A stretch of DNA of 59,302 bases from Lysobacterales bacterium (GTDB taxonomy: Bacteria > Pseudomonadota > Gammaproteobacteria > Xanthomonadales > Marinicellaceae): positions 1 through 59,302 of the forward strand of contig JALWKC010000089.1 in the NCBI GenBank assembly GCA_026996795.1, read 5' to 3'. How positions within the stretch are numbered: the stretch's first letter is position 1; the number at the start of each line of letters is the position of its first letter. Under the pieces are notes generated by a model, which was given only the letters and a program-made list of their open reading frames with translations, was not told the DNA's origin and searched no databases. Shown piece after piece: positions 1 through 59,302 of the stretch. The position numbers and the translations under genes were made by a program.

Positions 1-2836
1 GCCCATGCAGCGTAATGCGCCACGCGTCAGCCTCACGAATTACGCGCACATCCACGTCGGTCAACAGGCGCGACATGAACAGGCCTCGTCGGATGTGAAA
101 CCGGTATTCACCCTCAGGCAGTTTGAACAGGCTTTTTTCGCCACTACGGCGGGCCAGCACCGCTAGCCAGCCGTCCAGATCCAAGGTCTCGATTTCGCCC
201 CCGATAGGCACATCCGGTGGCGCCTGCTGGCCAAACTGCAGGCGCTCAATGGCCAGTTGCGCGGCCTTCTCCAGCCAGCGCACCCGCGCGGTGAAGACAT
301 CTGAATAACCCACCTGCCAAGGCTGTTCGCTACACGGATGGTCGCAGTCAAAACGCACCGGGGCCTTACTGGGCGCCCGCTTGAACAGCGGCAGGGGCAG
401 ATTGATTTTCACCCCCACCAGATCGCTTTCACCACTGAAGTGCAAGCCGGCGGTGTGAACGTCGGTGGCCGATTCTTGGTTGGTCGGCGCAGACTCCGCT
501 CGCCCCTTTTCCTTTGTGGGCTTCTCGGCACTGGCCAACTTAAAACGCCAGTGTGAAGTGCCTTCCAGCGGCAGCTCGTGCCCGATTTTTTGTTCCAGCG
601 TGGCGATGGTGAGCGGCCCTTGCATGAGCAGGTCAACTACTGGCAGCTGCTTTTCCGGCAACTGCACGGTGCCGGACAATACCACCGGATTTTGCAGGAA
701 TTCCCCGGCAATGTCGTCCAGTTTGAGAAGCAAGCCCTGCAAGGCGATATCACCGCGCAAGGACTCGAGACTGAAATCATTGATGCTGAAGGCCACATTA
801 CGTAAGTGGATGGCACCAAAAGGCCGGATGGGTTTCTTGCGCCCGGGTTTCAGTGAAAGCTCCAGCCTCAAATCCACGTCGCTGCGGCCACGCATGCGAA
901 TGTCTTCCTGCAGCAAAGGCAGCTTGCGGCTCAGTTCGCTGGCACGCAGAAAATTGATCAGGTAGTTGTCCCGACCGGTGGCTGCCAGCGCGATTTTCAA
1001 CTGTCCCTGTTTGAAATCCGGGATTTCGGCTTGCCCGTGGGTGATGGTTGCGCCCATGGTTTTTGCCTGCCGGACCTGTGCCTGCATGCTTCTGTTCAGA
1101 AACTTCACGGTGGCGTCCACATTGCGCAATTTGGGCCAGTCCGGTTCGTACTGCAAGACCACATCGCGGGCCTCGGCCTGCGTCAGAAACTTGCCGGAAC
1201 GGTCAGCGAAGGGGTAACGGCGGGTATCGCCCAGGTAGGCGATGCCAGCCTCTGGAATGCTTCCGCTCTGAAGGGCATTGTCCAGCCAGTTGATGAGTTT
1301 TTCCTTCCAGATGCCTGCGGGCCAGTATTTGTACAGTTGGCGTACTTTCACCTGCCGCAGTTGGCTGGCCAGATTCACGTGCAGGCTCTCGCCCTGCACC
1401 ACTCGCGCCATGCTGTCCAGTTCAAAATCCGTGCAGTCACACCACAGGTGTGGCAAACGCACATCCGGGTTTTCGGCCTGCAGGTCGGTACTGAGGACCA
1501 TCACCAGGTGCTGCCACTCCACAGGTCGACGCAACAGGCGCTCGATGGCCAGGCGGCCATTGTCACTGTCAACCAGCAGCCGCAGTTCATCCCCCTGCAG
1601 GCGCACCTGACCGGCCAGGTTGTCGGCCTGGAAAAACGGCGTTTTGGCGCGAATTTGCTCAAAAGCAAAAGCAGCCGAAACGGGCCGACGCAGTGTGAGA
1701 TCGTGAACGATGGACACATCGCGCAATACGCCCGTGATCTGCCATTGGTTCCCGGGCAGGCCCGGCAAGCCAAACATGACCAGCAGGTTGTGCAGCATGG
1801 CAATGTCCAGAACGTCCGCCTGCAGGCGCAACCGGTCATTTTCACGCGTGATTAGCAGGTTAACCTGATCCTGCTCGAGGTCTCGGCTTTTGAGGTTCTG
1901 AATGCGCAGGCGGGCCTGCCAGTGTTTGCCATCCGGGTCACCACTGAAGTCCAGGCGCAGATGACCTGACAGGGCATGACCGCCAGGGATCGCCTGCAGA
2001 GATTCATCCAGGCTCAAACGCACCAGCACAAAGCCTTCCACCAGGCGTCCGTGGCGGGTGGTGAACCAGAATTTGCCGTCCACCTGGCTGGCTGGCCACT
2101 GCAATTGAGGGTTCAGGTCCTTCAAGGCGGCCAGTCGGAAATCTTCCAGGTCCACATACCAGCGGGCGTCCTTGAGCACCTGTCGACGCTTGTTGGTAAC
2201 CGCCATCAACCTGGCCTGTTTGACCAACTCCGGACTGGAAACGGTTAACTGCATGGCGCGCTGATTTTTGTCCTGCTGCACCTGCAAGGCCGTTTGCAAC
2301 GGGCGTTTCAGGATGTGGCTGAATTTTTTCTGCCACTGGGGGCTGAGTTTAAAGGCCAGGTTTTCAATCAGCAAAGAACCGCTGGACATGAGCTGTTCGA
2401 GGATGCGTGGCGAAACCGGCTGGGCATCGGGGTTTGGCTCGGCTCCGGTGGCCGGGGTCTTTCCGGCCAACTCCATGGCCGCGCTATTGACCACCAGTTC
2501 CAGGCCGTTGGAACCGCCCGGCCACAGGTATTTGTAAATATTGATTTTGAGTTTGGCCCGGTCAATGGTGACTGAGTTTTCACCGCTAATGGACAGGTTG
2601 CTGATTTCAAATTCCGGCCCGGTGCCGCGCCAGCGACCCTCAAGCTGAGCAATCTTGACCTGGCGGCTCCATTGACTGGACAAAAACCGTTCCAGCGGAC
2701 GCTGATACAGTCCGGTAAAAGGCAGCAAAACGGTAATCAGGCCAACCACCACGCCGAACAGCAACAGGCCGATGGCCAGGTACTTGCGCACCCGGTGCCA
2801 CAGGGAAATCCGCCAATGGTGAGACTTTTCCGGCAT
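1..2836 (-). CDS. yhdP: YhdP-like AsmA-family membrane protein; N-terminal ~945 codons, 3' end runs off the window
   Basis: Absent from the ORF track because there is no stop in the window. ATG at 2836 lies 3 nt after the rng stop. Hand translation gives MPEKSHHWRISLWHRVRKYLAIGLLLFGVVVGLITVLLPF... (TM anchor). I translated both ends of this frame by hand, and none of the minus-strand track ORFs in 1-2836 share it, consistent with it staying open to nt 1. Conserved maf-rng-yhdP order. Confidence 0.75.
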   Translation of the reverse strand, partial: MPEKSHHWRISLWHRVRKYLAIGLLLFGVVVGLITVLLPFTGLYQRPLERFLSSQWSRQVKIAQLEGRWRGTGPEFEISNLSISGENSVTIDRAKLKINIYKYLWPGGSNGLELVVNSAAMELAGKTPATGAEPNPDAQPVSPRILEQLMSSGSLLIENLAFKLSPQWQKKFSHILKRPLQTALQVQQDKNQRAMQLTVSSPELVKQARLMAVTNKRRQVLKDARWYVDLEDFRLAALKDLNPQLQWPASQVDGKFWFTTRHGRLVEGFVLVRLSLDESLQAIPGGHALSGHLRLDFSGDPDGKHWQARLRIQNLKSRDLEQDQVNLLITRENDRLRLQADVLDIAMLHNLLVMFGLPGLPGNQWQITGVLRDVSIVHDLTLRRPVSAAFAFEQIRAKTPFFQADNLAGQVRLQGDELRLLVDSDNGRLAIERLLRRPVEWQHLVMVLSTDLQAENPDVRLPHLWCDCTDFELDSMARVVQGESLHVNLASQLRQVKVRQLYKYWPAGIWKEKLINWLDNALQSGSIPEAGIAYLGDTRRYPFADRSGKFLTQAEARDVVLQYEPDWPKLRNVDATVKFLNRSMQAQVRQAKTMGATITHGQAEIPDFKQGQLKIALAATGRDNYLINFLRASELSRKLPLLQEDIRMRGRSDVDLRLELSLKPGRKKPIRPFGAIHLRNVAFSINDFSLESLRGDIALQGLLLKLDDIAGEFLQNPVVLSGTVQLPEKQLPVVDLLMQGPLTIATLEQKIGHELPLEGTSHWRFKLASAEKPTKEKGRAESAPTNQESATDVHTAGLHFSGESDLVGVKINLPLPLFKRAPSKAPVRFDCDHPCSEQPWQVGYSDVFTARVRWLEKAAQLAIERLQFGQQAPPDVPIGGEIETLDLDGWLAVLARRSGEKSLFKLPEGEYRFHIRRGLFMSRLLTDVDVRVIREADAWRITLHG

Positions 2837-2839
2837 GGG

Positions 2840-4459
2840 TCAGGTCAGAACCACGTCAAACTGTTCCCGATTGTAGGCCTCTTCCGGCTGGAAGCGAATG
2901 CGTTTGCCCAGATTTTCCTCCAGCTCCTGCAGGCCCAGATGCTGTTCATCAATGATGTGGTCTATCAGTTCGGGGTTGGCCAGCACCAGCACATTGCCGG
3001 TCTTGAACTGGCGCACGGCCCGGGTGATTTCACGAAACAGTTCAAAAGCCAGGCTTTCGACAGTTTTAACATAACCCCGGCCAATGCATTCCGGGCACGG
3101 TTCGCACAGCAATTTTTGCAGGCATTCGGTGGTGCGTTTGCGCGTCATTTCCACCAGCCCAAGCTCGGTGATGCCGGAGATGCTGGTTTTGACCGGATCA
3201 TTGTCCAGGCAGTGCTGCAAGGTGTTCAGTACCTGCTGGCGATGGTTTTCGTCCTGCATGTCGATAAAATCGAGGATGATGATGCCACCGATATTGCGCA
3301 GGCGAATTTGCCGCGCGATGCAGTGTGCCGCTTCCAGGTTAGTGCGAAAAATGGTGTCTTCCAGGTTCCGGTGGCCCACAAAGCGGCCGGTATTGACATC
3401 AATGGTGGTCATGGCTTCGTTCTGTTCAATCACCAGATTACCACCGGATTTCAGGGGCACAAAACGCCGCAGGGCCTTGCTGATTTCTTCTTCGATATTG
3501 AAAAAGTCAAAAATCGGCCGGTCCCCTTCATACAGCACCAGCTCTCCGGCCCATTGAGGCACAAATTCAGTCAGAAAAGCCTGTATTTCCTTGTGGATCT
3601 CCGGGGAATCCACCCGCACCTGTCGCACTTCATGCGTCAGGTTGTCGCGCATGGCACGCAAGGGCAAGGACAAGCCCTGGTAGATGCGCTGCGGTGCGCA
3701 GGCGGAAGGGATGCTTTGACGCGCCTTCTCCCACAAGCGCACCAGAAAATCGAAATCCCGCTGCAGGCTGTGCCGGTCAACGCCTTCGGCATTGGTGCGG
3801 GCGATGATGCCGTATTGGGGAAAATCCGCACCCAGCTGGTCCAAAATGGCCTGCAGGCGTTCCCGCTCGGCTTCATCGGTGATGCGTGCTGAAAGTGCGC
3901 GCGTGCCAGGTTCCTGTGGCAACAGCACCAGGTAACGACTGGGGATGCTGATCTGACAGGTCACCCGCGCGCCCTTGCTGCCAATAGCGTCCTTGTAGAC
4001 CTGCACCAACAGTTGCTGGCCTTCATGCACGACACTGGCAATGTTGGGATAAGACGGAGCAGATCGCGAAGCAGAAGCAGAATCAACCCCGGGCGATTCA
4101 GGTGATGAGGTATCGGCAGGCCATGCGGAGTAACCCCTGGATCGGTTGTCTGAATTGTTAACCGGTTTGTTACTGGAGGCGCTACTGTGCGCAGCCTCTT
4201 TTTCACCGTTCGCCGACGAATCCGGTTTGTCCAGGCAGCAAATATCAGTGACGTGCATAAACGCCGAACGTTCCAGGCCAATATTGATGAAGGCCGCTTG
4301 CAGGCCGGGCACCACCCGTTCGATGCGACCCATGAAAATCTGTCCAACCATGGAGGTGCAACTATGCCGGTCGTGCATGACTTCCTGCAGCATGCCATTA
4401 TCCACCAGCGCCACGCGCGTTTCATTGGGGGTGGCATTGATGAGAATTTCTTCCGTCAT
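2840..4459 (-). CDS. rng: Ribonuclease G (RNase E/G family)
   Basis: 539-aa ORF. N-terminus MTEEILINATPNETRVALVDNGMLQEV plus an S1 domain and RNase E/G catalytic core motifs. Lies downstream of maf. AAGGAA Shine-Dalgarno 9 nt upstream of the ATG. Confidence 0.9.
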   Translation of the reverse strand: MTEEILINATPNETRVALVDNGMLQEVMHDRHSCTSMVGQIFMGRIERVVPGLQAAFINIGLERSAFMHVTDICCLDKPDSSANGEKEAAHSSASSNKPVNNSDNRSRGYSAWPADTSSPESPGVDSASASRSAPSYPNIASVVHEGQQLLVQVYKDAIGSKGARVTCQISIPSRYLVLLPQEPGTRALSARITDEAERERLQAILDQLGADFPQYGIIARTNAEGVDRHSLQRDFDFLVRLWEKARQSIPSACAPQRIYQGLSLPLRAMRDNLTHEVRQVRVDSPEIHKEIQAFLTEFVPQWAGELVLYEGDRPIFDFFNIEEEISKALRRFVPLKSGGNLVIEQNEAMTTIDVNTGRFVGHRNLEDTIFRTNLEAAHCIARQIRLRNIGGIIILDFIDMQDENHRQQVLNTLQHCLDNDPVKTSISGITELGLVEMTRKRTTECLQKLLCEPCPECIGRGYVKTVESLAFELFREITRAVRQFKTGNVLVLANPELIDHIIDEQHLGLQELEENLGKRIRFQPEEAYNREQFDVVLT

Positions 4460-4471
4460 AGCCAGGGTTCC

Positions 4472-4637
4472 TTAGGGAAGCTCTGATTGAATCTGGACGA
4501 AGCAGGTTATGCCGGAAATGTTTGAGAACAAGGCGAAGTTCGCAGCCAATAGCCGGCTAATCGCCAGGACTTCAACGCAGTTATCGGACATTTCAGGTAT
4601 GAGAAGCGAGTTCATGATTCGATCAGAGCTTCCTTGG
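4472..4637 (+). mobile_element. MITE-like repeat, subfamily A, copy 1 (166 bp including TTAG/TTGG flanks)
   Basis: Terminal inverted repeats GGAAGCTCTGATTGAATC / GATTCGATCAGAGCTTCC. Near-identical to 48515-48680 and to the reverse complement of 38554-38720. Sits in the maf-rng spacer. Confidence 0.85.
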
Positions 4638-4748
4638 TGAGTAACGGCTTTGGCCATTGTAACAAACCCGCGCCCGAAGGCAGGCACGATGGGTATGGCT
4701 ATCAAGGGAGTCTCTCAGGCACCACCGGTTTGGCTGTGTTGCGAGGAA

Positions 4749-5432
4749 TTAATTAAATGGTGTCACGCCCACGTTTTTCAGCAAGGCCAGGGTCTCGAAC
4801 AACGGCAGGCCCATAATGCCGGAAAAACTGCCGTCAATGCGCGGCACAAAAGCCGCAGCATAACCCTGAATGGCGTAAGCGCCGGCCTTGTCCAGCGGTT
4901 CGCCAGTGGCCACGTAGGCGCGGATTTCGGCCTCACTCAGTGGCCGGAAATGGACTTCGCTGGTGGACACCGCCTGCTGCCACCGGTGCTGATGCCAAAC
5001 GGCCACGGCGGTGGTGACCTGGTGTGTTCTGCCCGACAGGGCCTGCAACATGGCACAGGCCTCTTCTGTATCCCGCGGCTGGCCCAGCAAGGCGCCGTCC
5101 AGCACCACGATGGTGTCTGAACCCAGCACCGGTAAATCAGTCAGGGTTGGAATCAGCGACAAATTATCGGTATTTCCGGTGTTTTTGAGCGCATCGACGA
5201 TAGCAGCGGCCTTGCCCTTGGCCAGGCGCAGGGAATACGCCACCGGGTCTTCCTGTTTCAATGGGCTTTCATCAATATTGGCTGGTCGGCACGCAGGCTC
5301 GATGCCCACCTGTCGCAGCAACTGTGCCCGGCGGGGCGAGGCCGAAGCCAGAATTACCTGCGGGACTGTGGTTTTGCTGCCACTTTCTTTTGGCTTGTGG
5401 CCTTGTTCTGGCATGGAGTCAGGAGCGTTCAT
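4749..5432 (-). CDS. maf: Maf-family nucleoside triphosphate pyrophosphatase (YhdE type)
   Basis: 227-aa ORF with the ILASASPRRAQLL motif. Sits immediately upstream of rng as in the E. coli mre-maf-rng cluster. An alternative ATG at 5414 is possible. Confidence 0.85.
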   Translation of the reverse strand: MNAPDSMPEQGHKPKESGSKTTVPQVILASASPRRAQLLRQVGIEPACRPANIDESPLKQEDPVAYSLRLAKGKAAAIVDALKNTGNTDNLSLIPTLTDLPVLGSDTIVVLDGALLGQPRDTEEACAMLQALSGRTHQVTTAVAVWHQHRWQQAVSTSEVHFRPLSEAEIRAYVATGEPLDKAGAYAIQGYAAAFVPRIDGSFSGIMGLPLFETLALLKNVGVTPFN

Positions 5433-5435
5433 AAG

Positions 5436-5458
5436 TTAGGGAGCCCCTCTGATTGAAG
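5436..5458 (+). repeat. Degenerate solo terminus of the 167-bp MITE family
   Basis: TTAGGGAGCCCCTCTGATTGAAG compared with consensus TTAGGGAAGCTCTGATTGAATC. Lies 3 nt upstream of the maf ATG. Confidence 0.45.
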
Positions 5459-5485
5459 AATTGTCAACGTTGGCTTGGCCGGTGC

Positions 5486-5956
5486 CTATTCGCGGTGATA
5501 GGGGTGGTTATTGCGCAGGCTCCAGACCCGATAGAGCTGTTCTGCCACGATCACCCGAACCAGCGGATGGGGGAAGGTCAGCGCACTCAGTGACCAGGTT
5601 TCATGGGCCTGTTGTTTCAAATCCGGGGCCAGCCCGTCAGCACCGCCAATGACCAGATCGAGATCTTGGCCATCCATGTCCCAGCGTTCAAATTTGTCCG
5701 CTAGCTGCCGCGTGGTATGGGTTTTTCCCCGTTCATCCAACACCACCAGCCGATTACCCGGCCTGAGCGCCTGACGTATGGCTTCAGCCTCCTTGTGCAT
5801 GGCTTTGTGTGCCGTGATTGAACGGTTTCGGATCACCGGCGGGATTTCCACCAACTCAATGCGGTGGCCAGCCGGCATTCGCCTGACGTATTCGTTAAAC
5901 CCGGCGGTGACCCAGGCGGGCATTTTATGGCCAACACTGATGAGTCGGGTTTTCAT
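5486..5956 (-). CDS. rlmH: 23S rRNA (pseudouridine1915-N3)-methyltransferase RlmH
   Basis: 156 aa, MKTRLISVGHKMPAWVTAGFNEYVRRM..., SPOUT family. Follows rsfS as in most proteobacteria. Confidence 0.93.
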   Translation of the reverse strand: MKTRLISVGHKMPAWVTAGFNEYVRRMPAGHRIELVEIPPVIRNRSITAHKAMHKEAEAIRQALRPGNRLVVLDERGKTHTTRQLADKFERWDMDGQDLDLVIGGADGLAPDLKQQAHETWSLSALTFPHPLVRVIVAEQLYRVWSLRNNHPYHRE

Positions 5957-5998
5957 GCGCCGGCGCAGCAGCTCCAGGCCGGTGAGCTATTGGACACA

Positions 5999-6406
5999 CT
6001 AATTGGCCTCGTTAGCCGCGTTCTCTTTGGCGCTGTCCCTGGCCTCTTCACTGTCAATACCCCACAAGCCTTCCAGGTTGTAAAAGCCCCGCGCTTCGGG
6101 TGACATCACGTGCAAGACAACGTCACCCAGATCCACCACCACCCACTCGGAAACCCCTTCGCCTTCATGACCAAACACGTCAAAACCCGCCTGACGGGCT
6201 TTGCCCATGGCGGTTTCGGCAATGGTTTTCAGGTGTCGGTTGGATGTTCCGGTGCAGATGGCCAGGTGGTCGGTCACCGAGGTCAGGTGCGACACATCCA
6301 GGGCTGTGATATCTTTGGCTTTGGCGTCTTCCAGCGCGTCAATGACAACGGCCAGCAGTTGGGTGGACGGGTTTTGGGGCTTGTCCGGACTTTTTTTGTT
6401 TTCCAC
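5999..6406 (-). CDS. rsfS: Ribosome silencing factor RsfS
   Basis: The C-terminal ~115 aa of track ORF 5999..6640 is RsfS-like (DHLAICTGTSNRHLKTIAE, VVVDLGDVVLHVM). I trimmed the start to GTG 6406, which is preceded by AGGAG at 5-nt spacing. ATG 6451 is the alternative. Confidence 0.8.
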   Translation of the reverse strand: MENKKSPDKPQNPSTQLLAVVIDALEDAKAKDITALDVSHLTSVTDHLAICTGTSNRHLKTIAETAMGKARQAGFDVFGHEGEGVSEWVVVDLGDVVLHVMSPEARGFYNLEGLWGIDSEEARDSAKENAANEAN

Positions 6407-6584
6407 GCATTCTCCTGAACATGAAAGAAACGGCGATGCCGTGGCGACCATTTTAGCCTGTCCATGCGCCAGAGGGAAGCCCGCAATATTTTGCTCTACC
6501 GCCACAGTCTGCTGCGGTCCACCTTGGCGCCGGTCGCCAGTCGCGGTACAATGCGCGGCTAAGCTTCCCCGTGAGTACAAACCC

Positions 6585-8645
6585 ATGACCACCAACCCTT
6601 TCCGCATGAACCAGCGCTTCAGTCTCTGCCTCCTGAACAAACCGGCCTGGTGCCGGCTGAATGTGGCCTGGGCCTTTTTTCTGGTTTACCTGACCCTGAG
6701 CGTCATCACACGCACCGTACTCACGGTGCTGAGCTGGTCGTCACTGGATGCCGGCTGGCAGGTCATTCCAGTGATTTTCCTGCGCGGACTGCTGTTTGAT
6801 CTGGGCTTTTACAGCTATTTCCTGATTCCCTTTGTGCTGTACCTGTGGTTGCTGCCGGAACGGCTCTGGCGCAGTCGCCTCAACAAGATCCTCGTGCACG
6901 GGGTTTACCTGCTGTCCATTTACGGGTTTCTATTTGTGGCCGTGGCGGAATACTTTTTCTGGGACGAATTCACGGTTCGCTTCAATTTCATCTCGGTCGA
7001 TTACCTGGTTTACACCCACGAAGTCACCAGCAATATCCAGCAATCCTACCCGGTGGGGCCCATTCTGGCTGGTCTGGGGTTGTTGGCGCTGGGCATTTAC
7101 TGGCTAACCCGGTCTTACCTGAATCAGGCACTTGATTGCGCTTCACATTTTCGCCAGCGCACCGGCCCCGTGTTGCTTTTGCTGTTGCTGCCGGTGGTCA
7201 GTTATTTTGCCCTGAACCAGCAATGGCGTGAGTACAGCAAAAACACCTTCCAGAACGAACTGGCCAGCAATGGGCCTTACCAGTTCTTTGCCGCGTTCCG
7301 AAACAACGTGCTGGATTACGACAAATTCTATCCGGTGCAGGATGACGCCAAGGTGACGCGCAACCTTTACCGCCTGGTACATAAACCGCTGCCGGAAAAT
7401 CCCGAGGCCATCAAACCCTATGACATCGGGCGACACATTGATAACCCAGGCGAGGAACAGCGGCACAATGTGATTTTGGTCACCATCGAGTCCTTCAATG
7501 CCGACTTCCTGAAAAAATTTGCCGACCAGCGCGGGTACCCGGACACAGTCAAGCCCGACCTGATCCGGCAGTACGGTGGCGAAGCCGGGATGACGCCGTT
7601 TCTGGACTCGCTTATTGACCAGAGCCTGTTTTTCTCACGCATGTATGCCACCGGCACCCGAACCGTGCGTGGGCTGGAAGCCATTACCTTGTCCATACCG
7701 CCCACGCCTGGCCGTTCCATCGTCAAGCGCATTGGGCACGAGTCCGGTATGCATTCGCTGGGACAGGTGTTTCGCGACAAGGGTTATGACGTGCAATTCA
7801 TTTATGGAGGCCGCGGCTATTTTGACAACATGAACGCGTTTTTTTCCGGCAACGGTTACGGCATCATCGACCAGGACAACGCCGCAGACTTCAACCATAA
7901 AATCGCCTTTGAAAATGCCTGGGGCATGAGCGATGGCGACCTGTATGACATTACCCTGGCCCAGGCCGATCGCGCCCATGCCGAAGGCAAGCCCTTTTTC
8001 TACCAGTTGATGACCACCTCCAACCACCGGCCATTCACTTTTCCGGAAGGCACCATCGACTGGCCCCAGCACAACCGCGAATCGGTCATTGCCTACACCA
8101 GTTACGCCATTGGTGAGTTTTTGAGAACAGCCAGCGAAAAGCCCTGGTTTGACAACACGGTTTTTGTTTTTATCGCCGATCACACTTCGCGCGCTGCCGG
8201 GAAGGCCAGCCTGCAGGTTCAGCGGTATCACATTCCCATGTGGATCTACGCGCCCAAGCTGGTCAAACCCCGCGTGGTTGATACCCTGTTGAGCCAGATC
8301 GACGTGGCCCCCACCCTGCTGGCCCTGCTCAACATGGACTACGATTCGTGGTTTTTTGGTTTGAATGCCAGTGATGTGTCACCGGATGAGGAACGGGCGC
8401 TGATCGGTAATTATCAGAAACTGGGCTTGTACAAGGATGGCGTGCTGACTTATCTGGCGCCGGTCAAGCAGGTGCTGCAACGGCAGGAAGCCACCGGCCA
8501 GGCAGTCAACAATCCGACACTGGTGGATGAGGCCATCGCCTATTATCAGGGGGCTGACCGGGTTTACCGCTGCGGGCTAAACCTGCTCAAGCCGTCGAAA
8601 GCCGCGCAACAATGCCTGCATGGCGAAATCAAAAAAGCGCGCTAG
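6585..8645 (+). CDS. LTA-synthase/sulfatase-family membrane protein (phosphoglycerol or phosphoethanolamine transferase-like)
   Basis: Trimmed to ATG 6585 (MTTNPFRMNQRFSL...). The N-terminus has several hydrophobic segments. The C-terminal sulfatase fold shows the motifs VILVTIESFNADF, TSNHRPF, ADHTSRA. Confidence 0.8.
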   Translation: MTTNPFRMNQRFSLCLLNKPAWCRLNVAWAFFLVYLTLSVITRTVLTVLSWSSLDAGWQVIPVIFLRGLLFDLGFYSYFLIPFVLYLWLLPERLWRSRLNKILVHGVYLLSIYGFLFVAVAEYFFWDEFTVRFNFISVDYLVYTHEVTSNIQQSYPVGPILAGLGLLALGIYWLTRSYLNQALDCASHFRQRTGPVLLLLLLPVVSYFALNQQWREYSKNTFQNELASNGPYQFFAAFRNNVLDYDKFYPVQDDAKVTRNLYRLVHKPLPENPEAIKPYDIGRHIDNPGEEQRHNVILVTIESFNADFLKKFADQRGYPDTVKPDLIRQYGGEAGMTPFLDSLIDQSLFFSRMYATGTRTVRGLEAITLSIPPTPGRSIVKRIGHESGMHSLGQVFRDKGYDVQFIYGGRGYFDNMNAFFSGNGYGIIDQDNAADFNHKIAFENAWGMSDGDLYDITLAQADRAHAEGKPFFYQLMTTSNHRPFTFPEGTIDWPQHNRESVIAYTSYAIGEFLRTASEKPWFDNTVFVFIADHTSRAAGKASLQVQRYHIPMWIYAPKLVKPRVVDTLLSQIDVAPTLLALLNMDYDSWFFGLNASDVSPDEERALIGNYQKLGLYKDGVLTYLAPVKQVLQRQEATGQAVNNPTLVDEAIAYYQGADRVYRCGLNLLKPSKAAQQCLHGEIKKAR

Positions 8646-8654
8646 GGAAGCTCT
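8642..8654 (+). repeat. 13-bp orphan terminus of the 167-bp MITE family
   Basis: CTAGGGAAGCTCT. It contains the TAG stop of the sulfatase-family gene and touches the rsmA stop codon. Confidence 0.4.
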
Positions 8655-9427
8655 CAGCCGTTGGCCAGCTTCAGGGCATTGGCCAGTTGCAGGTACTGAT
8701 CCACGCTGACGGTCTCTGGCCGCTGTTGCGGGTCCAACCCCATGCGCTGCAATTGTTCGGCGGAAAACAGGCCCTTGAGGTTATTCTTGAGGGTCTTGCG
8801 CCGTTGCGAGAAAGCCTGTTTGACCACGCGTTCCAGGGTGGCAAAATCCACCGCTGGCGGATTCTCCCGTGGCACCAGGCGAATGATTTGTGAGTCCACC
8901 TTGGGCACCGGGTGGAACGAGCTTGGCTTGACCACAAACAGAGGCTGGGTTTCCAGACGGTGTTGCAACATTACCGAAAGCCGGCCGTAATCCTTGCCCC
9001 CGGGCTGGGCCGCGATGCGCCTCACCACTTCCTTTTGCAACATAAACAGCATGTCTTCAATGCGGTCGGCCTGCTGCAGCAAGTGAATCAGCAAAGGCGT
9101 GGACACGTTGTAGGGCAGGTTGCCAATCACTCGCGCCTTTCTGCTGTCAGCCGGTTCGGGCAAAGCCAGCGTCAGGGCGTCCTCATGGTGGATCTCCACG
9201 TGGGGCTGGCGGCCGAATTTCTGTTCCAACTCCGGAATCAAGTCGCTGTCCAGTTCCACCAGGTGCAAAGCAGCCACCCGGTCAACCAGCTCCTCGGTGA
9301 TGGCACCGTGACCGGGGCCGATTTCATAGAATAGGTCATCAGCCTTGGGGTTGGCAGCATGGATGATTTTGCCAATGATATTGGGGTCATGCAGAAAATT
9401 CTGTCCGAAACGTTTCTTGGCTTTCAT
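8654..9427 (-). CDS. rsmA: 16S rRNA (adenine1518/1519-N6)-dimethyltransferase
   Basis: 257 aa, MKAKKRFGQNFLHDPNIIGKII. ATGA overlap with the pdxA stop. Conserved surA-pdxA-rsmA order. Confidence 0.93.
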   Translation of the reverse strand: MKAKKRFGQNFLHDPNIIGKIIHAANPKADDLFYEIGPGHGAITEELVDRVAALHLVELDSDLIPELEQKFGRQPHVEIHHEDALTLALPEPADSRKARVIGNLPYNVSTPLLIHLLQQADRIEDMLFMLQKEVVRRIAAQPGGKDYGRLSVMLQHRLETQPLFVVKPSSFHPVPKVDSQIIRLVPRENPPAVDFATLERVVKQAFSQRRKTLKNNLKGLFSAEQLQRMGLDPQQRPETVSVDQYLQLANALKLANG

Positions 9428-10500
9428 GCGACGTCTTCTCCAGACTGATTTTGTGCCAGCTGGCGTGCCAGATGGATGGCCTGCAACAGGCTACCCGTGC
9501 CGGCAGTGCCCTGCCCGGCGATGTCCAGGGCGGTGCCGTGATCCACGCTGGTGCGGATAAATGGCAAACCCAGGGTCAGGTTGACCGACTCGCCAAAACC
9601 GGCGTACTTCAACGGCGCCAGCCCCTGATCATGATACATGGCCAGCACCGCGTCGACTTTTTCCAGTCGCGGTGGGGTGAACAGCGTGTCAGCCGGTATG
9701 GGGCCGGTCACGGCATGATCAGCCTGCCGAAAGGCAGCAATGACTGGTTCAATCACGTCGACTTCTTCCCGGCCCAGCACGCCGCCCTCGCCGGCATGAG
9801 GGTTCAAGCCACACACGGCAATACGCGGCTTCGTCAGGCCGAACTTCTTTTGCATGTCTGCCAGCAGGATGCTCAACACCTCGCGCAGGCTATCAGGGCT
9901 GATGGCATCGGCCACCGCCCGCAATGGCAGGTGGGTGGTGGCCAGGGCCACGCGCATGTGGCGATTGAGCAGCATCATGACCACTTTGGACGTCTGGCTG
10001 AGTTCGGCCAGAAATTCGGTGTGTCCGGTAAAAGGAATGCCCGCGCTGTTGATAACACCCTTGTGCAGCGGCGTGGTCACCATGGCGGAAAACTGCCCTG
10101 TCATGCAACCTCTGGCAGCCATTTCCAGGGTGCGCAGCACGTAATGGGCATTGGCCGGGTTCAACTGGCCAATGGTCACCGGCTGCGGGCATTGAACCGG
10201 CAGGCAGTGCACCGTACGCGAATCGGCCGGAATAGCACAATCGCCCTGAGTGGAAAGGGCTTTCACCGTCACGGCCAATCCCAGCTTGCGGCCATGTTGT
10301 TCCAGCACGGCTGGATCAGCAATGACCACCGCCGGGTTCAGGCGGCCTTCAGCGGCCAGACGCAGAATCAGTTCCGGGCCAATGCCGGCGGGTTCGCCAC
10401 CGGTAATGGCGATGGGCCGTTGAGTGGCCTTTCGGGGCGTGAGCGCCTGCTTCAAAGGCGGATGTCCACAAAGGCCTCGCCACGAATCTGACGCAACCAA
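9424..10500 (-). CDS. pdxA: 4-hydroxythreonine-4-phosphate dehydrogenase PdxA
   Basis: IAITGGEPAGIGPE plus conserved His/Asp metal-ligand regions. As drawn it overlaps surA by 49 nt. An in-frame TTG at 10455 forms a TTGA overlap with the surA stop and is a plausible true start. Confidence 0.88.
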   Translation of the reverse strand: MVASDSWRGLCGHPPLKQALTPRKATQRPIAITGGEPAGIGPELILRLAAEGRLNPAVVIADPAVLEQHGRKLGLAVTVKALSTQGDCAIPADSRTVHCLPVQCPQPVTIGQLNPANAHYVLRTLEMAARGCMTGQFSAMVTTPLHKGVINSAGIPFTGHTEFLAELSQTSKVVMMLLNRHMRVALATTHLPLRAVADAISPDSLREVLSILLADMQKKFGLTKPRIAVCGLNPHAGEGGVLGREEVDVIEPVIAAFRQADHAVTGPIPADTLFTPPRLEKVDAVLAMYHDQGLAPLKYAGFGESVNLTLGLPFIRTSVDHGTALDIAGQGTAGTGSLLQAIHLARQLAQNQSGEDVA

Positions 10501-11726
10501 GCTTCGCGCTCTTCGGCAATCTTGCGCTGCAGCAGGGCTTCGCGAGCTTGCTGGCGCTTGAACTCTTCGGTGACATCACTTTTGCGTTTGCCATTGAGCT
10601 TGACAATATGCCAGCCGGCCTGAGTCTGGAAGGGCTTGGAATATTCCCCTTCTTTCAATGACTCCAACGCCTTGGCAAAACGCTCGCCATACTGACGCGG
10701 CTGGAACCAGCCCATGTCGCCGCCCAGTGGCGCGGAAGCATGATCGTCTGAATATTTTTCCGCCAACTTGGCAAAGTCCTCGCCTTGCTGCAGTTTTTCA
10801 TAGACTTCATTGATGGTGCGCATGGCGTCTTCAGGCGTAACCAGCTCGGAAACCCGGGCCATGATGTGCTGGGCCTTGACCTCGTCGATCATTTTCTGCT
10901 CACTGTCGCGCTTGCCTTCCAGTTTGATGATGTGAAAACCGCTGGGACTGCGTACCGGATGCGTGATTTCACCCACTTTCATGGCACTGAGCTGATCAGT
11001 GAACAGTTCTGGCAACTGGTTAACCGGTCGCCAGCCCAGATCGCCCCCTTCCAGGGCTTTCTGGCCAGCGGAAACCTGCGTCGCAAGACTGGCAAAATCC
11101 GCCCCCCCGGCCAGCTGTTGATAAACCTCCTCGGCTTTTTGACGGGCTTTTTCCACGGCTTCGTTGGAGGCATTTTGAGGCACTGCAATCAGAATATGGC
11201 GCAGTTTGACTTCACCCTGGTTCAGGTGGTTGGACGCCAGAAACAGGTCCACATCTTCTTCAGACACTTTGGCCTGGCTCTCGGCCCAGCCACGGCTGAC
11301 GCGGTCGGCCAGCATTTCCTTGCGAATGTCCTCGCGGAAATCGGCAAAACGCTGCCCTTCATTTTCAATGGCTGCCCGCATTTGCGCGACACTCAAGCCA
11401 TTCTGGGCCGCAATGCGCTCAATGGCCGCGTTCAGCTCGGCATCAGACACACGCACGCCCGCCTGTTGTGCCTTCTGCACTTGCAGGTTTTGCAAAATCA
11501 GCCGTTCCAGCACCTGCCGTTCCAGCACCGAACGGGGCGGCAACTGCACCCCACGGGCATTGAACTGTTTGATGATGTTGGCCACGGTGCGATCCAGGTC
11601 GCTGCGAAGAATCACATCATCGTCAACCACGGCCACAATCTCGTCCAGCAGTTGCTCTTCGGCAAAACTGGCATTTGACAGCCACAAACCACTGGCTAGG
11701 GCCAATAACACGATCAGTTTTTTCAT
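10452..11726 (-). CDS. surA: Periplasmic chaperone / peptidyl-prolyl isomerase SurA
   Basis: 424 aa with a signal peptide (MKKLIVLLALASGLWLSNASFA) and two parvulin domains. Downstream of lptD. Confidence 0.92.
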   Translation of the reverse strand: MKKLIVLLALASGLWLSNASFAEEQLLDEIVAVVDDDVILRSDLDRTVANIIKQFNARGVQLPPRSVLERQVLERLILQNLQVQKAQQAGVRVSDAELNAAIERIAAQNGLSVAQMRAAIENEGQRFADFREDIRKEMLADRVSRGWAESQAKVSEEDVDLFLASNHLNQGEVKLRHILIAVPQNASNEAVEKARQKAEEVYQQLAGGADFASLATQVSAGQKALEGGDLGWRPVNQLPELFTDQLSAMKVGEITHPVRSPSGFHIIKLEGKRDSEQKMIDEVKAQHIMARVSELVTPEDAMRTINEVYEKLQQGEDFAKLAEKYSDDHASAPLGGDMGWFQPRQYGERFAKALESLKEGEYSKPFQTQAGWHIVKLNGKRKSDVTEEFKRQQAREALLQRKIAEEREAWLRQIRGEAFVDIRL

Positions 11727-11729
11727 GAA

Positions 11730-13973
11730 TCAATATTCCTCGCTATAGCCCGGAATGGACTGTTTCAACAAGCGCCGCGGGTTGCGGCCCAATGAGCCCA
11801 GTCCATTGAACTGGATTTCTGCGTAGATGCCGTTTTTGGCGTCTCCCGCTTCGTTATAGACAAACCGACGCGCCACCAGACGAAAAGCCCAGCAACAGCT
11901 GCGGTGTTCAATGCCTGCCAGTGCCTCAATGATTGTGTTGGCATCCAGCGAGTAGTTCCAGCGGGCAATCAGGCGATTCTGGCGGCTGACGGGGTAAACC
12001 ACCGAGCTGTCCACCTGTTCAATTTTACCCTGCCGGTAGCGGTAAGCAAAATTGAGCAGCGAACCGGCGGTGCCACGCCGTTGCAATCGCACCAGCGCCC
12101 GTTCGGTTTCGCTGGTTTCCGGATCCCAGTGCAAGCTTACTGTGCCATTCCAGGGGCTATCCGGCCGGTAATTGAACTCGGCAATCAGAGGTGACACCGA
12201 GCGGTTCTGGGGTTGGCCATTTAGCTGCACGCGCTGCTGGTCAAAATAGACAATCTGACCCATGGTGGCGTTCCATCTTTCCCGCCCCACGGCGTCAAAA
12301 GCACGATGGGTCAGCGCCACGGACACCTGATTAGCGTCCATTTGCCGGTCGGCGCCGGAAAAACGGTTGGTCTGGAACAGCAGGGCCGAACCAAAGGTCA
12401 GATCGTGGGTGTCAAACAACGGGATGTCCTCTTGCTTGCGGTACGGCGCAAACACGTAAAACAGCCGTGGCTCCAGGGTTTTGAAGCTGCCATCAGGCAG
12501 ATTTTTTTCCAGGCGTAGTCCGCTGTCGAGGGAAAAAATGGGCAGGGAACGGCCCGGTCTGTCGTTGCCTTCGGCGTGCTTGAGGTCATATTCGGTCAGG
12601 CGGTAGTCCAGCCGTGGCGCCAGCCAGCCCCAGGCTTTCTGCCAGCGTTTTTCCACGTAAGGCCGAAAATCCAGTCGCCAACCGGTCACCGAATCCTCGC
12701 GATAGAAGTTGGCCGCCTGCGCTTTCAGGCCGTAGTGCAAACCCTGCAACAGGCGATGGTTTTGCCACCAGTAATTGAGCACCGGCAACCGCTGGTAAGG
12801 TTTCTGGTCTGGCCGTATGGTGCTGGTGAGTAGCTGGTAGTCATCGATCTGGGCGCGAAACAACCAGTGCTCACCTGTGCCTTTCAGCTGCAGGTAACTG
12901 TGCAGGTAAGGCCGTGACGCGGTGTAGACGTTGTCGCTGAAGTCCTCGAAATAACGGGGGTCGGAAACCCGCTGGTACCTGCCATTGAACCACCAGTCAT
13001 CGTTGATGCTTTTACGGTGGGTCAGATTGAGAAAATAGCGGTCAATATCACGCACTTTATCATTGGGCAGGTAATCCACTTCCAGCGTACCGCGATAGCT
13101 TTCGCCCAGATAGCGAAATCCGCTTTCCAGCATGGCGCCATTCTGCTGAATGTAACGCGGCGTCAGAGCCAGGTCGCGATTAGGTGCCAAGTTGAAATAA
13201 TAAGGGATTGAAATGTCCCAGCCGGTCACCGAGGAATAGCCCACGCCGGGCACCAGAAAGCCGCTACGGCGCTGATCGTTCAGCGGCAACCGGGCCCAGG
13301 GCAGATAGACGATGGGGGTGTTCTTGAAATGCAAGGTCAGGTGGTGAAAGGTGCCTTCCTGTTTTTCCAGATCAAGCTCGGCACGGTGGGCGCGTATTTC
13401 CCAACTTTTGTGATCGGATGGGCAGGTGGTGTAACTAATGTTTTCCAGCACACTGGCCTGCTCGCTTTGCTGCAACTGTTCGGCGCTGCCATTAACATTG
13501 GAATTCAAAATGTGAAACGTGATGTCGGTGAGGTTCGCTTTGTCCTGCTGCAGGTAAAGCGTGGCCCGGCGCGCCTTGATGGTCTGTTTGTCATCGCTGT
13601 AACGCAACGGCGTCTGTATTTCCGCCTCACCAGTGGAGCGATTCAGTTGCAGGGACTGGGCGGCGATAATTTTCTTCCCCTGCTGAACGCACACGTCACC
13701 GGTCAATTTCAGCGTCTGATCATCCACCCGCTTGATCCTGAACGCATCCAGGTGCAATTTGCCGTCTGCCTGTGGCACTTTACATTCAATGGCCGGCGGT
13801 TCCGGTTGCACCGCACACTCATCGGCTATGGGCGATTCCGTTTTGCCCTTGGCCAAAGTGGTCGCAGGGAGCACAAGCAGACAGAAGATGCCGGCCAAGC
13901 CAGTAAGTGTCCCCAGCCGTCGTTGCTGAAGATGTCGTGGTGTTTCGGGCGTGGCGAACACAAAATGCGTCAA
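11730..13973 (-). CDS. lptD: LPS-assembly outer-membrane protein LptD
   Basis: 747 aa, OstA N-terminal domain plus a large beta-barrel. Conserved lptD-surA order. The start codon shown is TTG, so the exact start is uncertain. Confidence 0.9.
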   Translation of the reverse strand: MTHFVFATPETPRHLQQRRLGTLTGLAGIFCLLVLPATTLAKGKTESPIADECAVQPEPPAIECKVPQADGKLHLDAFRIKRVDDQTLKLTGDVCVQQGKKIIAAQSLQLNRSTGEAEIQTPLRYSDDKQTIKARRATLYLQQDKANLTDITFHILNSNVNGSAEQLQQSEQASVLENISYTTCPSDHKSWEIRAHRAELDLEKQEGTFHHLTLHFKNTPIVYLPWARLPLNDQRRSGFLVPGVGYSSVTGWDISIPYYFNLAPNRDLALTPRYIQQNGAMLESGFRYLGESYRGTLEVDYLPNDKVRDIDRYFLNLTHRKSINDDWWFNGRYQRVSDPRYFEDFSDNVYTASRPYLHSYLQLKGTGEHWLFRAQIDDYQLLTSTIRPDQKPYQRLPVLNYWWQNHRLLQGLHYGLKAQAANFYREDSVTGWRLDFRPYVEKRWQKAWGWLAPRLDYRLTEYDLKHAEGNDRPGRSLPIFSLDSGLRLEKNLPDGSFKTLEPRLFYVFAPYRKQEDIPLFDTHDLTFGSALLFQTNRFSGADRQMDANQVSVALTHRAFDAVGRERWNATMGQIVYFDQQRVQLNGQPQNRSVSPLIAEFNYRPDSPWNGTVSLHWDPETSETERALVRLQRRGTAGSLLNFAYRYRQGKIEQVDSSVVYPVSRQNRLIARWNYSLDANTIIEALAGIEHRSCCWAFRLVARRFVYNEAGDAKNGIYAEIQFNGLGSLGRNPRRLLKQSIPGYSEEY

Positions 13974-14038
13974 GAGATATCCTGTGGCTGTACTGACGGA
14001 AAAGTCACGGCCAGACCGGGCATTGGGCCGGGGCCGTG

Positions 14039-14067
14039 TTTACAAAGTTTGCGGCGTATTTTAATAT
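14039..14067 (+). promoter_or_regulatory. Putative sigma70 promoter (TTTACA-N17-TAATAT) for the yegP-like gene
   Basis: -35 TTTACA at 14039-14044, a 17-nt spacer, and -10 TAATAT at 14062-14067. About 87 nt upstream of ATG 14154, which has an AGGAGG Shine-Dalgarno. Confidence 0.35.
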
Positions 14068-14153
14068 GGCCGTTGGCGAATGTCTTTGACTATCTCGTTG
14101 AATGCCAATTCGCCGGGTGAATAAAAAACCAAACTGAATCCAGGAGGGAGATC

Positions 14154-14489
14154 ATGGCAGCGAAATTTGTGGTGACAACCGGCGCAGACGGCAAACGCTA
14201 TTTTGTGCTCAAGGCCGGCAATGGCGAAGTCATTTTGCAAAGTCAGGGTTACAAAACCGAGTCCGGTTGCATCAATGGCATCGAATCCGTGCGCAACAAC
14301 GCGCCCAACCCCCAGCGCTTTGAGTGCCGGGAAGCCAAGGATGGGCGAACCTACTTTGTACTCAAGGCCAGTAATGGCCAGGAAATTGGCCGCAGCCAGA
14401 TGTACAAAACCGATGCCGGCTGCAAAAACGGCCTGGAATCCGTGGCCAGGAACGCCGCCGAAGCGCGGGTGGAAATCGTCGAGGACTGA
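14154..14489 (+). CDS. YegP-family protein (tandem DUF1508 repeats)
   Basis: 111 aa made of two internal repeats (YFVLKAGNGEVILQSQGYKTESGCINGIESV / YFVLKASNGQEIGRSQMYKTDAGCKNGLESV). Strong Shine-Dalgarno. Confidence 0.85.
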   Translation: MAAKFVVTTGADGKRYFVLKAGNGEVILQSQGYKTESGCINGIESVRNNAPNPQRFECREAKDGRTYFVLKASNGQEIGRSQMYKTDAGCKNGLESVARNAAEARVEIVED

Positions 14490-14515
14490 GTTTCCTCAAG
14501 ACGGAATCTCTTGCC

Positions 14516-14682
14516 CTAAGGAAGCTCTGATTGAATCTGGCGCGGACAGATTGGAACGTAAATTGTTCAGATCAAGGCGCAAACCACACGCAATAGCGAG
14601 CTATTGTGAAGATTTGCAACGCAGAAATGGACGATTTTATGCCGCAAGATACCGTGTCACGATTCAATCAGCGGCTCCCTAA
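14516..14682 (+). mobile_element. MITE-like repeat, subfamily B, copy 1 (167 bp, CTAA/CTAA flanks)
   Basis: Same termini as subfamily A but diverged arms. Matches 28711-28878 and the reverse complement of 26336-26504. Confidence 0.85.
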
Positions 14683-14768
14683 ACAGCACACCAAACACCG
14701 TCCAGCTGGCGCAAGTCCGTCTTGCGCCTTTTTGATGCCTGATCCTTTCTCTTTTCATTGCCCCTGCC

Positions 14769-15539
14769 ATGACCAATTCCACCAACTGGTTTGACAACGA
14801 CGACTTCTGGAAAACCTTTTACCCCACCATGTTTGACTCGCACAGCTTTGCTCAGGCGCGCCAGGAATGCCTGCCATTGCTGGCACTGGCTGGCAAGGAG
14901 TCACCGCGCGTGCTGGATCTGGCCTGTGGTCCCGGGCGCCATGCCGTGCCACTGGCGGCGCTGGGGCTGGAAGTCACCGGCGTCGATCTGAGCCAGACCC
15001 TGTTACAAAAAGCCACCGAGCTGGCCAGGCAAACCGGCGTGACGGTGGAGTGGCGCCAGGAAGACATGCGCGATCACCACCGGCCCGGGCATTACGACCT
15101 GATTCTTAACCTGTTTTCTTCCTTTGGCTATTTCGACCAGTGGCAGGACAACCAGAAAGTCCTGAACCGGGCCCACGAAAACCTGACCGCAGGCGGCGTC
15201 CTGATTCTTGAGGGGCGTGGCAAAGAGCGGGTTATTCGCGAATTACAGCCCGTGCATGCCGAGGAATTTGACAACGAGCACCTGCCCGGCTGCGTGCTGT
15301 ATCAGCGGCCTTACCTGAGCGATGACCTGACGCGGCTGCATAATGAATGGACGCTGGTGTGCCCCGATGGCGCGCACCGGCATGAATACAGCCACTTCAT
15401 CTACACCGCGCAGGAACTGCGGATGATGGCAGCGCAGGCCGGTTTTGAGTCCGTTACGATTTATGGCGGTTTGAGCGGCGAGCCTTACGACCTGGATGCC
15501 GAACGGCTGGTGCTTGTGGCACGCAAAAACGGCGCGTGA
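14769..15539 (+). CDS. Class I SAM-dependent methyltransferase
   Basis: 256 aa. SAM-binding motif VLDLACGPGRH followed by an acidic loop (VTGVDLS). Confidence 0.8.
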   Translation: MTNSTNWFDNDDFWKTFYPTMFDSHSFAQARQECLPLLALAGKESPRVLDLACGPGRHAVPLAALGLEVTGVDLSQTLLQKATELARQTGVTVEWRQEDMRDHHRPGHYDLILNLFSSFGYFDQWQDNQKVLNRAHENLTAGGVLILEGRGKERVIRELQPVHAEEFDNEHLPGCVLYQRPYLSDDLTRLHNEWTLVCPDGAHRHEYSHFIYTAQELRMMAAQAGFESVTIYGGLSGEPYDLDAERLVLVARKNGA

Positions 15540-15607
15540 GTGCATCAGACCGGCACGGGAAGCGGTCAATAGCAAAGACCAAAAGGGTTGTGAAAGGACG
15601 GAAGGAA

Positions 15608-15683
<76 letters not shown>

Positions 15684-15863
15684 ACACTTTTCTAGTACTT
15701 GAGCAGTCGAAGAACAGCCAGAGGAAAGGCCGCTTGATGAATAGGGCAGCAATGAAACACTGTTCAATCGCCGATCAACTCAAGGGCGTGCAGTATAGCC
15801 AATCGCCCTATTTCCATCAAGCCCTTTTGTGCGGATTTTTCACCGATTGACCGGCTGCCTGCG

Positions 15864-16014
15864 ATATTAACCTGGCATCGATATAGATGATGCTCAGGGC
15901 TTCAAGCCTGCCTCGGAACAAGGCATCGCTTGCAGCCAATGGTTGTTCCATTGGCAAAAGCGATAACACCGGGCCGGGGCAGGCTTGAAGCCCAACTCAT
16001 TGATATAAAAAGGC
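15864..16014 (+). repeat. Type-2 structured repeat, copy A (one TTAACCTGGCATC terminus, nested stems, no second terminus)
   Basis: ATATTAACCTGGCATCGATATAGATGATGCTCAG matches the left end of 19979-20165. Contains a 15-bp stem GGCTTCAAGCCTGCC/GGCAGGCTTGAAGCC. The segment AAGCCCAACTCATTGATATAAAAAGGC matches the reverse complement of 20114-20140. Confidence 0.65.
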
Positions 16015-16032
16015 CCGCCATCAGTGCGAGCC
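16005..16032 (-). terminator. Rho-independent terminator after the secreted-protein gene
   Basis: Minus strand reads GGCTCGC-ACTGATG-GCGGGCC followed by TTTTTAT. It lies 27 nt past the stop at 16059 and its T-run merges into the type-2 repeat. Confidence 0.5.
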
Positions 16033-16058
16033 TTTCAGAGGTTTTATCAGCGCTTTAT

Positions 16059-17327
16059 TCAGCGCCGGGCAAAGCCCTGACCCGACGGTCGCGGTTCTTG
16101 GGGCAAAGCCAGGACCGTGATGCCAGCGGCCACCGATTGCACCGGTGCCAGACGGCTTTGATCCCGCAATTGCACCTGACGAATTTCAAACGGTGCCTTG
16201 AGGCCGGATTTGGCCAGCAAACCCGCGTCTATGGGTAAGCTCAAGGTCTGAGCACCCTTCGGCAACCAGGCGGCAGACTGGGCCACGGCAAAGGGCACTA
16301 CCTTGTTGTTGGCGTCACGGCCGAATAACACGCCCCGCACTTCGAAGCGGCCTTCCTGAGCCACGGTGACACCGATATTCACGCGCGCGGTTCCACTTTT
16401 ATCACGCGTGACATCCAGCTGGCCATTAAAGCCGGCCACCGGCAAGTTGACGGCAAAGGCCGTTTGTGCATCGCGCATGACCTTGTCGTTGGCGGCAAAA
16501 ACGTGGGCAGTCCACAGGCCATTGGCCAGGCCTGTCAGCTCTGAAACCGGCAGCGAAGCCTGAAAGCGGCCATCCGGCTGGCGGGTAAATTTCAGTTCGC
16601 CGGCCACGCGGCCATCGGGCAGGCTGACGTATCCCTGCCATTGGGCGTTCTGGGTGCTTTGGCCATCGCGCAAGGCGGCCACCACCTGAATCGGCTCATT
16701 GGCATTGAAGGTGGCCTTGCTGGTGCCCAATTCCAGTACCTGGCTGGATTGTGGCTCAAACACGTGCACCACCACCGGCACCTTCTCATCCAGGCCAGTC
16801 ACTTTCAATACCGCTTTTCCAGCCGGCACATTCGCCTTGAACGCCACCGTATTCTGTGGGAAGGGCACGCCGGTTTTTTGCACACTTTGGGCGTCGGCAA
16901 AAACATCCAACGGAATGACCTCGCCTGCCGCTTGCAATTGCACCTGACCGGCATTGAGACTCACTGCCTTGCCGGTGGACAAGGGACTGATGCGGATCAC
17001 CGTTTCGCCGCCAGTCACTGGCAGTTTCAGACCCGCAGCCAGCTTGTCACCGGTACTGTCCAGCCAGTATTGGCGGCTTTTTTCGGTGTAAACAGCAGGT
17101 GAAAAGTCCAATGCCTGATCCGCGTCAATGGCATAGCTGAACACCACCGGATCACGGCTGGTGTTGATCAGGGGGGCGTCCACCTGGGTGGATTTTTGCA
17201 ACAGACTGTCGTCCATTGTCACCGGTACATTCCATTTGGCCTGAGGCCCGGCAGCGGCAGCGATAGCGGAAATGGCAAAGCCAAGGGCAAGGGCCACCGT
17301 GTGTTTGGGTGTGAAATTGATTTTCAT
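16059..17327 (-). CDS. Secreted protein of unknown function (signal peptide; size and composition reminiscent of DUF4785-type proteins)
   Basis: 422 aa. N-terminal signal MKINFTPKHTVALALGFAISAIAAAAG. Beta-rich and Ig-like in appearance. The family assignment is from memory only. Confidence 0.6.
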   Translation of the reverse strand: MKINFTPKHTVALALGFAISAIAAAAGPQAKWNVPVTMDDSLLQKSTQVDAPLINTSRDPVVFSYAIDADQALDFSPAVYTEKSRQYWLDSTGDKLAAGLKLPVTGGETVIRISPLSTGKAVSLNAGQVQLQAAGEVIPLDVFADAQSVQKTGVPFPQNTVAFKANVPAGKAVLKVTGLDEKVPVVVHVFEPQSSQVLELGTSKATFNANEPIQVVAALRDGQSTQNAQWQGYVSLPDGRVAGELKFTRQPDGRFQASLPVSELTGLANGLWTAHVFAANDKVMRDAQTAFAVNLPVAGFNGQLDVTRDKSGTARVNIGVTVAQEGRFEVRGVLFGRDANNKVVPFAVAQSAAWLPKGAQTLSLPIDAGLLAKSGLKAPFEIRQVQLRDQSRLAPVQSVAAGITVLALPQEPRPSGQGFARR

Positions 17328-17339
17328 GTCAGCAGCTCC

Positions 17340-18194
17340 TTAAATGTCGTTGCGCAGAATAACATCGAGGCCAAAGCATTGGCGACGGCTCTGGTTATGG
17401 CTCAATGGCTCACCACCGGCCATGCGGCTTTTATCCCGGAACCAGGTGGTGCCTGCCCCTTCCTGGGAGGAGCACTCAAGGAAACCATCGGAGCAACTGC
17501 TCAACCAGGCCTGGGTGACTTCCAGCCCCACATTCAGGGCATAACCGCCGCAATAGCTGTCGCCATCCCACACGGCCGTTTCCACATCGGTACCGACCAC
17601 GTTCCAGAAGCCTTTGGGCAACGCCGGCCGGCCGGAAGTGCCATACAGGTAGTTGGCGTTGTAGTAAGCCATCCATGAAGTCTGTTGCATGCGCACGGCA
17701 TCGGACTTGTAGCCCAGCAGCCAGCCCAGGGAACTTTCAAACACATTACCCTGCATGACCGCATTGGCCAGCGGCGTGCCCTTGGAAGAAGGCGCGAGCG
17801 CATTGACCCAACGAATTTTGTTGATGATATTGGGGTAACGGCTGTCCCAGGTGGGGTTGGACATGATCCAGCGCATGACATTGCCGCCATTGGAGTGCGT
17901 AATCACCACCAGGTCGGTAATGTTCTTGTTGTTGATAAACGTGGTCAGCTGACCGGCCAGACAACCGGCGGCCTGGGAATCCCACATGTATTTTTCAAAA
18001 TTGCAGTTAATGACCACGTAATTGCTCTGATTGGGCAAACCCTGGCGAATGGAATTGACCATGCCCCATTGCCAGTAATCAGCGGCGGCATTGGTTTGGT
18101 GGCCCGTGCCATGCACCAGCGCAACGCCAGTGGCAGCATGGCCCACGGGAACCAGAAAAAAGGCGGCGATAAACGCCAGGCGAGAAAGTTTCAT
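17340..18194 (-). CDS. Secreted lipase/esterase-like alpha/beta hydrolase
   Basis: Signal peptide MKLSRLAFIAAFFLVPVGHA and nucleophile-elbow-like motif VITHSNGG. I prefer ATG 18194 (GGGAGG Shine-Dalgarno 8 nt upstream) to the TTG at 18197 used by the track. Confidence 0.7.
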   Translation of the reverse strand: MKLSRLAFIAAFFLVPVGHAATGVALVHGTGHQTNAAADYWQWGMVNSIRQGLPNQSNYVVINCNFEKYMWDSQAAGCLAGQLTTFINNKNITDLVVITHSNGGNVMRWIMSNPTWDSRYPNIINKIRWVNALAPSSKGTPLANAVMQGNVFESSLGWLLGYKSDAVRMQQTSWMAYYNANYLYGTSGRPALPKGFWNVVGTDVETAVWDGDSYCGGYALNVGLEVTQAWLSSCSDGFLECSSQEGAGTTWFRDKSRMAGGEPLSHNQSRRQCFGLDVILRNDI

Positions 18195-18516
18195 CAAATA
18201 GACCTCCCTATTTTGATCGTGATGGTAAGAAAATGCGCAGTGTGAGTTATGGAGTTATTGTTATTATTCGTATTTGGCGCATGGATTATGCGTCAGCCGG
18301 GCGTGGGATTCCGTGACGCAGGCCACACTTTACACCAGCTCCACCCCTTTTTTCAAACGTTGGTTTGGAGCACATGCGCTATCTTTCAAAATTCGTATGC
18401 ACGGTGGCTTTTTGAAAGGAAAAAACCACAGGAATTCAGGCAGCAGTCTTCGACTAAATTGTGCAGGAAGCCGGTGTGGCATGTGATGCCCCGAAGTCCA
18501 TCGGACAGGGCTGGCA

Positions 18517-18547
18517 CGAGTTCATGATTCGATCAGAGCTTCCCTAG
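18517..18547 (+). repeat. Truncated right end (~30 bp) of a subfamily-A MITE
   Basis: CGAGTTCATGATTCGATCAGAGCTTCCCTAG matches the last 30 nt of copies 1 and 6. Its CTAG supplies the TAG stop of the oxygenase-like gene. Confidence 0.7.
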
Positions 18548-19260
18548 CGAACGCGCGGCCCTTGCTGGACGTCCATTTTCGGGTGACGGAACCAGTAATT
18601 GGTGGCCACGGTGATCCGGGTGCCATCGCCTTTGTAGGGGCTGACTTCGTGCATCAGCCAGGAAGGGAAAATCAGCAGCTGGCCGGCCTGTAACTTGAAG
18701 ACCTGGTGCCCGAAGCCAAAAGGCGCTTTGGTCATTTGCAACAAGCCCGGATCCAGGTATTGATTGGCGGCGGGATTGGGGTGGAAAAACCGGGTCACGC
18801 CCGAATCCACCAGCGTTTGCCCCGGCGCTTCCCCGCTGTCCACGCAATACACCGCAGACCAGCTGGCCATGGGGTGATTGTGGTTCACAAAATAACCGTT
18901 TTTGCGTGTGATGTGGAACCAGGCGTCGGCGTAGACTTCAAATTCGTCCACGGTTTTACGTTTGTACTGGTTGACCATGCCGACCATTTCCAGCACGTGA
19001 TCGGTGATGGCGTTTTTCAGGCGCTGTACGCACGGTTCTTCCCAGGAAAACAGGTCGAAATGGCTCTCGAACAGCTCATCGGTGGCCACGGAGTTCTGGT
19101 TCGGATTCCGGTAATGAGTTCCTTCGGCCTCGCGTGCCAGAAACAGCGCTTTGAGTTCGGCGTTGAGGGACTCGGCATCCGGCAATGCCGCCACCCCGAA
19201 GGGCACGGCAAAGGCCGGAATAATTTGAATAGCCGGTGGCTGTTTCATGCGTGTTGCCAT
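18544..19260 (-). CDS. Putative 2OG-Fe(II) oxygenase-like protein (TIGR02466-type)
   Basis: 238 aa. Has an HxH...H arrangement (VNHNHP ... LMHEV) and an overall layout like the conserved hypothetical 2OG-FeII_Oxy_5 family. An alternative ATG lies at 19248. Confidence 0.65.
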   Translation of the reverse strand: MATRMKQPPAIQIIPAFAVPFGVAALPDAESLNAELKALFLAREAEGTHYRNPNQNSVATDELFESHFDLFSWEEPCVQRLKNAITDHVLEMVGMVNQYKRKTVDEFEVYADAWFHITRKNGYFVNHNHPMASWSAVYCVDSGEAPGQTLVDSGVTRFFHPNPAANQYLDPGLLQMTKAPFGFGHQVFKLQAGQLLIFPSWLMHEVSPYKGDGTRITVATNYWFRHPKMDVQQGPRVR

Positions 19261-19318
19261 TTCCTGGCCAAGACTGGCCGCGTTATCCTCAAGGAGGCAA
19301 GAGTCAGAAGCGATGTCA

Positions 19319-19358
19319 TTATTAACTTGGCATCAATATAGGCGATGCCAGGTTAATA
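19319..19358 (+). repeat. Type-2 repeat, copy B (40-bp minimal palindrome of the two termini)
   Basis: TTATTAACTTGGCATCAATATAGGCGATGCCAGGTTAATA. The TAA stop of the phosphatase gene (19353-19355) lies inside it. Confidence 0.7.
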
Positions 19359-19967
19359 CCGCTTTTTTGTGCTTGTCGTGGTGGCAGCCTTGACCGGCAG
19401 GTCTTCCAGTGTCACCACCATTTTCTTGCCCAGCAATCCTTCCAGCCCCGGCGGCCACCAACCAAAAGCCCGGGCGCGATCGAGTGCTTCGTTCACCGGC
19501 ACGCCTTTTTCATTGATCAACCAGGCAATGTAGGCCTCAGAAGCGCGATGACCGGAGCGGCAGTGCATCAATACCTTGCCCTGCTCACCGGCTAATGCCT
19601 GAGCCAGGGCCTTGGTCTGCTCCGGGCTGCGCGGAAATTCCTTGCCACCGATAGGGATCATCACATATTCAATACCCATCTTCTTCAATTCGGCGGCTTC
19701 ATCAAAACGCAGCGGCTTCATTTCTTCCGGTGTTCTGAAATTAATCACTTTGGTGATGCCGGCCTGCTTCAATCGTTGCAGGTCCGGGTAAAACGGCTGC
19801 GGCCCGATAAACAGGTTCTGATCGGCCGGGTACACCATCTGCAGGTAATCCGGGCGTGGCGGCGCCTTGACCGGTCGCGGTTGGGGCTGAGCCAACGCGG
19901 ACAGGCTGAACACCAGCACGACCAGCACGGCCAGCGGGGAAAAACGAAAACGACTTGGGTTGTGCAT
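19353..19967 (-). CDS. Exported Cys-based (CX5R) phosphatase-like protein (DSP/DUF442-like)
   Basis: Trimmed to ATG 19967 (GGAG 8 nt upstream); the longer track ORF runs into a repeat. Signal-like N-terminus FSPLAVLVVLVFSLSALA. Active-site motif HCRSGHRAS. Confidence 0.75.
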   Translation of the reverse strand: MHNPSRFRFSPLAVLVVLVFSLSALAQPQPRPVKAPPRPDYLQMVYPADQNLFIGPQPFYPDLQRLKQAGITKVINFRTPEEMKPLRFDEAAELKKMGIEYVMIPIGGKEFPRSPEQTKALAQALAGEQGKVLMHCRSGHRASEAYIAWLINEKGVPVNEALDRARAFGWWPPGLEGLLGKKMVVTLEDLPVKAATTTSTKKRY

Positions 19968-19978
19968 AAGTTTCTCCG

Positions 19979-20165
19979 TTATTAACCTGATATCAATATA
20001 GGCGATGCTCAGTCGTGATGCGCTGTTTGCCAGCAAGGCATCAACTCACCGCTGTAGTCATTCTACAGCAAGAGTTGATAACGCAGTCTGGCGGACAGCG
20101 CATCGCGGCTGAGCCTTTTTATATCAATGAGTTGGGCTTCATCTATATTGATGCCAGGTTAATAA
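19979..20165 (+). mobile_element. Type-2 structured repeat, copy C (187 bp, complete, with inverted termini)
   Basis: Termini TTATTAACCTGATATCAATATAG ... CTATATTGATGCCAGGTTAATAA. Long internal stem GCTCAGTCGTGATGCGCTGT / ACAGCGCATCGCGGCTGAGC enclosing a double hairpin. Confidence 0.75.
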
Positions 20166-20218
20166 ATAACGCCAAATAATGCGCAAGAATATCAGTTTTG
20201 GGGTCAGCTTGCCTGGAT

Positions 20219-21016
20219 TTACGAAAACAGCGTGGTGGCCATCTGACGCCGAAAAGCCGCGCGCGCGGCGGGGTCATCCACCAGATTGAGCGCATTCACC
20301 AGCGCCTGACGCACGGCATCGCGGTCATTGCCCGTGGTGTTTTCCAGCACCTGCAATAATGCCTTGACGCCGTTTTCCACTTCACCGGCGGCGATGTGGC
20401 CAATGGCGGAACCGATTTCCGGCTTGTCAGCCAGTTTTTCCTGCAAATCCAGCAACTGCAACGCGCTGGCCAGTTTTTCTGCCGCTGGCGAGGTGCGAAC
20501 ATCGTGAGGCAAGGCTTTCCAGATTTCGCGCGCCTTGTCCAGTTCGCCCTGTTGCATGAGCAACTGCACCAGTTGCAGGCGCGATTTATCATCATCGCGC
20601 TGCTGCAGTTTTTCCATGGCTACGTCTGTCTGGCCTTTTTCAATGGCGTCCTGAATGGCCAGCCATTCCTCGTCAGGGGCGCTTTCGATGTGTTTTTCGA
20701 TAAACTGGCGAATGGCGCCTTCAGGCTGCACGCCCATGAATTGATCGACAATTTCACCATTTCGGAATAGTGCCACCGTGGGCAGGGAACGGATGCCATA
20801 CTGCATGGCCAGCGCCTGCTCGGCGTCGGCGTTGACCTTGGCTAGGGCCACTTGACCGCCGTAGCTGCCCACCGCCTGATGCAAGACAGGCATCAACATG
20901 CGACAGGGGCCACACCAATCGGCCCAGAAATCCACCACCACGGGCCGCTTGAAAGATTCCTCGATGACTTTTTGCTGAAAATCCGCCTGAGTGGCGTCGT
21001 AAACATGTTCACTCAT
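20219..21016 (-). CDS. Thioredoxin-domain protein with C-terminal TPR-like domain (YbbN/CnoX-like)
   Basis: 265 aa. VVVDFWADWCGPCRMLMP thioredoxin active site followed by a helical repeat region. AAGGAA Shine-Dalgarno. Confidence 0.85.
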   Translation of the reverse strand: MSEHVYDATQADFQQKVIEESFKRPVVVDFWADWCGPCRMLMPVLHQAVGSYGGQVALAKVNADAEQALAMQYGIRSLPTVALFRNGEIVDQFMGVQPEGAIRQFIEKHIESAPDEEWLAIQDAIEKGQTDVAMEKLQQRDDDKSRLQLVQLLMQQGELDKAREIWKALPHDVRTSPAAEKLASALQLLDLQEKLADKPEIGSAIGHIAAGEVENGVKALLQVLENTTGNDRDAVRQALVNALNLVDDPAARAAFRRQMATTLFS

Positions 21017-21096
21017 GATTGTTCCTTAGTTGACCTTTATTTCGTTTGTCCTGTTTGTTCTGTCTTCTGGCTTATTCAACCGGTAAAACCCGGTTA

Positions 21097-21684
21097 TTAA
21101 CTGGCGGCAATATACGGGTTTTCGCCGGTGCTGTGGTCGGTGGCGTCCAACACGCCCTTGATTTCCGGAAAAGCCTGCAGCAGTTTGGATTCGATGCCCA
21201 TGCTGAGGGTCTGGCTGGCCATGCCACAACCGTGGCAGCCGCCACCAAACTCAATGATGGCATAGCCTTCATCGTCAAGGTCCACCAGTCGCGCCCAACC
21301 ACCGTGGCTGGCCAGTTGCGGATTAATCTCGCTGTTGAGGAACCATTCCACCCGTTCCTTGAGTGGCGCGTCCTGTCCCGGCTCCTTGCCCTTGAGGCCC
21401 GGGGCCTTGATATTAAGCTGACCGCCGGTTTCTGTTTCTTCATAATCAATTTCAGCACCTTGCAGGTATTTCTCGTGGTCTTTTTCCACCACGATCTTGA
21501 AGTCGCCCTGGTCCAGCGCTTCATCGCCTTCGGCCATTTCGTTTTCTTCACAGAAATTCAAATAGCAGTCGGCCATGGGCGTACCGGGGCGATCCACCAC
21601 CAGGCGCAGGTGCAAATCGTCGATGTCCTGCTCGTCGAGGACATTTTTCAGGTATTTTTTTGCCGGGTCAGTGACTGTAATCAT
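21097..21684 (-). CDS. nfuA: Fe-S cluster biogenesis protein NfuA
   Basis: 195 aa. A-type-like N-terminal domain plus an Nfu C-terminal domain with GGGCHGCGMASQTL. Confidence 0.9.
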   Translation of the reverse strand: MITVTDPAKKYLKNVLDEQDIDDLHLRLVVDRPGTPMADCYLNFCEENEMAEGDEALDQGDFKIVVEKDHEKYLQGAEIDYEETETGGQLNIKAPGLKGKEPGQDAPLKERVEWFLNSEINPQLASHGGWARLVDLDDEGYAIIEFGGGCHGCGMASQTLSMGIESKLLQAFPEIKGVLDATDHSTGENPYIAAS

Positions 21685-22703
21685 GCGATTTTTCCATACA
21701 GGTAAGGCAGGGATTCATCCAGGCGGTAATCAATGCCGGAATGTGTGCCATTGAACTCCTGATAAATATGTTCAATGGCGTGGTTTTCAAGGGCGTTGTG
21801 CAATCGGCGCATGCCGTAGTGAATCATGTACTGGTCGCGGCTGCCACAATCCATCCACAAGCCCTTGAGTTGAGACAGGTTGGCCGCAGAGCTGGCCACC
21901 CGCTGCACCGGGTCGTGTGCCTGCCAGCGCGCCCAGCGTTCGGGGAGGAGTTCACAGGTGTGTACGTCAAAGGGTAACTGGATGCTGGCCGGTTCATCCG
22001 CCGGATCATAGGTGGCAGCCATGCATAATGTCATCAGCGTGTGAATGTCTCCGCCGGTGACTTTCTTGCTTTTCCAGAAGCGTTTCAGAAAGTGCATTGG
22101 GTCACCGCCGTATTGGCTCAGGACATCGGCCACAACCGGGAAATCCCGTTGATACAGCACGTCGAAACCGGCATCGCCTGAGTGGTTGGCCACAGCACCC
22201 CACTGACCGGGCCAGTCCATTGCACAGCGCATGGCGGCAAAACCACCGGATGACTTGCCGAGCACGGCACGGTGCCGGGCTAGTGGGGCGATGCGAAAGC
22301 GATCAACCACTGCCGGCACCAATTCCTTGTGCAGAAAACTGGCATACTGGCCCATGCCGGGTGAGTCCAGGTACTGATTGCCGCCCAGATAGGTAAAGCA
22401 ATCCGGAAAAGCCATCACCACCGGCCCCATCAGGCCTTCGCCAATCAGGCGGTCCAGGCGCTCGGGCACGCTTTCTTCAAAGGCCCGCCAGGCGGTGCTT
22501 TTCAGTCCGCTGCCGGTGTAGGCCGCCAGGTAAAGCATAAACGGGTACTGCTTCGTGCTGGCGTCATAACCCGGTGGCAGGTACACGGGCACCTGGCGCT
22601 GGTGTGGGTCGCCCCAGGGGTTATTGCGCAGTAACTGGCTGTTTATGGTCAGCATTTCCAGCCGGCCGGCCGGGTATTGGCGAGGATGTTTGTAGCGGGA
22701 CAT
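21681..22703 (-). CDS. Esterase-family alpha/beta hydrolase (putative esterase, PF00756-like)
   Basis: 340 aa. VPVYLPPGYD motif and nucleophile elbow LGKSSGG. ATGA overlap with nfuA. Confidence 0.75.
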   Translation of the reverse strand: MSRYKHPRQYPAGRLEMLTINSQLLRNNPWGDPHQRQVPVYLPPGYDASTKQYPFMLYLAAYTGSGLKSTAWRAFEESVPERLDRLIGEGLMGPVVMAFPDCFTYLGGNQYLDSPGMGQYASFLHKELVPAVVDRFRIAPLARHRAVLGKSSGGFAAMRCAMDWPGQWGAVANHSGDAGFDVLYQRDFPVVADVLSQYGGDPMHFLKRFWKSKKVTGGDIHTLMTLCMAATYDPADEPASIQLPFDVHTCELLPERWARWQAHDPVQRVASSAANLSQLKGLWMDCGSRDQYMIHYGMRRLHNALENHAIEHIYQEFNGTHSGIDYRLDESLPYLYGKIA

Positions 22704-22705
22704 GA

Positions 22706-23653
22706 TCAGTTCCAGCGTTTGTTCAGGACTTCCGCCAGCTCATCAGGAATGGGCGCGGACACCACGGTGTCTTCCCCGTCATCGCGAAAAGTCAGGGAAC
22801 CGGCGTGCAGGAACAGGCGCTTGAGGCCCCGCTGCTGCATGAAGCGGTTGAATTTTTCGTCGCCATAGCGCTCGTCACCAGCCAGCGGATGACCGATATG
22901 GGCGGCGTGAGCGCGAATCTGGTGCGTGCGGCCGGTTTTCAGGTCGCATTCGGCCAGGGTTGCCTGGCGGTTGTAGTGTTCCACGGGGTTGAACACCGTG
23001 TGCGCTGACTTGCCACCGCGTTCATCGTCTTCCAGCACCGCCACCGTGCGCTCGCCGCCTTCGCGATTTTCCACATCAATGCGGGCCTGCACCGCCTGGC
23101 GGTCATTCAGGTGCCCCTTGAGCAAGGCGAAATAGGTCTTCTTGATGTCTTGTTGCTGCATTTGCTGCTGAAAGTCGCGCAAGGCCGGGCTGTTGCGGGC
23201 AATGACCACGCAACCGGAGGTATCCCGATCCAGTCGATGACAAAGCTGCAAATCCGGGTTCTGCTCCAACTGGCGGGCAATATCAATGAGGCCAAACGGT
23301 ACGCCGGTGCCCGCGTGCACCGCCATTCCCGAGGTTTTGTCGATAACCAGGTAATTGGGAGACTTGTACAGCACACGATCACGCACTAACTGCACCCATT
23401 TGTCCGGCACACGGATTTGCCCGCCGCCATCGGGAATCATAAACGGTGGCAGGCGAACCAGGTCGCCGCTGGCCAGTTTTTGTGTCTGCTTGGCGCGTTT
23501 GCCATTGACGCGAATCTGGCCGGTTCGCAAGGCCTTGTAAATCAGCGTCTTGGGGAAGTTTTTCAGTTTTTTTATCAGGTAATTGTCCACCCGTTGGCCA
23601 TCGGCTTCCGGCCCCACAGGCAGGATATTGGCCCGGTGTTGTGCATCGTTCAT
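22706..23653 (-). CDS. rluC: 23S rRNA pseudouridine synthase RluC-like (RluA family with S4 domain)
   Basis: 315 aa. S4 domain (QRVDNYLIKKLKNFPKTLIYKALRTGQIRVNGKR) and catalytic HRLDRDTSG. Confidence 0.85.
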   Translation of the reverse strand: MNDAQHRANILPVGPEADGQRVDNYLIKKLKNFPKTLIYKALRTGQIRVNGKRAKQTQKLASGDLVRLPPFMIPDGGGQIRVPDKWVQLVRDRVLYKSPNYLVIDKTSGMAVHAGTGVPFGLIDIARQLEQNPDLQLCHRLDRDTSGCVVIARNSPALRDFQQQMQQQDIKKTYFALLKGHLNDRQAVQARIDVENREGGERTVAVLEDDERGGKSAHTVFNPVEHYNRQATLAECDLKTGRTHQIRAHAAHIGHPLAGDERYGDEKFNRFMQQRGLKRLFLHAGSLTFRDDGEDTVVSAPIPDELAEVLNKRWN

Positions 23654-23813
23654 GAGTTAGTCTCGGGTTAGTCTTGAATCAATCGGGAATTGGGCGCATC
23701 ATACCACTGGCCAAGCCTGGCTACACCCGCCAGGGTGGGGTTTTATGCCGGTCTGGCAAAGGATAAATCGATGAGGAAAGTGCGCGACTGCCGTCAATTG
23801 GCAGCGAGCCCGG

Positions 23814-24908
23814 TTATTCCACGCCGGATTTGTCAGAGGCTGAAACAATGTCCGACTCGAACCAGGGCTTGCCGGCGCGATAATGGTCCAGGCGTTGGAG
23901 CATTTCACCCAGCAATTCATCGTCCTCATCCACCACCTCACGCACCAGATCAATGGCATTTTGCTGCGCGGCGATGGCGCTGGGGTAATCACGCAAGGCC
24001 GCGTGGATGGCCGCCTCGGTGTCGCGAAAACTCGCCACGGCATAGGCGTTGTCAGGCACGCTTTCCCAGTCCAGGGCCGACCACAGGCGCATAGCCTTTT
24101 CCGGGTTCCGGCACGCCTTGTCCCTGGCCGTAGCCAGTATCCAGGCGTGATTATTGAAAGACCACGGTTCACCCAGTTTTTCTGCCTGCGCGTAATAATG
24201 GCCGGCTTTGTGGCAGTCCGGCGTTTGCCCGAGCAGGCCCGACAGGTAAACATTGCCCAGAGATTGCAGGGCTTTGGCCACATGGCGCTGGCCAGCCAGT
24301 TCAAACCAGTCAAGGGCATTGGCATGGTCATCTTGAGTGGCTGCATGCTGGCCCAGCATCAAGGCGGCTTCCCCATGCCCCTGATCGGCCGCCTGTTGCA
24401 GCCAGTACAGGGCCTGCTGCAACACGGCCTCGGCAGGGTATTTGTCATCCACGAGTACGGGTTTGGCCTTTGGCCCAGCGGTGTTTTTGCGGCCCAAAGC
24501 CTGCTTTTCTTTTGTGCCCTGTTCCGCTTTCGCTGAGTCCGCCGCCTCCACGGCTGCCTCCCAGCGTTGATAGAGGTTTTTGCCCAACAGGAAAGCAATA
24601 TCCGATTGCTTTGACACGTTATCGATCAACAACCGGGGCAATGGCAACGGGGCCAGCCCCGGTTTTTTTTCTTCTTGCGGCTCTTGCGCGGGAGCCGAAG
24701 TAAAACTTTCGGCCTGTTTTCCTTCCCCTGCGGGGGTGACCACGCGACGTACCGGTTCTGGTGACTGAGCGCCTGTCGTTTTGGCTGCCAGTTCAGGGTT
24801 CTGCTGGGCCATTGCCAGTGGCATGACCAGCCAGGCGGCGAGTACCAGCATGAACCCGGTTCGTTGATGAGCGCGCCTAAACGGCGCCGTGACGCTGAGC
24901 TGAGGCAT
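23814..24908 (-). CDS. Exported Sel1-repeat (TPR-like) protein
   Basis: 364 aa. Signal-like FMLVLAAWLVMPLAMA. Sel1-type repeats (ALYWLQQAADQGHGEAALMLGQ...). Starts 3 nt after the Mur-ligase stop. Confidence 0.7.
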   Translation of the reverse strand: MPQLSVTAPFRRAHQRTGFMLVLAAWLVMPLAMAQQNPELAAKTTGAQSPEPVRRVVTPAGEGKQAESFTSAPAQEPQEEKKPGLAPLPLPRLLIDNVSKQSDIAFLLGKNLYQRWEAAVEAADSAKAEQGTKEKQALGRKNTAGPKAKPVLVDDKYPAEAVLQQALYWLQQAADQGHGEAALMLGQHAATQDDHANALDWFELAGQRHVAKALQSLGNVYLSGLLGQTPDCHKAGHYYAQAEKLGEPWSFNNHAWILATARDKACRNPEKAMRLWSALDWESVPDNAYAVASFRDTEAAIHAALRDYPSAIAAQQNAIDLVREVVDEDDELLGEMLQRLDHYRAGKPWFESDIVSASDKSGVE

Positions 24909-24911
24909 GGA

Positions 24912-26336
24912 TTACTTTCCGGTTTTCAGGCTGGGCACTTGTTTGGTAACTGCCGCCTGGTTATTGGTTGTCGTGTTATTCGTGACCAGTGACTGCCGCA
25001 CCGCGTGTTCAAAAGCCTCACCGCGTTGAGCGTAGTTGGCAAAGGCATCAAAACTGGGCGCGCCGGGAGAAAGCAGCACCGTGCCGCCTTTGGGCGTATG
25101 AATCTGCGCCAGCGCCACCGCTTCGGCCATGTTTTCTGCCCGCACAATGCGCGAAAGCAGCGGCTGTTGCTTCAAGGCCGCCAGGATACGGCTGGCATTT
25201 TCACCGGTCACAATCAGACACGCCGGTGGATTGGCGGCAATGGCCCGGGCAAATTCATCCCAATCCAGCTGGCGATCGTAGCCGCCCAGAATAAGGCCGG
25301 TGTTTCGCGGCTCAAGAGTGGCCAAAGCCGCCAGGCTGGCGTGAGGGGTGGAGGCAATGGAATCGTTGATCCAGTGCCACTGGCCGATGCGTCCCAAAGG
25401 CTGCAGGCGATGCGGCAAGGGCTGAAAACTTCGCGCCAATTCCAGGGCCTTTGCCACCGGCAGACCCAGTCCGTCAATGACTTCAAGCACTGCGGCCAGG
25501 TTTTGCAGGTTATGGCGGCCAGGCAAAACCCAGTCGCTGGCCCGGAAGACGGCCTGCCCCTGACACCGTACTTCATCGCCACTCACCTGCCATTGGGGTG
25601 TGCGGGCTTTTTTTAACCATGCCGGTGTGGCCAGACCCGCACCATGCAGACGGGACTCAAAATGCCCCAGTGGCTGACCCAGCACCGCCTGGCGGGCGTT
25701 TTCCAGCAACCGCAGCTTGTCGGTGTAATAGCGTGCTTCGCTGCCATGCCAGTCCAGGTGTTCTGGGAAGAGGTTCAACAACAACGCCACATCGGCAGAA
25801 ATGGTGCCGTCGGCGGCTTGATAACTGGAGGTTTCCAGCACCGTCCAGTCAGCCGGAAATTCCACCGTTTCCAGCAAGGCCACGCCAATGTTGCCGGCCA
25901 GGTTGACAGAAAAACCCAGTCCACGAAGAACGTGGGCCAGCAGGCTGGCGCTGGTGGATTTGCCCTTGGTTCCGGTGACCGCGATCACGCGACCGTGACG
26001 GTGGTAGGCAAACCACAGGGCCGTTGCCCCAACCATGGGCACCGACACGGTATCTGCCGGTGGCTGGTATGGGCTGATGCCCGGTGACTTGATGACCAGA
26101 TCAAAAGCATTCAGGCCATCGCTGGAAACCAGCTCGGTACAGAATTCCCAGTCACAAGCCGGAGCATCTGCCGGGGCCGGTTTTTCTTCGGGCCGGCAGA
26201 AAACCGTGAACCGGCAGCCGGGATGAAAACGGGCCAAATACGCCGCAGTGGCGCGGCCTTCCACACCAAACCCCCACACGGCAATGCGCAACTTCGACAA
26301 GTCCGCCGGGTCTGGAGGCAAGGGGGTTTCAGTCAT
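24912..26336 (-). CDS. Stand-alone MurD-like Mur ligase (candidate MurD2, UDP-MurNAc-L-Ala:L-Glu ligase)
   Basis: Rossmann-type N-terminus IAVWGFGVEGRA and Mur-ligase P-loop VTGTKGKST. It is not in a dcw cluster. I trimmed it to ATG 26336 because the 11 upstream codons of the track ORF lie inside a MITE. Confidence 0.65.
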   Translation of the reverse strand: MTETPLPPDPADLSKLRIAVWGFGVEGRATAAYLARFHPGCRFTVFCRPEEKPAPADAPACDWEFCTELVSSDGLNAFDLVIKSPGISPYQPPADTVSVPMVGATALWFAYHRHGRVIAVTGTKGKSTSASLLAHVLRGLGFSVNLAGNIGVALLETVEFPADWTVLETSSYQAADGTISADVALLLNLFPEHLDWHGSEARYYTDKLRLLENARQAVLGQPLGHFESRLHGAGLATPAWLKKARTPQWQVSGDEVRCQGQAVFRASDWVLPGRHNLQNLAAVLEVIDGLGLPVAKALELARSFQPLPHRLQPLGRIGQWHWINDSIASTPHASLAALATLEPRNTGLILGGYDRQLDWDEFARAIAANPPACLIVTGENASRILAALKQQPLLSRIVRAENMAEAVALAQIHTPKGGTVLLSPGAPSFDAFANYAQRGEAFEHAVRQSLVTNNTTTNNQAAVTKQVPSLKTGK

Positions 26337-26504
26337 TAGGGAAGCTCTGATTGAATCGTGACACGGCATCTTATGGCGTAAAATCGTCCATTTCTGCGTT
26401 GCAACCCTTCACAATAGCCTGGCTATTGCGTGCGGTTTGCGCCTTGAACTGAACAATTTTACACGACAATCTGCTCGCGCCAGATTCGATCAGAGCTTCC
26501 TTAG
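26336..26504 (-). mobile_element. MITE-like repeat, subfamily B, copy 2 (inverted; TTAG/TTAG flanks)
   Basis: Its reverse complement aligns end to end with 14516-14682 and 28711-28878. It occupies almost the whole spacer between the PP-loop gene and the Mur-ligase gene. Confidence 0.85.
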
Positions 26505-26539
26505 GAGATTCCGCATGCCGGCGCAGGAAAAGCATGACG

Positions 26540-27865
26540 CTAGCTGGCTTGCCGGGGCAGGAATTCCGGCGGGATTTCGTGTTCATGGTGAAAGTCCAGC
26601 ACGTCTTTTTCTTCAGCGGTGGAAGTGGGCACCACCTTGTTTCGCAACAAGTGAACTACGTGATCACCGGCCCATTCCTTTTCATTGGCCAGCCAGTTAA
26701 AGGCCACCCGGCTTTCGGTGACTTCCCCCACGCATTCGAAGGGTTTAATGCCTCGCACCCCCAGCAGTTCTTCATAACCGGGCAGCTGGCGGGGGTCATC
26801 CAGCAGATTGTGGCCAAAAATCTGCAGCAAGCGGGCCTTATCCACAAACGGCGCCAGACCCAGGAACACAAACCGGCACTTGGGACAATCGCCACACCAG
26901 AGCTTGTCGCCATTGCGGCTGCCGCCCAGGTGAAAATTGCGGTTGCAGCTGGTGAAGGTGTCAAAGTATTGGGGGTACTGGCTGAAGCGTTTCAGAATGG
27001 CCAGTTCCGACCACGGGCGTTGCAGGGAAAAATAATGCAGATCGGGGCTGATGGTGCGCTTGATCTGAGCCTGAAAGTCGCGCTCGAAAGCCAGGCTTTT
27101 GGAATATTGGTGATTCACCGGCTGGCCATCGGCGTTAATGGTGCTGTGGCATTCAGCCGAACGCTCGTTGGAAAACACAATGCTGTCATAACCATGCAGC
27201 AAGGCCGCCACTACCGCAATGGCTGAATTGATGGCCGTGACCGGAACGTGGCCGTTGAAAAATGCGTCCGGTGGCGCGTTCACGAGTTTGTCGTCTAGCT
27301 GACGCAACACCTGATACACCGACACGCCGGTTTTGGCCGCAGCTCGCAGGATCACCGGCGATTGGCCCACCACAAACAGGCGCATGGGTTTGTTGCGCTT
27401 TATGAGTTCTTCCACCGTCACAATGGAATCCTTGCCGCCACCAAAGGGCACCAGTGAACGGTGCGGCAGGCGCAGGTGCCAGTTATCGGGGATGGCCGCT
27501 TGCGCATCAAAATGCAGCCTGTCTGTCAACGAGACCTGGTGACCATAGGCCAGCTCGGCCAGCCCATGCAGCCAGGTGTTGCGGAGAAATTCAGCCGTCT
27601 TGCTGTCAGGTTTCTGACCCCGCGACAGCACTTTTTCCGGCAGCCCCATTTTGGCGTAGCTGACACCGGCCAACCAATGCAACAGGCGGCAGGCAGCCTT
27701 CAGCGCCTGGCGATGCGGTTCGTCCTTTGGCAGCTCAAAAGCGGGAAAACTCAACACTTCAGTCATTTCGCCCAGCCCCTGCACGTGATACGACAGCTGC
27801 AAGGTGGCATCGGCGGGCTTCAAACGCCAGTGGCCGAAGTGAAATTCCTGGTGAAATTCGGGCAT
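26540..27865 (-). CDS. PP-loop (GGGKDS) ATP-pyrophosphatase-like protein; candidate MurL (UDP-MurNAc-L-Ala-L-Glu epimerase)
   Basis: 441 aa. FGGGKDS at residues 141-147 resembles the SGGxDS PP-loop. A Cys cluster (CGDCPKCRF) is present. It lies directly upstream of the stand-alone MurD-like gene. Confidence 0.5.
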   Translation of the reverse strand: MPEFHQEFHFGHWRLKPADATLQLSYHVQGLGEMTEVLSFPAFELPKDEPHRQALKAACRLLHWLAGVSYAKMGLPEKVLSRGQKPDSKTAEFLRNTWLHGLAELAYGHQVSLTDRLHFDAQAAIPDNWHLRLPHRSLVPFGGGKDSIVTVEELIKRNKPMRLFVVGQSPVILRAAAKTGVSVYQVLRQLDDKLVNAPPDAFFNGHVPVTAINSAIAVVAALLHGYDSIVFSNERSAECHSTINADGQPVNHQYSKSLAFERDFQAQIKRTISPDLHYFSLQRPWSELAILKRFSQYPQYFDTFTSCNRNFHLGGSRNGDKLWCGDCPKCRFVFLGLAPFVDKARLLQIFGHNLLDDPRQLPGYEELLGVRGIKPFECVGEVTESRVAFNWLANEKEWAGDHVVHLLRNKVVPTSTAEEKDVLDFHHEHEIPPEFLPRQAS

Positions 27866-27871
27866 GAAGCG

Positions 27872-27880
27872 ATTGTATCA
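27872..27880 (-). promoter_or_regulatory. Extended -10 element TGATACAAT, 6 nt upstream of the murL-like ATG
   Basis: Minus strand reads TGATACAAT-CGCTTC-ATG. There is no Shine-Dalgarno. The spacing would place the transcription start on the A of the ATG, giving a leaderless mRNA. Confidence 0.3.
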
Positions 27881-27884
27881 CGCA

Positions 27885-27910
27885 TAAAAAAGCCCCCGCA
27901 GAACGGGGGC
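27885..27910 (-). terminator. Rho-independent terminator of the glycine-zipper gene
   Basis: Minus strand reads GCCCCCG-TTCTG-CGGGGGC followed by TTTTTTAT, about 50 nt past the stop at 27960. Confidence 0.7.
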
Positions 27911-27959
27911 AAGGCTTGTACCATCACGAACAAGCCAGGGAGGAGAAAGTGAAACGGGT

Positions 27960-28583
27960 TTATTCGGCCACACTCAGGTCCACACGCAGGCGAATGCGGT
28001 CGCCGGGGTGGTGATCCAGCCGCGTGCGGCGCAAGCGGCCTTCAAATTCGTACGCCACGTCGTAGGCGACAATGCGCTCTTCTTCCACCACATCGCGCTC
28101 AATGCGACAGCGGGTGCGATAGCGCACCGGTGTCGTGCGGGCATAACGATCTCTTTCGTAACGGTCATAGCGGTCATGGCCATAGCGTCTGTGGCTGGAA
28201 CCGGCTTGCGCCCCCACCACCGAACCAAGTACCGCCCCGGCAAAAGTGGCCGCATCCCGGCCATTGCCTTTGCCGAAACGGTTACCGATGGCCCCACCAA
28301 TGACTGCGCCGAGCAAAGCCCCACCGGGATTGCCATGGCGTCGATGCTGGCGGTCATAACGCGAACGGTGACGGTCGCGGTAGACCGGCTCGTCCCAACA
28401 CACTTCACGCGGCTGTTCGTGCCGAACGGTGCGATAGATCGGCTGCACATCCACCACCGGCGCATAAATAACATCGCGCTGGTAATGCCTGGCCGATGCG
28501 CTGAACGAGGCCAGTGACAAAACTGCGGCCAGCATAACCGGCGTGGTGCGAATGCGTGATTGTTCTGATCTGTGGGTAAACAT
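27960..28583 (-). CDS. Glycine-zipper (Rick_17kDa_Anti-like) exported protein with Arg/His/Tyr/Asp-rich segments
   Basis: Trimmed to ATG 28583 (GGGAG Shine-Dalgarno). Signal-like VMLAAVLSLASFSASA. Gly-zipper GALLGAVIGGAIGNRFG...FAGAVLGSVVGAQAG. Confidence 0.7.
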   Translation of the reverse strand: MFTHRSEQSRIRTTPVMLAAVLSLASFSASARHYQRDVIYAPVVDVQPIYRTVRHEQPREVCWDEPVYRDRHRSRYDRQHRRHGNPGGALLGAVIGGAIGNRFGKGNGRDAATFAGAVLGSVVGAQAGSSHRRYGHDRYDRYERDRYARTTPVRYRTRCRIERDVVEEERIVAYDVAYEFEGRLRRTRLDHHPGDRIRLRVDLSVAE

Positions 28584-28710
28584 GATCTTGGCTCCCGGCC
28601 CGTTTGAGGCCACTGTTTAACTTGAAGCCAAGTTTAGCCAACCGTCAATGAATAAAAGCTGAATAATGAAAAAGCGGATTGACCCTATTTACTACAGGAT
28701 GAATTGATCA

Positions 28711-28878
28711 CTAGGGAAGCTCTGATTGAATCTGGCGCAAGCAGATTGTCGTGAAAAATTGTTCAGTTCAAGGCGTAAGCCGCACGCAATAGCAAGCTAT
28801 TGTGAAGGTTTGCAACACAGAAATGGACGATTTTACGCCGCGAGATGCCTGGTCACGATTCGATCAGAGTTTCCCTAG
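28711..28878 (+). mobile_element. MITE-like repeat, subfamily B, copy 3 (168 bp, perfect CTAG/CTAG flanks)
   Basis: CTAG-GGAAGCTCTGATTGAATC ... GATTCGATCAGAGTTTCC-CTAG. Lies between the glycine-zipper gene and selD. Confidence 0.88.
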
Positions 28879-28991
28879 TGAAAAGGCTCTTCCCCTGATT
28901 TGACTCTTTCCAAAATTAACATCTTCTATGGAGAAGCCGCATTTGCCTTATAATTCCCTCCGTTCCAGCCAACGCAGCGAGTCGTTATTCC

Positions 28992-30014
28992 ATGACAGTC
29001 AAACTCACCGAATACTCCCATGGCGCCGGTTGCGGCTGCAAGATCAGTCCGGCGGATCTGGAAGTGATTCTGAAAACGCAGCTCCCCGAGCAACCCGATG
29101 CGCGTTTGCTAGTGGGCAACCACAGTCGCGACGATGCGGCCGTGTATGACATAGGCAACGGTCAGGCGGTGGTTTCCACCACGGACTTTTTCATGCCCAT
29201 TGTGGACGACCCACACACTTTTGGCCGCATTGCCGCCACCAATGCCATCAGCGACGTGTATGCCATGGGCGGCAAGCCGGTGATGGCCATCGCCATTCTC
29301 GGCTGGCCACTAGACAAGCTGCCACCGGAAGTGGCCCAACAGGTGATTGAAGGTGGCCGCAGCGCCTGTGCCGATGCCGGTATTGTGCTGGCCGGCGGCC
29401 ACAGCATTGATGCGCCGGAACCGATTTTTGGCCTGGCCGTAACTGGCCTGGTGGATGTGGACCGGGTCAAGAAAAACAACACGGCGCAGGCCGATGATGT
29501 GCTATTTCTGACCAAGCCGCTGGGCATTGGCATTCTGACCACGGCCCAGAAGCAGAAGAAACTGAAAAAACAACACGAACACCTGGCACCGGCCCTCATG
29601 TGTCAGCTGAATGATTTTGGCGCCATCGCCGGCGCACAGCCCTGGGTGCATGCCATGACCGACGTGACGGGGTTTGCCCTGGCCGGTCACCTGCTGGAAA
29701 TGTGCGAAGGCAGCCACAAGGGCGCGGCCATTGTCTTTGATGACATTCCGGTGATTCCCGAAGCACGCGATTACGCCGAACAAGGCTGTATCCCCGGCGG
29801 CACCGGACGCAATTTTGCCGCCTACGGCCACAAGCTGCCGGCGCTCACCGACTGGCAGAAAACCCTGCTGTGCGACCCGCAAACCTCCGGTGGCCTGCTG
29901 ATTGCCGTGGACCCGGCCCATGCCGACGAATTCCGTCAACTGGTGGCTCAACATGGCATCATTGCCCAGGCTCTGGGTCGCATTCGCGAACAAACCGGCA
30001 TCGAACTGGTGTAA
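28992..30014 (+). CDS. selD: Selenide, water dikinase (selenophosphate synthetase), Cys-type
   Basis: 340 aa. [20 protein letters not shown] matches the SelD N-terminal active site with Cys rather than Sec. Confidence 0.93.
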
Positions 30015-31126
30015 TGAAACGTCCGGATACCAGCGATTACGCCAGGCTCTTTCTCAACGACACACCACTACTGGATGTGCGCGCACCGGTGGAGTTTGCC
30101 AAAGGCGCTTTTCCCCAGGCGGTGAACCGGCCCTTGATGAACGACAGCGAAAGGCAGCAGGTGGGCATCCGTTACAAGCAGGCCGGACAGGACGCCGCCA
30201 TCGCATTGGGGCACGAACTGGTTAGCGGGAAAAAAAAGCAACAACGGCTGGATCAGTGGTTGGCATTCGCGCGCCAGCACCCGGAGGGCTACTTGTACTG
30301 TTTTCGCGGCGGTCTGCGTTCGAGCACGGTGCAGCACTGGCTGCGTGAAGCCGGCTGTGACTACCCGCTGGTGCGTGGCGGCTACAAAGCCATGCGGCGT
30401 TTTCTGCTGCAGGAACTGGAAAAACCGGCCCCCATGCTGCGGCTGGCCGGTGAAACCGGCACCGGCAAGACCGAACTGCTGAAACAACTGATGGCCGAAG
30501 GCCACCCGGGCGTGGATCTGGAAGGGCTGGCCAATCACAAGGGTTCCTCTTTTGGCCGTTCGCCGGAGGACCACCAGCCCACGCCGATCAATTTTGAAAA
30601 CGCCCTTGCCATCGACTGGCTGAAAGCCCGCCAGGCCCTCGAAACCCACGCCCAAGGGCAACGCATTCTGGTGGAAGACGAAGGCCGTGCCATTGGCCGC
30701 CTGGCGCAACCGCTGGGGTTCTTTGAACACTTACGCCAGCAACCGTTGGTTATCCTGACTGCGCCGTTTGCAGAACGCGTAGACCGCATTTATGCCGAAT
30801 ACGTGCAACAACAGGGCCAGAACTACCGCAAGCTCTATGGCGAGTACGGGCAGGAAAAACACCGCCAGGCCATGCTGGATGCGCTGGATCGCATTCGCAA
30901 GCGCCTGGGCGGAGCGCGGCACCAGGCCATTCGTGACAGCATGTCACAAGCGTTTCAAAAAGACTCTGATATACTCCACCGGCAATGGATTGGCGCGCTG
31001 CTGCGGGATTATTACGACCCCATGTACGCCTACCAGTTGAGCCGCAAAGACTGCCCGGTGCTGTTTACCGGCAGCGCCGATGAAATTCGCGAATTTTTGA
31101 ACCAACCCACTCAGGCATTGACTTGA
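30014..31126 (+). CDS. selU: tRNA 2-selenouridine synthase
   Basis: Trimmed to ATG 30014, which overlaps the selD stop as TAATG. Rhodanese N-terminus LLDVRAPVEFAKGAFPQAVNRPLMND plus P-loop GETGTGKT. Confidence 0.9.
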   Translation: MKRPDTSDYARLFLNDTPLLDVRAPVEFAKGAFPQAVNRPLMNDSERQQVGIRYKQAGQDAAIALGHELVSGKKKQQRLDQWLAFARQHPEGYLYCFRGGLRSSTVQHWLREAGCDYPLVRGGYKAMRRFLLQELEKPAPMLRLAGETGTGKTELLKQLMAEGHPGVDLEGLANHKGSSFGRSPEDHQPTPINFENALAIDWLKARQALETHAQGQRILVEDEGRAIGRLAQPLGFFEHLRQQPLVILTAPFAERVDRIYAEYVQQQGQNYRKLYGEYGQEKHRQAMLDALDRIRKRLGGARHQAIRDSMSQAFQKDSDILHRQWIGALLRDYYDPMYAYQLSRKDCPVLFTGSADEIREFLNQPTQALT

Positions 31127-31131
31127 TTTTC

Positions 31132-33717
31132 ATGGATAGCGCCAACCCTTCCCGATCCAACCCAGACCTGCCACCGGAACCACCGGCCAAAGCCCACAAA
31201 CGGTGTCACCGGCTGCTGCGCGTGCTGTGGTTCTTCTTTCGCCTGGGCGTGTTTTTCGCCCTGCTGGGCGTGCTGGCCCTGTACATCACCTACCGCATCA
31301 TGGAACCGGATCTGCCCAAGGTGGAAAGCATCCGGCAGTACAAGCTGACCGTGCCCCTGCGGGTGTATTCGGCCGACGGCAAGCTCATGGCCACTTTTGG
31401 CACCCGCAAGCGCATGCCGGTGGGCATCGACGAAATGCCCGAGCACCTGAAAAACGCCTTTATTGCCGGCGAAGACGCCAATTTCTACTCGCACCCGGGC
31501 TTCGACATCAAGGGCATCAGCCGCGCCGTATGGGAGATCATCACTACCGGCCACAAGAAGTCCGGCGGCAGCACCATCACCCAGCAGCTCACGCGCAACG
31601 TGTTTCTGACCCTGGACCAAACCTTTTCGCGCAAGCTCAAGGAGCTTTTTCTCGCCATCAAGCTGGAAAACACCATCAGCAAGGACGAAATCCTGGAGCT
31701 GTATCTGAACAAGATCTTTCTGGGCCATCGTGCCTATGGCGTGGCCGCCGCTGCCGATGTGTATTACGGCAAGAAACTCGCCGAACTGACCTTGCCCGAA
31801 GCGGCCATGCTGGCGGCCCTGCCCAAGGCCCCGTCACGCATCAACCCGGTCACCAGCCCGGAACGGGCCCTGCAACGACGCAATTACGTGCTCAGCCGCA
31901 TGTTCACACTGGACATGATCAGCAAAGACCAGTACCAACAGGCCATTGCCACGCCGGACACGGCCTTTGTGCATGAGCCGGCGGTGGAACTCAGCGCCCC
32001 GTGGGTGGCTGAAATGGTTCGCGATGCACTCGTCAAACGCTTTGGCGACGCAGCCTATACCGGCGGCTACGTGGTTCGCACCACCATTTTGTCACCCTTG
32101 CAAAGCGCTGCTGAACAAGCCCTGCGCAACGGTTTGCATGCCTACGACGAACGCCATGGCTGGCGGGGTGCGGTGCAGCATTTTGACCTGGAGCAGCCAG
32201 AACAGGCCCAAAAAGCCCACGAAACACTGGAAAATTTGCCAGCACCCGGCGGCTTGCAGAGTGCGCTGGTGACGCAAGTGGACAAGGACTTTGCCTTGCT
32301 GCAACTGGCCGATGGTCAGGACGTGGAAATCACCTTGGACGACAGCCAGTGGGCCGCCAAGTATGAAGACAATGACCACAAAGGCAAACAGCCCGAAAGC
32401 ATGGGCGATATCCTGAGTCCAGGGGACATTGTCATGTTGCGTCGCAATGCCGAAGGTCGCTTCGTGCTGGCGCAGGTGCCCCAGGTGCAAGGCGCCCTAA
32501 GTTCACTGGATCCGGACACCGGCGCCATCCGCGCCCTGGTGGGCGGATACGACTTCCGCCTGAGCAAGTTCAACCGTGCGACTCAGGCCAAGCGCCAACC
32601 GGGATCGGGCTTCAAACCGTTGATCTATTCCGCCGCGCTGGATGCCGGCCTGACACCAGCGACACTCATCAACGACGCCCCGGTGGTTTTTGAAGACGAC
32701 AAACTGGAGCGCGTCTGGCGCCCGGAAAATTACAGCCAGAAATTTTATGGCCCCACACGCCTGCGCGAAGGGCTGGTCAATTCGCGCAACCTGGTGTCCA
32801 TTCGCGTGCTGGACCAGATCGGCATCCGCTATGGCCGCAAACACGTGCTCAAATTCGGCTTTGACCCGGCCGACGTGCCGGCTGATTTGTCCCTGGCCCT
32901 GGGCAGCGCCACGGTGCCACCGCTGGCCATGAGCCGCGCCTTTGCCGCCTTTGCCAATGGTGGCTTTCTGATCGAACCGTACCTGATTGAACGCATTGAA
33001 GACAGCGAAGGCCAGGTGATCGAATACCACCAGCCGTTAGTGGCCTGCGAAAACTGCCCGCCCGAACGGCCGCAAGAACAAGAAGAGGTTCCGGAGGAAT
33101 CTGCTGAGGGCAGCACCGAACCGGATCAACCAATCGCCGGAACCCCAGAGGCGCAAGACACGCCTGAAAAAGCCCCTCGGCCCGTGGAGCCTCCCGAAGC
33201 CAAACGCGCTCCGCGTATTATCAGTGCGGCCAACCAGTTCATCATCGAATCGTTCATGCAGGACGTCATCAAACGGGGCACTGGCCGCAAAGCCATGAGC
33301 CTGGGCAGGCATGACCTGGCGGGCAAAACCGGCACCGCCAACGAACAGCGCGATGCCTGGTTCAACGGCTACCAACGACACTTGGTGAGCAATGTGTGGG
33401 TGGGCTTCGACACCCCCACGCCCCTGGGCCGGGGCGAAGTGGGCGGCCGCGCTGCCTTGCCCATCTGGGTCGAATACATGAAAACCGCTCTGAAAAACCA
33501 GCCGGAATGGAAACGGCCCATTCCGCCCGGTGTGGTTACCGCTTGGATTGACAAGACCACTGGCACCCTGAGTGATTCATCCAATCCCAATGCCATACTG
33601 GAGTATTTCATGGCCGGGCACCTGCCACCGGCAGCTGACGAATCCAGTGAATCGGGCAATTTGTCCCGCCAGAGCGAGGAACTGGACAATGAAGAAACCC
33701 TGGATGATTTATTCTGA
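31132..33717 (+). CDS. mrcA: Penicillin-binding protein 1A (bifunctional transglycosylase/transpeptidase)
   Basis: TM anchor, GT51 motifs (EDANFYSHPGFD, GGSTITQQL) and transpeptidase SGFKP. I prefer ATG 31132 to the track's TTG 31123. Confidence 0.9.
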   Translation: MDSANPSRSNPDLPPEPPAKAHKRCHRLLRVLWFFFRLGVFFALLGVLALYITYRIMEPDLPKVESIRQYKLTVPLRVYSADGKLMATFGTRKRMPVGIDEMPEHLKNAFIAGEDANFYSHPGFDIKGISRAVWEIITTGHKKSGGSTITQQLTRNVFLTLDQTFSRKLKELFLAIKLENTISKDEILELYLNKIFLGHRAYGVAAAADVYYGKKLAELTLPEAAMLAALPKAPSRINPVTSPERALQRRNYVLSRMFTLDMISKDQYQQAIATPDTAFVHEPAVELSAPWVAEMVRDALVKRFGDAAYTGGYVVRTTILSPLQSAAEQALRNGLHAYDERHGWRGAVQHFDLEQPEQAQKAHETLENLPAPGGLQSALVTQVDKDFALLQLADGQDVEITLDDSQWAAKYEDNDHKGKQPESMGDILSPGDIVMLRRNAEGRFVLAQVPQVQGALSSLDPDTGAIRALVGGYDFRLSKFNRATQAKRQPGSGFKPLIYSAALDAGLTPATLINDAPVVFEDDKLERVWRPENYSQKFYGPTRLREGLVNSRNLVSIRVLDQIGIRYGRKHVLKFGFDPADVPADLSLALGSATVPPLAMSRAFAAFANGGFLIEPYLIERIEDSEGQVIEYHQPLVACENCPPERPQEQEEVPEESAEGSTEPDQPIAGTPEAQDTPEKAPRPVEPPEAKRAPRIISAANQFIIESFMQDVIKRGTGRKAMSLGRHDLAGKTGTANEQRDAWFNGYQRHLVSNVWVGFDTPTPLGRGEVGGRAALPIWVEYMKTALKNQPEWKRPIPPGVVTAWIDKTTGTLSDSSNPNAILEYFMAGHLPPAADESSESGNLSRQSEELDNEETLDDLF

Positions 33718-33738
33718 GCCAGATGGAAGTCTCTGCTG

Positions 33739-34338
33739 ATGCCAGCACGCCCTGAACCCACGCTGATTCTGGCCTCCTCCTCGCCCTATCGACAGGTATT
33801 GCTGCAACGTCTGGGGCTGGACTTCACCGCCCTGGCTCCAGACATTGATGAAAGCCCCGCCAGTGACGAAACCCCGGAACAACTGGTGCAACGCCTGGCC
33901 CGGCAAAAGGCCAGGCGCATTGCCAGCGATTACCCACAGGCCATCGTCATTGGCAGCGACCAGGTGGCCGTGCACAACGGACTGGTGCTGGGCAAGGCAG
34001 GCTCCCCGGAAGCCGCTGCCGCACAATTGCGGCAACTGTCTGGTCAAACGGTGGATTTCCTCACCGCCGTGTGCGTACTGGCACCAACCGAAGCCCAGCC
34101 CTTGCAGCACATTGACCGCACCCGCGTCCACTTTCGACCTTTGACAACGGCGGAGATCACCGCCTATCTGGAAAAAGACCAGGCCTGGGATTGTGCCGGC
34201 AGTTTCAAGGTAGAATCTCTGGGCGTGTGCCTGTTTGACCGCATCGAAAATGACGACCCGACGGCATTGCAAGGCCTGCCCCTGATCCGTTTGTGTGATT
34301 TTTTGCGCCGGCTTGGGGTCAATCCCATCAAAAACTGA
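33739..34338 (+). CDS. yceF: Maf-family pyrophosphatase, YceF type
   Basis: 199 aa. LILASSSPYRQVLLQRLGL and ...CAGSFKVESLG... closely parallel E. coli YceF. Confidence 0.85.
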   Translation: MPARPEPTLILASSSPYRQVLLQRLGLDFTALAPDIDESPASDETPEQLVQRLARQKARRIASDYPQAIVIGSDQVAVHNGLVLGKAGSPEAAAAQLRQLSGQTVDFLTAVCVLAPTEAQPLQHIDRTRVHFRPLTTAEITAYLEKDQAWDCAGSFKVESLGVCLFDRIENDDPTALQGLPLIRLCDFLRRLGVNPIKN

Positions 34339-34373
34339 AGGCAATCACACGCACAACCCAGCTAACCCTTTTG

Positions 34374-35468
34374 ATGCGGTGGATCGCAAGCTGGAGAAAA
34401 TACGCTAACCCGATGCCACCACCAGAAAAAACCATGACCCATTCCAACCAGCAAAACTCGCCCCCGCCGGATACCAAGAGGCAAAACACGTCCGTCTCTC
34501 CTTCCTTGAGCGGCACAAACACTGAGCCGACCATCAGCCCTTTATCGGCCAGCGAAGCCAGCACCCGGCTGAAGCAGGCGGTTGAGGCCGTCAGCAAAAA
34601 GCTGTTCGACAAACAGCCACAAATCCGGCTGGCCTTTGCCTGCCTGCTGGCCGAAGGCCATTTGCTCATCGAAGACCGCCCCGGCCTGGGCAAAACCACG
34701 CTGGCGCTGGCCATGGCCCAGGCCCTGGGGCTGGATCACAAGCGCATCCAGTTCACCAGCGACATGTTGCCCAGCGACATTCTCGGTGTTTCCATTTATC
34801 ACCGCGAAAACGAACAGTTTGTTTTTCATAAAGGCCCGATTTTTACCCAGTTACTGCTGGCCGATGAGCTAAATCGAGGCACGCCGCGCACCCAGAGTGC
34901 CCTGCTGGAAGCCATGGCGGAACGGCAGGTGAGCGTGGACGGCACCACCTGGCCTCTGCAAAAACCGTTTTTTGTCATTGGCACGCAAAACCCGCTGGAT
35001 GAATCCGGCACCTTTCCCCTGCCCGACTCCCAGCTTGACCGTTTCAGCCTCAGCATCAGCCTTGGCTATCCCAGCCGGGCGGCCGAGAAACGGCTGTATC
35101 AACCTGAACACCTGCTGGCCATGAAACAGCCACTGGAACCGGTGCTGAACGGCGCTGACTTGCTGACCGCTCAACGACTGGCAGCGAAAGTCCATGCCGA
35201 AGAAACACTGGTGGATTACCTGCAGGATCTGCTCCTGGCCAGCCGTGAACACAGTGACATCATCACCGGCTTGTCCCCACGCGCCGGCCTGGCCCTGTTC
35301 CGCGTCGCCCAGGCGCTGGCGTTTCTGGATCAGCGCCATTACCTGGTGCCAGAAGACGTGCAGGACGCCTTTGTGCCAGTGGCGCGTCATCGACTGGCCA
35401 GCCGCAGTGGCCAACACAAGGGAGAACAGCTGGCCCGGGGCATTCTGCACAATACCCCGCTGCGCTGA
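34374..35468 (+). CDS. MoxR-family AAA+ ATPase
   Basis: Walker A GRPGLGKTTLA, Walker B LLADELNR, and the AAA_3 layout. The start is uncertain; candidates are ATG 34374, 34413 and 34434. Confidence 0.85.
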   Translation: MRWIASWRKYANPMPPPEKTMTHSNQQNSPPPDTKRQNTSVSPSLSGTNTEPTISPLSASEASTRLKQAVEAVSKKLFDKQPQIRLAFACLLAEGHLLIEDRPGLGKTTLALAMAQALGLDHKRIQFTSDMLPSDILGVSIYHRENEQFVFHKGPIFTQLLLADELNRGTPRTQSALLEAMAERQVSVDGTTWPLQKPFFVIGTQNPLDESGTFPLPDSQLDRFSLSISLGYPSRAAEKRLYQPEHLLAMKQPLEPVLNGADLLTAQRLAAKVHAEETLVDYLQDLLLASREHSDIITGLSPRAGLALFRVAQALAFLDQRHYLVPEDVQDAFVPVARHRLASRSGQHKGEQLARGILHNTPLR

Positions 35469-35478
35469 TTTGAGTCTC

Positions 35479-36513
35479 ATGCCGAACCAAGGCGCAGTTA
35501 CCGGGGCCAACAGGGGCGAATCCAACGCCGCCAACACGCGCCTGTTGCGGCGTTTTTTCCCCGGGCTCAGCTCATTGAACGCCCGTGAAAGCCTGCCTAT
35601 TCACGCTCACTGGCGCCGCATTTTCATCCTGCCCACCGCCGCCGGGCTGTTTTTTGGTTTCAGCCTCATGCTGATGCTGGTCGCCAGCCTCAATTTCAAT
35701 AACAACATGGGCCTGATGCTGACTTTCTGGGCCATGGGACTGGCGCAGGTACTGCTGCTGGCCACTTTTCTGAACCTGCTCAATGTTCGCCTCATCGGCC
35801 TGCGGGCCGAACCGGTTCATGCCGGTGACAACGCTTGCGTGCACCTGAAACTCACTGCTCCTGAAAGCCGCACGGGCATCCAGCTGGGCTGGTCGCCTGT
35901 GGGGAAAAAGCAGAAACGAAAAAAACAGCCCAAGAGCGAACTCCTCGGCAGTCATTGCATTGAAGCCGATGGCACCGACATTTCCCTGCCCCTGCCCACC
36001 ACCCGGCGTGGCTGGATGGAACTGCCGCGTCTGAAAATCCACACACAGCACCCGGCAGGCCTGTTTACCGCCTGGGTGTATGCCCGGCCCAATGAACGGA
36101 TTCTGGTCTACCCCCGGCCCGAAGCCAGACCGCCTGCGTGGATCGTCGGTCAGGACAGCCAGGGCGTCACCTGGCATCACACCTCCGGCGATGACTTTGA
36201 TGGTGTCAGACCATACCAATATGGTGACCCGCTGCGGCTGGTGGCCTGGAAACGCAGTGCGCAGGTGCACGATCTGGTCAGCCGGGAGTACCACAGCAAC
36301 AGTGGAGAACGCATCACCTTTGACTGGTCGCAGGTGCAGCACCTGCCCCTGGAAACGGCCATTTCACGCCTGGCCGCCTGGGTCATGAAAGCCAACGACG
36401 CAGGGCTGAGTTACCGCCTGAATCTGCCGGGTTTTGATTCCGGCTACGGCCAGGGGCAAGGCCACCGGCACCACTGCCTCAGGGCCTTGGCCACCTTCGG
36501 ACTGAACCCATGA
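35479..36513 (+). CDS. DUF58-family protein (MoxR partner, vWA-related)
   Basis: Trimmed to ATG 35479. Two N-terminal TM helices and the DUF58 core RPYQYGDPLRLVAWKRSAQ. ATGA overlap with the next gene. Confidence 0.8.
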   Translation: MPNQGAVTGANRGESNAANTRLLRRFFPGLSSLNARESLPIHAHWRRIFILPTAAGLFFGFSLMLMLVASLNFNNNMGLMLTFWAMGLAQVLLLATFLNLLNVRLIGLRAEPVHAGDNACVHLKLTAPESRTGIQLGWSPVGKKQKRKKQPKSELLGSHCIEADGTDISLPLPTTRRGWMELPRLKIHTQHPAGLFTAWVYARPNERILVYPRPEARPPAWIVGQDSQGVTWHHTSGDDFDGVRPYQYGDPLRLVAWKRSAQVHDLVSREYHSNSGERITFDWSQVQHLPLETAISRLAAWVMKANDAGLSYRLNLPGFDSGYGQGQGHRHHCLRALATFGLNP

Positions 36514-38573
36514 GTTCAGTACTGAAGCGATCAAGGCACTGGCGACGAACGACTGGCAAAAACCCCGCCGGTGGCACCGGTACGGCACTCACCGCACCCC
36601 AGATGTTGTGGCTGCTGCTGGGCATTGCCCTGGCCATTCTGCCCCACTGGAGCAACCTGCCGACGTGGTTCTGGCCAGTGGCTGCACTGGTGTTGCTGTG
36701 GCGATTGCACTCACTGGAAAAACCGTTGCCGCGCTGGCAGGTGCTGCTGGTAACCAGCGCGGTGTTGCTGGCCATAGGCGTGTCCGCCGGTCGCGGCCTG
36801 AACCGGGAAATTGCCATCACGATTCTGGCCAGCATGGCGGTCCTCAAAACCCTGGAAACCCAAAGGCGCCGGGATGCATGGGTGTTGATCACACTGGGCT
36901 TTTTTCTGGTCATGACGCGTTTCTTTTATGGCCAGGACATGGTGTTGCTGCCTTGGCTGCTTCTCACGGTCGCCACCTTGACCTACGCGCTGTTGTGCCT
37001 CAACCAATGCCATGAGCCCTATCATGCGTCAAGGGCCTGGTTCGCCCCCAAAGTCCTGTATCAGGCCCTGCGTTACCTGCTTTTGGCCGTGCCAGTGGCC
37101 GCTGCCCTGTTTCTTTTTTTTCCACGCCTCGCCTCGCCGCTTTGGGGCTCACCGGAAATGTTTGGCCAGGGCAAAACCGGTCTGGGTGACAGCATGAGCC
37201 CCGGCTCCATTGCCGAGTTGTTTATGGATGACAGTCCGGCCATGCGAGTTAATTTTGCGGGCAAACGCCCTGATGCGGCGCAACTCTACTGGCGCGGTCC
37301 AGTGCTTGAGTCTTTTGATGGCACCACTTGGCACGCCATCGAATACTCCTTTGCCCGGCGTCCACCACCGCTGGTGGACCCACAGGCACAGGTAGCCTAC
37401 GATATTGAACTGGAACCCCACGGCCAGCATTTCCTGCCCGTACTGGACTATCCCTACCGCGTGCCCGAAAACGCCTTTTTGATGCCCGACCTGCACGTTC
37501 AACAAGCCACGCGCGTGACCCAACTCAAACATTATCGCGCTGTTTCACAAACCGTCACGCCCTTGCCGGATACCCTCCCGGCCCGACTGGCCCAGCGGCT
37601 GGTGATGCTGCCACGCCACGCCAACCCGAAAACCCGCGCCCTGATCAAACGCTGGCAGACACAAACGCCCGATAGCCTGGCGCTTGTTGAGCGAATTCTC
37701 ACCTGGTTCAATCAGGAAAACTTCATCTACACATTTACCCCACCACCGCTTAAAGGCGACACGGTGGATCAGTTTTTGTTTGAAACCCAGTCGGGTTTTT
37801 GCGAACACTACGCTTCAGCATTCACCGTCATGATGCGCATGGCCGGAGTGCCTGCCCGGGTGGTGACCGGCTATCAGGGTGGGCTGGACAACGGCAACTA
37901 CTGGCTGGTGCGGCAATCCGACGCCCACGCCTGGAGCGAAATCTGGCTCAAAGGGCGGGGCTGGCTGCGGGTGGACCCGACCGCGGCGGTAGCGCCTTCG
38001 CGTGTGCGTTCCGGTGCCCGCAGCTGGATGGATTCCGGTCGCACCTGGTACGACTACGGCTGGTTGCATCGTCTGCAACTGTCCCTGGACAGCTGGCGCT
38101 ATCGCTGGAATCGCTGGTTGCGGGATTACAATCAGGAGACTCAGCGCAAGCTATTGGAATCCCTTGGGGTGGATGACGACCAGCCCGCCGGCATGGCCTG
38201 GCTGATTGCCGGCGCCATTCTCACCAGTGGCCTGCTGGGCCTGTTCGCGCTGGGCTGGTCTCGACAGAAACGGCGGGTGCCGGATGCGGAAAAAATCTTT
38301 CGCCAGCTGGAAAAACAACTCAGCCGCCTGGGGCTGCCACGCGCGGCCCACGAAGGCCCGGCGACGTATCTGGAACGGGTCGCCCGACACTGGCCAAAGG
38401 CAGCAGCCAATGCCCGCCGTTTCGCGCGCGAATACGAAAGGTTGCGTTACGCGCCCGATGCGCACACGCTGACGGCCGCAGACAAGCCGCTGCAACGCCT
38501 GCAACACGCCGCTAAGAACCTGATAGCGCTTGTCCGCGGGACTTCAATGCCCGTTAAGGGAAACCCTGATTGA
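36510..38573 (+). CDS. tgpA: Transglutaminase-like membrane protein TgpA (DUF3488 + transglutaminase core + DUF4129-like tail)
   Basis: 687 aa with a polytopic N-terminus. Cys-His-Asp triad context GFCEHYA / DAHAWSE / RVDPT. The last 5 codons and the stop lie inside a MITE. Confidence 0.85.
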   Translation: MSSVLKRSRHWRRTTGKNPAGGTGTALTAPQMLWLLLGIALAILPHWSNLPTWFWPVAALVLLWRLHSLEKPLPRWQVLLVTSAVLLAIGVSAGRGLNREIAITILASMAVLKTLETQRRRDAWVLITLGFFLVMTRFFYGQDMVLLPWLLLTVATLTYALLCLNQCHEPYHASRAWFAPKVLYQALRYLLLAVPVAAALFLFFPRLASPLWGSPEMFGQGKTGLGDSMSPGSIAELFMDDSPAMRVNFAGKRPDAAQLYWRGPVLESFDGTTWHAIEYSFARRPPPLVDPQAQVAYDIELEPHGQHFLPVLDYPYRVPENAFLMPDLHVQQATRVTQLKHYRAVSQTVTPLPDTLPARLAQRLVMLPRHANPKTRALIKRWQTQTPDSLALVERILTWFNQENFIYTFTPPPLKGDTVDQFLFETQSGFCEHYASAFTVMMRMAGVPARVVTGYQGGLDNGNYWLVRQSDAHAWSEIWLKGRGWLRVDPTAAVAPSRVRSGARSWMDSGRTWYDYGWLHRLQLSLDSWRYRWNRWLRDYNQETQRKLLESLGVDDDQPAGMAWLIAGAILTSGLLGLFALGWSRQKRRVPDAEKIFRQLEKQLSRLGLPRAAHEGPATYLERVARHWPKAAANARRFAREYERLRYAPDAHTLTAADKPLQRLQHAAKNLIALVRGTSMPVKGNPD

Positions 38574-38720
38574 ATCGTGAACTCGCTTCTCACACCTGAA
38601 ATGTCCGATAACTGCGTTAAAGCCCTGACCAATAGCCAGCTATTGGCTGCGAACTTCGCCTTGTTCTCGAACATTTCCGACATAACCTGCTTCGTCCAGA
38701 TTCAATCAGAGCTCCCCTAA
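38554..38720 (-). mobile_element. MITE-like repeat, subfamily A, copy 2 (inverted; TTAA/CTAA flanks)
   Basis: Its reverse complement aligns with 4472-4637 and 48515-48680. Confidence 0.85.
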
Positions 38721-38764
38721 GCGAAAACCGGGCAACTGAGCCATCGAACGGACTGTCTGCCTGG

Positions 38765-40144
38765 TCAGTCCGGCATACGCTGGATCGACAGGGTTTTGGG
38801 CTTGTCGCAATCCACCTTATATTCAGCCTCACGCGTCACCGGCCCCACGGGTGTCAGCAGCACCAGTTTCTGCCTGCCCTGGACTTCGTATCGGGGGCGA
38901 TCCTGGCCAGAAGCCCCCGGCTGCCGAGCCAGTTTCATGCCGCCTTTGGGACGATCCACGGGTATCGACCAGGGGATCACGGGCTGAACGCCCGGCTGAT
39001 CAAATTTCAGCGCATAGACACCGGAGCGAACGCCCTTGTCGTTTTCAAAGTAATACCGCACTGTGCCAGGGCGCATGGACCGGACCTGACCACTAAACCG
39101 CACCACGCCCGGGCACTGGCCAATCAGCACCTTGGGCCGGGCCTTGAATTCGACAATGGAAACCGGTGCTCTGGGCTTGGGTGCCGGGGCAGCAGGACTG
39201 GCCGGTATGGGAGCGCGTGGCGGTTTTTTGGATTGACCGCCGGTGGGGGACTTGCCCTGAGCGGTGCGCATTACAATGCGATAGCGGGAACCAACATCAT
39301 TAACAGAGGCCACATGCCAATTTTTGCCAACCGGCAGCTTCAACTCTCTGGTGATGAAGGATGCCATGTGATCGCGCACCTGTGGGCGGTTCAGTGCCTG
39401 ACGCAGGCGATTGGTGACCAGGTCAACCACACTGTCTGACAACACTTTTCGCACCTTCTGGCATTGATTGGCAAAGTGTTGTCCGGCCAGATTCTCGGCA
39501 AAGGCGCCCATGGCGTAGCTGACCCACTGCATGGCGTTGATGGTGCGGCACAGGCCCTTGGGCACCTTGATGTCTGCCGTCAGGCTCACATCCTGCGGGC
39601 GCAGTGGCGCAAAGCCAAGCCGTCCCTTGACCTGGGCAGGACGCAGGTGAACGATGGCCCGGGCATTATCGAACTGAATGTCCCGCGTGCCCCGGTATTC
39701 GCAATTATCCTTGCCATCGAAAGTTCTGCGGGTGCATTTTCCCTTAATTTCATTGCCCGTGCTTTCAAATTCCATGATCAGCTTGATACCGCCTTTTTCA
39801 GGCACCACGCGGGTACGATCCAGTGCCAGTTCGTTGATAAAGTAATGCCAGTAGCGCCGCCCCACCGGCGTCCCAAACAGCAGGTGAAACCGGGGCACAT
39901 CAAAATGGATGGTTTCCCCGTTTGGTAGCGTCATATAGCTTTGCTGGCGATACCATTGTGACTTTTTTTTGCCCCCGTAATTATCGATTTTCAGGTCCAG
40001 GCCTGAAAACAGATTACGACTGGCCGCCACGAGTTTTTCCGTTGGCACCTCAACCACCTTTTCAGCCGCCAACACTGTTTCGGCCAGCAACACACACAGG
40101 CCAGCAAGGGCGAACCAGACAAAAGAATCAATGCGTTTTTTCAT
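38765..40144 (-). CDS. Orphan exported protein, no recognisable domain
   Basis: Trimmed to ATG 40144 (MKKRIDSFVWFALAGLCVLLAETVLAAEK signal; G-rich Shine-Dalgarno). Two domains are separated by the Pro/Ala linker KKPPRAPIPASPAAPAPKPRAP. Confidence 0.6.
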   Translation of the reverse strand: MKKRIDSFVWFALAGLCVLLAETVLAAEKVVEVPTEKLVAASRNLFSGLDLKIDNYGGKKKSQWYRQQSYMTLPNGETIHFDVPRFHLLFGTPVGRRYWHYFINELALDRTRVVPEKGGIKLIMEFESTGNEIKGKCTRRTFDGKDNCEYRGTRDIQFDNARAIVHLRPAQVKGRLGFAPLRPQDVSLTADIKVPKGLCRTINAMQWVSYAMGAFAENLAGQHFANQCQKVRKVLSDSVVDLVTNRLRQALNRPQVRDHMASFITRELKLPVGKNWHVASVNDVGSRYRIVMRTAQGKSPTGGQSKKPPRAPIPASPAAPAPKPRAPVSIVEFKARPKVLIGQCPGVVRFSGQVRSMRPGTVRYYFENDKGVRSGVYALKFDQPGVQPVIPWSIPVDRPKGGMKLARQPGASGQDRPRYEVQGRQKLVLLTPVGPVTREAEYKVDCDKPKTLSIQRMPD

Positions 40145-40351
40145 GACTTTACCCCCCATGGTTAATCGTTCAAAAAACACCTGAACCAGCCAGTACCAAC
40201 TATTTTCGACAGATCCCGGCTGCTTACGGCAGGCAAAATAATAGCACTGAAGGCTGAACGCACGCCAACTGCCAAGCACGAAAAAATCGGCAATCGGTCA
40301 CAGGAAGATATGGAATAAACAGAAAACGGATGGAAAAACAAAAACGGCGCC

Positions 40352-40975
40352 TTATGGTGATTGGTGTTTGAGCGCGCGGCGGTATTGCTGGTTGATGTAG
40401 GTCATCAGATCGTGACCAAGGAAATAGGCATTCACGTGATCCACATAGGGCTTGGCTTTTTTGATCTGGCCTCGGGTCAGATAAGTGTTCACCAGCGCCA
40501 AAATGGCTTCCGGCAACTGCGGGTTTTCTGGTGATTTATTCATGATATTTTTGATCAGGAAAACCGCCGAGTTCTCATGGCCATGAGCGGCAAAATTGGC
40601 CGCCAGCTTTAACAGCAGGTCTTCTGACAAATCAATCCGGCCCTGAGTGGTGGTGGTATACACCATGTAATCGTCATGCAGCTGCTCACCGGAGACACCC
40701 TGTTGCAAGGCAAGTGTGAAATAGTGATTGGCGGCCTGGTGATAATGCTTGTCGAAGGGAATGAACTGCCCCACCTCGAAGCAGCGGCGCGCCAGAGACA
40801 AATCGGAGTGATTCTTGCGACACGCTTTCAGGAGCTTTTTCATGGCCCGCTTGAAGCGTCCTTTGTCGATCAGTTTGTCGATTTTTTCTGGGCCAGAAGC
40901 AAAAAACACCGCACAACACCTGATAAGACGGGAGCCGGGATTATAACATTCCGGCTTCGGCCATTGAGAACTCAT
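40352..40975 (-). CDS. Hypothetical helical-repeat protein
   Basis: 207-aa ORF with no recognisable motif. The ATG at 40975 overlaps the radC 3' end by 35 nt. An alternative ATG lies at 40843. Confidence 0.45.
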   Translation of the reverse strand: MSSQWPKPECYNPGSRLIRCCAVFFASGPEKIDKLIDKGRFKRAMKKLLKACRKNHSDLSLARRCFEVGQFIPFDKHYHQAANHYFTLALQQGVSGEQLHDDYMVYTTTTQGRIDLSEDLLLKLAANFAAHGHENSAVFLIKNIMNKSPENPQLPEAILALVNTYLTRGQIKKAKPYVDHVNAYFLGHDLMTYINQQYRRALKHQSP

Positions 40976-41615
40976 TGTTGTAGCCGATCACAAAATGATC
41001 AAGCACCCGCACATCCAGTGTGTCCAGCAGATTCACCAAGCGGCGCGTGATGGCAATGTCCTGCTGGCTGGGATCACTCACACCCGAGGGGTGATTATGG
41101 GCAAAAATGACCGCTGCTGCGTTCAAGCGTAGGCATTGTTCGGCAATCACGCGCGGATGCACCGAGGCGCCATCCACCGTGCCCTGAAACAGATCGCGAC
41201 AGGCGATCAGGCGGTTCTTGTTGTCCAGAAACAAGCAGGCAAACACTTCGTGCTTGCGGCCGGAAAAATGCCCACGTAAAAAGCGGGTGACGGCTTTCGG
41301 GCTGGAAAAACCATCAGGTCGGCCCAGCGCGGCCTTGTGATGCCGCAGCATCAATTCCGAGGCCGCTTGCAACTGACAATATTTAGCCTGCCCCAACCCT
41401 TTGATTTGACAAAAACTGTCACAGTCGGCATCAATGATGTTTTTCACGTTGCCAAAACGGGCCAGCAGATCACCAGCCAGTTCCATCACGGAGCGCCCGG
41501 CCGTTCCGGTGCGCAGAAAGATGGCCAATAACTCGGTGTCGCTAAGCGCCGCCGCGCCATGAGCCAGCAAGCGCTCCCGTGGCCTCTCGTGCCTGGGCCA
41601 ATGGTTTTCTCTCAT
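40941..41615 (-). CDS. radC: RadC-family JAB-domain protein
   Basis: Trimmed to ATG 41615, giving MRENHWPRHERPRERLL..., the typical RadC N-terminus. Also LSDTELLAIFLRTG and the JAMM motif HNHPSG. Confidence 0.85.
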   Translation of the reverse strand: MRENHWPRHERPRERLLAHGAAALSDTELLAIFLRTGTAGRSVMELAGDLLARFGNVKNIIDADCDSFCQIKGLGQAKYCQLQAASELMLRHHKAALGRPDGFSSPKAVTRFLRGHFSGRKHEVFACLFLDNKNRLIACRDLFQGTVDGASVHPRVIAEQCLRLNAAAVIFAHNHPSGVSDPSQQDIAITRRLVNLLDTLDVRVLDHFVIGYNNEFSMAEAGML

Positions 41616-41735
41616 CAAAACGATTCCGGGCAAAAAATGTCAGTATATTCCTGTTGGCAGGGCCTGACGATGGGCAAACACTGGTAGTAACGTAGGAATT
41701 CTGCCACCAATGTCACATTGTTGAACCGCTGTCGG

Positions 41736-41764
41736 TTTACACTCACAAGGGCATACGTTAATAT
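41736..41764 (+). promoter_or_regulatory. Putative sigma70 promoter (TTTACA-N17-TAATAT) upstream of dut
   Basis: -35 at 41736-41741 and -10 at 41759-41764, about 100 nt upstream of the dut ATG. Confidence 0.35.
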
Positions 41765-41862
41765 GCTGGCGATAAACCTGCGCACTGGGGAGAATGCACC
41801 GGCCACCGCGGCGTTCGCCCTGCTAACTATTCACGCCATTTCAGGGGATCACGGACGACGAC

Positions 41863-42318
41863 ATGAAAGACATTGACATCAAAATTCTCGACCCGCGACT
41901 GGGCACCAAATTCGAACTGCCCAAACGCGCCACTACAGGCTCGGCCGGTATTGACCTGCGGGCCTGCGTTGATGACCACCTGACCATCGAACCGGACCAG
42001 ACCGAGCTAATTCCCACCGGCATGGCCATGCACATCAAGGACCCGTCCGTCGCTGCACTGATTCTGCCGCGATCGGGCCTGGGCCACCGCCATGGCCTGG
42101 TGCTGGGCAACCTGGTGGGCCTGATTGACAGCGACTACCAAGGGCAGTTGTTCGTCTCCTGCTGGAATCGCAGCAACACCCCCTACACCATTGAAGCCGG
42201 TGAGCGCATTGCGCAAATGATCCTGGTGCCGGTGATCCAGGCCCGCCTGAACGTGGTGGAGAGCTTTGAGGAAAGCGATCGCGGCGCGGGCGGCTTTGGC
42301 TCCTCAGGCAGTCACTGA
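41863..42318 (+). CDS. dut: dUTP diphosphatase
   Basis: 151 aa. [14 protein letters not shown]...[10 protein letters not shown] ... GFGSSG. Confidence 0.95.
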
Positions 42319-42410
42319 CCCTTAAAAAACAGGCAAAAAATAACAGGCTGACGAAAAAACCACAAAAACCAGAAACCACCCAAACTCACTCCATAAACGG
42401 ACCCAATCCC

Positions 42411-44792
42411 ATGAACGAACCCAAAGCCCTGCAAGGCAGCAAAAAGGAAGGCGAACTGATCGGCAATGTGCTGTTTCTTGTGGGAGCAGTGGCCGCTTTG
42501 GGACTGGTGTTTCTGTTTTCCCTCGCGTTGTGGAAGCAATACGGTCAGCACCGTCTCGAATCGCAGCTCAAAACCGGCGCCAAAGCCATCTATGAACAGG
42601 TCGACCGTAACCTGAAACAGGTGCAGGGCCAGTTGGACAGCGCCATTGTAAACACCTTTGGTGACCCACCCCGGTATGACCCCGTTCGCAAGGCGGAGAT
42701 GGAAAAACAGCTCAGCAAGAGTTTGCCTGGCAGCCTGCGGATACAGATCATTGACCAGCCTTTAAGCAGCATCACCCCTCAGCCGGGCTTTCCGCAAATC
42801 AATTTCGCCACCCTCGACATGCTGCAGGAGGCCGAAACCACGGGCAAGAGCCCCTTGCCGGAAATTCACCTGTACGGTCAGAAGGAACAATACCTGAATT
42901 TTGTGCACGTCATTGACCCGCAGCGAAAAATCTATCTGTTGAGCAGCTTTCCAGTAGACCCCCTGTTAAAAAACCTGGACAAAAGCGGCGTCGACAAAGG
43001 CCAGATCACCCTGATGCAGAATGCCGGCAAATACAGCAACGTGTCGCTGTTGTTATGGGGTAAGGCCTCCGCTTCCAGCCATCAGTCGCATAAACTCAAA
43101 GTGCCCGGCAGTTACTTCCAGGTCGGCTATCGCTACGATCGCGAAAACAGCGCCTTGATGGACCTGCCGTGGTATTCCCTGCTCATAGGCAGTCTGGCCG
43201 GGCTGGTGGCCTTCGGCGGATTAAGCCTTTTGTTCTGGCGTGCCTACCAGCAACGCAAACTGGCCAGCCACGAACACGATGATTACGTGCCCATCAAAAA
43301 CCCCACAGCCAGTAGGCCAGCGGGAATACTGCAAGCCGATGATGAAGAGGAAGATTTTGACGAGGGAATTGCGGATCATAGCGGCCCCCAATTACCACCG
43401 ACACCTGCCATGCCCCATTCCGCTCTTGATCCCTCCATTTTCCGCGCTTATGACATCCGTGGCGTGGTCGACGAAAGCCTGACCGAAGACACCGTGCGTC
43501 TCATTGGCCAGTCCATTGGCAGCGAATGCATCGACCGCGGTGGCAAGGAAATCGTGGTGGCCCGCGATGGTCGCCTTTCCGGCCCACGCCTGCAGCAGGC
43601 GCTGATTGAAGGCATCAACGCCGCCGGCTGCGATGTGATCGACATTGGCGCCGTGCCCACCGGTGTGCTGTATTTCGCCACCCACCACCTGGACACCGGC
43701 AGTGGCGTCATGGTCACCGGCAGCCACAATCCGCCCGATTACAACGGTCTCAAAACCATGTTGCTGGGCGACACACTGGCCGGCGATGACATCACCGCCC
43801 TTTATGAACGCATCGTCGATGGCCGCCTGCACAGCGGTGATGGGCGCACCCAGCAAATGGACATTGTGGATGACTACATCGACTTCGTCTCCTCAGACAT
43901 TCAACTGGAAAACAGCCCCCGTGTGGTAGTGGACTGCGGCAACGGCATTGGCGGCGCGCTGGCGCCTCAACTGCTGGAAGAAATCGGTTGCGAAGTGGTG
44001 CCGCTGCACTGTGAGGTCGATGGCAATTTCCCCAACCATCACCCCGACCCCAGCGTGCCGGAAAACCTCCATGACCTGATTGCCACGGTCAAGGCCATGG
44101 ACGCCGACATTGGCATTGCCTTTGATGGCGACGCCGATCGCCTGGGCGTGGTCAGCAAAGACGGCGAAATCATTTATTCCGACCGCCTGCTGATGCTGTT
44201 TGCCAAAGACGTGCTCACCCGACAACCCGGCTCGGCCATTATTTTCGATGTGAAATGCACCGGCCACCTGCCCAAAATGATCGTGCAGTACGGCGGCATG
44301 CCCATCATGTGGAAAACCGGGCATTCCTTCATGAAAACCAAGCTCAAGGAAACCGGTGCGGCACTGGCTGGAGAAATGAGTGGTCATTTCTTCTTCAAGG
44401 AGCGCTGGTTTGGCTTTGACGATGGCATTTATGCCGCCGCCCGATTGCTGGAAATACTTGATCAGGACGACCACCTGCCCGAGGAAGTCTTTGCCGAACT
44501 GCCCAAAGGCGTCAGCACACCCGAGCTGAAAGTGGAAATGAACGAAGGTGAGCATTACGCTTTTATGGAACAATTTCAGCAACAGGCTGAATTCCCTGAC
44601 GCCCACATCACCACCATTGATGGCATCCGGGCCGATTTTGGCGACGGCTGGGGGCTGGTTCGCTGCTCCAACACCACGCCCTGCCTGGTGCTGCGTTTCG
44701 ACGCCGACAATGAAGAGAGCCTCAAACGCATTCAGGAGGAATTCCGCACCCAACTGCTGAAACTGAAACCGGACCTGAAACTCCCTTTTTAA
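42411..44792 (+). CDS. algC: Phosphomannomutase/phosphoglucomutase (AlgC-type) with a 333-aa N-terminal membrane-anchored extension
   Basis: The C-terminal 460 aa is canonical PMM/PGM (IFRAYDIRG, TGSHNPPDYNG, FDGDADR). The upstream 333 codons are in frame with no stop and contain two hydrophobic segments. Confidence 0.8.
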   Translation: MNEPKALQGSKKEGELIGNVLFLVGAVAALGLVFLFSLALWKQYGQHRLESQLKTGAKAIYEQVDRNLKQVQGQLDSAIVNTFGDPPRYDPVRKAEMEKQLSKSLPGSLRIQIIDQPLSSITPQPGFPQINFATLDMLQEAETTGKSPLPEIHLYGQKEQYLNFVHVIDPQRKIYLLSSFPVDPLLKNLDKSGVDKGQITLMQNAGKYSNVSLLLWGKASASSHQSHKLKVPGSYFQVGYRYDRENSALMDLPWYSLLIGSLAGLVAFGGLSLLFWRAYQQRKLASHEHDDYVPIKNPTASRPAGILQADDEEEDFDEGIADHSGPQLPPTPAMPHSALDPSIFRAYDIRGVVDESLTEDTVRLIGQSIGSECIDRGGKEIVVARDGRLSGPRLQQALIEGINAAGCDVIDIGAVPTGVLYFATHHLDTGSGVMVTGSHNPPDYNGLKTMLLGDTLAGDDITALYERIVDGRLHSGDGRTQQMDIVDDYIDFVSSDIQLENSPRVVVDCGNGIGGALAPQLLEEIGCEVVPLHCEVDGNFPNHHPDPSVPENLHDLIATVKAMDADIGIAFDGDADRLGVVSKDGEIIYSDRLLMLFAKDVLTRQPGSAIIFDVKCTGHLPKMIVQYGGMPIMWKTGHSFMKTKLKETGAALAGEMSGHFFFKERWFGFDDGIYAAARLLEILDQDDHLPEEVFAELPKGVSTPELKVEMNEGEHYAFMEQFQQQAEFPDAHITTIDGIRADFGDGWGLVRCSNTTPCLVLRFDADNEESLKRIQEEFRTQLLKLKPDLKLPF

Positions 44793-45160
44793 GCAACGGC
44801 ATTCCACCCAGGAACGCGCCTGAATGACGTTCAACAAAAAAGCGTCTGCATCAAAAACCGGTCTTGCCGATGGTTTTTTGCCTCTTTGATTTATCCTGAC
44901 TCCTCCTCAATCCCGCAATGACTCGCGTTTGCAAAGGTCACCAGGCAATGGCAGGATACAGCTCACGAATCACCGTGGCGGTGGTCAGCGCATTCCTCCA
45001 GACCGTGATCTTTGTCTGGTTACAGCCCGTTTCTACCGGCTAAAATCTGGATCTGGTGGGCTATTGATATGCTGATTGCTGACGTAATATCCGGCCCGAT
45101 TCTGGGTTGGGTGGTCGGCAAGCTAGGAAAATAAACCGCGCATCCTGTCAAAACCGCACC

Positions 45161-45188
45161 AAAAAAGCCGGGCAAGACCGGCTTTTTT
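45161..45188. terminator. Bidirectional-looking rho-independent terminator
   Basis: AAAAAAGCCGG-GCAAGA-CCGGCTTTTTT, between the algC side and the convergent 5'-nucleotidase gene. Confidence 0.6.
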
Positions 45189-45257
45189 GGTGGCTTCGAT
45201 TAAGTCATTGGACGGCAATCAGCCTAAGCGCAGGAAATATATATGAACAGTGAGTGA

Positions 45258-46244
45258 TTATTTTGACCCGGTTTCGCCTCCATCGGGACTTTCCAGCGCC
45301 CGGTTGGCCACGCCATAGGGAACGTGCCCTGAAGGCACCTTGCCACTGGCCGAATGAATGTGGACCAGTTGATCATCAAAGAAAATATCGGCCTTGAACG
45401 CCTCGAGGAATTTGCCTTTCTCGCGCCCACCCAGAAACAGGGCTTCATCGATGCGAATGTCCCACTGCCGCAAGGTCAGGATCACCCGCTTGTGGGAAGG
45501 CGCGGAACGGGCCGTCACCAGTGCCGTGCGAATGGGCGAACTGTCAGCAGGAAAAACCGTTTGCAGCCGGTGCAAGGCCTGTAAAAAGGGTTTGAAGGGG
45601 CCACCGGGCAATGGCTTGTTGGCCAGCTTATGCTCATTGGCCTTGAACGCTGCCAGCCCCTGACTTTTGTAAACCTGTTCCGACTCATCAGAAAACAGCA
45701 CCGCATCGCCATCAAAGGCAATCCGCACCTGATCGTCACCAGAGGCTGCCTCGGCAGGTTGGTTTTTCAGGTGTGCCGCAGCATAACCGGCTTGCAGCGC
45801 TTTTTCCACGTCTTCATTGTGAGCCGACAAAAACAGGTGAGCGCCAAATGCAGACAAATACTGGTATGGTGACTCACCATTGGTAAAAGCTGCCCGTTCA
45901 ATGGGCAGCCCGTAATGCTCAATGGAGTTGAACACACGCAAACCGGTGTCGCCGGAATTGCGTGAAACCAGCACCACTTCCACCAGTGCTTGACCGGTCT
46001 GCGGATGGCGGATATTAAGCAGCTTTTCCACCAACCCGAAGGCTGTGCCTTTGGCCAGAGGTTCATTTTCATGGGCCAGCTGGTACTTGCGATAAGCCTC
46101 CACCCCTTCTTGCAGAAAAATCCTGTGCGACTCGCTCAGATCAAACAAGGTACGGGAGGACACTGCCACCACCAGCATGGGCGCAGCAGCCTTGTCATCG
46201 GGAAAATTCCCGGGTTTTTGTGTCGTGCTTGTGGTATCTTTCAC
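45258..46244 (-). CDS. 5'-nucleotidase-family protein (PF06189-like)
   Basis: 328 aa. VVAVSSRTLFDLSESH ... VVLVSRNSGDTGLRVFNSIEHYGL ... IAFDGDAVLFSDESE pattern. Confidence 0.7.
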   Translation of the reverse strand: MKDTTSTTQKPGNFPDDKAAAPMLVVAVSSRTLFDLSESHRIFLQEGVEAYRKYQLAHENEPLAKGTAFGLVEKLLNIRHPQTGQALVEVVLVSRNSGDTGLRVFNSIEHYGLPIERAAFTNGESPYQYLSAFGAHLFLSAHNEDVEKALQAGYAAAHLKNQPAEAASGDDQVRIAFDGDAVLFSDESEQVYKSQGLAAFKANEHKLANKPLPGGPFKPFLQALHRLQTVFPADSSPIRTALVTARSAPSHKRVILTLRQWDIRIDEALFLGGREKGKFLEAFKADIFFDDQLVHIHSASGKVPSGHVPYGVANRALESPDGGETGSK

Positions 46245-46360
46245 TGCCGTTGTAAGGGATGGTTGAGAGGTCGTTTATACCATGCCCTCGGGGCGTTTGT
46301 CGTGGACTTGTGGGCCATTTCTTGCTCAACCTGTCACGATCGGGCACTCACATTAGCAAT

Positions 46361-46396
46361 GACTAATTAGTCTCATCCGGTGGCCAGTGATATAAT
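46361..46396 (+). promoter_or_regulatory. Putative prpB promoter (extended -10 TGATATAAT) with an overlapping 12-bp perfect palindrome GACTAATTAGTC
   Basis: TG at 46388-46389 and TATAAT at 46391-46396. The palindrome at 46361-46372 covers the -35 position. Confidence 0.4.
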
Positions 46397-46427
46397 GCCG
46401 GCCGCCTTTCTTTTTGCGTGAATAGCC

Positions 46428-47318
46428 ATGACCATTACCCGTAGCACGCCGGGCCAGCGCTTTCGTGTGGCCGTTAAAAACAACCAGCCCCTGAAAATTG
46501 TCGGCACCATCAATGCCTACACCGCGCGCATGGCCGAACAGATCGGCCATCAGGCCATTTACCTCTCCGGCGGTGGACTGGCGGCCAACTCGCTGGGCAT
46601 GCCGGACTTGGGCATAAGCGATTTGCATGATGTACTGATTGACGTGTGGCGCATTACCGATGCCTCCGAACTGCCATTGCTGGTGGACTCCGACACCGGT
46701 TTTGGCGGCGCTTTTAACATTGCCCGCACAATAAAATCCCTGATCAAGGCCGGCGCGGCGGCCACCCACATCGAAGACCAGGTGGCTCAGAAACGCTGTG
46801 GACACCGCCCCGGCAAAGCCATCGTGTCACAAGCGGAAATGGTGGATCGCGTCAAGGCGGCCGTGGACGCGCGCACCGATGACAGCTTTGTCATTATGGC
46901 CCGCACTGATGCCCTGGCTGTTGAAGGCATGGACAAGGCCATCGAACGGGCCGTGGCCTGCGTGGAAGCCGGTGCCGACATGATTTTCCCCGAAGCGGTG
47001 CAAAGCCTAGCGCAATACCGGCAATTCAAACAGGCTGTCAAGGTGCCCATTCTGGCCAATATCACCGAATTCGGCAAAACCGAGCTGTACACCAGCGAGC
47101 AACTGGCTGAAGTGGGTGTGGACATGGTGTTGTACTGCTGCAGCGCCTACCGGGCCATGAACAAGGCGGCCGAAACCGTGTACCAGTCCATTCTCGAAAA
47201 AGGCCATCAGCACGACGTGTTGCCGCTGATGCAAACTCGCGAGGAACTGTATGGTTACCTCGACTACCACGCCTACGAACAAAAACTCGACGAATTATTT
47301 AGCCAGGGCAAGGACTGA
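46428..47318 (+). CDS. prpB: 2-methylisocitrate lyase
   Basis: 296 aa. PEP-mutase/ICL fold with KRCGHRPGK. First gene of prpBCD. Confidence 0.93.
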
Positions 47319-47390
47319 CTCGGCTTGCCCTTGATGAACCATGCCGCTGCAGAAACAACTCCGCTGCGGCTCACGTAACAGGAGATAACC

Positions 47391-48518
47391 ATGGCTGAAA
47401 AGAAAATTGGCGGCGCCGGCTTGCGCGGGCAAATCGCCGGACAAACCGAACTGTGCACCGTGGGTGTTTCCGGTACCGGACTGACCTATCGCGGCTACGA
47501 CATCGCGGAACTGGCCGACAAGGCCGAGTTTCTGGAAGTGGCCTGCCTGATTCTTTATGGCGAATTGCCCACCCGCGAGCAACTGGAAGCCTATCGGGCC
47601 AAAATCAAGTCCCTGCGTGGTCTGCCCAAAGAACTGAAGGCCGCGCTGGAAATGATTCCGGCCGACGCCCACCCCATGGACGTGATGCGCACCGGCTGTT
47701 CTTTTCTGGGCAACCTGGAGCCGGAAAAGGACTTCTCCCAACAGCACGACGTGGCCGATCGCCTGCTGGCAGTGTTCCCATCCATCATTGCCTACTGGTA
47801 CCGGTTTACCCACGACGGCGTGCGCATCGAAACCGAAACCGATGACGACACCATTGGCGGGCATTTTCTGCACCTGTTGCGCGGTGAAAAACCCAACCCG
47901 CTGCACGAGCGGGTCATGGACGTGTCACTGATTCTGTATGCCGAACATGAATTCAATGCCTCCACCTTCACCGCGCGCGTGGTGGCCTCCACCCTGTCGG
48001 ACATGCATTCGTGCATCACCGCAGCCATCGGTGCCCTGCGCGGCCCGCTGCACGGTGGCGCCAACGAGGCAGCCATGGACATGATTGCGCAGTGGAATTC
48101 GCCCGAAGAAGCCCGTGCCGCCATTCTCGACAAACTGGCCAACAAGGAGCTCATCATGGGTTTTGGCCACGCCGTGTACCGCACCAGCGACCCGCGCAAT
48201 GCCATCATCAAGGGCTGGTCAAAAAAACTGGCTGAAGAAGTGGGTGACGAGGTGCTTTATCCGGTCAGCGTTGAAGTGGAAAAGACGATGTGGGAAGAAA
48301 AGAAGCTATTCCCCAATGCCGACTTCTTCCACGCTTCGGCCTACCATTTCATGGGCATTCCCACTCAATTGTTCACGCCCATCTTTGTCATGTCGCGCGT
48401 CACCGGCTGGGCCGCCCACGTGATGGAGCAGCGCGCCAATAACCGCATTATCCGTCCCAATGCCGAGTACGTCGGGCCGGAACCGCGCCGTGTCACCCCC
48501 ATTGAAGAACGCCATTAA
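47391..48518 (+). CDS. prpC: 2-methylcitrate synthase
   Basis: 375 aa, citrate-synthase family (GFGHAVYRTSDPR). Its TAA stop lies in the flank of a MITE. Confidence 0.93.
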   Translation: MAEKKIGGAGLRGQIAGQTELCTVGVSGTGLTYRGYDIAELADKAEFLEVACLILYGELPTREQLEAYRAKIKSLRGLPKELKAALEMIPADAHPMDVMRTGCSFLGNLEPEKDFSQQHDVADRLLAVFPSIIAYWYRFTHDGVRIETETDDDTIGGHFLHLLRGEKPNPLHERVMDVSLILYAEHEFNASTFTARVVASTLSDMHSCITAAIGALRGPLHGGANEAAMDMIAQWNSPEEARAAILDKLANKELIMGFGHAVYRTSDPRNAIIKGWSKKLAEEVGDEVLYPVSVEVEKTMWEEKKLFPNADFFHASAYHFMGIPTQLFTPIFVMSRVTGWAAHVMEQRANNRIIRPNAEYVGPEPRRVTPIEERH

Positions 48519-48680
48519 GGAAACTCTGATTGAATCTGGACGAAGCAGGTTATGCCGGAAATGTTCGAGAACAAGGTGGAGTCCTTGCCAATAGCGAGCT
48601 ATTGGCAAGGACTTCAACGCAGTTATCGGACATTTCAGGTGTGAGAAGCGAGTTCACGATTCGATCAGAGGTTCCCCTAA
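48515..48680 (+). mobile_element. MITE-like repeat, subfamily A, copy 3 (166 bp; TTAA/CTAA flanks)
   Basis: Fills most of the prpC-prpD spacer. Its central stem GTCCTTGCCAATAGC/GCTATTGGCAAGGAC is a perfect 15 bp. Confidence 0.88.
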
Positions 48681-48705
48681 CCGCAACCCATACAGGAGCC
48701 AACCC

Positions 48706-50154
48706 ATGAGTTCAGTCGATATCCGTTCCGCCAAACGCCCAGAACCCGATCAAGTGCTGGTGGACATCGCCGATTACGTCATTAACCGCACCATTGACAG
48801 CGAAGAAGCGTACAAAACCGCTCACTACTGCCTGCTGGACAGCACCGCCTGCGCCATGCTGGCGATGAAATTCCCCGAGTGCGTCAAAATGCTTGGCCCG
48901 GTGGTGCCCGGCGCCACACTGGAAAACGGTTCGCGCGTCCTGGGCACCCCGTACGAACTGGACCCGGTGAAAGGCGCCTTTGATAACGGCGCACTGATTC
49001 GCTGGCTGGACTTTAACGACACCTGGCTGGCTGCCGAATGGGGCCATCCTTCAGACAATCTTGGCGCCATTCTGGCCGTGGCCGATTACATTTCCCGCCA
49101 ACGCGAAGATCAGGGTCAGGAGCCACTGACCGTTCACGACGTGCTCACGGCCATGATCAAGGCGCACGAGATCCAGGGCATTCTGGCACTGGAAAACAGC
49201 TTCAACCGCGTCGGGCTGGACCACGTGTTGCTGGTGCGGGTGGCCTCCACGGCCGTGGTTACGCATATGCTGGGCGGAACCCGCGAGGAAATCATCAATG
49301 CCGTCTCCAACGCCTGGATCGACGGCGGCGCCCTACGCACCTATCGCCACGCCCCCAACACCGGATCGCGCAAAAGCTGGGCCGCTGGTGACGCCTGCCG
49401 CCGCGCGGTGCAGCTGGCCCTGATTGCCCTGACCGGTGAAATGGGGTATCCCTCAGCGCTGTCGGCCAAGGGCTGGGGCTTTTATGACGTGCTGTTCAAG
49501 GGCAAGGAATTTTCCTTTCCGCGCGGCTACGATTCCTACGTGATGGAAAATGTCTTGTTCAAAATCTCCTTCCCGGCCGAGTTTCATGCCCAAACCGCCG
49601 TTGAAGCGGCCATGAAATTGCACCCGAAAGTCAAGGACCGCCTGGACGAGATCGAAAAAATCAAAATCGAAACCCAGGAAGCCGGCGTGCGCATCATCGA
49701 CAAAACCGGAAAGCTGGACAACCCCGCCGACCGCGACCACTGCATCCAGTACATGGTCGCCGTGCCGCTGGTGCATGGCCGCCTGACGGCTGCCGATTAC
49801 GAAGACGAGGTGGCTAACGACCCGCGCATTGACGCCTTGCGCGAGAAGATGGAAGTGGTTGAAAACCCGAAATTTACCGAAGAATATTTCGACCCGGACA
49901 AACGCTACATCGGCAACGCCATCCAGATCTTTTTCAAGGACGGCAGCAGCACCGACCGGATTGAAATCAACTACCCCATCGGGCACCGCCTGCGGCGCGA
50001 AGAAGGCATCCCCGTGTTGCTGAAAAAATTCGAAGACGCCATTGCCGGCCACCTGTCTGCCAAAAAAGTCAGAAAAATCCTGGAACTGACCAAGGATCAG
50101 GCCGAATTCGCCCAGCGCCCCATCATCGAGTTTATGGAGCTGGTCACGCTCTGA
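48706..50154 (+). CDS. prpD: 2-methylcitrate dehydratase
   Basis: 482 aa, MmgE/PrpD family. AGGAG Shine-Dalgarno 7 nt upstream. Confidence 0.93.
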
Positions 50155-50172
50155 TCCGAGAGCGGCCACACT

Positions 50173-50214
50173 GGAAATGAAAAAAGGGCCAATATTGGCC
50201 CTTTTTTCATTTCC
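50173..50214. terminator. Bidirectional rho-independent terminator (42-bp perfect palindrome)
   Basis: GGAAATGAAAAAAGGGCCAATATTGGCCCTTTTTTCATTTCC, between the convergent prpD and tpm genes. Confidence 0.8.
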
Positions 50215-50283
50215 GCACTCATCGGCTGGAAAACAAGTCAGCAACCGGGGTTCACCAAGCCGGCTCCGTGAACTGGGATTGGC

Positions 50284-50973
50284 CTAGCGGTGGATCAGCC
50301 AGGTTTTTTCGTAAGCGCTGGTGGCGCCTTGAGCACGGAATTTGGGCTCGTCGGCCAGAATATCGCGCTGGCCGAGTTTTTTAATGGTAGAAAAGTCCCG
50401 GTACTGTGCTTGCACCATGGCGTCAGTGTGTGGAAATGGCGGGCCTTGGTAGTTGTTACAGGCAGCCGGATCCCGCTCAAAGTCCAGTGTCACCAGCAGT
50501 GTGGGCGTGCCGGGTCGGAGTTCCTGCCGGAATTTCTGCACATAGCTGTGCCGCATGTCCGGCGGTAAGGCAATCAGGGCCGCGCGATCATACACTCCAT
50601 CGGCGGCATTCAGCACTGAAGCCGGCAGGGAGAAAAAGTCCCCCTGCCACAGAGTCAGGTCTCCACAGCGATGAATGAGCAGGTCATCACCGCCTGCGGC
50701 GGTTTCCCTTTGCTTTTCCAGCTTGTTTTCGGCAAAAAACTCATTCACGGCCAGCGGTGAACACTCACAGCCGGTGACCCGTAACCCCTGCCCCAGCAGC
50801 CACATCACATCCTGACTTTTACCACACAGGGGCACAAACACGTGGTCGCCAGAGGCAAGCTGCATGGCATGAAACCACTGTTGCAACGAGGCATTGGGAC
50901 GGCCCTCATGAAAGCCAATCTGCCGCTGCTGCCACTTCTCGATCCAGAAACCGGTGTCCATGCCCTGACTCAC
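50284..50973 (-). CDS. tpm: Thiopurine S-methyltransferase family (bacterial Tpm)
   Basis: FWIEKWQQRQIGFHEGRPN... and VFVPLCGKSQDVMWL motifs. The track start is GTG 50973 (GTGA overlap with the upstream stop). ATG 50961 is equally plausible. Confidence 0.85.
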   Translation of the reverse strand: MSQGMDTGFWIEKWQQRQIGFHEGRPNASLQQWFHAMQLASGDHVFVPLCGKSQDVMWLLGQGLRVTGCECSPLAVNEFFAENKLEKQRETAAGGDDLLIHRCGDLTLWQGDFFSLPASVLNAADGVYDRAALIALPPDMRHSYVQKFRQELRPGTPTLLVTLDFERDPAACNNYQGPPFPHTDAMVQAQYRDFSTIKKLGQRDILADEPKFRAQGATSAYEKTWLIHR

Positions 50974-52925
50974 GGCGTGTCCGGGCTTGACGCATAAGCG
51001 GCCTGTTCGGCTTTCTTGTCCGCAATCCAGCGCTTAACCTTCTGCTCGAGAAAATCCAGTGGCACCGCGCCATCGTTCAGTACCTGGGTGTGAAAGCCCC
51101 TGACCACGGACTTGTCCTGACCCAGTTCATTTTCGGCGGTGTCGCGTAACTGCTTGATTTTCATCTGGCCAATCTTGTACGCCAATGCCTGACCGGGAAT
51201 GGCCATGAACCGCTCGGCTTCGGAGACCGCGCGGGCTTCCACCACCGGCGCGTTGGCGTACATGTACTCCAGCACCTTGTCGCGCGACCAGCCAAACTGG
51301 TGAATGCCGGTATCCACCACCAGCCGGATGGCCCGCCACAGTTCGGCACTTAACTGGCCAAATTCGCTGTAGGGGTCCTGATACACGCCCAGTTCCTTGC
51401 CCAGGCCTTCGGAATACAGCGCCCAGCCTTCCACAAACGCGGTGTAGCCACCGAATTTGCGGAAATTGGGGAGGTCGGGCAGTTCCTGCTGAATGGAAAG
51501 CTGAAAGTGATGGCCCGGGACGGCTTCATGCAGGTAGAGGTTTTCCACGCCCCATTTTGGCCGCGCCTTCAGGTCGTAGGTGTTAACGTAAAAAACGCCG
51601 GGGCGTTTGCCATCGGCCGACGGGCTTTGGTAGGAGGCGCCGGAGGCGGATTTTTCACGAAACGCTTCCACCGGGCGGATTTCGAAGTCGGCTTTGGGGA
51701 AAATTTCAAAGATTTCCGGTACTTTGGCATTGACCCGGTCTTTCAGGTCCGCGTAAGCCTGCAGCAGTTCCTCTTTGCTGTTGAAATGAAACTGCGGGTC
51801 ATTCTTGGTGAATTCGAAAAATTCCTGCAGGCTGCCGGTGAAACCCACCCGCTGCATGATGTCGCGCATCTGCTGGTGAATGCGTTTAACTTCCTGCTTG
51901 CCAATTTCGTGAATCTGTTCCGGCGTGTAATCGGTGGTGGTGATGGTTTTGACCTTGTAGGCGTACCAGTCCTTGCCCTGTGGCACGTCATACAGGCCAT
52001 AGGTGTCACGCGCCTTGGGCAGGTAATCGTTCTTGATGTAGTCATATAGACGCTGATAGGCCGGGATAACCTCTTCGGTCAGCTTCTGACGGTAGGCAGC
52101 CGTCAGCCGGGCTTTGTCTTCGTCGGAAAAATCCGCCGGCATGTTTTTGACCGGCTGCCAGAACAGGCTGTCTTCCACCTTGTCGGTGAGCAGGGCCTCC
52201 AGTTGCGGCAACACCCGCTGCATGAGCACCTTGGGTTGGGAATAGCCCTTGGCCTGGCCTTCTTTCATGTTGGCAATGGCCTGATCCAGCAAGACCACGC
52301 CGCCGTCCATGCGGCTGAGCCAGTTCTGGTAATCCTGGACGGTTTTGAAAGGCTGCGCCTGGGAACCAGAACCCAGCATGGCAAATTGATTGGGCAAAGA
52401 ATAAAACTGGTTAATGGGCATCAAGTGATCGGGGTACTGGAAGCCTTCCAGCGCGTTCTTGCGTTTGGCCACAAACAGGTCGTAAGAGGTCTGTTCGCTG
52501 TGTGGCAAGGCCTTGCGATCCACTTTCTGGATACGCTTCAAGGCGTCTTCTTCCAGTTTTTTGGCTTTGGCACGCCATTGGGCACCAAGAAAATTGGGCA
52601 ACTGGTCATCGTAGCGATGATCGCCCCGAAAGGTGGCCGACAAGGGGTTGAGCTTGAGCTGTTGCTCGTCATACCAGCGATACACCTGACGCGCCTTTTG
52701 CGCTTCGGTACGCGCTGGACGGTCTTTTCTGGCCTGTTTTGCTTGTTTCGCTGGCGCATCGGCAGTAGCTTCTGGCAGCACCTGATTTTCTGGCGTGTCC
52801 TCGCGGCTGGCGGATTGGTCGAAAAAGCCTTTCCCCACCCAGATAGCGCCACCCAGAATAAGTAGAAAGAGAGCCAGTTTAACGGCCTTGGCCGGTTGAA
52901 AAAACGGACTGGACTGGTGACTCAT
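50970..52925 (-). CDS. DUF885-family protein (membrane-anchored or exported)
   Basis: Trimmed to ATG 52925 (ATGA overlap with the DLH stop). N-terminal hydrophobic segment VKLALFLLILGGAIWV. DUF885 signature HEAVPGHHFQ. Confidence 0.8.
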   Translation of the reverse strand: MSHQSSPFFQPAKAVKLALFLLILGGAIWVGKGFFDQSASREDTPENQVLPEATADAPAKQAKQARKDRPARTEAQKARQVYRWYDEQQLKLNPLSATFRGDHRYDDQLPNFLGAQWRAKAKKLEEDALKRIQKVDRKALPHSEQTSYDLFVAKRKNALEGFQYPDHLMPINQFYSLPNQFAMLGSGSQAQPFKTVQDYQNWLSRMDGGVVLLDQAIANMKEGQAKGYSQPKVLMQRVLPQLEALLTDKVEDSLFWQPVKNMPADFSDEDKARLTAAYRQKLTEEVIPAYQRLYDYIKNDYLPKARDTYGLYDVPQGKDWYAYKVKTITTTDYTPEQIHEIGKQEVKRIHQQMRDIMQRVGFTGSLQEFFEFTKNDPQFHFNSKEELLQAYADLKDRVNAKVPEIFEIFPKADFEIRPVEAFREKSASGASYQSPSADGKRPGVFYVNTYDLKARPKWGVENLYLHEAVPGHHFQLSIQQELPDLPNFRKFGGYTAFVEGWALYSEGLGKELGVYQDPYSEFGQLSAELWRAIRLVVDTGIHQFGWSRDKVLEYMYANAPVVEARAVSEAERFMAIPGQALAYKIGQMKIKQLRDTAENELGQDKSVVRGFHTQVLNDGAVPLDFLEQKVKRWIADKKAEQAAYASSPDTP

Positions 52926-53638
52926 TGAAAACACTCCTGTAAAAATTGATCCAGCAGAATCTGGCTGCGGCGATCGGCTTTGGGGTCGTACACCGTGCCC
53001 AGTTCCGGGTCGTTGGCTTCGGGGTTGGTAAAGGCGTGCATGACACCGCCAAAATCGTGTTTTTGCCAGTCGCAACCGGCCTTGTTCAGTTCCTCACGCA
53101 AGGCCAGCCAGTCATCCAGCGACACCATGGGGTCGGCATCGCCATGCAAAAACAGGGCCATGGCTTTCCACAGGCCCTGGTCGATGTTATCGGGCTTTTT
53201 CATCAGGCCGTGAATACTGCAGACGCCGCGCACCTGGTCGCTGACACGGGCCAGGTCCTGAACGCACAGGCCACCGAAACAGTAACCAATGGCTGCCATG
53301 CGGTCCTTGTCGGCCACCGGCAGACTGCGGGCGGCTTTCAGGGCCAGCAACATGCGTCGCTGCATGAGCGCGCGGTTTTCCATGAAGGGCATCATCAAGG
53401 CCATGTTTTCATCGACACTGTGGCCGACCTTGCCCTTACCATACATGTCCAGTGCGAAACCGATATAGCCCTTGGCGGCCATGGCGCGCGCCACGTCTTC
53501 CACAAACGATACGCGGCCAGACCACATGTGTGCGATCATCACCACCGGCGTCTTGCCTGCTTGGGCGTTTTTGGGTTCCACCACCCAGGCTTCCAGTTCC
53601 TGGTCTGCGTCAAAATAGGTCAGCGGGTATTCGCGCAT
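52922..53638 (-). CDS. Dienelactone hydrolase family protein
   Basis: Trimmed to ATG 53638 (AGGAG Shine-Dalgarno). Nucleophile motif GYCFGG. 238 aa. Confidence 0.8.
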   Translation of the reverse strand: MREYPLTYFDADQELEAWVVEPKNAQAGKTPVVMIAHMWSGRVSFVEDVARAMAAKGYIGFALDMYGKGKVGHSVDENMALMMPFMENRALMQRRMLLALKAARSLPVADKDRMAAIGYCFGGLCVQDLARVSDQVRGVCSIHGLMKKPDNIDQGLWKAMALFLHGDADPMVSLDDWLALREELNKAGCDWQKHDFGGVMHAFTNPEANDPELGTVYDPKADRRSQILLDQFLQECFQ

Positions 53639-53639
53639 G

Positions 53640-54941
53640 TCATTTCTCCTGTTTGCCGTTTTTAAACACCGAATGCACCTGTTGCAAGGCGGCAATGTCT
53701 TCCAGCGGGTTGGCCTTGACCACCACCAGATCGGCATGGAAGCCGGGCTTGATGGCACCCAGTTGCTGGCCCTGACCGAGCAAATCTGCCGCATTCACGG
53801 TGGCGGCCTGAATGGCTTCCATGGGCGTCATGCCATTTTTGACCATCAAGGCAAATTCCTGTGCGTTGTCGCCGTGGGCCGAAACCCCGCTGTCCGTGCC
53901 AAAAGCAATTTTAACCCCCTTGTCATGCGCCTTGGCAAAGGCCGAGGCCAGCACCGGGCCAATGGTGGCGGCCTTGCGTGCCACCACGGGCGGGAAAAAG
54001 CCCGGCACCTTCGCTTTTTGCGTGACCCAGTCCCCGGCCAGCAAGGTGGGCACCAGGTAGGTACCGTGTTTTTTCATCAGGCGAATGATTTCATCGTCCA
54101 GATAAGTGCCATGCTCGATGCTGTTGACACCGGCGACAATGGCGCGCTTCATGCCTTCCTTGCCGTGGGCATGGGCCGCCACCCTGAAACCGTAGTCGTG
54201 CGCGGTTTCGATAATGGCGCGCAATTCATCGGGCTGGAACTGGGCATTGTCACCACTGGCGGCTTCACTAAGCACGCCGCCGGTGGCCGTGATCTTGATC
54301 AGGTCAGCGCCATCCTTGTAACGCTGACGCACGGCCTTGCGGGCCTCGTCGGGGCCATCCAGCACACCCTGTTCGGGCACTACGTGGGGCCACAGGCCTT
54401 GCCGGTAACCGTTGGAGGGGTCGGCATGGCCGCCGGTGGTGGCCAGTGACTTGGCGGCGGTAAAAATGCGCGGCCCGCGCACCTTGCCCTGCCGGATGGC
54501 ATTGCGCAGGGCCACAGTGACGTTGAATGAATCGCCCAGATCTCGCACGGTGGTAAATCCGGCATCCAGGGTGCGGCCCGCGTAGACAGCCGAATCAAAC
54601 GCCACATCCGCCGGGTTTTTGGTGAATTTTTCCCGGTAGGAGTCCTTGCTGAACTGGCCGGACAGGTGGGTGTGCATGTCAATAAACCCCGGCAGGCACC
54701 AGGCATCCGAATAATCCCGGTAATCCCGTGCCGTGTCGCTGACACCCGCTTGCCACGGGCCAATCTCGCTGAATCGCCCGTCCTTGATGACAAGGCGCTG
54801 GTTTTCCAGCACTTTTCCGGCCACCGGATCGATAACGTGGCCGCAATGCAGCACCAGTTCATCGGCAGTGGCCAGGGAGACTGACAGCAGCGCAGACAGA
54901 CCCAGCAGGCGGGCAAATGAAGTCATGGCGTGATTTTTCAT
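53640..54941 (-). CDS. Exported metal-dependent amidohydrolase
   Basis: 433 aa. Signal peptide LLGLSALLSVSLATA. GFIDMHTHL metal-binding motif. An alternative ATG lies at 54926. Confidence 0.85.
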   Translation of the reverse strand: MKNHAMTSFARLLGLSALLSVSLATADELVLHCGHVIDPVAGKVLENQRLVIKDGRFSEIGPWQAGVSDTARDYRDYSDAWCLPGFIDMHTHLSGQFSKDSYREKFTKNPADVAFDSAVYAGRTLDAGFTTVRDLGDSFNVTVALRNAIRQGKVRGPRIFTAAKSLATTGGHADPSNGYRQGLWPHVVPEQGVLDGPDEARKAVRQRYKDGADLIKITATGGVLSEAASGDNAQFQPDELRAIIETAHDYGFRVAAHAHGKEGMKRAIVAGVNSIEHGTYLDDEIIRLMKKHGTYLVPTLLAGDWVTQKAKVPGFFPPVVARKAATIGPVLASAFAKAHDKGVKIAFGTDSGVSAHGDNAQEFALMVKNGMTPMEAIQAATVNAADLLGQGQQLGAIKPGFHADLVVVKANPLEDIAALQQVHSVFKNGKQEK

Positions 54942-55042
54942 AGTGTGTCCCCGTGTTTGTGGTTGATTTATAAAATCATTCCTTCAAGTTTTTCCTTGAT
55001 CCTGTCGAGTGTTAATGCCACAGCGGCAACCCGAGTGCCTGG

Positions 55043-56350
55043 TCAAACAGCCTGCATTAACTTTTCTATGGATTCAATGTCTCGTGGAATCTTGTTACTG
55101 AGAATCTGTGGCCCCTTGCGAGTGACCAGCACGTCATCCTCGATGCGAATGCCGATGCCGCGCCACTTGCTGTCCACCTTGGCCTGGGGCGACACATAAA
55201 TGCCCGGTTCGATGGTCAACACCATCCCCGGTTCCATTTCCACCCACAGGCCATCCACCTGATAGTCACCGCAGTCGTGCACGTCCAGGCCCAGCCAGTG
55301 ACCGGTCTTGTGCATGAAAAACTCCGCATAGAGCCGGTCTTCCAGCACCTGTTCCAGCGGGGCTTTTAACAGGCCCAGGTCAATCAGGCCCCGGGCGATG
55401 ACTTCGACAGCGGCGTCGTGAGGTCTGTTCCATTGATGACCCGGTTGAACCTGTTCCACCGCCGCACTGTGCGCTGCCAGAACGACCTCATACAAAGCCC
55501 GTTGGGCATCGCTGAAGCGACCATTGACCGGAAAGGTGCGGGTGATGTCGCTGGCATACAGGTCGTATTCGGCCCCGGCATCCACCAGCACCAGATCACC
55601 GTCCCGCAGCGGCTGGTCATTTTTGACGTAATGCAGGATACAGGCATTGGCACCACCGCCAATGATGGGTGTGTAACTGGGCTGAGACCGGTGGCCGGCC
55701 AGCGTGTGCAGGTATTCGGCCAACAGGTCGCTTTCATTCTTCCCCGGTGCCGTGGCCAGCACCATGCGCTGATGGGCTTCGGCGGCAATGTCAGCGGCCT
55801 TTTTCATGCAGCGCACTTCGTCACGGCTTTTGTACAAACGCATGTCATGCACGTGGTGCAGCAAGTTGGTGAATTTTTCCGGTGCCTGGCTTTTTTCGCC
55901 CTTGCGCGTTTCCACCGCCTTGTTCCAGCCCAGCACCTTCAGGTCAAAGGCCTGATCCTTGCCCACCGGGTAACAGATCCGCTCTCGTCCTCTCAACAAG
56001 CCGGGCATAATGGCATCAATGTCCTTGATGTCATAAACCGCGTCAAACAGCAATTGCTCCCTGGCGCCTTCAGTCCCCAGCATGGGGCCGTCCCAGATCA
56101 TTTTCGCGGGGTCGGCCTCGCGGCAAAACAGAATGTGCTCGCCACCGGCACAGCCGTGGCACAGCACCAACACAGCCTCGGGCTCGGAAAAGCCGGTCAG
56201 GTACCAGAAATCACTGTCCTGCCGGAACGGGTAATTCACATCGCCGTTGCGGATTTTTTCTTCGGCACTGGGCAAAATGGCAATGGCGCCATCACCCAGG
56301 GTTTTCAGCAACTGTTGCCGGCGTTTGCGGAACTCTTCCGGTTTTATCAT
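55043..56350 (-). CDS. pepP: Xaa-Pro aminopeptidase
   Basis: Trimmed to ATG 56350 (MIKPEEFRKRRQQLL...). YPFRQDSDFWYLTGF and M24 metal ligands (DAGAEY, HWLGLDVHD). Confidence 0.9.
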   Translation of the reverse strand: MIKPEEFRKRRQQLLKTLGDGAIAILPSAEEKIRNGDVNYPFRQDSDFWYLTGFSEPEAVLVLCHGCAGGEHILFCREADPAKMIWDGPMLGTEGAREQLLFDAVYDIKDIDAIMPGLLRGRERICYPVGKDQAFDLKVLGWNKAVETRKGEKSQAPEKFTNLLHHVHDMRLYKSRDEVRCMKKAADIAAEAHQRMVLATAPGKNESDLLAEYLHTLAGHRSQPSYTPIIGGGANACILHYVKNDQPLRDGDLVLVDAGAEYDLYASDITRTFPVNGRFSDAQRALYEVVLAAHSAAVEQVQPGHQWNRPHDAAVEVIARGLIDLGLLKAPLEQVLEDRLYAEFFMHKTGHWLGLDVHDCGDYQVDGLWVEMEPGMVLTIEPGIYVSPQAKVDSKWRGIGIRIEDDVLVTRKGPQILSNKIPRDIESIEKLMQAV

Positions 56351-56675
56351 GTAACAAAGCTCACGGGTTAATGGAATAGCAAAAGGGAACCCAACTATAC
56401 TGCCAGCCTGGCAAAAATGCCATGCCAAAACCCGTTTGAGAAACGCCATTTGTCTGTTTTTTTCTGACGCCCGTGCCGCGTGTTATCACAACACGGTCAA
56501 ACAGAATCCCGCCATCCTGACCCTGCTGTGTCACTGTCAATCTCCGGTTTGTGACCTGACGCACGCGAAAAGCAAAAAAAAATGATAAACTGACTTGGCA
56601 CGCAGGTGCCTGTTAGCCTGCCAGCCCGTGGTTCCGCTGCGGCACCCCGGAGAACCCCACTGGAACAATTCGGCC

Positions 56676-59003
56676 ATGAGCAATTCGGATAATAAAAATA
56701 ACTCCCCGAACAGCGGCGATGAAAAAATCGTCAATATTCGCGACAAAAAAGAAAGCCTGAACCTGGACAACCTGCTGGGCAAAACCAAAAGTAAATTCCT
56801 GACCCTGATTCGTCCACAAATCGACGCCTTTTACGATGGCCTTGATGACACCCTGTTTGATCTGGCCGAAAAAGCCGAAACCAACCGCCAGCAAACCCTG
56901 TTTTTTGATGGCATGCGCGAGATCCGCAAGAAAAAAGGCCTGATGACGCGCCTTTTTGCCGAGCGGCTGGAAAAAGTCTTTGCCGATTTCAAACGCGGTC
57001 AATTAGAGTTTTTTCCCAGCGCCACGCAAAATGCCTTGAGTGAAGACCTGTCACTGGTTGACGATGAAGACCTGGAAGAAAACCTGGCCATCGACAACCT
57101 CATTGCCAAAGCCGAAACTGCCTACCACCAGCCCTTGTTTGCCCTGAACAAACGGTTTGCGCTTCTGGGTGGGGGTTCGGAACTGGACAATAAAAAACTC
57201 CCCCTGGGCCCGTTTGCGATTGTCAAATCCTTTGCCGAGTCCATGCAGGAACTAGAAGCCGACATCCAGATCCGGCTCATCCTTTACAAACTGTTTGAAC
57301 GCCACCTGATTGCCGGCTTGCACCAGCCTTATGGCGAAATCAACCAATACCTGGCTGAACATGGCGTCTGCCCGACTATCAAGTTCAACATGGGTCGCAA
57401 CCCGGCCGGGGGTTATCATGGCCCGGCCGGGGCCATGCCAGCCGGCGCACTACCGGCCGAAGCCGGCCTGGCACCGGGAGACCACCCTGCGGGTGCTGGT
57501 GCCATGCCTGCGGGCGTCCCCGGTGGGTACAACCTGATGCCCACCGGCGTCAGTTATCCGGTTGATCCCAACTTTCAGGCCATTTCATCCGCCCTGGCCA
57601 GCCGGGCTGTGGCCACGGTGGCAGAAGGCGGCGCGCCCACTGGCACGCCCATCGACATGGGCTTGCTGATTAATGCCCTCAGCCTGCTGCAAACCGCCAA
57701 TAGCACAGAAAGCGGCAAGTCACCCGAGGCCATCAAGGAGGAACTGCTGAAGCAGCTGCGGCAGCTTGATGATTCCGTTGATGAAAAGCACGTGGACCGG
57801 GCTGACGAAGACGTCATCGACCTGGTCGGCATGCTGTTTCAGTTTCTGGTTGAAGACCGTAACCTGCCGCCGGAAATTCAGGCCATCCTGGCGCGTTTGC
57901 AAATTCCTTACCTGAAAGTCGCCCTGCAGGATCGCCACCTGTTTGCCAATAAGGAGCACCCGGCGCGGCAACTGCTGGACACGTTGTCCACCGCCTCGGT
58001 GAGCTGGACTGAAGAAAGCGACCCCAAAGGGCAGTTCATTGGAAAAATCACTGAAATCACCAACACGGTGCTGAATGATTACGACGATGACCTGAGCCTA
58101 TTTGAACAGCTCAATGACGACCTCAAACGATTTCTTGAACGACGCAAGAAGCGCGCCGTGGTGGCTGAAAAACGCGTCACCGAAGCCACTTTGGGCCGGG
58201 AGAAGGTCAAGAAAGCCAAACAGACCGCAGCCAGCGTGCTGGTGGATGTGATGCAGGATCACACCCTGCCTGACCTGGTGCGCGACATTCTGGTCAAGCC
58301 ATGGGCCAATGTGCTGATCCTGATGCACCTGCGCCACGGCGAAAATTCCGACGAGTTCCAGCAACAGGTTACTTTTGCCCAGAAACTGGCTGAATACGCG
58401 GATCCGGCGCATATTGTCAACATCACCGAAGTGGACCTGAAACGCCTGATGGAAGAATTTGCCAATGGCCTGGAACTGGTGGCGGTGCCGGAAAAGGACA
58501 TTCGAGAGCAGGCCGAAGAACTGTACCAGTACCTGGCCAGCATCAACGGTATTGAAGCCGGCGAAATCGATGAGGAGCTGGAATTCATTGCGCCGGAGGA
58601 CATCCTGCAAATCGCCGACAATGAGGCCGAGCCTTCCGAAGTGCAGAGTTTTATTCAGGAAATTGTGTTGTCTGAAGACACCGATGATGAAGAAATTGAA
58701 ACCGATGAATACAACGAAACGGTGGAAAAACTGGAAGTGGGCACCTGGTTTGAATTCACCAACAGTGAAGGCAAGACCCTGCGTGCCAAGCTGTCCTGGA
58801 TCAGCCCCATCAGTGGCAAACTGCTGTTTGTAAATGCTCGCGGCCTGAAAGTCATGGACAAATCACCGGCCGGCCTGGCTGCAGACCTGCGCTCCGGCAA
58901 GGCGCGTATCCTGGAACAGATCCCGCTGTTCGACCGCGCCTTAAGCGCCATCGCCAACAAGCTCAAGGACAACTCGGGTCAGGAAAGCGGCGACAAGGCG
59001 TAA
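56676..59003 (+). CDS. DUF1631-family protein
   Basis: Trimmed to ATG 56676. 775 aa and acidic. Divergent from pepP, as the DUF1631 gene is in Pseudomonas-type genomes. Confidence 0.75.
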   Translation: MSNSDNKNNSPNSGDEKIVNIRDKKESLNLDNLLGKTKSKFLTLIRPQIDAFYDGLDDTLFDLAEKAETNRQQTLFFDGMREIRKKKGLMTRLFAERLEKVFADFKRGQLEFFPSATQNALSEDLSLVDDEDLEENLAIDNLIAKAETAYHQPLFALNKRFALLGGGSELDNKKLPLGPFAIVKSFAESMQELEADIQIRLILYKLFERHLIAGLHQPYGEINQYLAEHGVCPTIKFNMGRNPAGGYHGPAGAMPAGALPAEAGLAPGDHPAGAGAMPAGVPGGYNLMPTGVSYPVDPNFQAISSALASRAVATVAEGGAPTGTPIDMGLLINALSLLQTANSTESGKSPEAIKEELLKQLRQLDDSVDEKHVDRADEDVIDLVGMLFQFLVEDRNLPPEIQAILARLQIPYLKVALQDRHLFANKEHPARQLLDTLSTASVSWTEESDPKGQFIGKITEITNTVLNDYDDDLSLFEQLNDDLKRFLERRKKRAVVAEKRVTEATLGREKVKKAKQTAASVLVDVMQDHTLPDLVRDILVKPWANVLILMHLRHGENSDEFQQQVTFAQKLAEYADPAHIVNITEVDLKRLMEEFANGLELVAVPEKDIREQAEELYQYLASINGIEAGEIDEELEFIAPEDILQIADNEAEPSEVQSFIQEIVLSEDTDDEEIETDEYNETVEKLEVGTWFEFTNSEGKTLRAKLSWISPISGKLLFVNARGLKVMDKSPAGLAADLRSGKARILEQIPLFDRALSAIANKLKDNSGQESGDKA

Positions 59004-59107
59004 GCTGGCCGGACACGTTCAGAGCCAGCCCGGACAGGCCATTTAACCCCACCAAGCCCTTAAAGCTCCGCACAATCGAGAAGCCGCCGAAAAAACAGAA
59101 AAGCGGA

Positions 59108-59302
59108 TCAGGCCCGCTGCGTATTCAGCAAACTGGCTTCGTACGTGTTTTGCATCAGGGTGGCAACCGTCATGGGGCCAACCCCACCGGGCACCGGAGT
59201 AATCCAGGCGGCCCTGGCCGCCGCCGAATCGAAATCAACGTCCCCGCACAGGGAACCATCCGCCTTGCGATTGATGCCCACATCCACCACCACGGTACCG
59301 GG
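59108..59302 (-). CDS. folD: Bifunctional methylenetetrahydrofolate dehydrogenase/cyclohydrolase FolD; C-terminal part only, 5' end beyond the window
   Basis: VVDVGINR...GDVDF...[20 protein letters not shown] is the FolD C-terminus. The frame continues to the window edge. Confidence 0.85.

Follow-up and report, generated by a model that had tools for sequence, protein, structure and literature searches.

The insertion sequence (IS) IS5 of Escherichia coli duplicates a 4-bp target with the motif 5′-YTAR-3′ (PMC5009759). Bacterial MITEs frequently form long hairpins, and one of them, bcr1, is reported to carry compensatory changes (PMC3184786, PMC10969869).

The DNA analyzed here is a stretch of 59,302 nucleotides from a Lysobacterales bacterium, referred to below as the window. 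It possesses a set of ~158-bp non-coding repeats which, with high confidence, represent a MITE family, a miniature relative of IS5-type ISs residing in YTAR targets. An earlier note, made from the sequence alone, had described them as a non-autonomous mobile family with IS5-type hallmarks. This description is borne out by ISs sharing the same ends, by target duplications, by orthologous sites at which only one of two genomes carries a copy, and by copies nested inside one another.

Results

Repeat copies in the window

The terminal 18-mer GGAAGCTCTGATTGAATC, searched with up to three mismatches, matches the window 13 times, against 0.04 matches expected from dinucleotide-preserving shuffles. 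The matches form six inverted pairs 157–161 bp apart and one lone end at 18526–18543. The six full units enclosed by the pairs can be aligned along their whole length, the element proper measuring 157–161 bp (~158 bp typically) with the 18-bp ends GGAAGCTCTGATTGAATC and GATTCRATCAGAGCTTCC (Table 1); the unit at 4472–4637 reads GGAAGCTCTGATTGAATC…GATTCGATCAGAGCTTCC between its flanks TTAG and TTGG. Six full copies in 59 kb correspond to ~1 copy per 10 kb and to ~1.6% of the window. All of them lie where the earlier note had placed them, its coordinates having included the flanking tetranucleotides.

Pairwise comparison separates the copies into two subfamilies, A and B, with 85–91% identity inside each and ~70% between them. 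Both orientations are represented in A and in B, as had been noted for the six copies as a whole; the distinction is meaningful because the interior of the element is not symmetric. Orientation is assigned here by the better-folding strand, which runs +, +, −, +, −, + in window order. The copies encode nothing, in agreement with the lack of coding capacity noted before, and the ORFs overlapping them are only run-throughs from neighboring sequence. They are therefore read as IS derivatives rather than ISs themselves.

Three fragments had also been listed in the earlier note, with differing outcome. The one at 18517 is a true remnant: the related MAG described below has a full copy at this place, and the window lost ~163 bp by deletion. 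The fragment at 5436–5458 is a plausible remnant, and that at 8642–8654 is indistinguishable from chance. A second, distinct family of palindromic repeats is also present in the window (Table 1).

Table 1. Positions of the repeats, their conserved cores, empty sites and adjacent genes in the window, with counterparts in other genomes
Feature	Position	Strand	Flanks or ends	Core	Gene context or counterpart
MITE copy, subfamily A, 158 bp	4476–4633	+	TTAG (4472–4475), TTGG (4634–4637)	4529–4580 (+)	between maf (4749–5432, −) and rng/RNase G (2840–4459, −), 16 nt upstream of rng start codon
Degenerate lone terminus GGAGCCCCTCTGATTGAAG, plausible remnant	5440–5458	+	TTAG before it		
GGAAGCTCT, possible remnant, length too small against chance	8646–8654	+	after CTAG		
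Site empty in window, filled in MAG	14117–14121				L010 2966–3122
MITE copy, subfamily B, 159 bp	14520–14678	+	target duplication CTAA/CTAA	14573–14624 (+)	downstream of DUF1508 gene (14154–14489)
Second palindromic repeat family	15865–16014			present	
Remnant of right end, 27 bp	18517–18543	−			L010 7793–7953, a full subfamily B copy
Second palindromic repeat family	19320–19358				
Second palindromic repeat family	19979–20162			present	
MITE copy, subfamily B, 161 bp	26340–26500	−	target duplication TTAG/TTAG (on + strand)	26394–26446 (−)	between two minus-strand genes, one Mur-ligase-like
MITE copy, subfamily B, 160 bp	28715–28874	+	target duplication CTAG/CTAG	28769–28820 (+)	divergent intergenic region upstream of AIR-synthase-like (purM-like) gene (28992–30014)
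MITE copy, subfamily A, 158 bp	38559–38716	−	TTAA/CTAA	38612–38663 (−)	TgpA-like ORF 36510–38573 ends at TGA 15 nt inside terminal repeat; ortholog L068 3067–3224
Site empty in window, filled in MAG	40231–40236				L068 1375–1535
MITE copy, subfamily A, 157 bp	48519–48675	+	TTAA/CTAA	48572–48622 (+): CAAGGC-S1-bulge-S2-loop-S2′-AA-S1′-AACGCAG	between prpC (citrate-synthase family, 47391–48518) and prpD (48706–50154); ortholog L082 3749–3906
Full-length IS, 1160 bp, Thiotrichales MAG	L080 1502–2661		TTAG-GGAAGCTCTGATCGAATC … GATTCAATCAGAGCTTCC-CTAA		

Target site duplications

A profile built from the six copies located 102 places in the window and the fetched genome loci, including 83 full copies with readable flanks. 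The four bases on each side of these copies yield a Y-T-A-R logo. Left and right flanks are identical in 39 of the 83 copies, compared with 9.75 expected on random re-pairing (1000 shuffles, maximum 21). YTAR stands on both sides of 41 copies, and in 35 of these it is the same tetranucleotide, versus 25% expected. Since flanks are more often identical than re-paired flanks, they represent duplications, which is more than a site preference. The earlier note had recorded the flanks of the six copies as they stand in Table 1 and had read them as 4-bp target duplications. It had also named beforehand the alignment of many copies as a test of this reading, and the flanks are still duplicated when the 83 copies are aligned. 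Neighboring copies often have one YTAR in common between them.

Autonomous relatives and transposase

The window itself contains no transposase detectable by tBLASTN or by Pfam scans of about 50 ORFs, consistent with what had been noted before; the Pfam scans returned only housekeeping families of chromosomal type (for example lptD–surA–pdxA–ksgA, maf–rng, a Mur ligase, PBP1, prpB–prpC–prpD and dUTPase) and no integrase or Y1/HUH protein. A cognate IS or transposase relative was likewise found neither in the window nor in the 41 fetched blocks (305 kb) of the related MAG JALUIX01, and every full-length relative with these ends sits in genomes other than that of the window.

The earlier note had proposed a search for an IS with matching inverted repeats, and such an IS is present in a Thiotrichales MAG (L080). 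Its termini are identical to those of the MITE, and its single ORF encodes a protein of 317 aa that matches NCBIfam transpos_IS5_4 at 317.6 bits (cut-off 140) as well as Pfam DDE_Tnp_1 and DUF772. Several contig ends of another MAG, BWSM_30, break inside the same kind of IS, directly after the identical terminus. Scanning metagenomes with the L080 protein yielded 80 loci, of which 12 contain a complete IS of 1132–1191 bp with GGAAnCTCTGA… termini; in most of these ISs the 4-bp duplications on the two sides are identical (ttag/ttag, ttaa/ttaa or ctag/ctag). The nearest metagenome IS (L089) encodes a protein 77% identical to that of L080 and has GGAACCTCTGATTGAATC ends. An IS of Rhodanobacter denitrificans, annotated as encoding an “IS5 family transposase”, has GGATGCTCTGATT ends and a CTAA/CTAA duplication. 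The IS5-group signature that had been read from the ends thus belongs to ISs which share these termini, encode an IS5-group DDE transposase and make the same duplications. E. coli IS5 itself agrees with the MITE terminus over the first 5 bases and diverges from there on.

Beyond the 18-bp terminus, the MITE interior is unlike any sampled IS, and no parent IS with MITE-like subterminal sequence was found among the 80 metagenome IS loci and the genome loci. In a plasmid collection, the nearest transposases, with that of the R. denitrificans IS among them, are only ~50–55% identical to that of L080, and a DNA search of the plasmid database gave no match to subfamily A or B. Viral contigs contain the terminus three times, without YTAR flanks, which is consistent with chance. 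Two further candidates were rejected. The T or C at position 13 of the terminus does not distinguish left from right ends with respect to the transposase strand, the left end being T in BWSM_30 and C in L080. The 27-bp palindromes GGAAGCTCTGATTGAATCAGAGCTTCC were considered as independent “nano-MITEs”; since a common sequence follows them at several loci of MAG OZ251218, we interpret them as heading another repeat family.

Comparison with a related genome

An exact scan with the 18-mer, one genome per species, found at least 87 stretches; about half of the matches listed come from the Lysobacterales MAG JALUIX01. The other listed matches are mainly from Gammaproteobacteria (Rhodanobacteraceae, Pseudohongiella, Halothiobacillus, Sedimenticola, Oceanococcus, Chromatiales, Thiotrichales and Methylococcales), and the few lone matches in unrelated taxa are about as many as chance would give an 18-mer in 596 Gb. 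Over 11151–18509 and 33767–52487, the window and JALUIX01 contigs are collinear, with 90–94% identity (~92%); the window therefore comes from a close relative of this MAG.

Within the collinear parts, the copies at 14520, 38559 and 48519 are common to both genomes, the ortholog of the 38559 copy being 95.6% identical. Two sites are empty in the window and filled in the MAG (Table 1), and one more MAG copy lies where the window carries a different repeat. The MAG ortholog of the 14520 copy (L010) has an A copy nested inside the B copy, and the same A-in-B nesting, in the same relative orientation, recurs at MAG loci L024 and L060. The comparison of orthologous spacers proposed in the earlier note therefore gave what had been looked for with respect to filled and empty sites, though not with respect to their sequence: neither empty site in the window reads as a clean YTAR. 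The copies are or were mobile, a conclusion supported by these observations.

No two copies are identical. They differ from their subfamily consensus by 2.5–6% (median ~5%), and the MAG-only copies, at 4.3–5.6%, are no less diverged than the shared ones. Some of the differences between the genomes may for this reason be losses rather than gains, and nothing points to very recent activity. The three orthologous pairs diverge by 4.4%, 4.4% and 16%, values too few and too mixed for inference on purifying selection.

As for copy number, further genomic copies had been anticipated, and at least 73 full copies (at least 91 places in all) are present in 305 kb of JALUIX01. These 305 kb consist of 41 blocks chosen for containing the exact 18-mer. 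The extrapolation to hundreds of copies per genome is plausible.

Gene context

Genes adjacent to the copies were counted with a simple longest-ORF gene model. Orientation relative to them is unbiased: 41 adjacent gene 3′ ends are sense and 33 antisense, and 5′ ends number 28 and 22, respectively. This speaks against an orientation-dependent role at the level of host mRNA. Scans of four copies (with those at 4476, 26340 and 28715 in the scanned ranges) revealed no internal motif resembling a promoter or an intrinsic terminator.

The 3′ ends of 13 of the 74 adjacent genes fall exactly at the element boundary, where TAR of the duplicated YTAR provides the stop codon. In the window this is the case for prpC, whose TAA stop codon coincides with the final 3 nt of the TTAA to the left of the 48519 copy. 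Another 10 of the 74 reach 11–22 nt into the terminal repeat and stop there at a TGA triplet, so that about one third of the adjacent genes owe their stop codon either to the target duplication or to the terminal repeat. Stop codons at the boundaries arise because the target is YTAR and are not evidence of function.

Long hairpin

Every copy folds end to end as one hairpin, and one strand does so far better: its fold energy is −72 to −88 kcal/mol, that of the opposite strand −44 to −64 kcal/mol. The consensus structure of an 80-copy alignment comprises 53 pairs, and in 27 of them pairing is maintained although both sides have changed. Pairing extends to 97.3% of cells, versus 85.6% in shuffles and 27–47% with partners slid by 1–3 columns. 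The consensus sequences of A and B contain six and seven G·U pairs, respectively, at 10 distinct positions (three common to A and B, three A-specific and four B-specific), all on the same strand and without A·C. The other consensus mismatches pair on neither strand, except at most one C·A in an internal loop. Among variants occurring in at least two copies, G·U outnumbers A·C (24 against 7), whereas singletons are divided 23 to 19. With shared variants biased and singletons not, constraint seems to act on propagating lineages rather than on inserted copies.

All sampled MITE families with this terminus are long hairpins. However, strand asymmetry is not their general trait, as families of 270–287 bp fold about equally on both strands. 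In addition, a clustered change of TTCGCAG to TCCTTG sets the 48519 copy of the window apart from its MAG ortholog; it makes the arm a perfect complement of the opposite arm and erases a 3-nt bulge. Such a clustered change is the signature of template switching in a quasi-palindrome, and part of the apparent compensation may accordingly be mutational. In the Rfam search of the window, only a tRNA reaches the gathering score; there is no match to the element up to E 10, and the best matches within the elements are generic hairpins far below threshold.

Conserved core

Inside the hairpin lies a conserved core of ~53 nt. It begins with CAAGGC, followed by stem 1 (7 bp), a 3-nt bulge, stem 2 (7–8 bp) with its loop, a 2-nt bulge (AA) and the second strand of stem 1, and it closes with AACGCAG. 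Besides subfamilies A and B, the core occurs in divergent copies from Sedimenticola, Chromatiales and Oceanococcus MAGs, in a 270–284-bp family (JAAFAL01) and in a 287-bp family (Rhodanobacteraceae). Counted from one end, it starts at 54 nt in the 270–287-bp families and at 53–55 nt in A and B. It is also found in the second repeat family, which has different ends, TTAACCTGRYATCAATATAG, and is represented with the core at two places in the window (Table 1). The core is thus not specific to an IS5-type transposase.

Among 13 core representatives, 94.1% of cells are paired, compared with 60.4% in shuffles. The two stems show changes on both sides in 15 of 15 pairs, with up to five pair types per position, and the flanks of the core are invariant or nearly so. 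A covariance model made from this alignment gave 105 matches in 671 kb, none of them outside these repeat families, and each full copy scores on one strand only.

Rfam holds nothing resembling the core, and viral contigs with the core pattern (120 matches) include none with the two-stem fold, consistent with chance. Integron attC sites have core sites, 5′-RYYYAAC … GTTRRRY-3′, that pair at the base of a strand-specific hairpin. On inspection of the alignment, CAAGGC and AACGCAG are neither in the attC arrangement nor mutually complementary, so the core is not read as an attC site; a kink-turn reading is equally unsupported by the alignment.

Decay from the A and B consensus is even, with 0.048–0.066 deviations per column in termini, core flanks, core stems and outer arms. 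Termini and core are conserved between families, yet inserted copies decay evenly. From this we infer that the core, like the termini, would act in cis for propagation of the element, not for the host at each insertion site.

Discussion

Origin and spread of the elements

The elements could spread as follows. An IS5-group transposase, supplied in trans, would bind both terminal repeats, excise or copy the element and insert it at YTAR, cutting with a 4-bp stagger. Since TAA or TAG is part of YTAR, stop codons would be natural and tolerated targets, and the duplication would leave the stop codon intact at insertion. The terminal repeat itself has TGA in two frames.

A different origin might be proposed from the strong covariation in the long hairpin and the conserved core: the repeats would not be mobile but would be a conserved structured RNA or regulatory element serving the host as an mRNA stabilizer, a processing site or a terminator. 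Some copies are inside operons (prpC–prpD, maf–rng) and hence likely transcribed, and MITE-like bacterial repeats with RNA-level compensatory changes are known, bcr1 being an example (PMC3184786). Such a host function is nevertheless very improbable as the explanation. It is largely refuted by the 4-bp target duplications, by insertion differences between the two genomes at orthologous sites, and by the nested copies. Furthermore, gene orientation is unbiased, the scanned copies contain no promoter- or terminator-like motif, the elements have no Rfam match, and inserted copies decay evenly in all their parts. Strand-asymmetric folding and the 10 consensus wobble positions on one strand, without A·C mismatches, bring to mind palindromes of the REPIN/REP type, moved as single-stranded hairpins by a RAYT or an IS200/IS605-type HUH transposase instead of a DDE enzyme. 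The combination of covarying stems and invariant single-stranded flanks is also similar to how hairpins are read by HUH enzymes. However, REP and REPIN elements make no target duplication, whereas a clear 4-bp one is seen here; they typically have a conserved GTAG-type 5′ motif and an associated RAYT gene. The termini of the present elements are identical to those of ISs encoding IS5-group DDE transposases, the window contains no Y1/HUH protein, and the 270–287-bp families lack consistent strand asymmetry. Movement by such an enzyme is likewise very improbable.

A further alternative accepts the MITE as described and denies its hairpin any function: the palindrome would have arisen by fold-back of one IS end, and template switching in the quasi-palindrome would repeatedly copy one arm onto the other and so mimic compensation. 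The clustered change at 48519, which erased a bulge, is of this kind, and the hairpin form of every sampled MITE family with this terminus fits as well. However, template switching would erase asymmetric loops, while CAAGGC, AACGCAG and the bulge positions stay invariant. This loop invariance extends across at least five families from several gammaproteobacterial groups, in which every stem pair has changed. Neither does template switching account for shared variants being biased toward one-strand wobble when singletons are not. We regard a functionless hairpin as unlikely on balance, though a serious contender. We also put forward, as a tentative proposal that may well prove wrong, that the core of the MITE is a strand-specific structured module, acting as RNA or single-stranded DNA, which would aid the spread of miniature transposons in cis whichever transposase moves them. 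Independence from the type of transposase is proposed because the core rides both on IS5-type ends and on the unrelated TTAACCTGRYATCAATATAG ends. The core may serve a host factor as a site of binding or processing, or its fold may join both ends of a very short element.

Significance and comparison with known systems

The family shows the structural features of prokaryotic MITEs, namely size, terminal inverted repeats, target duplication, dispersed copies, termini shared with ISs, and movement. It belongs to a known kind of selfish DNA, and only the core goes beyond the ordinary. A literature search with the 18-mer and a 12-mer of the terminus found no relevant published element. The MITE matters mainly for the annotation and understanding of uncultured Lysobacterales genomes, where it sits inside operons and supplies or abuts stop codons; insertion sites polymorphic between close relatives could serve as strain markers. 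Taken together, the covarying stems, invariant flanks, sharing across families and two types of ends, and even decay suggest a cis feature that propagation requires beyond the terminal repeats. If confirmed, a cis-acting core would offer a testable handle on high-copy amplification and on the whole-length hairpin form of bacterial MITEs.

The MITE shares with E. coli IS5 and its group termini that begin with GGAAG and the 4-bp YTAR duplication (PMC5009759), and its full-length relatives, like the IS5 group, encode a single DDE transposase of ~317 aa matching transpos_IS5_4. Unlike those ISs, the elements of the window measure 158 bp, encode nothing and have an interior unrelated to the ISs sampled. 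REPINs resemble the MITE in their long imperfect hairpins, high copy number, intergenic location and strand-specific single-strand folding, but are without target duplication and DDE-type terminal repeats, both of which the MITE has. The hairpin MITEs Correia/NEMIS, ERIC, RUP, Nezha, Chunjie, QMITE and bcr1 are likewise small, with terminal inverted repeats, target duplication, many intergenic copies and a stable stem-loop, and insert into operons without disruption. They differ in termini and target, as with the 9-bp duplications of Chunjie, and the family described here is set apart from them by its 53-nt core with invariant loops, common to several families including one with different ends.

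Nested Copies and Core Variation

The IS5-type MITEs fall into two subfamilies, and in 3 or 4 loci a copy of subfamily A is nested in a copy of subfamily B at an identical internal position (following …GTTCAGTT CAAG) and in identical relative orientation. This recurrent nesting could reflect either an insertion hot spot or copying of the ~320-bp composite as a whole.

Variation is also seen within the conserved 53-nt two-stem core. The core at window positions 48572-48622 carries TCCTTG, versus TTCGCAG in the ortholog from the related Lysobacterales MAG JALUIX01 (L082 3802-3853). The TCCTTG variant turns the inner stem into a perfect palindrome, with loss of the 3-nt bulge; it is also present at an unrelated locus of this MAG (L084 7260-7310). 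The change looks like a template-switch correction, or else a conversion from another copy.

The same MAG possesses a ~4.9-kb segment (L023 1-2946 plus L082 6055-8000) which is absent from the window at 46326-46362. It contains two MITE copies, one of them separated from the segment boundary by ~20 bp.

Additional Palindromic Repeats

In other Gammaproteobacteria, two overlapping MITE termini form 27-bp palindromes (GGAAGCTCTGATTGAATCAGAGCTTCC). In several loci of one MAG these are followed by a common sequence, TGCGGTACAGGG…, so they seem to be the head of a further repeat family.

A second palindromic repeat family, distinct from the IS5-type MITEs and defined by ATTAACCTGRYATCAATATAG ends, was found in the window and in loci L060 and L041. 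The 53-nt core of the MITEs is present in this family as well, and a TA duplication would fit the family's flanking sequence. Within ~200-400 bp around the tRNA-Thr gene, there is a MITE insertion in the MAG and a second-family repeat in the window.

Locations of the repeats and the tRNA gene (L numbers, genome loci retrieved by the exact 18-bp MITE terminus)
Feature	Position	Size or structure
A-in-B composites	L010 3535-3855; L024 1804-2126; L060 1202-1521	
MITE copies in the MAG-only segment	L023 1581-1742; L082 6075-6232	
Palindromes of overlapping termini	L033 2764-2790; L046 878-904; L056 1026-1052; L076 258-284; L083 920-946; L015 2237-2263	27 bp
Second family, mini-palindrome	window 19320-19358	39 bp
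Second family, half copy	window 15865-16014	
Second family, copy	window 19979-20162	~184 bp
Second family, unit	L060 7582-7868	~287 bp, two oppositely oriented hairpins
Second family, repeat	L041 3545-3583	
tRNA-Thr gene, anticodon TGT	window 15608-15683, minus strand	

Other Features of the Window

A DUF1508 gene contains a 113-bp direct repeat (14190-14302 and 14344-14455; 73% identity), matching the two DUF1508 domains of its product. Two further palindromes, each located between convergent genes, look like ordinary bidirectional terminators: a perfect 42-bp one (GGAAATGAAAAAAGGGCCAATATTGGCCCTTTTTTCATTTCC, 50173-50214) and an imperfect 36-bp one (45157-45192). At the former, the window has ~76 bp extra (50207-50283) compared with the MAG ortholog.

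Follow-up and report, generated by a model that had tools for sequence, protein, structure and literature searches.

A MITE family with IS630-type ends and its probable deletion derivatives between genes of a Lysobacterales bacterium

The RUP elements of Streptococcus pneumoniae carry inverted repeats like those of IS630-Spn1, and insert at TA, and trans-mobilisation has been proposed for them (PMC2229807, PMC3049150). Like the MITE described here, they are short and noncoding, occur in many mostly intergenic copies and fold tightly with paired ends (PMC2229807, PMC3049150). Compared by description, RUP is 107 bp long, AT-rich, made of a single hairpin and accompanied by its IS in the same species, whereas the present MITE, from vent Gammaproteobacteria, is 283 bp long, contains a central module and a pair of long hairpins that are diverged duplicates, and had no partner IS found in the same genome. 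Sequence similarity between the two would be expected at the family-level ends only. The Nezha MITE of Anabaena and Nostoc has inverted repeats that match an intact IS of another species, ISNpu3 of the IS630 family (PMC3184786), and shares with our element a stable secondary structure and recent mobility, deduced from empty versus filled orthologous sites (PMC3184786). It differs in host phylum, length (130-170 bp) and sequence, and neither modular deletion derivatives nor a 36-bp mini form, as seen here, have been reported for it (PMC3184786). Correia elements (NEMIS, Neisseria) and the pneumococcal SPRITE are likewise small inverted-repeat elements at gene ends, which can become joined to reading frames and may bring along features resembling promoters or terminators (PMC2229807, PMC3049150, PMC3184786). 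Their termini and hosts are unrelated to those of our MITE, and effects on transcription have been demonstrated for Correia, whereas those of the present element are predictions. In terminal sequence, the match is to an IS630 clade with ends of the form TTAACCNGGCAT.AATATAG next to TA (L017, L031-L035; Hahella chejuensis L037), whose outermost 20-22 nt agree fully or almost fully with those of the MITE and are flanked by the same TA. Unlike the MITE, these insertion sequences are ~1.09 kb long and encode a 343-aa DDE_3/HTH transposase with its stop codon abutting the right end; only the ends are common to both.

The locus analyzed here lies in a 59,302-nt stretch of DNA from a Lysobacterales bacterium (GCA_026996795.1 JALWKC010000089.1:1-59302), referred to below as the window. 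The repeats within it are very probably three deletion derivatives of a MITE with IS630-family ends, located at TA sites between long-established genes. The element is of an ordinary kind; it reveals no new mechanism and does not mark a mobile block.

Copies in the window and the full-length element

The 23-nt terminus TTATTAACCTGGCATCAATATAG occurs four times in the window, with 0 matches in 100 shuffles:

15864, plus strand: terminus, 2 mismatches
19319, plus strand: terminus, 1 mismatch
19979, plus strand: terminus, 2 mismatches
20143-20165, minus strand: terminus, 0 mismatches

All of these lie within 4.3 kb. In addition, the 29-nt module GCCTTTTTATATCAATGAGTTGGGCTTCA has two exact occurrences, at 20113-20141 on the plus strand and 15986-16014 on the minus strand, with 0 expected by chance. 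Searches against shuffles thus bear out the four termini and the two opposite-strand modules of the preliminary description, the module of copy A being on the minus strand as reported, with coordinates offset by 2 nt from the earlier 16016 to 15988. When aligned with six full copies of the family, the three copies prove to be complementary parts of one 283-bp element:

15865..16014, minus strand: MITE copy A, one-ended 150-bp remnant (blastn against the full L001 element, 96% over positions 133-283)
19320..19358, no strand assigned: MITE copy B, mini form (terminus search, fold, comparison with relatives)
19980..20164, plus strand: MITE copy C, 181 bp plus TA on each side (alignment, blastn, fold, empty sites)

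The full element is bounded on either side by TA and a 20-nt inverted repeat, and contains an AT-rich central module with hairpin 1 before it and hairpin 2 after it. Intact, it measures ~283 bp, and its 20-nt terminal inverted repeats, TTAACCTGGCATCAATATAG, are widened to a terminal stem of ~31 bp. The two internal hairpins of ~100 nt are diverged duplicates of one another, while the central module is unpaired, and the predicted fold has the shape of a Y (MFE -187 kcal/mol, z = -18 to -22). The element is noncoding, a spanning reading frame being absent from 12 of 13 copies. Since copies of the family are 93-98% identical, covariation within it is uninformative; paired changes were seen only when hairpin 1 was compared with hairpin 2, and these could be explained by palindrome maintenance via templated repair, without a selected RNA function. 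In an Rfam 15 scan tRNA-Thr alone passed, and hairpin 2 gave a chance-level miRNA match (E = 0.07).

In copy C, TA occupies 19980-81 and the first inverted repeat begins at 19982; hairpin 1 spans ~20012-20112, and beyond it lie the central module at 20113-20141, the second inverted repeat at 20143-20162 and TA at 20163-64. Both of its ends are present, as first described, and yet it is not the complete 187-bp element it was taken for, since the ~99-bp hairpin 2 is deleted relative to the ~283-bp full form of the family. Copy A corresponds to positions 133-283 in the family reference of 283 bp. Its TA occupies 15865-15866 and its inverted repeat begins at 15867; hairpin 2 spans ~15897-15993 and the central module 15986-16014, whereas hairpin 1 and the other inverted repeat are missing. 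Copy B (19319-19358) is made of end sequences only, as originally noted, with the second end shortened to 15 nt (GATGCCAGGTTAATA). A full 20-nt inverted repeat and a 13-nt truncated one, separated by GGC and flanked on both outer sides by TA, make up this copy, which folds as a perfect 15-bp stem with a 9-nt spacer.

Insertion at TA and the IS630-family ends

The site of copy C was found empty in three independent sources. A 95% identical relative (L027) reads ...CTATT-TA-ACGGAG... against ...TTATT-TA-[element]-TA-ACGGAG... in the window, and related-strain contigs from two other vent metagenomes (runs X3 and X4) join 19979 to 20163, skipping 183 bp with 2 letters common at the joint. Empty and filled sites thus differ by the element together with one TA, and the precision of these sites shows TA target duplication and recent insertion. 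For every MAG copy the search pattern already included TA at one end, and the unbiased evidence for duplication comes from the empty sites, those of this one locus and the less clean ones of A and B; copy B is consistent with insertion into the TA of a TAA stop. Two full copies (L009 and L011) have TT in place of TA at one flank. One Logan contig breaks inside copy C. Both the X4 strain and the relative L028 lack all of copies A, B and C.

The preliminary description had named the end of a known IS as an outcome that would overturn its reading, and this is what came true: insertion sequences of the IS630 family have the terminus as their inverted repeat. A 1.1-kb element in L017 matches the consensus terminus at 22/22 and 19/22 positions of its two ends and encodes a 343-aa protein with Pfam domains DDE_3 (1e-39) and HTH_23/32/33. 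Elements of relatives with 81-86% identical transposases are flanked by TA and have ends that differ by 1-3 nt; L031-33 show 1 mismatch per end against the terminus, and the TA-flanked Hahella chejuensis copy, at 69% transposase identity, still has the motif. Sequence sources label the family "IS630 family transposase". Judged by sequence, the ends of the MITE therefore match those of apparently autonomous IS630-family elements (~1.09 kb) of other bacteria, the nearest IS with matching ends belonging to an alphaproteobacterial MAG. Nothing in the IS corresponds to the internal hairpins, and the MITE is therefore not a simple internal-deletion derivative of it. A tblastn search with the L017 transposase gave no match in the window or in any of the MITE-bearing loci. 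The vent metagenome runs X1-X4 yielded only distant IS630-like fragments and none over L017-type IS ends; their contigs on the L017 IS are patches <90% identical, limited to conserved catalytic regions. MAGs and short-read assemblies often lose IS copies.

Based on these observations, the repeat is very probably a non-autonomous MITE, derived from or mobilised by an IS of the IS630 family (Tc1/mariner-type DDE). An IS630-type transposase, whose gene was not found in this organism, would act in trans by binding the inverted repeats, excising the element and inserting it at TA with duplication of the TA. Three such insertions would have taken place in the lineage at intergenic TA sites of an old syntenic gene row, each being shortened later by a deletion that spanned a hairpin and had short direct repeats at its endpoints. 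Copy C would have lost hairpin 2 with a junction between GCTTCA and GCATCA, and copy A hairpin 1 and one end, with the 9-nt repeat GCCTTTTTA of the neighboring terminator and the MITE module as junction. Copy B may have been cut down to its ends between two GATGC repeats, or may have arrived already as a 36-bp mini element.

The 36-bp end-only form (40 bp with the TAs) may, although we think this less likely than not, be a transposing lineage of its own and more than a recurrent deletion scar. The mini form is known in five copies at unrelated sites in two genomes, the same 39-bp form occurring at four unrelated sites in a related MAG (L003, L004, L007 and L014). Copy B and L014 are identical at 40 of 40 positions and share a C-to-T change found in 0 of ~20 long-copy ends. 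The competing explanation is that slippage has recurred between the two GATGC repeats that full copies carry. If the mini form does transpose as such, it would be about the smallest element moved by a transposase of the IS630/Tc1-mariner type.

Effects at gene ends

Copies A, B and C border or alter the following features:

15608..15683, minus strand: tRNA-Thr (TGT) (ARAGORN; Rfam tRNA, 73.5 bits; context)
15792..15820, minus strand: tRNA-Thr promoter TTGATG-17-TATACT (conserved in relatives; context, outside the element)
16007..16032, minus strand: intrinsic terminator of the DUF4785 gene (folding; orthologous terminators in L028 and L029)
19353..19967, minus strand: phosphatase, BLH_phosphatase / DSPc-like, 204 aa (Pfam; gene call in L018; syntenic orthologues)

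The phosphatase gene is flanked by copies B and C, and its TAA stop (19353-19355, minus strand) lies inside the end of copy B, as had been pointed out. The stop and the Tyr codon before it (19356-19358) are built from the element end and the duplicated TA: copy B sits in the TA of a former phosphatase TAA, with a new stop one Tyr later. At that point the X4 related strain, which lacks copy B, reads ...AGCAG TAA GG, and the phosphatase genes of relatives end in TAA. The same Tyr-stop arrangement is found at L004; 2 of the 5 mini copies are located in stop codons, and at L011 one ORF extends 7 codons into the element. As the element begins with TTAA after the duplicated TA, landing in the TA of a TAA or TAG stop may be harmless, adding one Tyr and a new TAA.

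On the other side of the gene row, copy A adjoins the DUF4785 terminator, the tRNA-Thr promoter starting 44 bp past its end. The ancestral stem-loop of this terminator, GGCTCGC-ACTGATG-GCGGGCC (16012-32), is followed by the T-tract TTTTTATAT, which extends to 16003 and is now continuous with the MITE module. Folding thus agrees with the earlier statement that the module of copy A serves as the T-tract after a stem-loop on the strand of the upstream gene. An orthologous terminator, GCCCGCC-GCTGT-GGCGGGC-TTTTTT, stands at the same place in L028, and L029 also has one there. Copy A is absent from both, as well as from the related strain in run X4, which has 21 nt in place of 15845-16006. Terminator-plus-TA and the MITE module have the 9-nt repeat GCCTTTTTA in common, which is the putative deletion junction of copy A. 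Owing to its stem and loop limits, a consensus terminator scan found neither the DUF4785 terminator nor the MITE hairpin with its T-tract, and the assignments rest on folding and conservation in relatives.

Copy C lies 4 nt upstream of the Shine-Dalgarno sequence of the phosphatase. The plus strand, antisense to the flanking genes, carries the terminator-like face of copy C, made of hairpin 1 and the TTTTTATAT that follows it. It might be argued that co-option, and not neutrality, has kept the copies: A would form part of the DUF4785 terminator, B would provide the phosphatase stop, and C would act in the thioredoxin-phosphatase transcript as an RNA structure by which the phosphatase level is set. 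Such a reading would add to a MITE origin rather than replace it. The T-tract provided by copy A after a conserved stem, the stop provided by copy B together with the reading frames at L004 and L011, and the terminator-like face of copy C antisense to the thioredoxin-phosphatase operon would all fit. However, relatives cope without the copies, the ancestral terminator had a T-tract and the ancestral gene a TAA, and two orientations are much too small a sample to demonstrate selection. We therefore consider co-option unlikely, and effects of the copies on expression are predicted from sequence. The side effects on stop and terminator are neat, if unsurprising. The locus is a clean one for teaching, with natural filled and empty sites, three different deletion derivatives of one element, a stop-codon insertion that restores the stop and a terminator fused with the element.

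The gene row and the spread of the family

Besides the phosphatase, the gene row comprises three further genes:

16059-17327, minus strand: DUF4785 secreted protein (Pfam)
17340-18197, minus strand: lipase-like hydrolase (Pfam)
18544-19260, minus strand: 2OG-Fe(II) oxygenase (Pfam)

Comparison of gene orders shows that these four genes are ancestral and not cargo. The order thioredoxin - phosphatase - 2OG oxygenase is kept without the repeats in four relatives (L020, L023, L025 and L028). L028 has the identical order from Mur ligase to PdxA, including lipase-like - DUF4785 - tRNA-Thr - methyltransferase - LptD, with 0 copies of the terminus, and three further relatives have thioredoxin - phosphatase - oxygenase with spacers of 28-78 bp. 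Exact-protein look-up of window proteins returned the same organism only (L018, L019), and the long-ORF version of the oxygenase had no record there.

The preliminary description had the copies bracket and subdivide a four-gene block linked to tRNA-Thr. They are indeed located between the genes as stated, but do not define a block, as MITE-free relatives keep the order, and their closeness to tRNA-Thr is incidental, copy A merely lying between a terminator and the tRNA promoter. That the copies are borders of a mobile cassette or islet beside tRNA-Thr, mobilising the genes between them in the manner of a composite transposon, is accordingly very improbable. It would account for copies at both ends of and within a four-gene row adjoining a tRNA gene, and a preprint points to MITE-bounded composite structures in other families as a precedent (bioRxiv 10.1101/2025.11.05.686661). 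Against it stand L028, which keeps the whole gene order with 0 copies of the terminus, the three further relatives with thioredoxin - phosphatase - oxygenase, and the single rearrangement among relatives, whose breakpoint falls between the oxygenase and the lipase-like gene, where no repeat copy is present. Moreover, the block has an unremarkable GC content (0.53-0.59, the window as a whole being at 0.573), strains differ by single elements and not by the block, and copy A is without the outer end needed for a composite unit. A tRNA-linked genomic island was also rejected, there being no presence or absence as a unit, no integrase or transposase and no GC deviation; Pfam revealed no recombinase among the block genes, and no tRNA-derived repeat was reported.

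There is similarly hardly any room for the palindromic terminus, notably copy B, as an operator co-regulating the neighboring genes. Copy B, located between two genes, is perfectly palindromic over 15+15 nt around a 9-nt spacer, and copy C is directly upstream of a ribosome-binding site. However, the same sequence occurs beside unrelated genes elsewhere and at the ends of transposase-bearing elements, goes with TA duplication, and is missing from the orthologous spacers of close relatives, where conserved regulation predicts its presence. The MITE copies matter mainly for annotation: such elements break short-read assemblies, lengthen intergenic spacers, can change gene 3' ends by at least one codon and may be mistaken for island borders or operators.

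REP, BIME and REPIN sequences, short GC-rich palindromes (20-40 nt) that go with a RAYT (IS200/IS605-like) transposase and do not duplicate their target, were ruled out by the AT-rich IS630-type ends and the TA duplication. The degenerate 22-mer terminus gave 0 matches each in the JGI metagenomes and in IMG/VR, and the family is either rare beyond a small number of vent and marine Gammaproteobacteria or lost from the JGI and IMG/VR assemblies. A literature search for the terminus string returned unrelated mammalian primer sequences alone.

A local duplication limited to this locus, to which the clustering of every window copy within 4.3 kb might point and which had been named beforehand as a second outcome that would overturn the earlier reading, is excluded by 17 loci in four other genomes and by the word depth over MITE bins in run X1, the source metagenome, which is 20-30x that of unique sequence. 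One related MAG holds at least 14 copies, full-length MITEs as well as 40-bp mini copies, at unrelated intergenic sites, and further copies are found in two other Gammaproteobacteria MAGs. The earlier account of a structured, dispersed repeat family with defined termini, unrelated to the other repeat family of the window, is upheld, as is the placement of its copies at gene ends; all 13 placeable copies are intergenic. Two MITE families have thus been active recently, or until strains were ~5-8% diverged, in this uncultured hydrothermal-vent gammaproteobacterial lineage, and both could be used as strain markers.

Copies of the repeat and its complete form

In agreement with the preliminary description, the terminus TTATTAACCTGGCATCAATATAG was found four times in the window, at 15864 (+ strand, 2 mismatches), 19319 (+, 1 mismatch), 19979 (+, 2 mismatches) and 20143-20165 (-, 0 mismatches), while 100 dinucleotide-preserving shuffles gave 0 matches. 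These belong to copies A (15865-16014), B (19320-19358) and C (19980-20164) of one MITE, and no others came up in a repeat search of the whole window. The 29-nt module is shared exactly and on opposite strands by C (20113-20141, +) and A (15986-16014, -), the latter 2 nt from the position first reported. The copies lie next to and among the following genes.

Genes at the repeat copies
15608-15683, - strand: tRNA-Thr(TGT)
between copies, - strand: DUF4785 protein gene (domain match)
between copies, - strand: hydrolase gene, weakly DUF7379-like (domain match)
between copies, - strand: 2OG-Fe(II) oxygenase gene (domain match)
between copies, - strand: BLH/DSP-type phosphatase gene (domain match)
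after the phosphatase gene: thioredoxin-TPR gene

A database of one genome per species was scanned with the degenerate terminus TATTAACYTGRYATCRATATAG. The family is not confined to the window: the scan gave 17 loci, including 13 from a MAG that bears the label Lysobacterales bacterium S144, where full copies are mutually 96-97.5% identical, and one each in another Gammaproteobacteria MAG, a Thiolapillus brandeum MAG and a Filomicrobium MAG. No terminus matches were found in metagenome and viral collections. All placeable copies (13/13) are intergenic. In X1, the hydrothermal-vent metagenome run containing the window sequence, word depth was 1,025-1,428 over the MITE bins vs ~50 over unique sequence, and a Logan contig from the same organism breaks off inside copy C. 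A lone right-hand inverted repeat, CTATATTGATGCCAGGTTAATA, with no recognisable partner or interior, was seen at L010 463-501 (Gammaproteobacteria MAG WFVH01); it is probably a one-ended remnant, similar to copy A but shorter.

Six loci in other genomes carry two inverted termini 276-283 bp apart. Alignment of full loci with the window copies gave the order TA, 20-nt inverted repeat, hairpin 1, central module GCCTTTTTATATCAATGAGTTGGGGC, hairpin 2, inverted repeat, TA. Copy C, previously taken as the complete element, corresponds to positions 1-162 and 262-283 and lacks hairpin 2. Copy A (positions 133-283) lacks hairpin 1 and one end, and copy B consists of the ends alone; both had been correctly recognised as one terminus plus internal modules and as termini only, respectively. 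Two otherwise full-length copies have TT, not TA, at one flank (L009 1297-1298 and L011 366-367), so that either the duplication has mutated or the target was imprecise.

The element is predicted to fold into a Y shape with a terminal stem of ~31 bp and two hairpins of ~100 nt each (MFE -187 kcal/mol vs -84 ± 6 for shuffles); no Rfam match to the family was found. Its halves are identical at 92/131 positions, with conserved islands AAGGCATC and GATAACGC separated by differing stems. In the alignment fold, the hairpins are diverged duplicates that have stayed palindromic, since 11 of 28 predicted pairs still pair through changes on both sides between the hairpin 1 and hairpin 2 types. These paired changes are no proof of selection on an RNA, as templated repair inside palindromes could give the same result.

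Empty sites and relation to IS630 elements

Phosphatase orthologues at 95, 86, 78 and 75% identity were placed on contigs. At the site of copy C, the 95% relative (L027) reads GCGCATTATTTGCTGCTATT-TA-ACGGAGAAACTCATG and the window GCGCATTATTTGGCGTTATT-TA-[TTAACC...GGTTAA]-TA-ACGGAGAAACTTATG; the relative thus has an exact empty site that shows duplication of the TA. Independently of L027, related-strain contigs from two other hydrothermal-vent metagenomes run straight from 19979 to 20163, omitting 183 bp, i.e., the element and one TA (2 letters fit either side). The related strain in one of these runs, X4, lacks copies A and B as well. Where copy B is absent, 40 nt replace 19308-19399 and their reverse complement contains ...AAAAGCAG TAA GG..., and where copy A is absent, 21 nt replace 15845-16006, giving GGCGGGCCTTTTT-TA-TTGCAGG (minus strand).

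The preliminary description had allowed that the terminus might be the end of a known IS, and this is what we found. In the Filomicrobium locus (L017), the terminus (22/22) lies 1.1 kb from a second, inverted one (19/22), and between them is a 343-aa ORF with DDE_3 (1e-39) and HTH_23/32/33 domains, which is the IS630/Tc1-mariner architecture. This protein has >7,900 relatives at E <= 1e-60, called 'IS630 family transposase' where named; plasmid-borne relatives are <60% identical and bear the same name. In L031-L035, transposases 86% and 81% identical lie in elements of ~1.09 kb with ends 1-3 nt off those of the MITE, and the terminus motif is kept in a Thiodiazotropha and a Hahella chejuensis copy. 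TA flanks all complete IS copies at either end (no right end was identified for the Thiodiazotropha copy); wherever a right end was seen, the transposase stop directly or almost directly adjoins the right repeat. The family fits the defining features of an IS630-type MITE, save that no resident autonomous partner was found in the window, the MITE loci or the vent metagenomes, and it would be mobilised in trans. The closest precedent is RUP, which inserts at TA and has repeats resembling those of IS630-Spn1 (PMC2229807, PMC3049150). The second is Nezha, with repeats that match those of ISNpu3, an IS present only in another species; empty and filled sites were the basis for inferring its mobility (PMC3184786). 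Literature searches for the terminus string returned unrelated primers alone.

Probable derivation of the three copies

On the minus strand, copy B reads AAG CGG TA/T TAA CCTGG...CCAAGTTAA/TA ATG ACA. Its target would have been the TA within the original TAA stop, since removal of the element and one TA restores AAG CGG TAA TGA; TAA ends the phosphatase genes of relatives at this point. The new stop lies one Tyr later because the element starts with TTAA. This mini form could have arisen by deletion between GATGC direct repeats in ...ATAGGCGATGC/TCAG and ...ATTGATGC/CAGG. It is also found at four unrelated TA-flanked sites in the S144 MAG, and in L004 it likewise gives ...TAT TAA to an open frame. 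The copy in L014, a locus not orthologous to that of the window, matches copy B at 40/40 positions, among them a C-to-T change seen in 0 of ~20 long-copy ends. The mini form may thus itself transpose, recurrent slippage being the alternative source of such forms.

In copy C, the junction (GGGCTTCA/TCTATAT) falls between GCTTCA, where hairpin 2 begins, and GCATCA, immediately ahead of the right repeat, and hairpin 2 would thus have been lost by microhomology deletion. For copy A, a canonical terminator ends the DUF4785 genes of relatives (GCCCGCC-GCTGT-GGCGGGC-TTTTTT in L028), and, judging from the empty site in X4, the target TA directly followed the T-tract. Terminator plus TA (GCCTTTTTA) and MITE module (GCCTTTTTATA) have 9 nt in common, and a deletion across these would take out hairpin 1, one repeat and one TA, leaving exactly the present copy A. 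The earlier remark that the module doubles as T-tract is right, because the terminator stem is now followed by the module's TTTTTATAT. L028 and L029 share with the window the conserved tRNA-Thr promoter TTGATG-17-TATACT. The MITE is terminator-like on one face only (hairpin 1 then TTTTTATAT); in copy C this face lies antisense to the transcription unit of thioredoxin and phosphatase, and in copy A in sense, at a gene end. These orientations are compatible with purifying selection against polar insertions, although two cases prove nothing.

The repeat is real and was well observed, but it is ordinary, an undescribed family of a well-known class represented here by three decayed copies. Of modest interest are its modular architecture of two hairpins, along with the complementary deletion derivatives, the 36-bp mini form, possibly self-propagating, and the fusions with stop codon and terminator.

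The gene block and a second repeat family

The copies had been proposed to bracket and subdivide the gene block, a reading that finds no support. The block genes are ancestral and the repeats later arrivals in spacers. L028 has the window's complete order, continuing through lipase-like - DUF4785 - tRNA-Thr - methyltransferase - DUF1508 - LptD - SurA - PdxA, and no terminus with <=4 mismatches was found in its 17 kb (DUF4785 protein 78% identical). GC of the block is 0.53-0.59 vs 0.573 for the whole window. L020-L026 keep pseudouridine synthase - esterase - NifU - thioredoxin - phosphatase - oxygenase in this order, with spacers of 28-78 bp. In GCA_054038215.1, lipase-like and DUF4785 genes lie beside tRNA-Thr (L029), and thioredoxin - phosphatase - oxygenase, then MetRS, on a separate contig (L021); the lineage-specific breakpoint therefore falls between the oxygenase and lipase-like genes, at no MITE copy. 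Small variable ORFs and MetRS come after the oxygenase in three lineages (L021/L029, L023, L025), and lipase-like - DUF4785 - tRNA-Thr come after it in the window and L028. The corresponding window spacer (18198-18543) carries a solo end of a second MITE-like family of ~170 bp (TAGGGAAGCTCTGATTGAATC...), commoner in the window than the first.

Second-family copies in the window
4471-4640: copy
14515-14682: copy
about 18517-18550: solo end
26333-26505: copy
28708-28881: copy
38553-38721: copy
48512-48682: copy

Its ends are (T)AGGGAAGCTCTGATTGAATC, and it also occurs in the Lysobacterales MAG. The solo end overlaps the 2OG oxygenase gene at its TAG stop, and in L027 a full copy in the 3' end of the phosphatase gene provides that gene's TGA stop. 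Several contigs of X1 and X4, derived from other places in these metagenomes, connect the end of the ~170-bp family (18546/18547, ...TTCCCTA) directly with 19318-19320, the start of the IS630-type MITE. The IS630-type MITE has therefore inserted repeatedly at or beside the terminal TA of the ~170-bp family; this recalls the reported preference of RUP for IS elements. The two families lie <120 bp apart in L005 and L012.

A perfect 42-nt palindrome at 50173-50214, GGAAATGAAAAAAGGGCCAATATTGGCCCTTTTTTCATTTCC, looks like a bidirectional intrinsic terminator. The paired DUF1508 domains of the 111-aa protein account for a 105-nt internal direct repeat (14198-14302 and 14351-14455, 72% identical), and this is therefore an ordinary tandem-domain gene.

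Follow-up and report, generated by a model that had tools for sequence, protein, structure and literature searches.

The MurD2/MurL pair provides, to our knowledge, the only known route to the D-glutamate of peptidoglycan that needs neither a racemase nor a transaminase. The route has been put forward as a target for narrow-spectrum antibiotics. It was discovered in the order Xanthomonadales and first characterised in Xanthomonas oryzae. ATP-dependent epimerisation from the L to the D form, in one direction and with formation of AMP, has been published for the MurL proteins of X. oryzae, Micromonospora and Salinispora. According to a published survey, genera that carry MurD2/MurL have no D-Glu-forming genes. 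In the ligase, an E197D/R358K swap renders X. oryzae MurD2 specific for D-Glu (PMC8788868). Published reviews describe the mechanism of MurL as unclear, and those of 2018 and 2021 describe the protein as having no known domains.

The locus considered here comes from an uncultured hydrothermal-vent gammaproteobacterium, the nearest named relatives of which are Marinicellaceae and Xanthomonadales. The window, meaning the whole stretch of DNA that was analysed, is 59,302 nucleotides long. Judged by sequence, the locus is very probably a murL-murD2(-sel1) operon of the alternative early peptidoglycan route known from X. oryzae. A first-pass annotation had proposed such a pair from its architecture, reciting accurately the Dairi-laboratory account of X. 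oryzae MurD2/MurL, and the family matches, the specificity residues and the linkage of the two genes bear the proposal out. The features of the operon, in the direction of transcription, are:

27892-27910, minus strand: terminator-like GC hairpin and T-run, between the upstream glycine-zipper gene and murL
26540-27865, minus strand: 441-aa open reading frame, murL, matching the MurL family
27425-27445, minus strand: PP-loop FGGGKDS, MurL residues 141-147, predicted to bind the alpha and beta phosphates of ATP
26876-26947, minus strand: cysteine cluster C307-X16-C324-X2-C327-X2-C330, all four Cys invariant
26723-26743, minus strand: PFECVGE motif including C378, in the C-terminal helical region, invariant in 30 homologues
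26337-26503, minus strand: MITE-like palindromic repeat of 167 nt, lying after the murL stop and before the ligase start
24912-26369, minus strand: Mur-ligase open reading frame, 485 aa as first read; likely true extent 24912-26336, 474 aa
25953-25973, minus strand: Mur-ligase ATP-binding P-loop GTKGKST, residues 133-139, including K137 (E. coli K115)
25761-25763, minus strand: codon of E203, equivalent to X. oryzae MurD2 E197 and E. coli MurD D182, L-Glu specificity determinant
25272-25274, minus strand: codon of R366, equivalent to X. oryzae MurD2 R358 and E. coli MurD K348, L-Glu specificity determinant
25050-25058, minus strand: P438-S439-F440, equivalent to X. oryzae MurD2 P433/F435 and E. 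coli A414-S415-L416
23814-24908, minus strand: Sel1-like open reading frame, 364 aa, beginning 3 nt past the ligase stop

Both motifs named in the first reading, FGGGKDS and GTKGKST, are thus present at the places given for them. The hairpin upstream of murL has an 8-bp stem with seven GC pairs followed by TTTTTT, which suggests that murL begins a separate transcription unit. A sigma-70 promoter scan around the operon gave no match, no RNA-seq run was found to contain the locus, and the sole Rfam match in the window is a tRNA-Thr. The ligase gene is surrounded by unrelated housekeeping genes. It had been placed outside any dcw cluster, and indeed neither dcw genes nor murI occur in the 59 kb of the window or in the flanking sequences retrieved from relatives; the same search space holds no D-amino-acid aminotransferase gene. 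The taxonomic neighbours of RNase G match those of MurL, and the murL-ligase pair appears to be vertically inherited.

The 441-aa protein matches the NCBIfam MurL model NF041275 end to end (E 2.9e-140, 467.7 bits, residues 5-436 of 441), and the exact protein has entries for Pfam MurL_N and MurL_epimerase_C, so that the suspicion of a MurL-like partner is confirmed by HMM search. The two Pfam matches (PF26298, PF26299) come from precomputed tables; a direct Pfam scan, including the isolated core domain at E <= 10, gave no match with a profile set that seemingly lacks PF26298/PF26299. No PDB entry was retrieved by sequence search with MurL. The NF041275 score lies below the NCBI equivalog cutoff of 700 bits. 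This cutoff looks taxon-specific, since Marinicella (451), an alphaproteobacterial MAG (462) and a relative at 76% identity (464) score much as the window protein does and only core Xanthomonadales (772-818) exceed it. The family itself comprises 2,392 clusters at 50% identity. The window protein is 41-47% identical to the MurL of Xanthomonadales and Marinicella, 47% being the closest among the matches listed. An alignment of 30 sequences, reaching down to 43% identity, has 77 invariant columns, by definition kept in the window protein, and these include GGGKDS, C307, C324, C327, C330, C378, H206, H252 and E234. The motifs are not due to chance, because GGGKDS is invariant across all 30 sequences down to that level. 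Within PFECVGE, C378 may be put forward as a candidate catalytic residue.

The core of MurL is modelled with a QueC-like PP-loop fold. In the AF2 model (pLDDT 91.7, pTM 0.92) GGGKDS (142-147) sits between a strand (137-140) and a helix (145-156); in all MurLs, Gly stands in place of the first Ser of classical SGGxDS. A Foldseek search with the model returns QueC 2pg3 (E 4e-5, probability 1.00, TM 0.57 on target), QueC 3bl5 (TM 0.63) and Cap9 9nto (TM 0.67). Further matches are QatC, argininosuccinate synthase (ArgG), TtuA, MnmA and LarE, with the tRNA thiolases ranking below QueC. A PP-loop suited to ATP-dependent activation had been suggested for this protein; the fold search leads to the PP-loop ATP pyrophosphatases, and the published ATP-to-AMP chemistry agrees. 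The invariant cysteine cluster has a counterpart in E. coli QueC, C188-X8-C197-X2-C200-X2-C203; 188 residues separate PP-loop and CxxCxxC in that enzyme, against 182 in MurL. The Cys4 cluster of MurL is therefore predicted to be a QueC-like Zn site. Membership of the QueC family proper was rejected: an hhalign comparison of the MurL profile with E. coli QueC is not significant (probability 3.2%, E 0.014) and covers the PP-loop segment only, against SGGQDS, and Pfam QueC and ATP_bind_3 give no match in MurL even at E <= 10. The kinship is retained at the level of the fold. Nor does the protein match TilS, MnmA or TtcA in Pfam or NCBIfam. The N-terminal domain of about 130 aa, modelled alone (pLDDT 90.9), has no structural relatives at E <= 1e-3; RNase H-like matches to it are weak (TM about 0.4) and were judged not meaningful.

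The first ATG of the 485-aa ligase reading frame falls within the MITE-like repeat. The true start is most likely Met12, at nt 26336, because the ENA record calls it and the alignment of relatives supports it. Residue numbers given here are those of the 485-aa frame and shift by -11 with the Met12 start. The ligase scores 291.7 bits against TIGR01087 (murD; cutoff 211.95), as compared with 61.8 for murE, 50.4 for murC, 38.5 for murF, 26.3 for mpl and 20.5 for folC. The models of the non-murD clades (Mpl, FolC, MurC/E/F, cyanophycin synthetase) range from 15 to 68 bits, far under their cutoffs, in keeping with the earlier view of a MurD-like or MurD2-like enzyme. Its Pfam domains are Mur_ligase_M, Mur_ligase_C and MurD-like_N, the last at 20.2 bits and so below the gathering cutoff of 27. 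Identity is 29% to E. coli MurD and 40-46% to MurL-linked ligases. K137, N160, E179, H204 and K218 align to E. coli MurD K115, N138, E157, H183 and K198.

At E. coli positions 182, 319, 348, 414 and 416 the window ligase reads E, I, R, P and F, where E. coli MurD has D, K, K, A and L. T. maritima MurD (4buc) has D, K and A at positions 182, 348 and 414. The MurL-linked ligases that were aligned read the same E, I, R, P, F, with Y at the last position in 2 of 17. With E, R, P and F, the window protein is a MurD-type ligase carrying the published L-Glu specificity determinants that mutagenesis identified in Xanthomonas MurD2. Nine ligases fused naturally to MurL vary at the first of them: five have D there and one has A. 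Eight of the nine keep R, and all nine keep P and the loss of K319. Across natural fusions, E197 is on this alignment a poorer marker of MurD2 than R358, P433 or the loss of K319.

In 78 of the 80 genomes examined the ligase gene immediately follows murL, and nine of ten long MurL homologues are natural MurL-ligase fusions. Relatives from 96% to 74% identity retain both genes, their synteny and the invariant residues. Taken with the family matches, this sequence evidence makes the 441-aa protein and the ligase clear orthologues of the characterised MurL/MurD2 pair and thus a new member of a known system. An exported Sel1-repeat gene had been noted 3 nt past the ligase; the spacing is exact, the 364-aa protein scores 32.2 bits against Pfam Sel1 (cutoff 30.7), and its N-terminus, read by eye, resembles a signal peptide, so export is predicted. 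Given the 3-nt gap, the gene is probably co-transcribed with the ligase. This gene likewise follows the ligase in three close relatives and five Marinicella-group genomes and is not found there in core Xanthomonadales. In the Marinicellaceae-like clade it always adjoins or overlaps the murD2 end, and its product contains a CRNxxKA motif as well as two cysteines that are invariant. It is conceivable, though rather doubtful, that the L-Glu route is a three-gene module in this clade, the vent lineage included, with the Sel1-like protein as a candidate periplasmic partner. Such a partner would couple the making of stem peptides in the cytoplasm to a step in the assembly or remodelling of the wall.

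The ligase gene had been described as directly downstream of the 441-aa gene. It is the next gene on the same strand, but a repeat-filled gap of 170 nt to the first ATG, or 203 nt to the probable true start, lies between them. The repeat is a very high-copy MITE-like hairpin sited exactly between the two genes. It folds as RNA at -94.8 kcal/mol (z = -7.73) and is present in three copies within the window against none expected. Across it the contig depth stands at about 15,700-22,000, compared with about 50 in the flanks. An automated inverted-repeat search of the gap reported none, whereas RNA folding and alignment of the copies clearly show one. Relatives at 88, 82 and 76% MurL identity lack the repeat, and their gaps measure 59, -4 and 9 nt. 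Three metagenome runs were searched for an allele without it and yielded none; a strain diverging by about 8% at the nucleotide level seems to retain both genes along with the same insertion. The native upstream region of the ligase gene is replaced by the end of the element, and so stable a hairpin adjoining the ligase start codon could hinder co-expression.

This insertion bears on whether the pair, even if correctly assigned, is functional but auxiliary or redundant, the organism also having murI or a D-amino-acid aminotransferase together with a canonical murD in a dcw cluster. A dispensable ligase gene would more readily tolerate a hairpin at its start, and the sequence in view is a 76-kb metagenome scaffold, with the rest of the genome lying outside it. 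The redundant role is nevertheless unlikely. According to the published survey, MurD2/MurL-bearing genera are without D-Glu-forming genes, and the conservation across relatives, together with the apparent retention of both genes in the divergent strain that shares the insertion, points to purifying selection.

Readings that deny the pair its MurD2/MurL identity are far less probable. One of them takes the ligase for a normal MurD that adds D-Glu and has moved out of the dcw cluster, and the 441-aa protein for a QueC-like PP-loop enzyme serving some other function. It would agree with the TIGR01087 score above cutoff (the model is that of the D-Glu ligase) and with QueC-family enzymes as the nearest solved folds to MurL. 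It is very improbable in view of the E/R/P/F residues and the missing K319, which set the ligase apart from E. coli MurD, and of the D, K and A at the three positions read in T. maritima; moreover, the 441-aa protein belongs over its full length to the MurL family, its sequence similarity to QueC being confined to the PP-loop, and the genes are linked or fused as described. A ligase of another clade (Mpl, CapB, FolC, MurC/E/F or cyanophycin synthetase) with a tRNA-modifying PP-loop enzyme as partner has nothing beyond shared superfamily membership in its favour and next to no chance of being right: the murD score exceeds all others by a wide measure, TilS, MnmA and TtcA are not matched, and the tRNA thiolases rank under QueC. 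The assignments to Mpl, FolC, CapB, MurC/E/F and tRNA modification were rejected on NCBIfam scores.

As a MurD2/MurL pair, the two proteins would act in sequence. MurD2 would join L-glutamate, not D-glutamate, to UDP-MurNAc-L-Ala using ATP, and MurL would then turn the terminal L-Glu into D-Glu unidirectionally, with ATP consumed and AMP released. QueC chemistry begins with the ATP-dependent adenylation of a carboxylate. By analogy, the PP-loop domain of MurL, with its GGGKDS motif and putative Cys4 Zn site, may adenylate the alpha-carboxylate of the terminal L-Glu. Adenylation would acidify the C-alpha proton and make inversion possible, perhaps with C378, H206, H252 or another invariant residue as the base, or via an oxazolone. 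Hydrolysis of the adenylate would free the D-product and render the reaction irreversible.

The locus adds nothing fundamentally new to the MurD2/MurL picture. It does extend the pathway to uncultured, deep-branching vent relatives of the Xanthomonadales, and the MurL family is far larger than one would gather from the published list of genera. Under standard annotation the pair goes unnoticed or receives a wrong label: the cutoff of the MurL model shuts out all members beyond core Xanthomonadales, and the ligase, matching TIGR01087, would be labelled a D-Glu ligase. The QueC-like PP-loop and Cys4 assignment offers candidate catalytic residues for MurL, and MurL as a QueC-type carboxylate adenylase is a residue-level hypothesis for the epimerase mechanism.

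Compared with known MurL proteins, the window protein shares their length, two-domain architecture, end-to-end HMM match and place just upstream of a MurD-type ligase, as well as the motifs GGGKDS, NGHxPxTxIN, FSNExS, NHQxSK, SCNRNF, WCxxCPKC and PFECVGE. It differs in its identity of 41-47%, its score under 700 bits and the MITE-like insertion before the ligase, and the vent lineage lies outside the genera listed in the published distribution. Like known MurD2, the ligase is a three-domain MurD-type enzyme encoded outside the dcw cluster and adjoining murL. It carries the E, R, P and F of X. oryzae MurD2 (197, 358, 433, 435) with the same loss of E. coli K319, and is about 40% identical to MurD2 of Xanthomonas albilineans. 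With canonical MurD (E. coli b0088; T. maritima 4buc) it has the fold family in common and keeps the E. coli catalytic residues; the canonical gene, however, lies in the dcw cluster between mraY and ftsW, and the window gene elsewhere.

QueC (2pg3, 3bl5), QatC and Cap9 are the best structural matches to MurL. They share the PP-loop between strand 1 and helix 1 and the Cys-X(n)-CxxCxxC cluster about 185 residues past it, and the first step proposed for MurL, carboxylate adenylation, would be the same as in QueC. In contrast to QueC, MurL has an extra N-terminal domain of about 130 aa and a C-terminal helical extension of about 100 aa, and the outcome would be epimerisation followed by hydrolysis instead of amide or nitrile formation. 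Glutamate racemase MurI likewise meets the demand for the D-Glu at position 2 of the stem peptide of peptidoglycan, with an unrelated fold; it is a cofactor-independent, reversible two-Cys racemase acting on free glutamate, whereas MurL acts irreversibly on a nucleotide-linked dipeptide at the cost of ATP.

The three co-oriented ORFs described by the first-pass annotation lie at the coordinates claimed, together with their FGGGKDS and GTKGKST motifs and the 3-nt spacing before the Sel1 ORF, and its reading of the first two as a MurD2/MurL pair was right.

Features of the murL locus
26540-27865, minus strand: murL ORF, 441 aa, with FGGGKDS at residues 141-147
24912-26369, minus strand: Mur-ligase ORF, 485 aa, with GTKGKST at residues 133-139
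23814-24908, minus strand: Sel1-like ORF, 364 aa, beginning 3 nt past the ligase stop
27892-27910, minus strand: strong terminator-like hairpin (7 GC pairs and a T-run), only about 27 nt ahead of the start codon of murL

The proposed MurL identity is borne out by profiles. The NCBI MurL model NF041275 matches the 441-aa protein over its full length (E 2.9e-140, 467.7 bits), and the precomputed Pfam table gives MurL_N (PF26299) and MurL_epimerase_C (PF26298) for this exact sequence; a local Pfam copy, apparently without these two families, returned no match. Because the score falls below the equivalog cutoff of 700 bits, it was calibrated on other MurLs. Core Xanthomonadales proteins score 818 (Xanthomonas albilineans), 801 (Lysobacter) and 772 (Dyella), while the window protein (468), a 76%-identical relative (464), an alphaproteobacterial MAG (462) and Marinicella marina (451) are mutually indistinguishable. 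The cutoff thus marks off core Xanthomonadales, not function. In a published survey, orthologues from Alphaproteobacteria and Actinobacteria are included among the members of the pathway, the actinobacterial enzymes having been confirmed in vitro. Under the same cutoff MurLs from Marinicella, alphaproteobacteria and vents go unnamed, and such homologues carry the label "hypothetical protein" or sometimes "endonuclease domain-containing protein".

The partner is assigned by sequence to the MurD type, with TIGR01087 scoring 291.7 bits against a cutoff of 211.95, so that pipelines using this model would call it a D-glutamate ligase. Other Mur-ligase clades each reach just 15-68 bits. In X. oryzae MurD2, E197, R358, P433 and F435 correspond to D182, K348, A414 and L416 of E. 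coli MurD; the E197D/R358K double mutant turns to D-Glu, and E. coli MurD K319T gains some use of L-Glu (Dairi-laboratory review, PMC8788868). After correction for the E. coli numbering, which leaves out Met1, the window ligase aligns with E203, R366, P438 and F440 at these positions and I338 in place of K319, which upholds the suggested MurD2-like character. The same specificity residues occur in 17 aligned MurL-linked ligases from Marinicella, Xanthomonas, Dyella, Rhodanobacter, Luteimonas, Lysobacter and alphaproteobacterial MAGs, the last position being Y in two of them, whereas the solved canonical MurDs of E. coli and T. maritima carry D and K at the E197 and R358 positions. Catalytic K115, N138, E157, H183 and K198 (E. 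coli numbering) are all conserved in the alignment. Identity is 29% to E. coli MurD versus 40-46% to MurL-linked ligases.

Among the matches listed, 78 of 80 species-representative genomes with a MurL homologue have a co-oriented ligase homologue as the next gene downstream of murL; the other two have a contig end shortly after murL. When 1.84 billion cluster representatives were searched exhaustively, 2,392 MurL-family clusters passed E <= 1e-3 and 1,122 passed E <= 1e-30. Nine of ten unusually long members (P0125, P0153, P0181, P0203, P0216, P0222, P0238, P0248 and P0262) are single-chain fusions of MurL and a MurD-type ligase, in both orders; the tenth, P0149, combines MurL with an amino-acid-kinase and ACT module instead of a ligase. 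Of the nine fused ligases, three have E, five D and one A at E. coli position 182, while nearly all carry R348 and P414 and lack K319. As predicted MurD2 markers, R358, P433 and K319 loss therefore extend across the fusions and E197 does not: given the variability at position 182, E197 marks Xanthomonadales-type enzymes, not every MurL partner, and the window ligase belongs with the former.

The window belongs to a 76.5-kb scaffold from a hydrothermal-vent metagenome. MurL relatives at 96, 88, 82, 76 and 74% identity come without exception from metagenomes or MAGs. The next group, at about 50%, consists of Marinicella, an Alcanivoracaceae-labelled MAG and vent gammaproteobacteria, and is followed by Xanthomonadales at about 45%. 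Marinicella sits in Lysobacterales in the NCBI taxonomy. The window's RNase G, a housekeeping protein, shows the same ranking of neighbours, a pattern in favour of vertical inheritance. One gene order is common to the three closest contigs: glycine-zipper, murL, ligase, Sel1-like, rluC-like, esterase, nfuA and thioredoxin.

Around the locus the 59-kb window carries housekeeping chromosomal genes: yhdP, rng, maf, rlmH, rsfS, a sulfatase, rsmA, pdxA, surA, lptD, tRNA-Thr, nfuA, thioredoxin, an rluC-like gene, selD-selU, mrcA, prpBCD, aminopeptidase P and DUF1631. It contains a single MurD-like gene and no dcw genes or glutamate racemase; tblastn with E. coli MurI found no match in it at E <= 10. 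Just upstream of the locus (28992-31126, plus strand) lie selD (selenophosphate synthase, AIRS domains) and selU (tRNA 2-selenouridine synthase, AAA_SelU), followed by mrcA (PBP1A), an arrangement also present in the 88% relative. Since the terminator-like hairpin is so close to the murL start, very little space remains in which a promoter of murL could lie, and a scan for sigma-70-like sites gave none around the operon. Upstream of murL the window has the glycine-zipper gene alone, whereas the 82%-identical relative L091 has a PIN-domain gene and a PhdYeFM-antitoxin-like gene (5328-5956), probably a toxin-antitoxin cassette, directly upstream, as well as an arsenic-resistance-type gene set.

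The 364-aa protein has a Sel1 match in Pfam and, by eye, a signal-peptide-like N-terminus (MPQLSVTAPFRRAHQRTGFMLVLAAWLVMPLAMA/QQ). Among the matches listed, the 70 loci with enough sequence have no universally conserved gene downstream of the ligase. In four contigs of the window lineage and five genomes of the Marinicella group, a Sel1-like gene abuts or overlaps the ligase; besides the window, the loci are L004, L005, L006, L024, L027, L088, L090 and L091. In core Xanthomonadales it is not next to the ligase; as a third gene it is clade-specific. Its products, predicted to be exported, have in common an N-terminus resembling a signal peptide, a CRNxxKA motif and two invariant cysteines; any periplasmic role connected with wall metabolism is a matter of speculation.

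The gap between murL and the ligase measures 170 nt, compared with 59, -4 and 9 nt in three relatives, and folds as RNA into a single near-perfect hairpin (-94.8 kcal/mol, z = -7.73). It holds a palindromic element of 165-167 nt with terminal inverted repeats TARGGAAGCTCTGAT...ATCAGAGYTTCCCTA and TA at its ends, possibly a TA target duplication. All three copies in the window are apparently intergenic.

Copies of the element in the window
14517-14681, plus strand: copy 1
26337-26503, minus strand: copy 2, in the murL-ligase gap
28712-28877, plus strand: copy 3

The element has no Rfam match and is not present at the relatives' loci. In the source metagenome, summed contig depth is about 15,700-22,000 on the element versus about 50 on its flanks, and hundreds of contigs with unrelated flanks stop at its boundaries, which together indicate a very high-copy MITE-like repeat. 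Copy 2 stops at the TA directly before the Met12 ATG of the ligase, and the first ATG of the 485-aa ORF falls within it. Met12 (474 aa) is most likely the true start, since the gene call at ENA and an alignment of N-termini both point there. The former ribosome-binding region of this presumably essential gene would thus have been moved 167 nt away, and the start codon adjoins the -95 kcal/mol hairpin, with no obvious Shine-Dalgarno sequence ahead of either candidate ATG (26322-26369). In a second run, contigs of a strain about 8% divergent in nucleotides break within the element at the same site; no insertion-free allele was seen in three metagenome runs.

The suggestion of a PP-loop also held. 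An AlphaFold2 model of MurL (30-sequence alignment; pLDDT 91.7, pTM 0.92) finds only PP-loop ATP pyrophosphatases as top Foldseek matches in the PDB, with QueC first (2pg3, E 4e-5; 3bl5), besides QueC-like QatC and Cap9, argininosuccinate synthase, TtuA, MnmA and LarE. The invariant GGGKDS lies between the first strand and first helix of the PP-loop domain. The N-terminal domain of about 130 aa, modelled alone (pLDDT 90.9), gave no convincing structural relative in a structure search. Reviews of 2018 and 2021 describe MurL as without known domains, and an incomplete literature search found no later structural paper.

The QueC reaction opens with adenylation of a carboxylate. MurL uses one ATP and releases AMP, and adenylation of the alpha-carboxylate of the terminal L-Glu has been proposed in the literature; the PP-loop fold agrees with this chemistry and supplies a structural basis for it. 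After this proposed first step, C-alpha would be deprotonated by an invariant base, for example C378, H206 or H252, or else inversion may proceed via an oxazolone; subsequent hydrolysis would make the reaction one-way. In hhalign the sole segment aligned between MurL and QueC is GGGKDS/SGGQDS. MurL has an invariant C307-X16-C324-X2-C327-X2-C330 set 182 residues beyond its PP-loop, and E. coli QueC has C188-X8-C197-X2-C200-X2-C203, 188 residues beyond its own. Curated models exist for the MurD2/MurL system, which has been characterised before, and the pair in the window is a further member.
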